41,527 nt of DNA from Oopsacas minuta (Eukaryota; Animalia; Porifera): NCBI GenBank assembly GCA_024704765.1, contig JAKMXF010000060.1, positions 1 to 41,527 of the forward strand, written 5' to 3'. Positions 1 through 41,527 of the stretch are shown here, one piece after another. The position numbers and the translations under genes are program-made. Every line of letters starts with the position of its first letter. Positions within the stretch are counted from its first letter, which is position 1. The notes below the pieces were generated by a model. It ran no database searches, was not told the origin of the DNA, and was given only the letters and a program-made list of their open reading frames with translations.

Positions 1-281
1 CCAATTACAAAGTGCGAATATATACTGAGTGGGGTATATTTGTACCCCAATTACAAAGTGCGAATATATACTGAGTGGGGTATATTTGTACCCCAAATAT
101 AAAGTGCGAATATATACTGAGTGGGGTATATTTGTACACCAATTACAAAGTGCGAATATATGCTGAGTGGGGTATATTTGTACCCCAATTACAAAGTGCG
201 AATATATACTGAGTGGGGTATATTTGTACCCCAAATACAAAGAGCGAATAAATACTGAGTGGGGTATATTTGTACCCCAAT
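1..281. repeat. 46-bp tandem minisatellite, about 6 units, truncated by the window start
   Basis: The unit ccaattacaaagtgcgaatatatactgagtggggtatatttgtacc starts at 1, 47, 93, 139, 185 and 231, with a partial unit at 277. Each unit contains the hairpin tggggta-tatttg-tacccca. Confidence 0.97.
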
Positions 282-327
282 TTTTTCTGGGGTACAAAAA
301 TACCCCACCTAGCCATACTCGGGTTAA
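282..327. mobile_element. Possible right end of a piggyBac-like non-autonomous element that carries the 46-bp array
   Basis: An inverted partial repeat unit (tggggtacaaaaataccccac, 288-308) is followed by ...ctcGGG-TTAA (321-327). TTAA-CCC termini are typical of piggyBac. The other end lies outside the window. Confidence 0.35.
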
Positions 328-739
328 AAGGAATACACACTAATAATTCAGAGTAAAAACTAGTGGAAACAAATTTTGCGGTCAACAGGATGGCTAATGG
401 CCGAGAGAAATAATTAAAAACTTTTCACAATATTGTATCCGTAATATCTGATTAAAATTTTCGTAGCTCAGGAAAATGAATGATCTATTCAAAATCAGCA
501 CACTCACTTTGCTTGGAAAGCATGTAGATGAACAATAGTATGCATCATAAATTCAATAGATTACTGAAATAGCTTCTATCATTTATATAACGGATGTATA
601 AACATAGAATACAGCAATCAAGTGTTGCATTTGATTGACCACAAAAATTGAAATACTTAACTATTTCAGCTGATACTTCACATATTGCTCATTGAAAGAA
701 TTCGGGCCTAATGCACCAAAGTAGCCCACTGTGAGCAAG

Positions 740-1888
740 GGCAAGGTTTACGAACTACAGTTGTCCATAAATACATCAAATCGGAAATGATCGATAGCCT
801 CATCTATCTCAGGTGCCTTTTCTTAAATCTATGAAATGTCGAGCAACTTACAAAATAAGTCAGGATACAAATTTGACCAATCAATTGCAAGCCAACACAA
901 CCATAGTGATACTGACTATGGCACACATTTACGAGCTCAAAACTAAACGAAAAACAATTTCAAAATATTCACAGAGCAATATCAGACAGATTTCAATGAT
1001 GCCACATTAAATGAACCTTCTGCATGTGATATATAATTTGCACTATGCGAATCTTCAATGTACCGCGCAAAAGAACATTGAAGCACCTAATCGCTCAGAC
1101 AGCTTCGGAATCAGGGTTCTGTTACCGACGACAACTTATGGAGATTATTACAAATTTTCCGTAAGGTATAGAAATGATGTGGGAGTTGTTTCCTACTCAG
1201 ACCAAATCGGCACTCTCCGTCAGAAATTCGAGTATCCAGCTCAATGAATCTTTTCAGGATAAGGATTCAGTTCTTTCAGCTTTGGACTATATTCATAGCT
1301 GTGGAGAATCATTCTTTTCACTTCTTGATGACTGTAAAAAGTCAGGATTTGTTCCAGCATTATATTGGAATAAATAATGCAAACTCTCCCATTTCAAGCC
1401 TTTGGCATCCATGTCGGAATGGATCTAGCAGCTCGGAATACCATTCGAGGAGCCATGTGTATGGTTGTTGGTACCATTTGGCACAAGGTAATTGGATGAA
1501 GACACGAAAGCTTGGACTAAGCGATAGTTTGAGAATTAACAACAAAATGACTAAATACATCAAACAACTGATGCTATCGTCTTTTAGCCCTTTTTTGCCC
1601 TCTTCACAAATTAACCCCACTTTTGGGTTTCTTTAAATTCCTACCCTGGAACAGGAAGATATGGTAAAGCTCGAAACACTAAAGGAATACTTTCAAAAAT
1701 GCTGGGTTAGCCCAAATTTCATCAGAGAAACATTCAATCCACGAGCTAAATATCGCAACGAATAATTCAGCATAGAGATCCCATTTAAAATAAATCGATA
1801 AATATTACTGGTCATCCTCGAATATAGACATTTGTCAATACACTTAATGATTAATACAGCACATAGAAAGGATATCGGTAGTTTATAC
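740..1888 (+). pseudogene. MULE (Mutator-like) transposase remnant, N-terminal and core part
   Basis: Motifs across frameshifts: FLYWCH/WRKY-like zinc finger (IYLRC..KCRAT..QHNH, about 800-910), IQLNESF in place of xQFDGTF, IQFFQLWTIF, MDLAARNTIR, HVYGCWYHLAQ..W.K.RKLGL, EYFQKCW, ATNNSA and HPRI*TF. Confidence 0.75.
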
Positions 1889-4325
<2,437 letters not shown>

Positions 4326-4333
4326 GTTTACAC

Positions 4334-4699
4334 CAAGGTAGAGAAACAAGTCAGCAAAGGAAAATATACATATTGAAAACAAAAAAATCTTGTAAATCAA
4401 GATCAAAAGATGTACGCCGAAATTTCTCGAATCAATCAGGGATACAATTTGGAACAGAACAAAGATAATTCTCCCTCCAGTGATTCCGAACCTGAAGGTG
4501 AAAGTGATGAAATTGACACATCTGAAAAAAATGAGTTGTATCTTGTATGTCGATCACCTCGTACAACTACCAGGAATTTCATGTCGTGTATGCATGCTGC
4601 ACTTGTACGGAAAGTAGTGAGAGGCTTGAAGAAATAGAACAGCCTTGTACGGTCTGTCGTTCTACAGTTCAAAGAAGATTTCAAAATTTTGTTAAATAA
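4334..4699 (+). pseudogene. MULE C-terminal part with an acidic linker and a degenerate C3HC4 RING finger
   Basis: Removing the hAT and one TSD copy gives an in-frame join, DIGSLY|QGRETSQQRK. After a frameshift comes SDSEPEGESDE, then ELYLVCRSP..SCMHAA-(frameshift)-CTESSERL..QPCTVCRSTVQRRFQNFVK*. Confidence 0.7.
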
Positions 4700-4833
4700 C
4701 TTAAGGGAAATGTTTAATGTTTTAATATATTTTTTTATGTTTTCATTAAACTTTAATAAAGTGATCATCATTTTCCATGACAATAATATATAATCAAAAT
4801 CTATTACAACTTGTGAAGTAGTGGCAAAATGGA

Positions 4834-4933
4834 TTCTAACTTGTGTCAGTACTCAGTATAAGCAAGAGGTGCTTCTAACTTAGGACGATTGATAGAATTC
4901 TAAATTATGACAGTATCAAAACTCTAACTTATA
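4834..4933. repeat. Four spaced copies of a TTCTAACTT-like motif
   Basis: Copies at 4834, 4873, 4898 and 4922. They could be subterminal repeats of the MULE, but no partner end was found. Confidence 0.4.
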
Positions 4934-4959
4934 CAGGTACGAGGATATCAGTAGAGGGA

Positions 4960-5423
4960 CTACTAGATCTTCAGGAGACCTTAGATGACCAAAGGATCTA
5001 TGTCGAGGTCCGAATTGTCAAAACCAGCGGTCTACTGATTGTCACAATCATCAATATAGTCATAAATTGTAATATAATTCCACAATCGACTACAGTACAC
5101 CTGGATTATCCGAACTAGGGATGGAGTCGGTAAATCTACTTTTGGCTAGAAAGTTAATAACAAAACTCCAATGGCAGTTAACCAGTCGTGAAGCGAAGAA
5201 CAAGAGAAGCACGCTCGAAGACAGTGGCGGGGTTAGCACACGACTCCTGATGGGTCCAAAAATGGTTGAGTTATACCTCCTGGGGCTGACCTGCATTGCA
5301 TTTCTGATACGTAGTAATGATCTTTTTAACAAAGATGTCAAATTTGTACATTCTGAAATCCAGGTAATGGAACTATATGAGAATTACGTGTCTGTGTATT
5401 CCAGGCACTCTCAACTCGAATAG
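4960..5423 (+). pseudogene. Possible decayed P-loop NTPase (NACHT/STAND-like) fragment
   Basis: WIIRTRDGVGKST followed, after a frameshift, by LARKLITKLQWQ resembles a Walker A region (GxxGxGKSTLARKL). The first Gly is missing and no Walker B was found. Confidence 0.3.
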
Positions 5424-6022
5424 AGTAATATATGACATCAATATCAAAAAAAAGTTACATACAATCGAATTCGAGGTATTTTTACATCGGGTTATTTTGG
5501 CCAATCGGATTTCTAGGTATCCAAAATGATCCTGTCTATCAGTATTTAGCATAATAGAATATTTTGTCTATGGGGATAATTTATCTTTTTGGTAGTGCAA
5601 TCAAATGGACAAAATAACCCAATTTCGACTGTATGTATGACAAAAATGCGAAATTTGGAATCGTAGTACTGCATTATCCCTGTGTTGAGGTTTAGAGCAT
5701 GATCTAGTGTACGTATATGATCATTATTATGAGATTTGGATCTGTATACATTATCTTTATAAAACAACAGCAAATTATAAATAAGATTGCCCTAATTATT
5801 CATATTGATTTCTTACTGTACCATGATTATGAATTAACAATTTGTGACCCAACAATTGGCGACATTCGAATATCCCATGAATACTGATAATGAAATAATT
5901 CTTTAGTTATGTAAATAGATAGCGCGCTCATCACTGATGGGGCGCTAGCCGCATCTAGCCTAATGCTAGCGGCACCACTGCCCGTAGACATGAAAAGGGC
6001 TGAGAAAACAAATATAAAATTA

Positions 6023-6192
6023 CAACCTGTGGGGACAGCTTAGTCAATTAAATTCAATTTGTTAAAAAGTGGCACTATTAATTGGAGGAATTATGAAAAG
6101 TCAAAATAAATTCCAATGCACATAGTGCATCCAATTAATAGTTCCCTGTTAAACAAAATGAATTTAATAGACTAAGCTATCGGCACTGGTTG
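6023..6192. mobile_element. Foldback MITE, 170 bp
   Basis: The arms 6023-6086 and 6130-6192 are about 63-bp imperfect inverted repeats (caacc.gtg..ga.agcttagtc.attaaattca.tttgtt.aa.ag...actattaattgga). TA precedes the left arm, and the right TSD is not conserved. Confidence 0.8.
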
Positions 6193-6963
6193 AGATTGTA
6201 CATATTTTCCTCGCTCCACTCGGATTTCAAATCCATCATACAATATATTTACAATTTACTATGATTAACCAGTCCAAAAATGTTCAATTTGTTTGCAATA
6301 ATTATCAGTTGACTAAATAATATTAATAGAAGGGAATACTGGAGGAGATTTCATCGGTACAAATTCAAGAGTGTCCAATTCGTAATCAGCGTATTGAATT
6401 ACCCCCTTTTGCTGTTTAGAACAATCTCCCATGATTAATCAAAGGTTATAGATTGGGAAATACATATCTTATAAATTATCCATAGGTAATTTGAAAAATA
6501 TTATATTCATAAATATTATTGAAATAACTAAAGCTACCGTTAGATTTAGATATTCAATGAATGCATATTATATACAACACAAGAAGTACCTATTGTTTAA
6601 CTAATAAATATTCAACGTCTAAGAACGTTAGAATTATTAACGATGACAGAGTGCTATATAATGAATATTTTTCTTTTACCTGCAGCAAAAAACTATAACC
6701 AATATAAAATGCTAGAAGAGTACGAAGGTGTAAAATATTTTCTCTTTCTAAATGGGTGAAAATTTTGGCACCTTTCCTGTCATAATTTTTGCTGGAGGTC
6801 TGACAAAGGTTGACCAGTGTGAAATAGTGGCACTTGATGTCCGATTGCTTAGCAAAGGGGAGAGGAACACCCGACGAATATTATCAATATTTCTCACACC
6901 ATATATCACCTGAATTCTATCCAGTTTACCTGCAGGGCTTTTGCAGAGAAAAAAAAGAAAAAG

Positions 6964-7057
6964 AATATAGGCAACCATTTCAATACCGGGCCACTATACA
7001 AAAGTATAATCGGCACAGTAAAAATATAGGCAACAATTTCAATACTGGGCCATTATT
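6964..7057. repeat. Two imperfect direct repeats with a 59-bp period
   Basis: aatataggcaaccattttcaataccgggccactat at 6964 and aatataggcaacaatttcaatactgggccattat at 7023. Confidence 0.7.
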
Positions 7058-10000
7058 CTAAACAATAGACAGCATAGTAAGAAATATATCTACCCACGCC
7101 ATATTTTTGCGATTATGACAAAGATTCGACTTCCATGGCTAAATTTAACAAGAATATATCCCATGTGGCATTAAGTATAAGCATTCTAGGATGTTAAGAC
7201 AAAAATAATATAATATGAATGAAAAATCGAAGGGCTGAAATTTGACAAGTAGGGGTTTTTGGGGACTGGCTTGGACAAGTTCCAAGTCTAGGAAAATTGA
7301 CAAGATGACAACTACGATAGGAAGAATTACAAAGAAATTGTCACTCCTCGGCATTCTAAACAAATATTTAATTAGCAACTGCTCAGCCAATATATATGAT
7401 TATGGGTTTAAGATTTGATGGAATATGTAGGCGACTAAAACCTAACAAGCTAACCAAATATTTCACAAAAGTGCATACTAATCGCATTAATATTACGTCA
7501 TCATTATTTAGCAAACGAAGTAAATTCATTAAATTAGATTACTTACATCGATGTCGAGGTTGGAAGTTGGATGTTTGTGGGTATATCTTGAGAGGTGTTT
7601 TCTTGAGAATGGGAGGAATTGCAATTTTATTCAAATTGAGCTTGGGTAGGGTAGCAGAAATTTGAAGATTGTGTATAACCGGTAGTGTATGTATGTATGT
7701 ATGTCTGCCTTCTTGGAGGAAAAGCACTGATGAATCACTAAAATTTATCTTGAGATAATAATGATGTTAGAAGGAAAATAAACATACAGAATAATAACAG
7801 TGGATGCTGGTAATAAGAACATTCTAGTTATACGATTAATCTTGAGGAAAATAGTCCTTATAAAGCTATACTATTAAATGAGCAGTGTCTGTCTGAATAC
7901 CTGTAGGCATGTAACTATGGATCTATGACTGTCTTCATCAGTCATTAGGTATGAACCAGTGGTCAAAGAAGGTCGACAATGGTACCAAATGACGAAGAAA
8001 AATTTTACAAACATTGCAAATTCTTTCATCAGAATTTCAAGATTGTCACACATCTTTGAGATATGGTGTGAAATGATCTTGGCCAACCAGTTCGAGGGTC
8101 TATCAATTGAGATTATCTTACCCTATCAGGTCCTAGCCTCAGACACAGGTCAATTAAAATGAAGAAAATATTCAAAACTTAAAATTTAGCAAAATTGGCA
8201 AATGCAAACTGAATCACCATGTAACTATGCGAAAAAATATAGTAGATTTAGGCTGTAGCCTGTAGCCTGTGAAACGTCTATAGTCAGTCGTTAAATGTTC
8301 AATAAGTATATAGTAAATATTACTAACTAAAGCAGAACACAGGAGGCACCCGAATGGTAACTTCTTCGAACACGATGTGTTCGAAGGACCTGCAGCGATA
8401 GCAAGCGTGAACTGGCGAGTACTATACAATAAATTATGGCTATAATAACCTACATTATTACTGGCAAGGATGTTCTTCTAACGGCATTTACTGTACTAAT
8501 TGGTCACTAAACAATATATGCGGCTAGGTAACGAGTGTTAACTTAGTAAAGGATTCAGCAGAGTATTCAAATCCCAACGAAACCTCATTTACTAAAAAAT
8601 ACGGGTTCTATTTTGAAAAGAACGATATTTAGGGTAAAGAAGAAAGTTGGTATATTTCATATTATCACTTATAATCACAGATCGTTCATGAATATGCAAT
8701 TTTAGGATATAATGAGATACATTTCAGCTGGCGTTAATTCATAGTATGTGTAATGCTTTCGTAAATGTGATATCGATATATATCTTGAAAAATGTTAGGA
8801 AAGAGTGGCTACAAACTCTGCCTAAATAATGCATGGTATTGGCTTTAACATTAATAGGAAATTTATGTTAAATAAAGAAGTGAGAAAAGTTGTTTTGGTA
8901 TTCCTTTGAATATCTGGTGAGTCGTACTAATATTACTAAGATAGAGTCTGTGTTCACTTCTTTTCGTTATGTGTTTAAGACTAATAATTAAATGAACATA
9001 TTTGAACTAATATTAAAACATCAGAGTATTAGATTAGTCACATTTATTGTGATTTAGATGATACAATGAAAGTTTAGATGATAAGGATGGTAAGACCCTA
9101 AGAGACAGATCTCCCTTTGGCAAACATTCTGCATATCATAAAATGGGGCCACATAACCCACTGGGTTTGATTTAACCCAATTCTTGAAGTTCTCAAGAAT
9201 TTCGAAGTCATTCCATATTAAACTTCCAAATGACGAAGCAAATTTGAATATGTGATAAAAATTTGCGTAGCCATTATTTTTAAGTTTGATACTGAATCAC
9301 TTAGAAATCCTTGAGAATTTCAAAATTTGGGCTAAATAATTGAAGTCATAAAATGATACAATTTCTAGGCTGTATTCGGTTAATAAGGATAGCAGAGACG
9401 AAATCTCCAATATGCTTTCAACAAGAACATTCGAATAAAATCTTAACAAATTAAGAATACAATTATGGAAATTTCTAGACAAATTCAAAAAATAGTCCCA
9501 ATTGGCCCGTTTACTGTGAAAAATCGCCCTTATCCCGATTTCATTTTAAATGTCTTTGGAGAATTTGTCAATGCAATTGTGTCCATTGACAGAATGAACA
9601 TTCAAAAACTGGTAAAATGCCGGCGGAATACCGGTGTTTACCACCTTTTGACATTAAGATACTATCTATATATCATTTGAATTAATTTTACCAAATTTTG
9701 GCACTAAAAAAGGATTTTTGCTACAAACGTCAGAAAATTTCTACATTTAGTTATATGTATTTAACCAGTATTTGTTGAATAAATTAGCTATAAGTAGGAG
9801 GTACCATTAATATTGATTATGGGAGGCAATTTCCATCTATCGAGAGGGTGAAGTTCTCTCAGGTTGAAAATGAGGACGACACGGCCGGAACTCTTTACTC
9901 TGGCTGCGCAGTAGAATGCGGCCCAAAAATCCGCAAATGACTGCCTCATGACACAGCAAATATTCAATATTCCTCTATAATAACCAACCACGGTAGTAGT

Positions 10001-11427
10001 ATTACATTCCTAACAAAAAGGAAAACTATAATTTTGCACACAATTTCAGAAACCCTCGTCTGTGTAGTATTACTTTACATAATCCTCGTTGAAGAGCCAG
10101 CCAGTGAGTTGTTTCTCTAAATCTACCAAATGTATCCCCCATATATGAACTTTTTTACGCTACTCTGAGAAACACTTTGTAATATTTAAGTGTAAAACTG
10201 ATAATGAGATTGTAGCAGATGTTGTTTTGCCAATAAATTTACATTGATCAGGAAAACCACCTGTAAAACTAATTTTTACAGAGGTGTATATTAGGAATCT
10301 AAAAAATATCACAGGTTTTTTACTCATTATGCATAATGTAAACATCCGAATCAATCAAAAGGATGACATATTGCAGAATAAAGAATCCAAATATTTATGA
10401 TTCTCAATTATGAATTGTTTGACTAATTGTCTTGTTGGGAGTTGACTGGACAAATCATAGTTGTACGAATCTTCGGAATTCCGTCAGATACATGAATTAC
10501 TGCATCTTTGATTCTAAAATTCATCGTGAGTGACCAAGTACTGAATGTTCTACATAGGATTCGAATGCAGAAATCAATTGTACGATTTCAGATCTTTATT
10601 AATGAAGACTTTGAATATTTATTGTGTTTACAATTTAATTAAATTATAGTCTGGAAATCCGAAATTAGAGTCTCAAACACAGTTTAGGTAGTTTTCCCAA
10701 TTAAATTAGGTTTAGCATAGTGTAATAACCAGTTTTGACCATAAAATAGGGTTTAACCCACTAAATAGGGGTGTACTCCGGTTTAAACCATGGGGGAGGT
10801 TAAACTAGCCAACTCTGTTTAAATATAAAATAATACATGGTAGCAATTTAGAAATGACATACCGCGCATGTATGAATAGATAAATAGATTATATTTTCAT
10901 AACTTATAATCGAAACACCCAGCTATAGCATTGAAAATATTCACCTATACTTAAAAATATGGATGATCAATTAGATTATAAGAGGATCTCAAATTGGATA
11001 GTGATCGGATCAGACATCCTTTTAGAATTTGAGATCGGCACGGGGAACGCAGATCATAATTTCAACCATGATCGGGGTGGGATCTAGATCCTATAATTGA
11101 GGATCTTCTAATTCCTAGATAGGATGCACATTTTCGGCTTCCAGACAGAGTTGTGGATTTTATTTATCCGGAATTTGATTGACTATTATTATTAGTTAGA
11201 TTTGGATTTGATTAAATATTTGAGTCAAATCATTTTGAAAATTTGGTGGCTGGTGCTCATATTAACGGTGAATAATTATCTGTACAATACAGTAATATAT
11301 ACTATTATATCTACTGTTGTGTAATACGTCTTTTAGATTATTACACGTTATGCACGTATTATCTACATAATATTATATTAAATCATATCTAACTAAGTAC
11401 GCATCTCAATAAATTCTCTCAATATTA

Positions 11428-11505
11428 TTTAGATTTGATTTGGATGTATTTGATTTCGACTTGAATTGATTTGATTCGGATTTGAATGAAATATCAATCA
11501 AATCC
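11428..11505. repeat. Degenerate (GATTT)n-like simple repeat
   Basis: tttagatttgatttggatgtatttgatttcgacttgaattgatttgattcggatttgaa. Confidence 0.5.
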
Positions 11506-12289
11506 ACAGGTGCTTCCAGGACGGGGTAATTTAAGTAAATAAATTCAAGAACCAATAATTGTTGAGTCAATTGTGATTTCAATACTAGATCCATTAGCTA
11601 ATATATTTGTGCACTATGAAGCGAAATATTCTGGAGAGAAGCATACAACTCTCCTGAATGTTAAAAACTTAACTCACTTAATTGTCTTTCTCCCGGACTC
11701 GTGCATTTAGCATGCATCCAATCAAAAACACAGAATTAGTAGAAAATGTAGAATATAAAGGAAAGAGCAACAAAATTGGAGAGCAAAATTATGAAGTAAA
11801 AACAAAAAGAGTATAGTAAAGGGTAGATTATTGTGAACCAAGAACCCAAAGAGAGTGTTACAATATAATTGATAAAATATATACAAAATAATAAGCGAAA
11901 AGATTGATTACGAATGTCGAAGGAAACATTTATCAGGAATCCGACGTGACTCAGGATAAGAGAGTTCATAATAGGCGTCAAAGAATGTAGATATAAATAG
12001 AATATATCAGAATATATACAGAAATTAAATTAAGTATAATCAAAATTCAAATCAACAAAGAAGATGAGGTATAATATCTAGTCATTCTAGTGAACTGAGT
12101 AAGTTGTCCACAATAATGTAAGAAAAGGAAATGTGCTATTTATCCTCCAGACATAGGCATGATTACTATCTGGCCGAAAGAAGCAAAAAAATCAAAAAAT
12201 CTTATAAAATCACAATATTAGAATAGGGTAAGTATATATTTTAATTCGGACATATTTGTATCTAAGCAGTATAGTAGTTTGAGGAAATG

Positions 12290-12719
12290 ACTGAAACAAA
12301 GTATCTCAAAAAACATGGGACACGAGATTTGGTGATGGTGGTGAGACTATTAACTTAAGAATTTCTAGGATGATTTGTTGCATTTGTTTTGAGAAAACAA
12401 AAAAATTGTTAGTTCTTTTTCATATATTAAAAATAGGTAAGTTTTTCTCATGAACACTGATGGACCTGACTACAATGTTCCTGAATCATAATTTAGCTTA
12501 GGCCTTATTGCAAAATATTGGAACATCTAGGATGTGTGTGTGGTAGTATATTTTATGGTCACCTCAAGAACATGTATTTAGTCCTTTTTGGATTTTTGAG
12601 CTGGTGAGCTACACACATGAACACCGATAGGCCTAAATATATGCATTTGACCAAATAATATTTATATATACTAGGGCTATTGTGAGAATATTGCAATTTC
12701 TAGAATGTAATTGTTAATT
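12290..12719 (+). repeat. Degenerate 167-bp-period repeat block, inverted relative to 13880-15000
   Basis: atgaacac.gat.g.cct.a anchors at 12450 and 12617 (167 bp apart). 12564-12645 aligns with the reverse complement of about 14020-14103. Confidence 0.6.
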
Positions 12720-13879
12720 CAGGGCGTAGCCATGAAAATACAAGTGCTCCTGTTGAATACAGCAAAACAAGGTCAAGTGGTCAGATAAAGTTATATAATA
12801 CAGGGGCGTCAGAAATGCCATGATTGCCGCGGCATGAATTTCCAAAGCAATATTATCTTGCACTTGATTAAAGTTTATGATATGTGAAAGATTCTTGCAT
12901 AGACCGAATATTCTGTATTTTTAATTATTTGCCTTAAAATTTATTATTGATTAATCAATGTCAACATCAACGATATAAGCGCTGGATACTATTTTCGTAT
13001 TCAATATATTCAATTCTTGCAACATTTCTCGGGGAATGCAACTAAATTTGATTTGAATATAACTGAAAGCGCCCTAAATTTTCGCATATCTTAGGCTTGT
13101 TTCTACGGAAAAATTATATATTTTGAAATCATAATTTCAAAAAAAAAGATATTAACTAAATATTGATAAAGGCCTGGACAATGATGAAGATTACATATAG
13201 CTTGACGAGTATATCCAATATTATGATTTTTGGGTCTACGACTACCGAGGCTCATAGAACAAGACCCCAATGTTATCACAATAATAGGCTACTTTGGAGT
13301 GAGTGGAAGGATTCTAAAATTGGTGTACCAATGTATATTCACTATCCCTGCTAAGAATCGGCCAGGAAATGGCTTAATTTCCATCTTTGTGGGCGGTCCA
13401 ATGTTTTCAAACGCCGAGTGATCAGCCTAATAAGGGTAGACCGCTTAGCTGGGGAACTATGTAAACTATTAAGTATTTACAATTCCCTTATGGGTGGGTA
13501 AACCTTACTTTTGATAATATTATCAATAAGCAGCGAGCTGCGGTAATAATGTTTTCCTTCCGACGGCGCTGAATATAACCTGAACAAATGGCCAGGTTGA
13601 ACTATACAACCTGACAGATTGTGAGATTTAGGAAACTGCAGGCAAAAGTAGTCAGGTTGAAACAGGAACAACCGGATCGGTGACTACGGCCCTGTATTAT
13701 TAGTTCACAATCAATATAGAATCGGGACATGAAAATTTGGGCCGATCAATGGTTGTGTGAGGACAGATCGATCCCAAGAATTAAATACAAATACAAATAC
13801 AAGTCTTGGTGGTGGCTCTAAATGAAAAAGTAATGAAAACATTTTTGAAATAGAATAATATTACTGGAGCATTAGTAAA

Positions 13880-15000
13880 TATTATGATTCGGAAACTTTT
13901 ACATTAATGCACATTGTCATGTGAATGATAGACAGATTAAAGAAAATCCAAAGAGCACCGATAAATTCAGGAAAATACAACTTGATCTCAAGAGTCACAA
14001 AAATATTTTTGATACGTAAACAAACATATTGAGGTCCATCCATGGATATGTGAGTGACTGACATATTCAAATATTCCAAGAACCACAGGATACATATCTT
14101 GGTGGTGTTCATACCTCCTAACCCACGGATGGAGTATTTCTGTGGTATTGGAGAAATAGTGGGCAGAAATATGGTTTGGCGATTGCGAAATAAAGAGTCG
14201 GGCTCTGACAAAGTATATAAACAATCTTAGCTGCATAAAACAGTTTAGAACACATTGATATTTCTACATCATACATTGGTGCAACAGTCGGGGACTTGGG
14301 GCCATTTTGAAAATTTCGTCCAGAATCAAATCGCTACGTATGAGTATATATCAAATAATTAGAATAGGACAAATTATAGTTAGGACCATCAGTAATAGTG
14401 TGAGCGACCAGAAGATTCGAAATGTTACAAAAAACACAAAAACAAGTTTTGGTTGGGTCGATAATCTGAAATGTGGCAGTCATAATCAAGAGAACACGAT
14501 ATAAAATTTCAATAGGCTTAGATTATGTCATAATTGACACTCAATCATAAGACATAAATTGACATGTGCGTTGTTGATAGATTCCTAACGTTCCAAAAAA
14601 GCACAAGAAACAAGTTTTGGCAATGGATATAAAATACAAAGCAAAACACGGTCAATAATTAAAATCTTGGAGCAATATAATTATTAGACAATTGATGAGT
14701 AAACAGTTTGTATTTGGACATAGCAATGGTCATGACTGTAACTGGCAGATTAAAGAAATTCCAAATTACACAAAAACAAGTTTTGCTGCTTGCGATAAAT
14801 CTAAAAGTCACTAAAAGTTCAAGAAATTACAAACACATTTCATAAGCTATAGAATATGTTGTAATACGGAAAGATACATATTTTGGCCCATCCATGGTTA
14901 TGAGAGCGATGAAAGATTCATTATGCCCCAAAAAGCATAAAACCCATATTTTGGTTACTGGTATGCTCAAAATGTCACGAAGAAAATTAAGAAATAACAA
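13880..15000 (-). repeat. Degenerate 167-bp-period satellite-like array
   Basis: The cacaaaaacaagttttg-like anchor occurs at 14435, 14602, 14769 and 14936, exact 167-bp steps. The atatt..g.ccatccatgg anchor occurs at 14026 and 14878, about 5 x 170 bp apart. Confidence 0.7.
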
Positions 15001-15760
15001 ATATAATTCAACTTGCGCGCTTCGCTTGCTAGGTCGCTGCACGACAGCTTAGTGCCACAGGTTACCTAAAGAGAAAGGTGTGGCCTTAAAGTTCCTTAAT
15101 GACTCAGTGTTGTTTCATGATACAAAGTCCCAGCCTTTTGTCATATTATGAACTTTTACACCCGAATGGAAAATATACACAAGTATAAAGTGTTAAATAC
15201 GACTTTCAATGAGGACGTATTACGTATGATACGTATTATACGAACCCAAATATTTTGGAAGTAACCTCTATTAGGATGATCTCTACTATGTAGCCTAAAG
15301 CCTTCTGAATATTCAAGAAATGCCTTACTACGTGTTTGGATGACATAATGCGTATCATAAGTTTGTATTATACGTTTTTATGTTTTGCTTTTGAAGGCAT
15401 TATATGAGTTGAATCAATCAAATTGTTGAGTGCGAATTACAGCAATTTGATTCCGCTCCAGGAGATTTGTCCATTGTAATGGGGTTGTAGTTGTCCGTTT
15501 CTCGGAGTGTACGTTTTGGGTGGCTCCACTGTATAAATGAATGATCAAATATTTTGGAGTAATCAAGCAAAAATATCTATCAAGTTTGTATTTAGTTTTA
15601 TCCGTTCATTACCGAATACTGCAGGGAGAATGTGTGATTTTATGACTTCAAAAGGTGCTCAAATCTCGTTTTTGGAGCAGCAATTGGTCAAAACGGAGAA
15701 GTAAAACTTTAGTGTTCCTATTCATTAAGAGCATAACACTCGTCAGTGATTGGTTAATCC

Positions 15761-16191
15761 AAGTACTGCCAAGTCTCCGTAAATTTACATAGACTATGTA
15801 AATTTGACTGCTATCTACGTATCTACGTGTGAAGACTTATTTCTACCTATTTCTAGCGAATTATATGTACGTGTAATAATTTTTGTTAACATCTTATACG
15901 AGATGTAAGAGTTATTTTCTCAAAGTAGTACGACCATATAAAATAGTACTTTGATAGTTTGTTGCCTGCTGATAGTGGTTATAGTTTATAGTTTACAAAC
16001 GCGAAAGCGTCCATGAATCTACATTTATAATGATTATTAATATCAAGTTGTTAGCTAATGGCATTTGTAAAAGCAGATTAAGATCTGTTGGGGGCCATTA
16101 AGGGATTCGAAAATGCTCCGTAAATAATTTGGTTTATACATAAGTTTTTCGATCAATCTTCGTAATTTTTCTGAATTCACTTGGCAGTTTG
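15761..16191 (+). mobile_element. MITE copy A, about 430 bp, with CAG.GCTGCCAAG-type termini (hAT-like, 8-bp TSD)
   Basis: The reverse complement of copy B (20878-22001) aligns along its length once the nested insert is removed. Ends are aagtactgccaag and cttggcagtttg. There is an internal palindrome, aaatttacatag-a-ctatgtaaattt. Confidence 0.9.
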
Positions 16192-16199
16192 TTTGTGAG

Positions 16200-16340
16200 C
16201 AATCAACAAATGCAGTGTGGGGCCTGAGACTGGCTATGCCATGCTATTTTTTCGTTGAATTGGCGAGGGCCATGAGGCCCCCCAGAACTGTGAGTCCCTA
16301 AACCATGGGTTTATTTGGCTTATAGGCTAATCTGGACCTG
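16200..16340 (-). mobile_element. Displaced, inverted left end of the ZMYM1-like hAT whose body lies at 22010-26258
   Basis: The reverse complement begins caggtccagattagc, matching the reverse complement of the right end, cagggccggattagc (13/15). The reverse complement of the outer flank is attacata, against attagata at 26259-26266 (7/8). Confidence 0.85.
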
Positions 16341-17091
16341 TATGTAATGTTACAAAGAAATTCTTTATGGAATAAATATCGCTACACTAGCAAAGAGTAG
16401 TGTAGCGATATTTATTCAATGAAATTAAGCAATTCTGATAACATATTTGAATGTAATGGATGTGTATTAGCCATTATGAATATTTGAACTGTTTGGAGTT
16501 AATCTTATCGACTTGTTGGTATTTTCATATTTGTACCACTAGTGGAAGAAGTGGCACATTCGAAGTATGTGTACATCACTTAGTATGGTGGTTAATATGT
16601 TTCAAAAACTATAGAAAATTTCCTATCTGTTTTAGAGAGTATCAACAGATTTTCATTCAGTATTACATTATTGTGCGAATATTCTAGGGGTATGCCACCT
16701 CTGCCACTTGTAGCACACATATGAAAATGCCAATAAGTCAACAACCTTTGCACTAATCAGTTTGAAAATTGATAGTGGGGTAATATACACCCGTAGATTG
16801 CGAATATGCTTTCAGAATGTCAGGCTAGAGAAAATGAGATTCGAAAATTATTCTTTGATTTAGTGGGTATAATGTCAACTAATTATCGTATGCATATCCA
16901 AATATTAGCCGTATTTCAAGATATACAATTGTATCTTTCGTTCTGTGCAAGTACTTTTGTTCTCTTGATGTATATATCACAATAGGAAATTATCTGCTCC
17001 AATAACTACTGTTTACTTCTTTAACACGTAATACTTCAGATAAATACCTATTGATATGTCACATTAGAACTGAAAATGTCTCAGTAGCAAC

Positions 17092-17239
17092 CAAAATCGA
17101 GGCTAGGGGGCGCGCAAAGATGTTGCGGCATAGGTGTGCCATTGCCGCACATTTAATACATTTCATGTAAACCTTTGGAGGTCACAAGCCAATTAGGTGC
17201 GGCATGTACCACATATGCAGTACCCTGGCTACGCCTCTG
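17092..17239. mobile_element. Old hAT-like MITE with CAGAGGCGTAGC-type ends
   Basis: The reverse complement of the right end is cagaggcgtagccaggg and the left end is a decayed caaaatcgaggctaggggg. Flanks gtagcaac and gtagaagc match 6/8. Confidence 0.45.
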
Positions 17240-17760
17240 GTAGAAGCATATATGTCCCATAAGCAGTATATATTTCCCAATAATATATTTCTTGTTCCAA
17301 ATCACTGAATATTATACAAAAGCACATTTTACATCCCTGTAAAAACTTTTCTGTCTCAAAAGCAAGAATTATTTAATCTAGAACCATTGTAATATATCCT
17401 CAAAGCAAACGATATGTCCAATTTCCCATTTGTACCATATATATCCCTAATGTACCTTGTATATCCCAAAGAGCTCATTGCATCTGCCAATTGCAACTTT
17501 TCCCATCTTTCTTTCTCAATACATCCAATATGTCACAATAGCTTCTTATATGTCAAAATAGCAACTCCCCTCTTGAATAGCAAGATATATTATTATGTCA
17601 TCTTCTATGTAACAATGGGAGCTTATCTACCCCGATATCAACTTTTCTACCACAATAACACGTAATATTTCAGCTTAACCTTAATTATGTCCGAACAGCA
17701 CTTAATATTTCCGAATTTAACCACAAATGTCTTAATCACTACGTATTTTTGTCACATGTA
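17240..17760 (+). repeat. Degenerate ~21-bp minisatellite of the ATGTCCC.ATAGCACC family
   Basis: Recurring atatgtccca.., atgtcacaatagc and atgtccgaacagcac units. The same family occurs at 34290-36960. Confidence 0.5.
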
Positions 17761-17951
17761 ACAAGGTAATATATATAATACAACAATGTTACGTTGCGTT
17801 TTCATACAACACTGCATTGTGTATGGTAGGCTTTATAAATACATAGATCACACCAAACGCCCCATGCCTTTATACATGACATAATATAGGCAGGGACTAT
17901 AATCTGTCCTAGCCTAGAAAGTCATAGACCCCAACCTGTCACTTTCCATAT

Positions 17952-18376
17952 CAGAGCTGCAAATGGGTCATACAAAGTGACCAATGACCCACATGATCCA
18001 CATGACCCATCGAAGGCGTGACCCATGACCCATGACCCATCGATGATCTCGTAACCCATCTTGACCCATAAACTTTTGAAACACAACACAGTTAACCTAA
18101 GAGATTCATGTTCCTTGGGGTAGAATAACTAGAAGTGTGTTGAAAATCAATTGCAATTCAATTTCTGCATTATTAAATTCTTGACAATAATATTAACGTG
18201 CCAAAACATAAATGTCGATAATACTAATACATTTTAGACAATAATGTGTAGCAAATCGCATAGAACTTGGTTGTATTTTTCCAAATACACTAAATGCATG
18301 TAAGTACTGGTGGGTCATGACCCATCGGCCCATCTGGCCCATTGACCCATGGGCCAATGACCAATTTACAGCTCTG
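17952..18376. mobile_element. hAT-type MITE, 425 bp, with TGACCCA subterminal repeats
   Basis: TIRs cagagctgcaaatgggtca and the reverse complement cagagctgtaaattggtca match 17/19. The 8-bp TSD ttccatat is perfect (17944-17951 and 18377-18384). Confidence 0.93.
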
Positions 18377-18689
18377 TTCCATATGCAGCTGGTCATCGTA
18401 TCGTTTAAACGGTTGATTACAAAATTTAGATAAGTAAGGATATTAGTTCTATGAAAAGATGACACTAACATAAGATTGAGTAGTGAATTAAAATATATTT
18501 GCAAAATTTCTCCTCTAATAAATACAAAACTTCTATTTGAGGTAAAACTCATATTCTGTCCTAGGGCATATTATACACTCGTGTAAGAAGTTGGATGGCT
18601 CGGATTATCCAGGGTATAATCCACACCCCCCCAAGTGGCCAGCCAAAAGCAGGTTTGCCCAGTATCTGTAGCTAAAGCTTTTATTACGG

Positions 18690-20619
18690 TATTATAACAA
18701 TTGGAATTATTCATTAAAAATATTTTATTTCTTTGTATAGTACAAATATTGCCTTACAATTTATGCCCTCTTTCTGCGGCACTCTTATTCACAGTCTGGG
18801 AACATAGTCTTTTGGCCAATATCTGTATTGGAATAGCTCTGGAACCAATTGACTCCACCAAACATGAGGCAACATATATTTTGCTGCCCTAGTTGCTAAG
18901 GTGGTGTCAAAAGCACCTTTAGCAGTTTATATTGCTCAAAAATGATCTAAAGTAGAAAATTGATCATCAACATAAGGAAAAATGTGAGCAAGTACTATCT
19001 GTAACCCTTCAAACAATTTAGGTGAGGCTACGCTCAATTCACACCGAAATTCTGGATCGAAGGCATAAGCTGCTGCGTGCGCAGATGAATGAAAGTACAT
19101 CCATCTATCTATGATGATATCGGTGATGTCTCCCTTCCTCTGAATTGTAATATAAAAGTAATCGGCATTGCTTCTATTTTTCTCATCAATTCACACATTC
19201 TTTCATATAGTTTTGACATCAAAGGCCCACCCTTATTTGTGATGCGGAGGACAGATAAGGGTGGCCCTTTAATGTCAAAACTATAATATTGGCTCTAGAT
19301 AATTCAATTTTTCCTCGAGATTACTCCAATGTTTGTCATCCCTGACCATAATTTTGATAATTTTTTACTTGTCTTTACAAGATTAGTCTGAGATTTTATA
19401 TTAACATCCGAATTCGGATCTACTAATGACTGAACAATTACTGAATGAATGTCTGAGCTCTTTCCATCATTAGATATCTTGTTGAAAACGGGTTCCTCCT
19501 GATTTTTTCGATTCATCATGCTGAGAGATATTTATTTGTCCATTATATTTTCTGGGAAGAGAGAAATAAAATCGTGGTTCCCAAAAAACGTTGCAACTTT
19601 TCAGTCTTTTTCATGACCGTTTTAACCCAGGCCATTTTATTCCCAGTTTTTCTCTTTTCTTTGTACAAATACTGCATCATTAAGTTGAGAGAATTAGCCT
19701 CACAGATTGTTAAAATAATTTTGGGAATCTACTACTCAGTATCTTCATTACGTCCATGCAGCTGCATGCTCCATCCAAGCACACGTAAACGATGTCTTTC
19801 CTCCCACTTCCAAAATACTTTGTTCACTAAATCTAGCCATAAATAGCCCAGTTTTTCGGTGCCCTTATGTGTTATATGCCTTTCTAAAGATAGTACCAGA
19901 CGTCGTTTCCAGCAAATAATTGGCAATCGGCTCACTCTTGCAATTTTTCCACCCATCACTGACTAGTTTAGCACCAAAACTGTCAGTAGCAGGTTGCATC
20001 CTCGATGGTATTCACTTGGGATCAGTTTTTGCACATTATCTAAGAGAGCCACTGATATTGTATTTGACTCGGTGGTACATAGCCTCCAGAATTTTTACAA
20101 TGAGATATATGTACAAGACCACATTTCCTTAAACGCTGGCTGTAGAACAATTGAGAGAGGTAATCCAAGTTCATTAATGGACCTAGCTACTATGAAATCA
20201 GTTTGGTGCTTGTGTCCATCCTAAAATGCACATCTAGAGCTCAGTCACAGTTACCGGATTGATTTGTGTCAATTTATCTTGCTTCCTTCTTCTTTTCGTT
20301 TCCTCTTTTCTCAAGAACTTCTTTCAGTTCTTGGAAAGGTTCAATGCGGTGTTGTGCTGCAAGGTAAGATTTGATTCCAGAGAAATTAAGAATATGTGCT
20401 CTTATCCGATACACCACACCGACACCTTTTCCCACAATTACAACACTTCCACTTGGGATTAACTGGGTGATCTAATAATATGTCAACACTAGCCCACTCC
20501 AATGACTCTTCTCTTCTATGTTTTCGATTTGGTTTGGATCACCACTCGATAGATCTTGGGCTAACCGGTTTAATCTCTTCATTAGACAATAAAATTAGGT
20601 CTTCGTCTGTATCTGACAT
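18690..20619 (-). pseudogene. Decayed hAT transposase of the BED finger + DUF659 + dimerisation-domain type
   Basis: On the minus strand: KWKCCNCGK..GVYRIRAHIL (BED), GLPLSIVLQPAFKEM, GYVPPS, LVSDGWKN (D1), CEANSLNLM (CxxH with H changed to N), DRW..HSSAHAAAYAFDPEF, PHVWW and SAAER (E). Multiple frameshifts. TIRs not found. Confidence 0.85.
19206..19285. mobile_element. 80-bp palindromic mini-element inside the DUF659 hAT pseudogene
   Basis: The 35-bp arms tatagttttgacatcaaaggcccacccttatttgt and acagataagggtggccctttaatgtcaaaactata match 32/35, with a 10-bp loop and TA at both ends. Confidence 0.8.
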
Positions 20620-20877
20620 GATGAAAAATAATCGCTATTTAAAATTCACAAATAATATCGATAAATTAAATAATAATAAATTATGGCAAATAGGCTAAAT
20701 TTGAAAAAATTGAATTTCCAATAGGGGAGACAATTACACGGTCTATGAATCAGCTCATTGATAATTTGAATTGATAAGTTAATAGGCAACACGATTATGG
20801 TTATGTATTAATTGATGGAAGCACCAATAAAAGAATAGACTATTATATGAGGAAGCTATAAATCTATGTGGATTAAC

Positions 20878-22001
20878 CAGAGCTGCCAAGTGAATTCGGA
20901 AAAATTTACGGAGATTGATCGAAAAATTTATGTATAAGGCCATGTAAAATAAATTACTTCTTTCTCATCCATTTTTTTCTGCGAAATAGGGGCGGGGGCG
21001 GCATTTTATTTATTTTGCTTGGCCTAATTTTACTAATTTATTTAAACTATCTCGTTAATACGAATTTCTGATAAGACGGATAATATTCGTACATAATCAG
21101 GTCCCTACAACCGTACTTCAATGGATATTACTCCGGTTTATGAACTCCGGAAAGGCGAATAAATTTTAACCGTACGGTCGTTGGTGTTCGTATTAAGCTT
21201 ACACTGCATATGGGAAAACTAATATTCACTTCCTCTCTATAATCTGAATTATTGTACAATTTAAATAATAATGATAAAAAATAATAATAATTAAAATTTA
21301 GTGCAGATCCCAGGGCTGATTTTTTCCATACAGGGAGGGTATTTGGGCCTGACTCGGACAGGTTTGAGTCTTGGACGAAAATTCACACCTGACGAAATAT
21401 GATACATTGCCACCTTTTTGTATCTTCGAAAAATCACTTGATTAGCCACACTGCTCAGCGACCTAGCAAGCGAAGGGCGCTAGTGTTAAATAATTAGCTT
21501 GTTTCAAAGATGCTCATCTGCGAATATAAGTGATAACAAATATATCTTTTAAAATAAACAAACTGGCGAGGACGGAGATTAAATGGGGCGGGCGGGGATG
21601 ATAAAACAAGTATATTATTTTATATGGCCTAAACCAAATTTTACGAACATTTTCAAATCCCTTAATGGCCCCCAACAGGTCTTAATCTGCTTTTACGAAT
21701 GCCATTAGCTAACAACTTGATATTAATAATCATGATAAATGTAAATACATGGACGCTTTCGCATTTGTAAACTACAAGCTATAACCACTATCAGCATGCA
21801 ACAAACTATCAAAGTACTATTTATATGGTCGTACTACTTTGAGAAAATAACTCGTACATCTCGTACAAGAAGTTAACAAAAATCATTACACGTACATATA
21901 ATCCGCTAGAAATAGGTAGAAATGAATCTTCACACGTAGATACGTAGATAGCAGTCAAATTTACATAGTCTACGTAAATTTACGGAGGCTTGGCAGCACT
22001 G
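20878..22001 (-). mobile_element. MITE copy B, inverted relative to copy A, carrying a nested insertion
   Basis: Termini are cagagctgccaag and cttggcagcactg. 21630-22001 and 20878-20937 align with the reverse complement of 15761-16191. Confidence 0.92.
20938..21629. mobile_element. 692-bp MITE with GGCC termini and a TAA TSD (PIF/Harbinger-Tourist or Zator type)
   Basis: TIRs ggccatgtaaaataaattactt and the reverse complement ggccatataaaataatatactt match 19/22. TAA occurs at 20935-20937 and 21630-21632, and copy A has a single TAA at the homologous empty site. Confidence 0.9.
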
Positions 22002-22469
22002 TTCACAAAGTGTAGTCATTTTGAATGCGAACGCCACAAAGATCAATCTTAATTGAATGACATGGCAGCCAATATGAAAACATCAAAAAAATGTCTATAT
22101 CCACTATATTCGATTGTTAAGCTTCATTTCTGAGTCCAACTCAGCCTAGCGTGAATAAAGTTTTCCTATATATTACGCTGAATGGTTTTTATTGGTTTAT
22201 TTAATTTCCCACTTAATTAGTTCATTTAATTCAAAATGAAAAGGGTATCTGAAAGTCGAATAGTAAATGAAAAAGGAAGGCCTTACAAAATGAGGAGATT
22301 GAACTTTTACCAAAAGTTGACAAATTTTTACTTCTCACACAAAATATACCAGTTGGAGTGAACATATTGAATTTATAGCAATGATAATTATTGCTATACC
22401 GACCCAAAAACTTTGGATGCTCTACCTTTGCTCATTTCCTTTACATCGAATATATAAAGAAAAAGGAAG

Positions 22470-24650
22470 AATTATACATTACAATCAGAGAGAACGATAT
22501 TGTTACCTGGAATAAATTCAGTGAAGAGGACATTTCCTTTTGGATCAATGAGGGACCAAGTTGCCTTCAGGACCCCGATGGTCCATTTGATCAGTCAAAG
22601 CGAGAGTTTACAAACAGAATTCGGCAGTGCACGAAAAGTCTGTTCAATAGCATAAAGGCAAATAGAGAAAAGTACGATCGAGAATGGCTTGTGTATTCTA
22701 ACAGCACTGGTCCTTTCTACTGTTTTGTCCGTAAGTTGCTGTTGATCTCAAAATTTGATATGTTATCTGAGGGTTTCGATGATTGGCGTAATCCAATTGT
22801 TATAGAAGTCATGAAAACTCACTGCAACATAAGGATGCACTATTGACTTATCTCAGTCGGCCACGGGGACCAAAAATAAACCACCATCTTCAGATGCAGA
22901 TAACTGTGGAGCAAGAATACTGGAAGTAAGTTCTTCAGCGTGGCGTATCAGTTTTCCTACCTTAGCAGAACGTGGATTGGAATTTCGAGGAGGTGATAAA
23001 CGATTTGGATCTCCATGCAATGGGAATTTCCTCGGTATACTGGAGCTCATTGCTGAATTTGACGCTTTCCTCGCAAACCACATTAAGCAATATGGCAATC
23101 GTGGAAAAGGAAATACCTCATATCTGTCCAAAACGATATGTGAAGAAATGATTAAACTGATGTCTTCCAGAGTCAGCATCTATTCTGGAGGATATTCAAG
23201 AAGCCGGATACTTCAGTATTTCTGTTGATTCTACACCCGACCTCTTATATATTAATCAGTTAACTGTAATCATTCGATATGTGTCTCTTGATGACGATAT
23301 CCCTGTGGAACGCTTCCTTACATTTCTGGAAATTGAGAATCACTGGTGAATATCTGGCCAACATAGTTTATGAGTATTGGGTTAATGAGTGTGGACTTGA
23401 CTTTGGTAAATGCAGAAGACAGTCGTATGACAATGCAGCAAATATGTTAGGAAAATATAATGGCATGCATAGCAAAATTAGAGAAAAGAACAGATTTGCC
23501 CTGTACTTACCTTGCGCTGGACACTCACTGAATTTCGTTGGGCGTACTGTTGTAGATTGCTGCCTGGATGCAGTCAATTTCTTTGGGGTTGTTCAACAAC
23601 TCTACAATTTCTTCTCCGGATCTACTCATCGTTGGGCAGTGCTGCAATCGGATTTGGAAGAAGATTCCACTGTGCTCAAACGGCTCTTTAACACAAGAGG
23701 GGAAGCCCACTCGAAAGCCACATCAGCTGTATTAGAAGGTCATGACTCCATAACTAGCGCTCTTGATCACATGTATGAAGGCGTTAGCGAGAAAAGCGAT
23801 ACAAGACGAGAAGCTGGTAATCTTAGAGATAAGATGGAAGAGTAGAATTTGCATTGATGTTAGAATGATGGAATCGCATTCTAAAGCACTTTCACCATAT
23901 AAGCAAGGCATTAATGGACCGAAAGCTGTCTCTGGGCACATGCTCAAGTTGTATGCATCTCTTGACAATGTTCTCGTCGAAATACGTGACAATTTGGATG
24001 AAATTGAACTCAAGGCAAAGGAAAAATTATCAGATATAGACTATAAGATCGTTAGCAAATGGCGACGAAGAAAAACAGTTATGTTTGGTGATGGCGATAT
24101 GCCGAATGCAGGTGATACTCTGCTTCCACGAGAAAAATTCGGGATCACATCATTTGTTCCAATAATTGAGGCACTACAAGTCAACCTCCAGAAGAGGACC
24201 GAGGCTTACCATGAAGTAGCAGATGCCTCGACTTCCTCATTGACATTATTATATCCGAACAATTATTGCGGGAGTGAGTTGTAACATTAGTGCAGGTGTA
24301 CCCAGATGATGCTAACAATGATCTTTGCCGGAAGTGCAATACTTCCAATCATTACATCAAGCAGAACACGATAACCGAGGAAATCAGCCACCAGACATGT
24401 ACCATATTGTAAAACAAGACAGAATTAGCTATGGTGTTCCCTAATGTGGAAACTGTGTTAAAACTGTTTCTCAGTCTACCAGTGACAAACTGTTCTGGAG
24501 AAAGATTCTTTTCACTGCTGAAACATATCAAGAATGAAAGACGCACAACTATGGAACAAGAAAGACTGTCATCTTTTAGAATTTTGTACAATGAGCGAGA
24601 TAACTTCGCAAATTGAAATGCGAAGACATAATGAAGGCATTTAGGTACCA
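22470..24650 (+). pseudogene. Decayed ZMYM1-like hAT transposase (TTF-type zinc finger, DUF4371 and dimerisation region)
   Basis: Motifs REWLVYSNSTG..YCF, LEFRG..GNFLGILELIAEFD, YLSKTICEEMI, SVDSTPD (D1), QSYDNAANM.G (D2), PCAGHSLN (CxxH) and FPNVETVLKLFLSLPVTNCSGERFFS (E). Frameshifted. Confidence 0.92.
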
Positions 24651-24874
24651 AAAGGCTCGAAGCACATGTGGTGCTATGACATTGCCAATATAGTTTATGA
24701 TTATAGACTTATAGTATTCTTTTCTAAATTAATAATACATGATGTTTAATGCATGGTTTTTGTCAGGTACATATAGGCTTTCAGTTTACATTAAGCGAGG
24801 CCATGGAGTGAGGTGTGAGCCTCTTTAAAATGATTGCTATTCTGAGCAGGAATTATAGAGAGGGTTTCATATTA

Positions 24875-26216
24875 CAGGGTGGAAAGAAATTGATGCCCTA
24901 CTGACCTAATTTATATTATGAACCCAAAATATTCTTGAAGTTTGATAATTACCATATTTTCATCAGTTATTTATTTCTTAGGTTTTGTTCTCTGATTTTG
25001 ACATATTGTTCTTGCTTAGGAAGCGTATTTTATTTATATTATTTATCAGATTTGTTTATCCAAATTTCATCTGATAATAATGGTTAGGGAGACCAGTTCA
25101 TGTGCAAGAAGCAGAGCTGTAGGAATGGTATTAGGAGGAATGACCCAAAAATGTGCTTCAGAAAAGTTAGTTGTGAATATTCGTACAATTCGACGATGGC
25201 TATCTCGTTATCAGAATGAAGGTTCCCTAGAAAATATGCATGGACGTGGACGTAATCAAAACTTAGAAAAGTTGCAAAAATAGTCATAGCCAAATCTATT
25301 TCCAAGAGACATCAATCAACACGGAAATAAGCTAAACGTTTACGCTCAAAGGGTTGTGCAGTTTCTCATACTACTGTGCGTAAGTATTTAAGGAGTACAC
25401 TCAAAGTAATTCCTTTCAAATCTCAAAAACAGCCGAAAATTACTGAAAAACAGCGGACCGCTCGCCTAAGGTTTTGTCGAGATCGAAAAACTTGGAAAAT
25501 AGAAGACTGGTGTCGAGTATTGTTTTCAGACGAATCACCCTTTGAGATATATCCACATCCTAGTAGTCAAAATGATCGTATCTGGGCTTATGACCGATCT
25601 CAGCTTTTACCCTCTGAAAGAATAAATTTCCCTCAAAAATCCTTGTATGGGGTGTAATGTCGTTTAGAGTTGTATCAGAACTTCATTTCATCTCAAAAGG
25701 CCAAACAATCACAGCTGAATATTATGTGAACGAGATATTAAATGGGTCATTGATGTCTAGTTTGCTTCACCAACCAGACAGGCCAGTACTTTAACTAGGA
25801 AGTTGTTGCCAGACATGTCACGGTACATTTTCCAACAGGATGGTGCGCCGGCACATACAGCCAAAAGAGCACAAGAATGGTGCAATACCAACTTAGTTGA
25901 GTTATGGCATAAGAGTCAATGGCCAGGCAACTCTCCTCATCTCAACCCGATAGAAAATTTATGGTCTATCGTAAAGCAAGAGATTGAACTGATGGACACT
26001 CCAACCAATATTTCAATGCTCGAAAAACACATCAAGCAGGCGTGGTCTCAAATTTCACCAGAAACTTTGGAGAATTTAGTATCCGGGATGCCAAAAAGGA
26101 TGAAATTATGCATAAAACAAAAGGGTGGATATATTGGAAAATAACTAGTGTATCGTATTGTTGTATATCATATTATGATAAGAATAATATTAGGGAATCA
26201 ATTTCTTTCCACCCTG
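24875..26216 (+). mobile_element. Tc1-like element with a DD37E catalytic triad, 1342 bp
   Basis: The 26-bp TIRs cagggtggaaagaaattgat(g/t)cccta match 25/26. TA TSD at 24873-24874 and 26217-26218. Confidence 0.95.
25080..26144 (+). pseudogene. Frameshifted Tc1-family transposase, DD37E
   Basis: N-terminal HTH (IRTIRRWL..GRGR), LFSDES, QQDGAPAH...WPGNSPHLNPIENLW with 37 residues between D2 and E, ending KGGYIGK*. Internal stops and frameshifts. Confidence 0.92.
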
Positions 26217-27384
26217 TATACTTGGATTAGGGCCCCATCGAGTGCTAATCCGGCCCTGATTAGATACACAGACTGACTGTTGTTAGTATGTAACTTTAAT
26301 CACGTTATTAAGAACAAGTTATGCGATGTAGGTTGACAGTATTCAGAACCATTTATATACAATTAATATACTTGAGACAAAAATTGAAATGTATTCTCAA
26401 AGGAAATGATCAATACTAAATTAAAGAAAAAGAAGTGACAATTATTCGAAGAGCCTTTAAGAGTCTGAATAATTAATAAGAACGATAGAGATTATCAAAT
26501 TTAAACCTTTATTCGGATTCTTGCATATAGTTCAATGATTAGAAATAAGGAATGGCATCTCAGATTCATATCATTAAAAACTCAAGAACAGTGTAATTTG
26601 AAAATAACCAGAGGATATTCTGCTCAAACTCAAAAAAATTGAGAGCAAACATCACGTGGATGAATCTCAAAAGTTAAATGCAGGGGAAATGATTACATAG
26701 AGCATCGCCCAAGCCTATAAGTGGGGGGGATATAGTTGTGTTTGATTAGTGTATATATATATTGTGTGCTATTTCCATATATTTTGAAACTGAACATTAC
26801 GTAGATACAATTCTATACACATACATAATATTATACCAACAGTTACACTGGTAACATCTGAAATACATTCATAGAGTTAATATTCACGGAGAGAGAGACT
26901 TGTGACAGATTTCTGCATACTATGTAAAGATTAAGATCCATCTATTTAATTTACAAGTATTATAGTTCTTTGAAGTTACAATTTGGTCTAAGAGAATGAT
27001 CCCGCAGAAAAAAATATTCAAGTATATTGTTGTTACTATGTCAAGTGTTTGTGTATGAATTCTATGAATTCAACAAGCAAATAATTGTACTTGTAACTAA
27101 TCACATGAATTGTTATCAACAACTCATTTTCATATCGTATACTCATTCAAAAACTTGTTGGAATTCACAATGAGTTGATACAGCTTCGTTATGATTGTGA
27201 ATACGTTCCCAGTCTAGTTTACGTCTCTTATATATTATTTATTCCTAAACTCTAATTAATACATTGAATTCAAATGGATTATTTATCGATATCTTGGGAT
27301 ACATTCATTGAGTACAAATGGACTGATCTCGTGCAGATAACACACGTATCGTCTCTCAACTGCGAAACTACCCTCGTAATCACA

Positions 27385-29280
27385 GAAAGGATTTATATTT
27401 ACTGACAAATACATCATCGGAAGTATTAATTGCCCTGGCCTTCCAGAAACGGAACTGTAAGTCTATATTTGAGCGTTTGTCCCTAGAATTGGGCGAAATA
27501 TTCGTGAACCCGGAAGCCTTGCTTGAAGGCAGCATACAAAATAAAACTAACGCCTTACCCTTTAAACGTCGCAGTACTGAAATGGGGGACATCACTAGAG
27601 GAAGGTGGCCTCATTAGCTGGACTGATGATGCTAATATCTATTTCATTGACAATGAGCACATTTTTGAAATGCTCACAGAATTTCATTCATACTGGCTTG
27701 GTAGAGAACAATAAATTTTACAATTAAATAGAGAAGCTACCCAGAACGCTGTCGAGTTGCAGGAATCATGGGAATATTAGATAATTCACCAGCAGGATCC
27801 TCAGATTATCCGCTAAGTGACTCAATGCCCCAGGAAAATATTTGCAAAGTTTCTGATCCTCTCTTGAATGTCTCCACTAGTATACTAGCATCTACCAATT
27901 CGTCTGTCCCTGAGAATACTGACGCACTACCGAGCAACTGTGATTATCGATTGATAAAATCCTCCAAGGGGGCGTGACAAATTGTATGAAGGATTCATAT
28001 ACAATTTCCACCGAAAGGATAGCATAAAGGCCCAGTGGCGTTGTCAAGTAAAAGATTGTAAGGGAAGTCTACACACTAAATTACAAAAGTTCTTAAAACG
28101 TTGGGCCAACACTGTCATGGTCCAGAGGTCGGCGCTGAAGAAGTGTTAAATTTCTGTGCAAGCATTAAGAGAGGGGCTCGAGAATCTCACGACAATCCAC
28201 ATCGGAATGTAGCCGAAGCTTCCGGCGATTTGTCTGAGCTTGCCAAAACGCTTTTTGCTTCCTGAAAAAGTCTTAAGAAAACTTGTCAAAGATTAAGACC
28301 AGCTCGAGCTAATCCTACTTCCCTTCTGGATCTGACCATAGATCAAAATCTGAAAACCCTAGGAGAAGAGCGTTTTTGATTTACGATTCAGGCCCTGGGC
28401 TAGACAGAATTATGATGTTCGGTACTGAAGAAAACAAAAATATTCTAATAAATTCGTCAATATGGATAGAAGATGGAACTTTCAAGGCTGTTCCTTTTCT
28501 ATTCGCACAACTTTCCACGATCCATGGATTAACAGGCGGAGTATATCAATTCAGAGATAGACATCTGATTCCTTGTGTCTATGTCTTCTCCCAGGAAAGA
28601 ATTCGTTCTATTATAGGAAGATGTAGAAGAATTAAAAGATGTTTGTCTGACCTCTAACCCACAGCATCTTATAGTAAATTTTGAAAGAGGTGCCATTACC
28701 CCTTTCGACTTTTGTTTTGGTGTTTTTTCATCTATCTCAGGGTGTGTACAGAAAGGTGCAGGAAGTTGGATTGCAAACTCGCTATCCAAACGATCATGAC
28801 TTTCTGTACTCATCAGAATGCTACCTGCTATTGCTTACCTACCACCTCAACATGTTCTACCTACTTTTGAAAGGTTGAAGGTACTATTTCCTAATGATCT
28901 ACTATCGTTATGAGTATTTTGAAAACACATACGTTGGGAGAGGGATGAATTCGGTTATTATGATACCTCATTATTCTCAATCGAGATGTTGAACTATATA
29001 CATCTAGTCAGATATGGTATACCTAGGACGACAAATGGATGGCATCGTGCCTTTTCAGTCACGGTTGCGTGTCATCACCCGACATTCGGGAAATTCGCAA
29101 TGCATTGGTAATTGGGCAGGAGAGTGTCGAATTGCGACAGGCACAATACTATAAAGGAGTCAACTAACAAAATCCAAAAAGTCACTCGAGAATCAATATA
29201 CTTTGGTGACGCTAATATTGAACTATTTCCCCAGGCCAATCATGACTTTATCTCAAGAGTTTAGCCTCTAAAATAACATT
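27385..29280 (+). pseudogene. Decayed FLYWCH-MULE (Phantom-like) transposase
   Basis: FLYWCH (EGFIYNFHRK..QWRCQVKDCKG..QHCH, about 27975-28110), FLIYDSG..RIMMF, EDGTFKAVP.LFAQL.TIHG, IVNFERGAI (D2 changed to N), FFHLSQGVYRKVQEVGLQ, YFENTYVG and RTTNGWHRAF..HHPTF. TIRs not found. Confidence 0.9.
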
Positions 29281-29855
29281 TTAAGACAAGTCCTCTTATC
29301 CCACTGTTAATTTTGCTAGCTATCATAATGGTGAATAATTATTTTATTATCAATATTCATTTATAATCCAATATTATACCTTTAATTAAACATTTCTCTT
29401 GGCTGAGGAAGATAGGACAATTTAATTAGAGTTTGTCTGACGGGCGATGATCGTTCCTAACGATAGACGCCATTTTTACATTAGCTTAATAGGAGAGTTG
29501 AGTTTTCAGGATTGAATTTGAACTTTCCTGGAAACTTGAGTATATCTGGAATCTTTTTAATTTGGACATAGGGTTCACTGAAACAAGAGTCTTGAATTCG
29601 CTCTTAAAAATATAAGCATATTAAAATGTACTACAGTCAACATTCGTAATCTCGAATGTCCGTTAACCTGAACATTCGTTATTTCAAACAGAATTTGATT
29701 TCCTCTGAGGGTTCGAGATAACGGATATTGACTGTATATGTGACAAAAAGGGAAATTCAATTTATTATCTCAAATGAAAGATTCTACAGGTGTGTAGTTC
29801 GCTGAGTTAAAGGGAGCTGTACCTTAGACTGATTTCTAGTATTCACACAGAAAAT

Positions 29856-29982
29856 CTGTACACAAATGTCTCTGTACACAAATGTCCCTGTACACAATTG
29901 TCGCACCAAAATTAAGCGCTAAGCTATACACAAATATCGCACTTGTCTTGTACACAAATGTCTCTGTACACAAGTGTCGTAC
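29856..29982. repeat. 16-bp tandem repeat (ctgtacacaaatgtct), two short clusters
   Basis: Three consecutive units from 29856 and two more from about 29948. Confidence 0.85.
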
Positions 29983-30556
29983 TTCCAATATTAAGTATTC
30001 AAATTACACACAAAAGGGTTGTTATACATACACAGGCAATAACAGCATCAATTTGCGCAAATATTTAGATATTATAGTATTATCATAACACTCTCATATT
30101 ATAAAATTCTCCCTCAAGATGGTTCAAAGAGAAAATTTAGATTTAGTATCCAGAGCTATTTTAATCCATAAATTAAACAATCATAAAATACCAACAATTT
30201 ATCACGAATATACAAATATCAGTTATCTTATTAATTCTACACAACGAATGATTCCAATATACTGCAAGAAAACTTCCGTAGTATATGTAAAACATATACT
30301 ACACATGCTACTTGCGTCTTCCACTTCAAAGCTTGATTTAACATGTATGAACCACTTTTCTAGAATATAGGTATTCGCAATTGAATTATTGACACCAAAG
30401 ATACCTCTGTCAAGCAGGGAAATACTCTATCCTACCACTTAATTCATTAATCAATAACATAAACAGAGAATATATTATCCCATCCTCCAATCCTGAGATC
30501 CTGTAACTAGTTCCCATATGCCAAATTATGTTCTATACTTTGTGCAAGACCCTTTG

Positions 30557-30581
30557 TATATATATATATATATATATATAT
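30557..30581. repeat. (TA)12 microsatellite
   Basis: Direct read of the sequence. Confidence 0.95.
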
Positions 30582-30618
30582 TTAAAGCATACTGAACTAT
30601 TAAATTATGGGATAACAA

Positions 30619-31210
30619 TTACATTGGCCGATGTAATGTAGATCGATATGACCCGCTGATTAATAACTTGCTGATGAGAGCTTCAAAAGAATGAACCGTG
30701 GAGACTATTTCACATATCATCAGCTTGATGTCCCTTGGTAATTCTAGAGACAAAACAAATATATGTAAATGCATGGTCATAAACGCATTTTATTCGGTTC
30801 ATATTATTATTATATTTGCATATAAATACAGTCGAACGTTACCAAAACGGCAACAAGGGATGGCCGGAATCCATCGGATAGGCTATATATGATAATATTG
30901 TGGAACCAGATTCAAGAGAAAAGCGTGAAGGAAGGTAATAATTAAGCTTATTTCCCATAAAAACCAATGATTTAATATTAATGAATTACCTTGTTCAGAA
31001 TATGTAACTTGAGTTGGAGTGATCGGTCCTGGGTTTATCTCGATACCACCAATGAAGAGCAGAATTGAAATTAAATTGGCGACAGAGTAGATATGAGTAT
31101 AGACATCGAAATGAGAAAATGAGAGAGTCAGATGAAGTTTTGGAACAATTGGAGCATTTCCGAAGAGAGAGCAATGCAATGCGAGCACGCCATAACTCAA
31201 TGGTAATCAT
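30619..31210 (-). pseudogene. Putative spliced gene or pseudogene with a 2A-like peptide leader
   Basis: ATG at 31210 gives MITIELWRARIALL. One frameshift later comes ISILLFIGGIEINPGP (motif at 31024-31062). A donor CAAG|GTAATT lies at 30990/30989 and an acceptor ttttgtctctAG at 30744. The phase-1 join reads ELPRDIKLMICEIV...HRPM*. Confidence 0.5.
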
Positions 31211-31460
31211 GAATATGTCCCATCAATGAAAATATAATATAGGGAGACGAATAAGGAAGAGCAACAAAGCAAATTCAGGAAAAACAAAATATCAAAAAAA
31301 CTATTATTATGGCAAAGCGGTGTGTAGATATACTCTGTCAGTGGATGACCTAATTCGTTGAATAAATAAAAATTGGCAGTACGAATTTGGAATCGTAAGT
31401 ATCTAAATTTGACGTCAATAATATTGTAAATATGACAAACAATTACTAGAGGCTATCATA

Positions 31461-32823
31461 CAGGGTGGTCCAAAATAAAGTGTACCCGTGCATGTTTTGC
31501 ATCAGTCAAGTTACAACTTTTCTTCCAACTTTATACCGTTTTAGCAAATGTCAAATACAACTCCTACGCCCAAGAAATACTCTCTTTGGAATGTAGAACT
31601 TAAAGCATTCGCCGTTGAGAGGTACATGGAGACGAAGAGTTTCCATGTAACGATACGCGATGTTGTTACCAAGTTCAACCCCATTAAAACACCCTACAAA
31701 TCACTCATTGTCAAGTGGGTAGCCAAGTTTAGGAAAGAAGGGACAGTCAGGAACCTTAACTCAAGAAACCCGAGTCGAAATAGTCACTCAGGACGAAAGA
31801 GGAAGCGGGATGAGGTGTTTATCGACCGCCTGCGAGAATCCGTACAAGAGTCACCACACAAATCGACGAGGAGGTGTCAAGAGCTAGCTTCCACACGTTC
31901 TACGATGTTAAGAGCGATTAATGAAGACCTAAAATTGTTTCCCTATCGCATTACCATCCACCAGAAGCTCACAGAAGCCGCAAAGATGAACAGGCTGGAT
32001 ATGGCGAAGGTTTTGGTTGACAAAATCGAAAAAACAAAGAATTTTCTCCAGCTTCTGTGGACAAGCGATGAGGCTCATTGCTATCTTGAGGGGGCGGTAA
32101 ACTCTAAAAATAGTATCTATTGGGGTTCTCAGAGACCAAACGAGGTGATAACCAAGCCTCTTCACTCAAAGAAGGTCACAGTTTGGTGTGCTGTCTCTGA
32201 GAAGGGCATTATTGGCCCATATTTCTTCGAGGAAAATGGAATGACGACAAGCATCAACAGTGAACGCTACTTTGTGATGCTAGAGAGGTTCTTGGAGGAC
32301 TTGAAACGTCTCTTTCCCAGTAATTGGCAGAAAATGTGGTTCCAGCAGGACGGTGCTTCTCCCCATGCAGCTCAAAAGTCCCTGGATTGGCTTAGAGTTC
32401 ACTTCAAGTCCAGGATCATCAGTCGCAAGTGGAGATCGAGTGGCCCCCTTATTCGCCCGACCTGAGCCCCCCAGATTTTTTCCTATGGGGCTATATTAAA
32501 GACAGGATATACCAGAACAACCTCAAGACACTGGAAGAACTAAAAACTAACATAAGAACCGTTATCAGAAGGATAACAAGACCAGTATTGAAGTCCGTCA
32601 TGAAAAACTTTACTATGCGCCTCGGAAAAGTAATAAATATGAAAGGAGGACACATGGAACATCTACTCTGAATGATTGACCCAAAGCAGCAACAAGAATG
32701 TCGAATTATTTATTTCATGTAATTTGTCTATATATTATAACAAACTTCTTTGATTGTTCTAATATCTAACATATATCTCAAAATTGAAAAATTTTGTCGG
32801 GTACACTTTTTTGGACCACCCGG
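31461..32823 (+). mobile_element. IS630/Tc1/mariner element of the DD41D (rosa/Visitor-like) group, 1363 bp
   Basis: TIRs cagggtggtccaaaataaagtgtacccg and the reverse complement ccgggtggtccaaaa-aaagtgtacccg. TA TSD at 31459-31460 and 32824-32825. Confidence 0.95.
31548..32671 (+). pseudogene. DD41D transposase with a single frameshift (about 374 aa if repaired)
   Basis: A 305-codon open frame contains WTSDEAH and WFQQDGASPH. One base is missing near 32430, after which comes EIEWPPYSPDLSPPDFFLWG. The repaired D2-D3 spacing is 41. Confidence 0.92.
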
Positions 32824-34289
32824 TACTTGTATGTACAAATAAAATCGGTTGGAAAATGGTGAAGATTAGAAGTTTATAGACGACAAAAGTCCATTAAAAG
32901 TACTAGCGACCCCTTGGTTTTTTAAGGGAATTGAATTATAGAATACGAAACAAGGTATCTGTAAATTTGGAGGCGATTCTGTAGATAAATAATTTCCAAA
33001 ATAGAGTTCAAAATTGGAGCTCGGAATTCACAAAAACAAGAAATTATCGATTTTTAGGAGGTTGATGCGGGTGATAATTCAGTGTTTCTGGATAATATTG
33101 ATATTGTTATAAACGTTTACATCCTATTTATTGATTAATATCAAAATAATTGAGATTCAGTTATATTTAGCGTAAGAAATATGAGTTTGAACCGACCCTA
33201 CTTTATGTAGTACCCTTAAATGCCAACTACCAACTAAAAATTTGAAATGACATAACTCCGCGAGTTTTAAATAGTTCTTAATGAAATTTAATTTACATAA
33301 ACATTCATATGGTATACATGTGTATACGAAATTTCAGAATCGAATTCTGACTTTTAAGTGGTTTATTTTAAGGAATTCGTATTCTTGGGTAATTGATCAA
33401 AAAATTCCTATAAAATGTAATGATTTTACACAAAAATCATATTGCGTAAAACGTTCAACTATCCTCTATCGAATGAGATCAATTTCGTTGAAATCTGATA
33501 AGTGGAAGTGGGTTAATTTAGTGATTGAAGTATACATGGTCGAGTAGTCTGCTAACTCACACTGGTAAGATTTCATCGAAAAATGTTATACAGCATCTAT
33601 TTCAATATCACAATTGATCTTGTATAACATATTTGAGTGAATTGGTAGCTAATTTAAAACATTCACTATAATTGTTCCGATCGATCGATTTCCAAATATC
33701 AAGAGCCTAACATCTCAAGGCTGTCTGGTTATTATTTCAGTATATATTCTTTTTTATAGGAAATAACAAAGAATATAACTAGTTCATTATATATTTGGAT
33801 TTCAATTTCGTTTGCAATTGTCAATCTTGGAAATCACTTGTACGCTAAGGATTATTTCTGTCGCATATCAAAATTAAATAGCCTTCCTAGATCCCAATAA
33901 TTGAGAATAAAAAAATTCACCAAACGACCTTGAATACTGTTCAACTCAGTTGTTGAGTGGTTTGATTCCTTTCTTGGGATTGTACAATTCAGCATGATGA
34001 TAACAGGCATATATGAAACAGTATTTTGAGAAGTATATGGTAGATGTCATAGGGCCATAAATGTAGCTTTGGGGACAGATAATGTTTTAAGCGAAAAAGC
34101 CGAGAAAATGTGTGATTTTATGTCGTCAATAAGGGACTAATATCTCTATTTGAGTGCCACAATTGATGAAAACGAAGTGGTAAAATTAACGTGTTCCTTT
34201 TTGTTACCAATGTAACACTTCACTTGTATTCGGATGACTGGACAGTTTTGGTGGTATTATAAAATCTAAGTAGCAAATTTGGATATATA

Positions 34290-34620
34290 TGGTTCCATTG
34301 GGACATACACATGTTCTGTTAGCTTCTAATATGACCCAATTTCACATAATTTGTCCAGATAGCACCTTACATATACCATTAGTCCCTTATATGTCCCAAT
34401 ACAGCTTAATGTATCACGATAAGTACAGTAGGCTATGTTCCGATAGCACCATATATTCAAAAAATATAAGTGCTGTTAGCCCTATGATGTCACATTAGCA
34501 TCATGAATGTACCAAGAGCACCATATATTTCCGAAAACGAAACACCGTATATCTCCTTTGGGACCATAGAGTCACAAAACATCATCAATCAATGCTCCGC
34601 AAACGTTTAGAGTTTCCATT
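34290..34620 (+). repeat. Degenerate ~21-bp minisatellite block
   Basis: Units include tgtccagatagcaccttacat, atgttccgatagcaccatat and atgtaccaagagcaccatat. Confidence 0.65.
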
Positions 34621-35232
34621 TCTATACTCACACATCTGTCCTGACAGCAATAAAATCTATTATTGAATCACTATTGTTTTTCTTTTTTGGTTGTTCGTTG
34701 CTGAGGTGCGTGTATGTTTTCTTCAATGTTTAATCCAAACAATTTCAAAAATATTCCATGTCTCAAATTTATGGAATAAAGTAAATCAAATCCAGAAATA
34801 TATATTTTTTATAGAGATTCGACTTGACCTCAATCGCTAATTAGTGTAATTTACTATACTGAATCTGAATATTGCATTTTCAATTACTCGGCTCCTGTGG
34901 ACGCAAAGCTATCGAAAGCCAAGCAACGGGAACAAGAGGTATGTCTCGTCGTTATTAATGACAAAGTTTTCCTTACATATTGCCAGCATGTGTTAGTGAA
35001 TTATTCACACCGAATGTGTAAGCCTGGTCTATGAACTACTTATAAACCAGAATTATTTGATAAAATTGGAATTATATTTGAATGAATTGAAATAATACAA
35101 TCCAATGCAGTTTGTATTACTATGATCTGAATAGAAATGAACCATACAGAAACTCCAAAAATTAATGGTACAGCTTGAATCAAAGTATTCTATCAAAGTT
35201 ATCGTCTGTGGAAAGATTTTCCTGCTCTTTGT

Positions 35233-35825
35233 TAGGTTCAAGTACTATTACAAATACTTAAGTACAAATACAATTACTTCTCAAATATTCAAGTACAAAT
35301 ACAGATGAAGTTTAAAGTACTCAATTGTAAGTACAAGTACAAGTAATTTCTTTAACAAACTCAATTTCATATATTTTTCCAAGATTAGATAAATATCTCA
35401 AAGTTGTTTAATCTTCTTCCGAAGCTTTCTACTAGACATGTGATTAGTTCGAAATTATTGATAAACCTCCCAAAACAGGCACCTACGAGATACGACACTA
35501 ATTCTACCACTGACGCCGTATCTCGGAGGTTACCTTGTATTACAAAAACAATTTGGACTGAAAATTAGTACAACGTATATGTGGTTGTACATTGATTGCA
35601 TATAATGACAATTGTAGAGAAACTTAAATGTGTTACAATTTGATTCAATACTTGACATGCTATTTTTTTGCAAGAATGTGTAATTGAGTTTTGATAACCA
35701 ATGAAAAGTGGCTGTACTAGAAAAGTATTTCAAATTTCAAATACTTTAGCAACGTACTTAATTACAAGTACAAGTATTCAGGAAACTGTACTTAATTAAG
35801 TACAATTTTCTTGAATCAAAACCTG
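35233..35825. mobile_element. Probable MITE with AAGTAC/AAATAC subterminal repeat clusters
   Basis: Dense caagtac/caaatac repeats at about 35237-35345 and 35725-35805. The right end is ...cttgaatcaaaacctg. The left TIR and TSD are unclear. Confidence 0.45.
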
Positions 35826-35899
35826 TTCCGACCGCAAATAGTGACATTGCCGTCACATGCGGCCGAAAGAAGAAGTTTTACAGGGACACTTCATCAAAT

Positions 35900-36130
35900 G
35901 GACAAATTTAACCATCAATATTCGGATAGCACTTTATGTGTCCTGATAGAAATGCATATGTTACGATAGCACAATATATTCATATAAGTGAAGCACCTAA
36001 TAAGTCCCGCCAGCACTATGATGTCACAATAGCACCATTAATGTCACGTTAGCATCTGATATGTCGGAATATTACTAAATACGTTCTAATATCACCTTTT
36101 ATGTTCCAATAGCACTTAATACATTCCAAT
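35900..36130 (+). repeat. Degenerate ~21-bp minisatellite block
   Basis: Units include gatagcactttatgtgtcct, atgtcacaatagcaccatta and atgttccaatagcactta. Confidence 0.6.
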
Positions 36131-36599
36131 GGGAAAGCTGAATCTGTCCTACGCATGAGTTCGAAATCTTTCCTACGGTAAATTAGATTCAATTGAAATG
36201 TCTATATTGTGAGTTGTTTATTATTACCAATATCAGTCGTTCCAAGACCATTGTGAGGGGGTTAGGAATTTAGTTTGGTACCTTATGGATCTGGGAGTTT
36301 TATTCGTATTATCTATCGCCGTATTTGATCCGAGGGTTTGTTCTTACGTGCTTACGTATGCCGAAGATTGTGTGTGTCAGCTTTTGGTGTATGTTTTTGT
36401 GTACTTTTTGCGCTTTGTTTCCTAACATGGATTAATCAAACATAGATCCCGAACAATTTGGTCGTAGGACAGATTCCGGTAATATCGTTGTGCATGATCA
36501 GACCACTCGTTCTAATCGCACCTGATATTCAATTACATGGAGCACCAGATGAGCACAGCCAGCAAATATTGTCACTTTAGGAACAACACTGCGCCTTAT

Positions 36600-36960
36600 T
36601 TGTCCCATTTTCACTTTATATGATCAAAATGCATTTAATATGTCCAAATAGCTCCTTAGCATCACAATGGAGACATTCTATATCCCGTATGTACAGTAGA
36701 TGTATTACAGCAACATTACTGTCCACCTAAAACATCATTTGTCCATATAGCACTTAGTATTCCCCATATCACCATATATGCATGCCCCAATAGCTCCATT
36801 TATGTTCCGAGAGCACCATATATTTCACAAAACGAAACACTTTATAAGTCTCTTTATCACTATTATTGCACAATGACACCATAAATGTACCGTTTGTATT
36901 AGATGCCTCGATAGCACGTTTTATGTATCAATTGCAACATTTGTTGCTCAATAGCTATCT
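36600..36960 (+). repeat. Degenerate ~21-bp minisatellite block
   Basis: Shares gagcaccatatattt(cc/ca)(g/c)aaaacgaaacac with the block at 34290-34620. Confidence 0.6.
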
Positions 36961-37102
36961 GCCTAGATTGGTCTTAGCGGGCAATATCAGCAATTTGTAC
37001 GCTATTTGGATTACCAGTTCAGAATAATTTTAGGTCTTATTCCTGTGTTGAATATTTAAGGTCTTATTCCTTCTTCAAATTCGAGGTAACCAAAAGTTCA
37101 CA

Positions 37103-37143
37103 GAGCATGCTCATATAAATCTACACAGACCCAGAGCATGCTC
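37103..37143. promoter_or_regulatory. Two perfect GAGCATGCTC palindromes flanking a TATAAAT sequence, upstream of ATG 37237
   Basis: Decamers at 37103-37112 and 37134-37143 fit RRRCWWGYYY, with a 21-bp spacer. Function is inferred only. Confidence 0.3.
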
Positions 37144-37236
37144 GAAGGAGGATCAATAATATATATATGCGAGTAAAATATCCACAGGAATAATAATTAC
37201 TAACGAATCGCACTCCAATTTTATACTAATTTATCA

Positions 37237-37692
37237 ATGCCACGAATCACTAAAGCAAATGCTAGACAACACTTTCAAAGTGCTCTAGATGTATTTACTG
37301 AGGTTACTGGCGAAGCAATAGGTGCAACATTACCCTGGAATGGAAAAATGAATGTCATTGGGGGACATTCATTCAAGGAGTGTACTGGAAAAATAAGAGC
37401 GAAATATGGCATACCTAGCCAAGCAAGCCCATTAGCAAAACAAGAAATTGATAGAGATTTTGCAGAATTATCTACACAAAACTATCACAGATTGAATGCC
37501 TCGACACTTCGGGGGATGATCGGATGGATAACACAGCAAGCTGTAAGTTTGGTAATACGTATTTAATTGCCCAATTATTTGTACTACGTATTCTTTGGGT
37601 TTGCTATTTTACTCGTTTAGGAAGAAAACGAAACTTATGGAGCCAGAAACAACCTAAATGATAGTCATGGCGTACCCCATTCTGTAATGTAA
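37237..37692 (+). CDS. Hypothetical two-exon gene, about 125 aa (exons 37237-37542 and 37621-37692)
   Basis: A 102-codon ATG-initiated frame is followed by a consensus donor GCT|GTAAGT, a 78-bp T-rich intron ending ttactcgtttAG, and an in-phase exon 2, EENETYGARNNLNDSHGVPHSVM*. No family recognised. Confidence 0.5.
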
Positions 37693-40115
37693 GGAAAAGT
37701 AATCGCGAGTGCTTATTAAGTGTATTAGATACATAAAAACCCGAGATTCTGAAGAGAAGAATTTCGAGAGAGCAACTTTCGTGATAGATCATCACATGCT
37801 AGTCCAGAGAAGAAAACTGAACTAGCATTTTATATGATATCTTATCATCTGATAGGGATGAATCTCCTATTTCAGAAGACATTCCAAAAAACATTGATCT
37901 GGAATTCTGGTATAGTGACCATACTTCAAGTCTATCAGACATACTATCACCTTCGACTCCACGCCTTAATTTTTCTCTAATTCCTGATACACCAGTTAAG
38001 TAATGCCATAAACAAAGTGAGTAGATGAAAAATGGAATTAGTTCTACGTTATAAACAACTGAATACCAGTTATAGCACTTGCATAGACTCAAAATGGAGA
38101 TTGGTAGGGCCATTTCAGATAAGTTTTATTCGAGAAGACTATGATCATCGGTAACACCTAAGATCTTTCTCAATAGCACACAATAGGGTGTATTTTATGT
38201 TTTCTCGCCTTGGAGGTGTGTCAGGAAAAGGGACATTGTTTTTTTGAGTCGCTGGGAGTTGTTGACCTGACTTTTCATCTGATTAGTTAAACAAAATGCT
38301 ATTAGAATTTGATTCGCGCATTCATACCTCACTAATGGTACTGCTCATCGGTAGATTTTGGATAGGGATTTTTATTGAAGCCACCCTTCATCGCTGTATA
38401 TGTATTCTCTTATATTTTGTATTCAGATTACCGAATCCAATAAGGATTACGATCATTCGTCGATTCTATTTGGCTCTTTTCGTATGAGGGATGTACACTT
38501 CCCTTTCTGTTTAGCTAAAGGAACACTTTCCATATTATCTACTGAAGGGTATTCTACCTATTTTAGCATCAGTCACCTCCGTTTTTGATAGTATGTTTGT
38601 ATACTCATCCGTTCTCTGCAATGGCTTTCCCTCTGGCATGAATCTCCTCTCGTCGAAATGAACAGGTGGAAATTTTGGTATTGCTTCTGGTAGTAGTTTT
38701 GCAATCGCTAAGTTGAACCGAAGAGTATCTGTTTCCTCTCATAATCTTCACGTTCGAACACTTTGTGTTGTATACTAACATTATAAGACACAAAGTCTAC
38801 GTATGGTGGTCCATTTATGCTGAGCATTAAAAGGACGCGCTCCAGGTCCACGCTCAAACTTGAGGAGCGAAGGCTGAAGTCGCTCTTTCGTGAAATAAGG
38901 AAACGAAACTGGAGAGTCGCTCATATATTTGAGGAGCGCGCACCAGTAACGGCGCTCCATTTTGTCTTCACTCAAATTTAAATTATTAAATCTAAAAATT
39001 ATCTAATATTCTTCAAATACCTAGAAGTTGTCCAATTTTACAATTTATTTTCATAAATCTTCAGGAATAAATTAGCTCCTACATATTGGAATAAGATTTG
39101 TAAATTCTTCCAGCATGTTTCCCATTTATATGTGTATAGTAAGATCATCGCTTATAGCTATAATAGGCCATATATGAGTAGTCGCTTGATTCATAAATAT
39201 ACTTGTTGAAGAATCTTGAGCTCATTTACTGTGCCGAAATTATTTTTGTTCACAATTACTATGCGAACAATAAAATCTCAGTGTATAAAGTAGTTGATAA
39301 TATCCCTCCCGAAATTACTTTTAGGGTTCGGGCCTTACTCTGAAAATAGATATTGATAGCTGAAATACCGAAGCCTTCCCTAACATTCATTATACCTCAT
39401 TTAAATGAACTACCTTTGGATCGCGGACCCCACGATTGCAACAATATCAGGACATGTTATAAGGTGTATGTAACCACGTGTACAACAACAAATCTGATTT
39501 GTTTAGAAGCGCAACGGCGGTTATTATATTGGACAGCTTCAATCTATTGTAAATAACCTGTAGAAACTGAATCCCAATGGGTTAGTATGTTGTTATGCGT
39601 GGTAATTCAGCAAAAATACAAAGTATAATATGATTGGCCAATTTAATATCGAATATAATGCATTGATTTGATTGAAAGATGTGTTGAAAAATCACATACC
39701 TTTTGATCACATCATCCGATCTCTAAATACTCCTTATTCATAATAGGTGACCAAAGTGTATCTTGCAAAAACAACGGTCCAGGCATCTCCAAGGAGATGT
39801 GATGAAACACATATACAAACACGAACACAGACATACTACTTGATACATACAGAATTCCGAAGAATGACCCTAAATGATGCTCCGAATATATGAAACAATT
39901 CACAGTACAATTCAATAATAAACTTCAGACGTGAAAATATGTTCAATCACATGAAAAAGTGTCTATACTTTTGAAATATTTGAATGATATTTTAGGTTCC
40001 CGGTTACCCCTGACTAACAGGTGGGTTAATCTCTAGGAAAATTTGGAATGTGCTAAATTTGATGTCTATCATGACAAACATATTTTGAAGGATCCCTCAA
40101 ACGGACAGACGTACG

Positions 40116-40165
40116 GAAGTAGTACAACATCCATGCTCGTAATGACATGGATGTTGTACGACTTC
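40116..40165. repeat. Hairpin with 20-bp arms
   Basis: gaagtagtacaacatccatg, a 10-nt loop, then catggatgttgtacgacttc (19/20). Confidence 0.85.
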
Positions 40166-40403
40166 TATCCATCCGTAAAGCGAATATACTGACAAAATTC
40201 ATAGATTAAGACATGTATAGACTTTCTAGCAAAATATGTTTGCATAAAAAATTATAACATACCTAGTAGGAATGTTTCCTAATGGGCGCATACTATATAG
40301 ATCGGTAATGGCTTGAACTGATATAAACTTATGAAACATGCTGTGCGATCAAGCTGATTCCCGAAAAACATCAAGATTTGCCAGAGTAAAGGGACTTGTC
40401 TTG

Positions 40404-40900
40404 AAATTTGTGTCCCCTTATCTAAGAAAAGGGGAGACAGTTTGGAATTGATAGAAATTATATTGAATTCTGACAACACAAGTAATTCAATAATTATTTG
40501 TCATGGATCTCCACAAATTGATTATACAATTGTTTCAAGTCTATCTCCAACTATTTAGAGATAATATATTTAATATCCGATACCATTTTACTCATTTCAT
40601 CCTACGTTAGTCTGAAATGTGCGAATGATGCGCACCACCTTTGCTATGTCTCCAATAGAATTCACCATTACCTGGACCATAGTGCACAACCATAAACAAA
40701 TACCTAGCCACGCCACTGCAGACAATCCCAAAATTTGGTCAGAAAAGCGACTTTTGTAATTAGATGTCCCCTTATCCAAGATAAGTTGACACAGTTTGCA
40801 ATTACTAGCGATCAAGTCAATTTCCGGCAACCTCAAAATGTGTCAAATTAAGGAATTTGTTTTGAAATTAGGTGTCCCTTTATCCAAGATAAAGATACAC
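40404..40900 (+). repeat. Three dispersed copies of tgtccc(c/t)ttatc(c/t)aaga.aa
   Basis: Copies near 40411, 40765 and 40873. Confidence 0.6.
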
Positions 40901-41527
40901 AATATGTATATATTCATATATATACACTTATAGATAGAATAATCACGCTAGTTGTTATTTAGTATACGTGGATTATAGGTTATCGCTGAGCCCAAATATA
41001 TGACAATCAGAAGGAATTGTATTGTTGTGTAGAGAGGGGTATGTCAAGCTATATTTACCTGCGACCGTAATTGATCCGGTAGGATCATAAATCCAGCCAC
41101 GGATGGCTCCCCAGCCTATACTAAGTTCCACCAGTTAGATAACACAGGTCAACAAAATTTAACTTCATTTTCTCATCAAGTATTAGATTGACATTTTCTA
41201 AGCTAGTTTTTAACGCTGAATTCAATTCTGCTTTCAGATTCTTTCCAGCGCGTCCAGCTTTTTTCCATCTACAAGTCAACGATTTTTATGTATTTCCTAA
41301 ATTTTTCCTGTTATTTTATGGCAGTGGCTGTCTTTTTGTCTTCTTACATGATAGCCATCTGAAATAAATCAACGTTTCGATGTTTTAGATTAATGCCAAG
41401 ATTATATCAGCTATTATCCTAGCTCTTGCATATAATTATTCACATTCATGCATGTATCAACTACTCACAAACTAAGGGGAAATACATATCCATCTAGAAG
41501 TATAAAGGTAGCTAACTAAATTAAAAG

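Follow-up and report, generated by a model that had tools for sequence, protein, structure and literature searches.

A probable 4.7 kb inversion between opposite copies of a hAT-type MITE in the glass sponge Oopsacas minuta

Two opposite MITE copies and their exchanged target sites

The window analysed here is a whole stretch of 41,527 nucleotides from Oopsacas minuta (contig JAKMXF010000060.1 of assembly GCA_024704765.1). It contains two copies of one MITE, A and B, which enclose a segment of repeat DNA, and the second of them is followed by most of a 4.4 kb hAT element, H (Table 1). The MITE family is represented by 48 matches of 370-470 bp in the genome, and its terminal inverted repeats (TIRs), CAGTGCTGCCAAGT ... 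ACTTGGCAGCACTG, start with CAG, in line with the hAT criterion of short TIRs beginning CAG or TAG. No open reading frame longer than 45 amino acids was found in A; the MITE is thus a small, non-coding, multi-copy element. The genome also holds abundant remnants of hAT transposases, with at least 150 matches to the hAT dimerisation domain. The TIRs of H differ from the CAGTGCTGCCAAGT termini of the MITE.

Table 1. Features of the inverted locus, with positions in the window
Feature	Position	Strand	Remarks
T1, left copy GTTAATCC	15753-15760	+	Ancestral junction at the 5' end of MITE A
MITE copy A	15761-16191	+	431 bp, hAT-type
Inverted segment	16192-20877	-	4,686 bp, reverse-complemented relative to the ancestral orientation
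T2, copy TTTGTGAG	16192-16199	-	Adjoins the 3' end of A; reverse complement of CTCACAAA
H, left 141 bp	16200-16340	-	Includes left TIR 16326-16340; severed from the remainder of H and reversed
Target-site duplication of H, left copy, inverted (tatgtaat)	16341-16348	-	Reverse complement of ATTACATA
R-right	17311-20869	-	Part of a ~17 kb segmentally duplicated unit; directly after the MITE in paralogue C363
T1, right copy GGATTAAC	20870-20877	-	Reverse complement of GTTAATCC; ancestral junction at the 3' end of the MITE
MITE copy B	20878-22001	-	MITE sequence totals 429 bp (20878-20937 plus 21633-22001), split by a nested element
Nested MITE within B	20938-21629	+	692 bp, GGCC... TIRs, Tourist/PIF-like habit
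T2, copy TTCACAAA	22002-22009	+	Adjoins the 5' end of B; one change from CTCACAAA
H, remainder	22010-26258	+	Right TIR 26244-26258
hAT dimerisation domain remnant in H	24431-24616		
Tc1/mariner-like element nested in H	24873-26218		1.35 kb
Target-site duplication of H, right copy ATTAGATA	26259-26266	+	7/8 relative to ATTACATA

That A and B face in opposite directions, as described in an earlier note on this DNA, was borne out by alignment, in which the inverted-repeat arms span the entire element at 92-96% identity (15762-16125 pairs with 21638-22000, and 16134-16187 with 20883-20937). Both termini of A are degenerate (AAGTACTG... and ...CAGTTTG). B is longer than A only because a 692-bp MITE is nested in it, with its duplicated target TAA on either side (20935-20937 and 21630-21632). 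The family of this nested element is present in many copies (527 first-look candidates; full-length copies of 82-92% identity). The element itself is missing from A and from the copies in the paralogues C363 and C55, and was inserted later than the origin of B.

Identity to A is 94.6% for the C363 copy, 93.5% for the C55 copy and 93.0% for B. The mutual identity of these four copies is 92.5-94.6%, the next family member stands at about 90% and the remainder at no more than 84%. Derived sites are held in common by A and B (two) and by A and C55 (one), and indels by B and C363 (one) and by C363 and C55 (one), a distribution that forms a star without a usable branching order. The private changes of B are all derived relative to the family consensus, which argues that B was at first identical in sequence to the resident MITE. 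A and B descend from one sequence, with an age close to that of the paralogue split.

The flanks of the two copies are exchanged. As had been noted earlier, neither copy has matching flanks of its own (only 2/8 for each), and the 8-mers agree crosswise: GTTAATCC at the left of A matches the reverse complement of GGATTAAC at the left of B in 8/8 positions, and TTTGTGAG at the right of A matches TTTGTGAA, the reverse complement of TTCACAAA at the right of B, in 7/8. At the per-base match probability of about 0.27 given by the base composition of the window, the chance of an 8/8 match is ~3e-5 and that of at least 7/8 is ~7e-4, with a joint chance of ~2e-8, or <1e-6 when the boundaries are allowed a slack of +/-2 nt. 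Among 20 other genomic copies of the MITE, the 8-bp flanks agree in 8/8 positions in eight and in 7/8 in six (14/20 at 7/8 or better), and the flanking 8-mers vary from one copy to another. They are therefore target-site duplications (TSDs) that lie outside the element, and the reading of the 8-mers as element sequence, which the earlier note had named as a possible objection, is ruled out by the different 8-bp duplications of the other copies. For the target preference nTnnnnAn, T at position 2 (6/14) and A at position 7 (7/14) are enriched in what is a small sample; the second target, T2 (CTCACAAA), conforms to it, and the first, T1, conforms on one side only.

Records of the earlier order

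Several sequences in the same genome preserve the order that preceded the present one. All of these uninverted references are a paralogue and other repeat copies, rather than alleles. C363 is a colinear, uninverted paralogue of 93% identity, in which R-left is followed by a single MITE and then by the reverse complement of 20877-17311. Positions 17311-20937 of the window align to C363 131635-135268 with their orientation reversed relative to the flanks 7368-16187 and 36433-40920. The only other copy of R-right in the genome is C363 131635-135208 (92% identity). The single MITE of C363 has GTTAATC(G/C) on each side, that is, T1 on both sides. The C363 and C55 flanks that match the left copy of T1 (gtgatcggttaatcg and gtgatcggttaatcc) are found at the same MITE end, and the right T1 flank in element orientation, gttaatccacataga, is identical to its C363 counterpart.

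The second target site is recorded in a similar way by a second hAT-like repeat, X. In at least nine copies of X, the reverse complement of 16192-16340 is joined directly to 22002-22250, and the two T2 flanks stand head to tail, without a gap, with one CTCACAAA between them. T2 falls inside H, the first 141 bp of which (16200-16340) align to the X copies. On the plus strand, 16326-16340 reads like the right TIR of H, and the TSD of H (ATTACATA / ATTAGATA) is split and inverted; this orientation of the TIR pair and the TSD is expected only after a flip and therefore supports it. Moreover, a third repeat, Y, has five copies that run across the empty site of H, each with one ATTACATA.

The ancestral order can thus be reconstructed as the sequence up to 15752, GTTAATCC, the MITE, GTTAATCC, the reverse complement of 20869..16349, ATTACATA, the first 141 bp of H, CTCACAAA, the rest of H (22010..26258) and ATTAGATA. 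A MITE end-pair integrated at CTCACAAA inside H and generated an 8-bp duplication, and the interval between the resident MITE and the CTCACAAA site is now reversed, with the MITE alone duplicated and nothing lost. The claim of the earlier note that 16192-20877 has been flipped, which had been drawn from the crossed TSDs, is supported: it follows from these duplications and is also confirmed by C363, the X copies, the TIRs and TSD of H and the Y copies. The GC skew is +0.10 in R-left, -0.13 in R-right and -0.05 in the downstream part of R; the change of sign fits an inversion, and the last of these values limits its weight, so that the skew is only suggestive.

When the window was compared with itself, the MITE was the only duplicated DNA. 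An LTR retrotransposon with inverted LTRs, formed by the region between the MITEs and its flanks, and an inverted segmental duplication were both rejected on this ground. No Pfam domain was found at the curated cut-off in the 11 longest open reading frames of the inverted segment, Rfam gave no match in the window, and no affected gene was found.

Taken as a whole, a real inversion of 4.7 kb with two copies of one hAT-type MITE as its breakpoints is very likely. The present orientation rests on one assembly, and misassembly is unlikely. Exact-protein look-ups and a junction scan of metagenome contigs, collections in which records of the source genome are perhaps absent, yielded no independent contig over the junctions.

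Routes to the inversion

The path that is preferred here, with a standing close to an even chance, is ectopic recombination between twin copies of the MITE. In a first step, a local duplicative hop would have placed a sister copy of the resident MITE, oppositely oriented, at a distance of about 4.7 kb. In a second step, non-allelic homologous recombination between the 430-bp copies, then still nearly identical, would have flipped the interval, and each hybrid copy would have kept one flank per site. No uninverted chromosome in which T2 is occupied by a MITE is known, so that we infer the intermediate with two insertions. Such a pre-recombination state exists in this genome, since two X copies on C313 that are 99.5% identical, inverted and 14 kb apart retain their own, uncrossed TSDs. 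Among the 48 MITE matches, no further close inverted pair was found. Copies of 430 bp offer homologous recombination a short substrate, which counts against this path.

The same arrangement could have been reached in one step by hybrid-element insertion, which is nearly as probable, though also below an even chance. After replication, a transposase would have combined a left end of the resident MITE from one chromatid with a right end from its sister, and the hybrid pair would have entered CTCACAAA, 4.7 kb away in either chromatid, a single event that would account at once for the inversion, the duplication of 8 bp and the additional copy of the MITE. Its product would be identical to what is observed, including the opposite orientation, the exchanged TSDs and the freedom from deletion or duplication, and only one rare event would be needed, as against two for recombination. 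According to the published criterion, copies made in this way are identical at their origin and non-chimeric (PMC2775673), and as far as this can be tested the same was found here: the starting sequence deduced for B equals that of the resident MITE, and a chimera signal was not seen. A single insertion in the parental chromosome would be expected as well. With the C363 and C55 copies as references, the changes private to A and those private to B are not reciprocal (maximum chi-square P=0.26), a result that excludes only a diverged second parent; the test has no power if the parents were identical twins. The absence of chimerism is predicted by hybrid-element insertion and is also expected for recombination between twins, and nothing at this locus sets the former apart from the latter. 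Against hybrid-element insertion stand the inverted twins with ordinary TSDs, which represent the intermediate of the two-step path. To our knowledge, P elements provide most of the documented cases in which such an insertion started from one element, which also counts against it for a hAT element. The routes to hAT inversions on record are recombination (hobo) and alternative transposition with the ends of two separate elements (Ac/Ds). Because A and B come from one sequence and have an age close to that of the paralogue split, recombination and hybrid-element insertion are inseparable on these data, and the earlier note, which had left the mechanism as recombination or alternative transposition, went as far as the data do.

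It is improbable that the true order is uninverted, with two ordinary MITE insertions and an interval misoriented by the assembler. DNA between inverted repeats is a classic case of an orientation chosen by the assembler, the window is a short contig of 41.5 kb, and in C55 an N lies ~135 bp from the MITE, which indicates that joins near this repeat can be weak. The assembly is an Illumina/PacBio hybrid made with SPAdes, using k-mers up to 99 and corrected long reads (PMC10280926). However, ~30 of the 430 positions distinguish A from B, and the longest exact stretch common to both is 46 bp, so that with such k-mers and corrected long reads a collapse into one ambiguous node is not expected. In addition, the window is free of N, and no contig with the alternative orientation is present in the assembly. 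Slightly less credible still is an origin from two separate, pre-existing elements through transposition of the Ac/Ds type (reversed ends or sister chromatids), or from unrelated breakage and rejoining at the MITE ends. Alternative transposition of hAT elements is known to make inversions (PMC8225341, PMC3744419), but it leaves one new TSD and usually a flanking deletion or duplication (PMC2775673), whereas both 8-mers are exchanged here and the two pairs of junctions show base-level colinearity with C363 and the X copies. Chance breaks at four exact element ends are very improbable, and these routes are close to refuted by the clean junctions. Summed over recombination and hybrid-element insertion, an inversion made by the MITE is highly likely.

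Relation to known systems and significance

The criteria for inversions applied here come from the Galileo inversions 2j, 2q7 and 2z3 of Drosophila buzzatii (Delprat et al. 2009, PMC2775673). As in those cases, opposite copies of one cut-and-paste transposon occupy both breakpoints with their TSDs exchanged, each target is present once in the uninverted references, DNA was neither lost nor gained, and secondary transposable elements were inserted at the breakpoints. Unlike Galileo, the transposon at this locus is a hAT MITE of 430 bp that makes TSDs of 8 bp, and 4.7 kb of repeat DNA is inverted. The Galileo copies are demonstrably chimeric, which proves recombination, whereas chimerism is not visible here, and the uninverted references are paralogues and repeat copies instead of alleles.

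Hybrid element insertion was reportedly established by experiment for P elements (Gray, Tanaka and Sved 1996, cited in PMC2775673), rather than for hAT MITEs. From a single resident element it predicts exactly the product seen here, an inverted second copy at a nearby target with the new 8-bp TSD and the old TSD each split between the copies; at the present locus it is one of two equally fitting paths. With hobo and Ac/Ds, the locus has in common the hAT superfamily, the 8-bp TSD and inversions that end at element termini. The hobo inversions that Eggleston et al. reportedly described in Drosophila melanogaster in 1996 are said to be laboratory events between full-length elements. The reversed-ends events of Ac/Ds in maize and rice (PMC8225341, PMC3744419, PMC3239180) involve the termini of two separate elements, give one new TSD and are often accompanied by a deletion or duplication, which is not seen here. 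A formally identical product, with an inverted interval, inverted copies and crossed TSDs, is also made by intramolecular replicative transposition of bacterial IS elements such as IS26 (PMC10501869), although the replicative chemistry and the different host make this an analogy only.

The event is thus of a known kind (Galileo, hobo, P, Ac/Ds) in a new host and in gene-poor repeat DNA. As the class of mechanism is a textbook one and no gene is visibly affected, existing knowledge is unchanged. On the other hand, this small inversion is very well recorded, since the breakpoints, the two target sites and four independent witnesses to the former arrangement can all be read from a single assembly. 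The word 'transposable' is absent from the published description of the genome (PMC10280926), and the locus indicates that hAT MITEs have reshaped this compact glass-sponge genome. Population data from this locus could also separate recombination from aberrant transposition in one step; if the one-step reading were true, it would provide natural, fixed evidence of hybrid-element insertion by a hAT element in an early-branching animal.

The two MITE copies and their flanks

The assembly searched comprises 61.46 Mb in 365 contigs, and the window is one entire contig of 41.5 kb (C60); for Oopsacas minuta, 365 scaffolds totalling ~61 Mb with 36% G+C have been published, from a hybrid SPAdes assembly of Illumina and corrected PacBio data with k up to 99 (PMC10280926). 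Two copies of one 430-bp element, A and B, face in opposite directions and have arms that are 92-96% complementary across the full element length. The extra length of B is caused solely by a nested MITE belonging to a high-copy family, the best copies of which are 92% identical. A is flanked by GTTAATCC (left) and TTTGTGAG (right), and B by GGATTAAC (left) and TTCACAAA (right). In element orientation, the 5' flank of A equals the 3' flank of B at 8/8 positions and the 3' flank of A equals the 5' flank of B at 7/8, for which the computed joint chance probability is <1e-6, with some boundary slack included. The crossed match had been pointed out in the earlier note, and the four 8-mers read exactly as given there.

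At least 48 matches to A were found genome-wide, with termini CAGTGCTGCCAAGT ... ACTTGGCAGCACTG. Both ends are present in 20 further copies; in 14 of these the 8-bp flanks form a direct repeat with at least 7/8 positions identical, and the flanking 8-mer varies between copies, which places the 8-mers outside the element and rules out the possibility, raised beforehand, that they are element sequence. Because of its 8-bp target-site duplication (TSD), short CAG-initial TIR, small size and lack of coding capacity, the element is classed as a hAT-type MITE. Remnants of hAT transposases are common genome-wide, with at least 150 matches to the dimerisation domain.

The termini of A (15761-15768 and 16180-16191) are far more mutated than its remainder. 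The 5' end reads AAGTACTG in place of the family CAGTGCTG, and the 3' end has, instead of CACTG, the bases TTTG, identical to the first four of the adjoining TSD; of the 13 A-private changes, 5 lie in the 16 nucleotides at the termini (post hoc binomial P=7e-5). In contrast, the termini of B are nearly intact. Abortive cleavage followed by repair may have scarred these ends of A; alternatively, A may have survived because it was immobilised. On another contig (C277), a 33 kb stretch contains three directly oriented copies of the family, at least two of which (L008, L013) share near-identical flanks and the TSD GCCAAAGG; the MITE appears to have been copied here as a passenger of a local duplication, segmental or tandem.

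Coordinates of the MITE copies and of features within H, a 4.4 kb hAT element
Feature	Contig	Coordinates	Strand	Remark
MITE copy A	C60	15761-16191	+	430-bp element
MITE copy B	C60	20878-22001	-	same element as A
Nested MITE in B	C60	20938-21629		692 bp, TAA duplication
H left TIR	C60	16326-16340	+	reversed; reads on the + strand like a right TIR
H right TIR	C60	26244-26258		
hAT dimerisation-domain remnant in H	C60	24431-24616		E=2e-7, above Pfam cut-off
Nested Tc1/mariner-like element in H	C60	24873-26218		1.35 kb
MITE copies on C277	C277	370535-370993, 392484-392942, 402728-403195		

Earlier order of the interval

The MITE lies in R, a segmentally duplicated unit of ~17 kb that is ~93% identical on contig C363 and partially present on C55. 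Window 7368-16187, including the whole MITE, is colinear with C363 144074-135214; immediately next to this, C363 carries window 20937-17311 in reverse complement (135268-131635) and, after that, window 36433-40920 (131638-127039). A search of the whole assembly found no copy of R-right, the part of R beyond the MITE, besides those in the window and C363. The C363 MITE is flanked by GTTAATCG (5') and GTTAATCC (3'), and the bases beyond are as A-left on the 5' side and as B-left on the 3' side, so that C363 keeps the ordinary insertion state, with the MITE between two copies of its target site T1 (T1-MITE-T1), and the 3' junction of the window has moved 4.7 kb away and been reversed.

Approximately 15.5 kb of the window (16192-17310 plus 22002-36432) is missing from C363. 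The edges share TAAT, with C363 131635-131638 aligning to both sides, and no terminal repeats were seen in the window self-comparison; C363 may have lost this DNA by microhomology-mediated deletion, or the window may have gained it in an old insertion. On C55 (L003, G000:C55:41852-42000), the MITE 3' flank retains only GTTAAT of the TSD, followed by 140 bp that match C55 47975-48114, ~6 kb away in the same paralogue, in inverted orientation at 97% identity, and then by N at ~41861. Either this MITE end took part in a second rearrangement, with TTAAT microhomology, or the pattern is an artefact of scaffold joining.

Further records come from the second target site, T2. In at least nine copies of X, a hAT-like MITE of roughly 450-600 bp (TIR CAGGGCCGGATTAGCC), window 16192-16340, read as its reverse complement, continues straight into window 22002-22250; the hit coordinates of the two halves overlap by 6-7 nt. 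Since the X copies align at T2 with a single CTCACAAA and no gap, T2 was originally CTCACAAA, and the copy at 22002 later changed C to T. T2 lies 141 bp inside H, a relative of X, whose left TIR is reversed, as it reads on the + strand like the right one. The 8-bp duplication of H itself is ATTAGATA at 26259-26266 versus ATTACATA, the reverse complement of 16341-16348 (7/8). The Tc1/mariner-like element nested in H has a DDE_3 match (ORF 25803-26144) and at least six other genomic copies, 95-97% identical; its family appears comparatively young. In five copies of another repeat family, Y, the reverse complement of 16341-16400 is followed by one ATTACATA and ~12 bases matching 26267 onward, which points to the same earlier order, as a weaker record than C363, X and H.

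All four records agree that 16192-20877 is reversed relative to its origin, and the flip proposed earlier for this interval is borne out by C363 colinearity, the X junctions, the H TIR and TSD, and the Y copies. Only the MITE is duplicated in the window (self-comparison), and no DNA was lost at the breakpoints (junction alignments). It is unlikely that the interval was simply misoriented during assembly: A and B differ at ~30 positions, their longest common exact run of 46 bp is well under the final k of 99 and far under long-read length (PMC10280926), the window is without N, and no alternative contig was found in the assembly. GC skew changes sign from +0.10 in R-left to -0.13 in R-right, which fits a flip, though skew is uneven across R.

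Origin of the inversion

Two routes yield this exact product according to Delprat et al. 2009: ectopic recombination between two oppositely oriented insertions, which leaves chimeric flanking copies, and hybrid-element insertion, in which one element contributes its left end from one sister chromatid and its right end from the other, the pair inserting jointly at a nearby site, giving two copies identical at origin (PMC2775673). Routes using the ends of two separate elements create just one new TSD and delete or duplicate DNA (PMC2775673), in contrast to the window, and are all but excluded. An alignment combined A, B stripped of its nested element, the copies on C363 and C55, and 13 more of the family; the first four share 92.5-94.6% identity, the next nearest member is at ~90% and most others are at 84% or less. 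Differences among the four are nearly all private to a single copy, and all private states of B, likewise of A, are derived relative to the family consensus, so that B and the resident MITE began with one and the same sequence, roughly when the R paralogues split. The branch order is beyond the reach of the few shared derived sites (two for A and B, one for A and C55, otherwise single indels). The reciprocal distribution of A-private and B-private changes gave P=0.26 in a maximum chi-square test, which is powerless to tell hybrid-element insertion from recombination between twin copies; together with the alignment pattern, this excludes a diverged second parent.

Ectopic recombination between twin copies is tentatively favoured, at close to an even chance. 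It would require an intermediate with two inverted MITE insertions before the exchange, and such a state is on show in the genome: two X-family MITEs on C313 (300160-300735, L048; 314404-314977, L050) lie 14 kb from each other in opposite orientation with 99.5% identity, with no flank homology between them and each with its own 8-bp TSD (TACATACC/TACGTACC and ACTATACT/ACTATACT); this young, uninverted twin pair suggests recent local duplicative transposition. Hybrid-element insertion, making the second copy and the inversion in one step, is more parsimonious and fits the expectation of identical copies (PMC2775673); it is a substantial possibility, held with slightly less confidence than recombination. 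The small remainder falls to an assembly artefact and, to a lesser extent, to other routes.

Surroundings and relation to known inversions

The inverted interval and its surroundings form a nested transposon pile of several MITE families, H and Tc1/mariner pieces. In the inverted segment, none of the 11 longest ORFs matched a Pfam family above its curated cut-off, an Rfam search of the window gave no match, and we see no affected gene. Another repeat family occupies 17945-18380; it probably represents one end of an additional hAT family, because its first ~90 bp (17949-18040) occur in many contigs 100-350 bp from a hAT dimerisation-domain match (such as C310:1125689-1125919 and 1126015-1126126). 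Moreover, a ~400 bp element at 16414-16818, with long inverted internal arms (16471-16556 / 16693-16778) that are 74% complementary, resembles a MITE family of the foldback style; dozens of loci, on either strand, match it with 66-81% identity.

To our knowledge, the transposons of this phylum and genome have hardly been described; the word 'transposable' is absent from the genome paper (PMC10280926). The rearrangement resembles Galileo-type inversions in that the copies are opposed, the TSDs exchanged, the junctions clean and the breakpoints later colonised, and differs from them in that the element is a hAT MITE, the size is small and chimerism is not demonstrable. The inversion is a fresh instance of an already known type of rearrangement.
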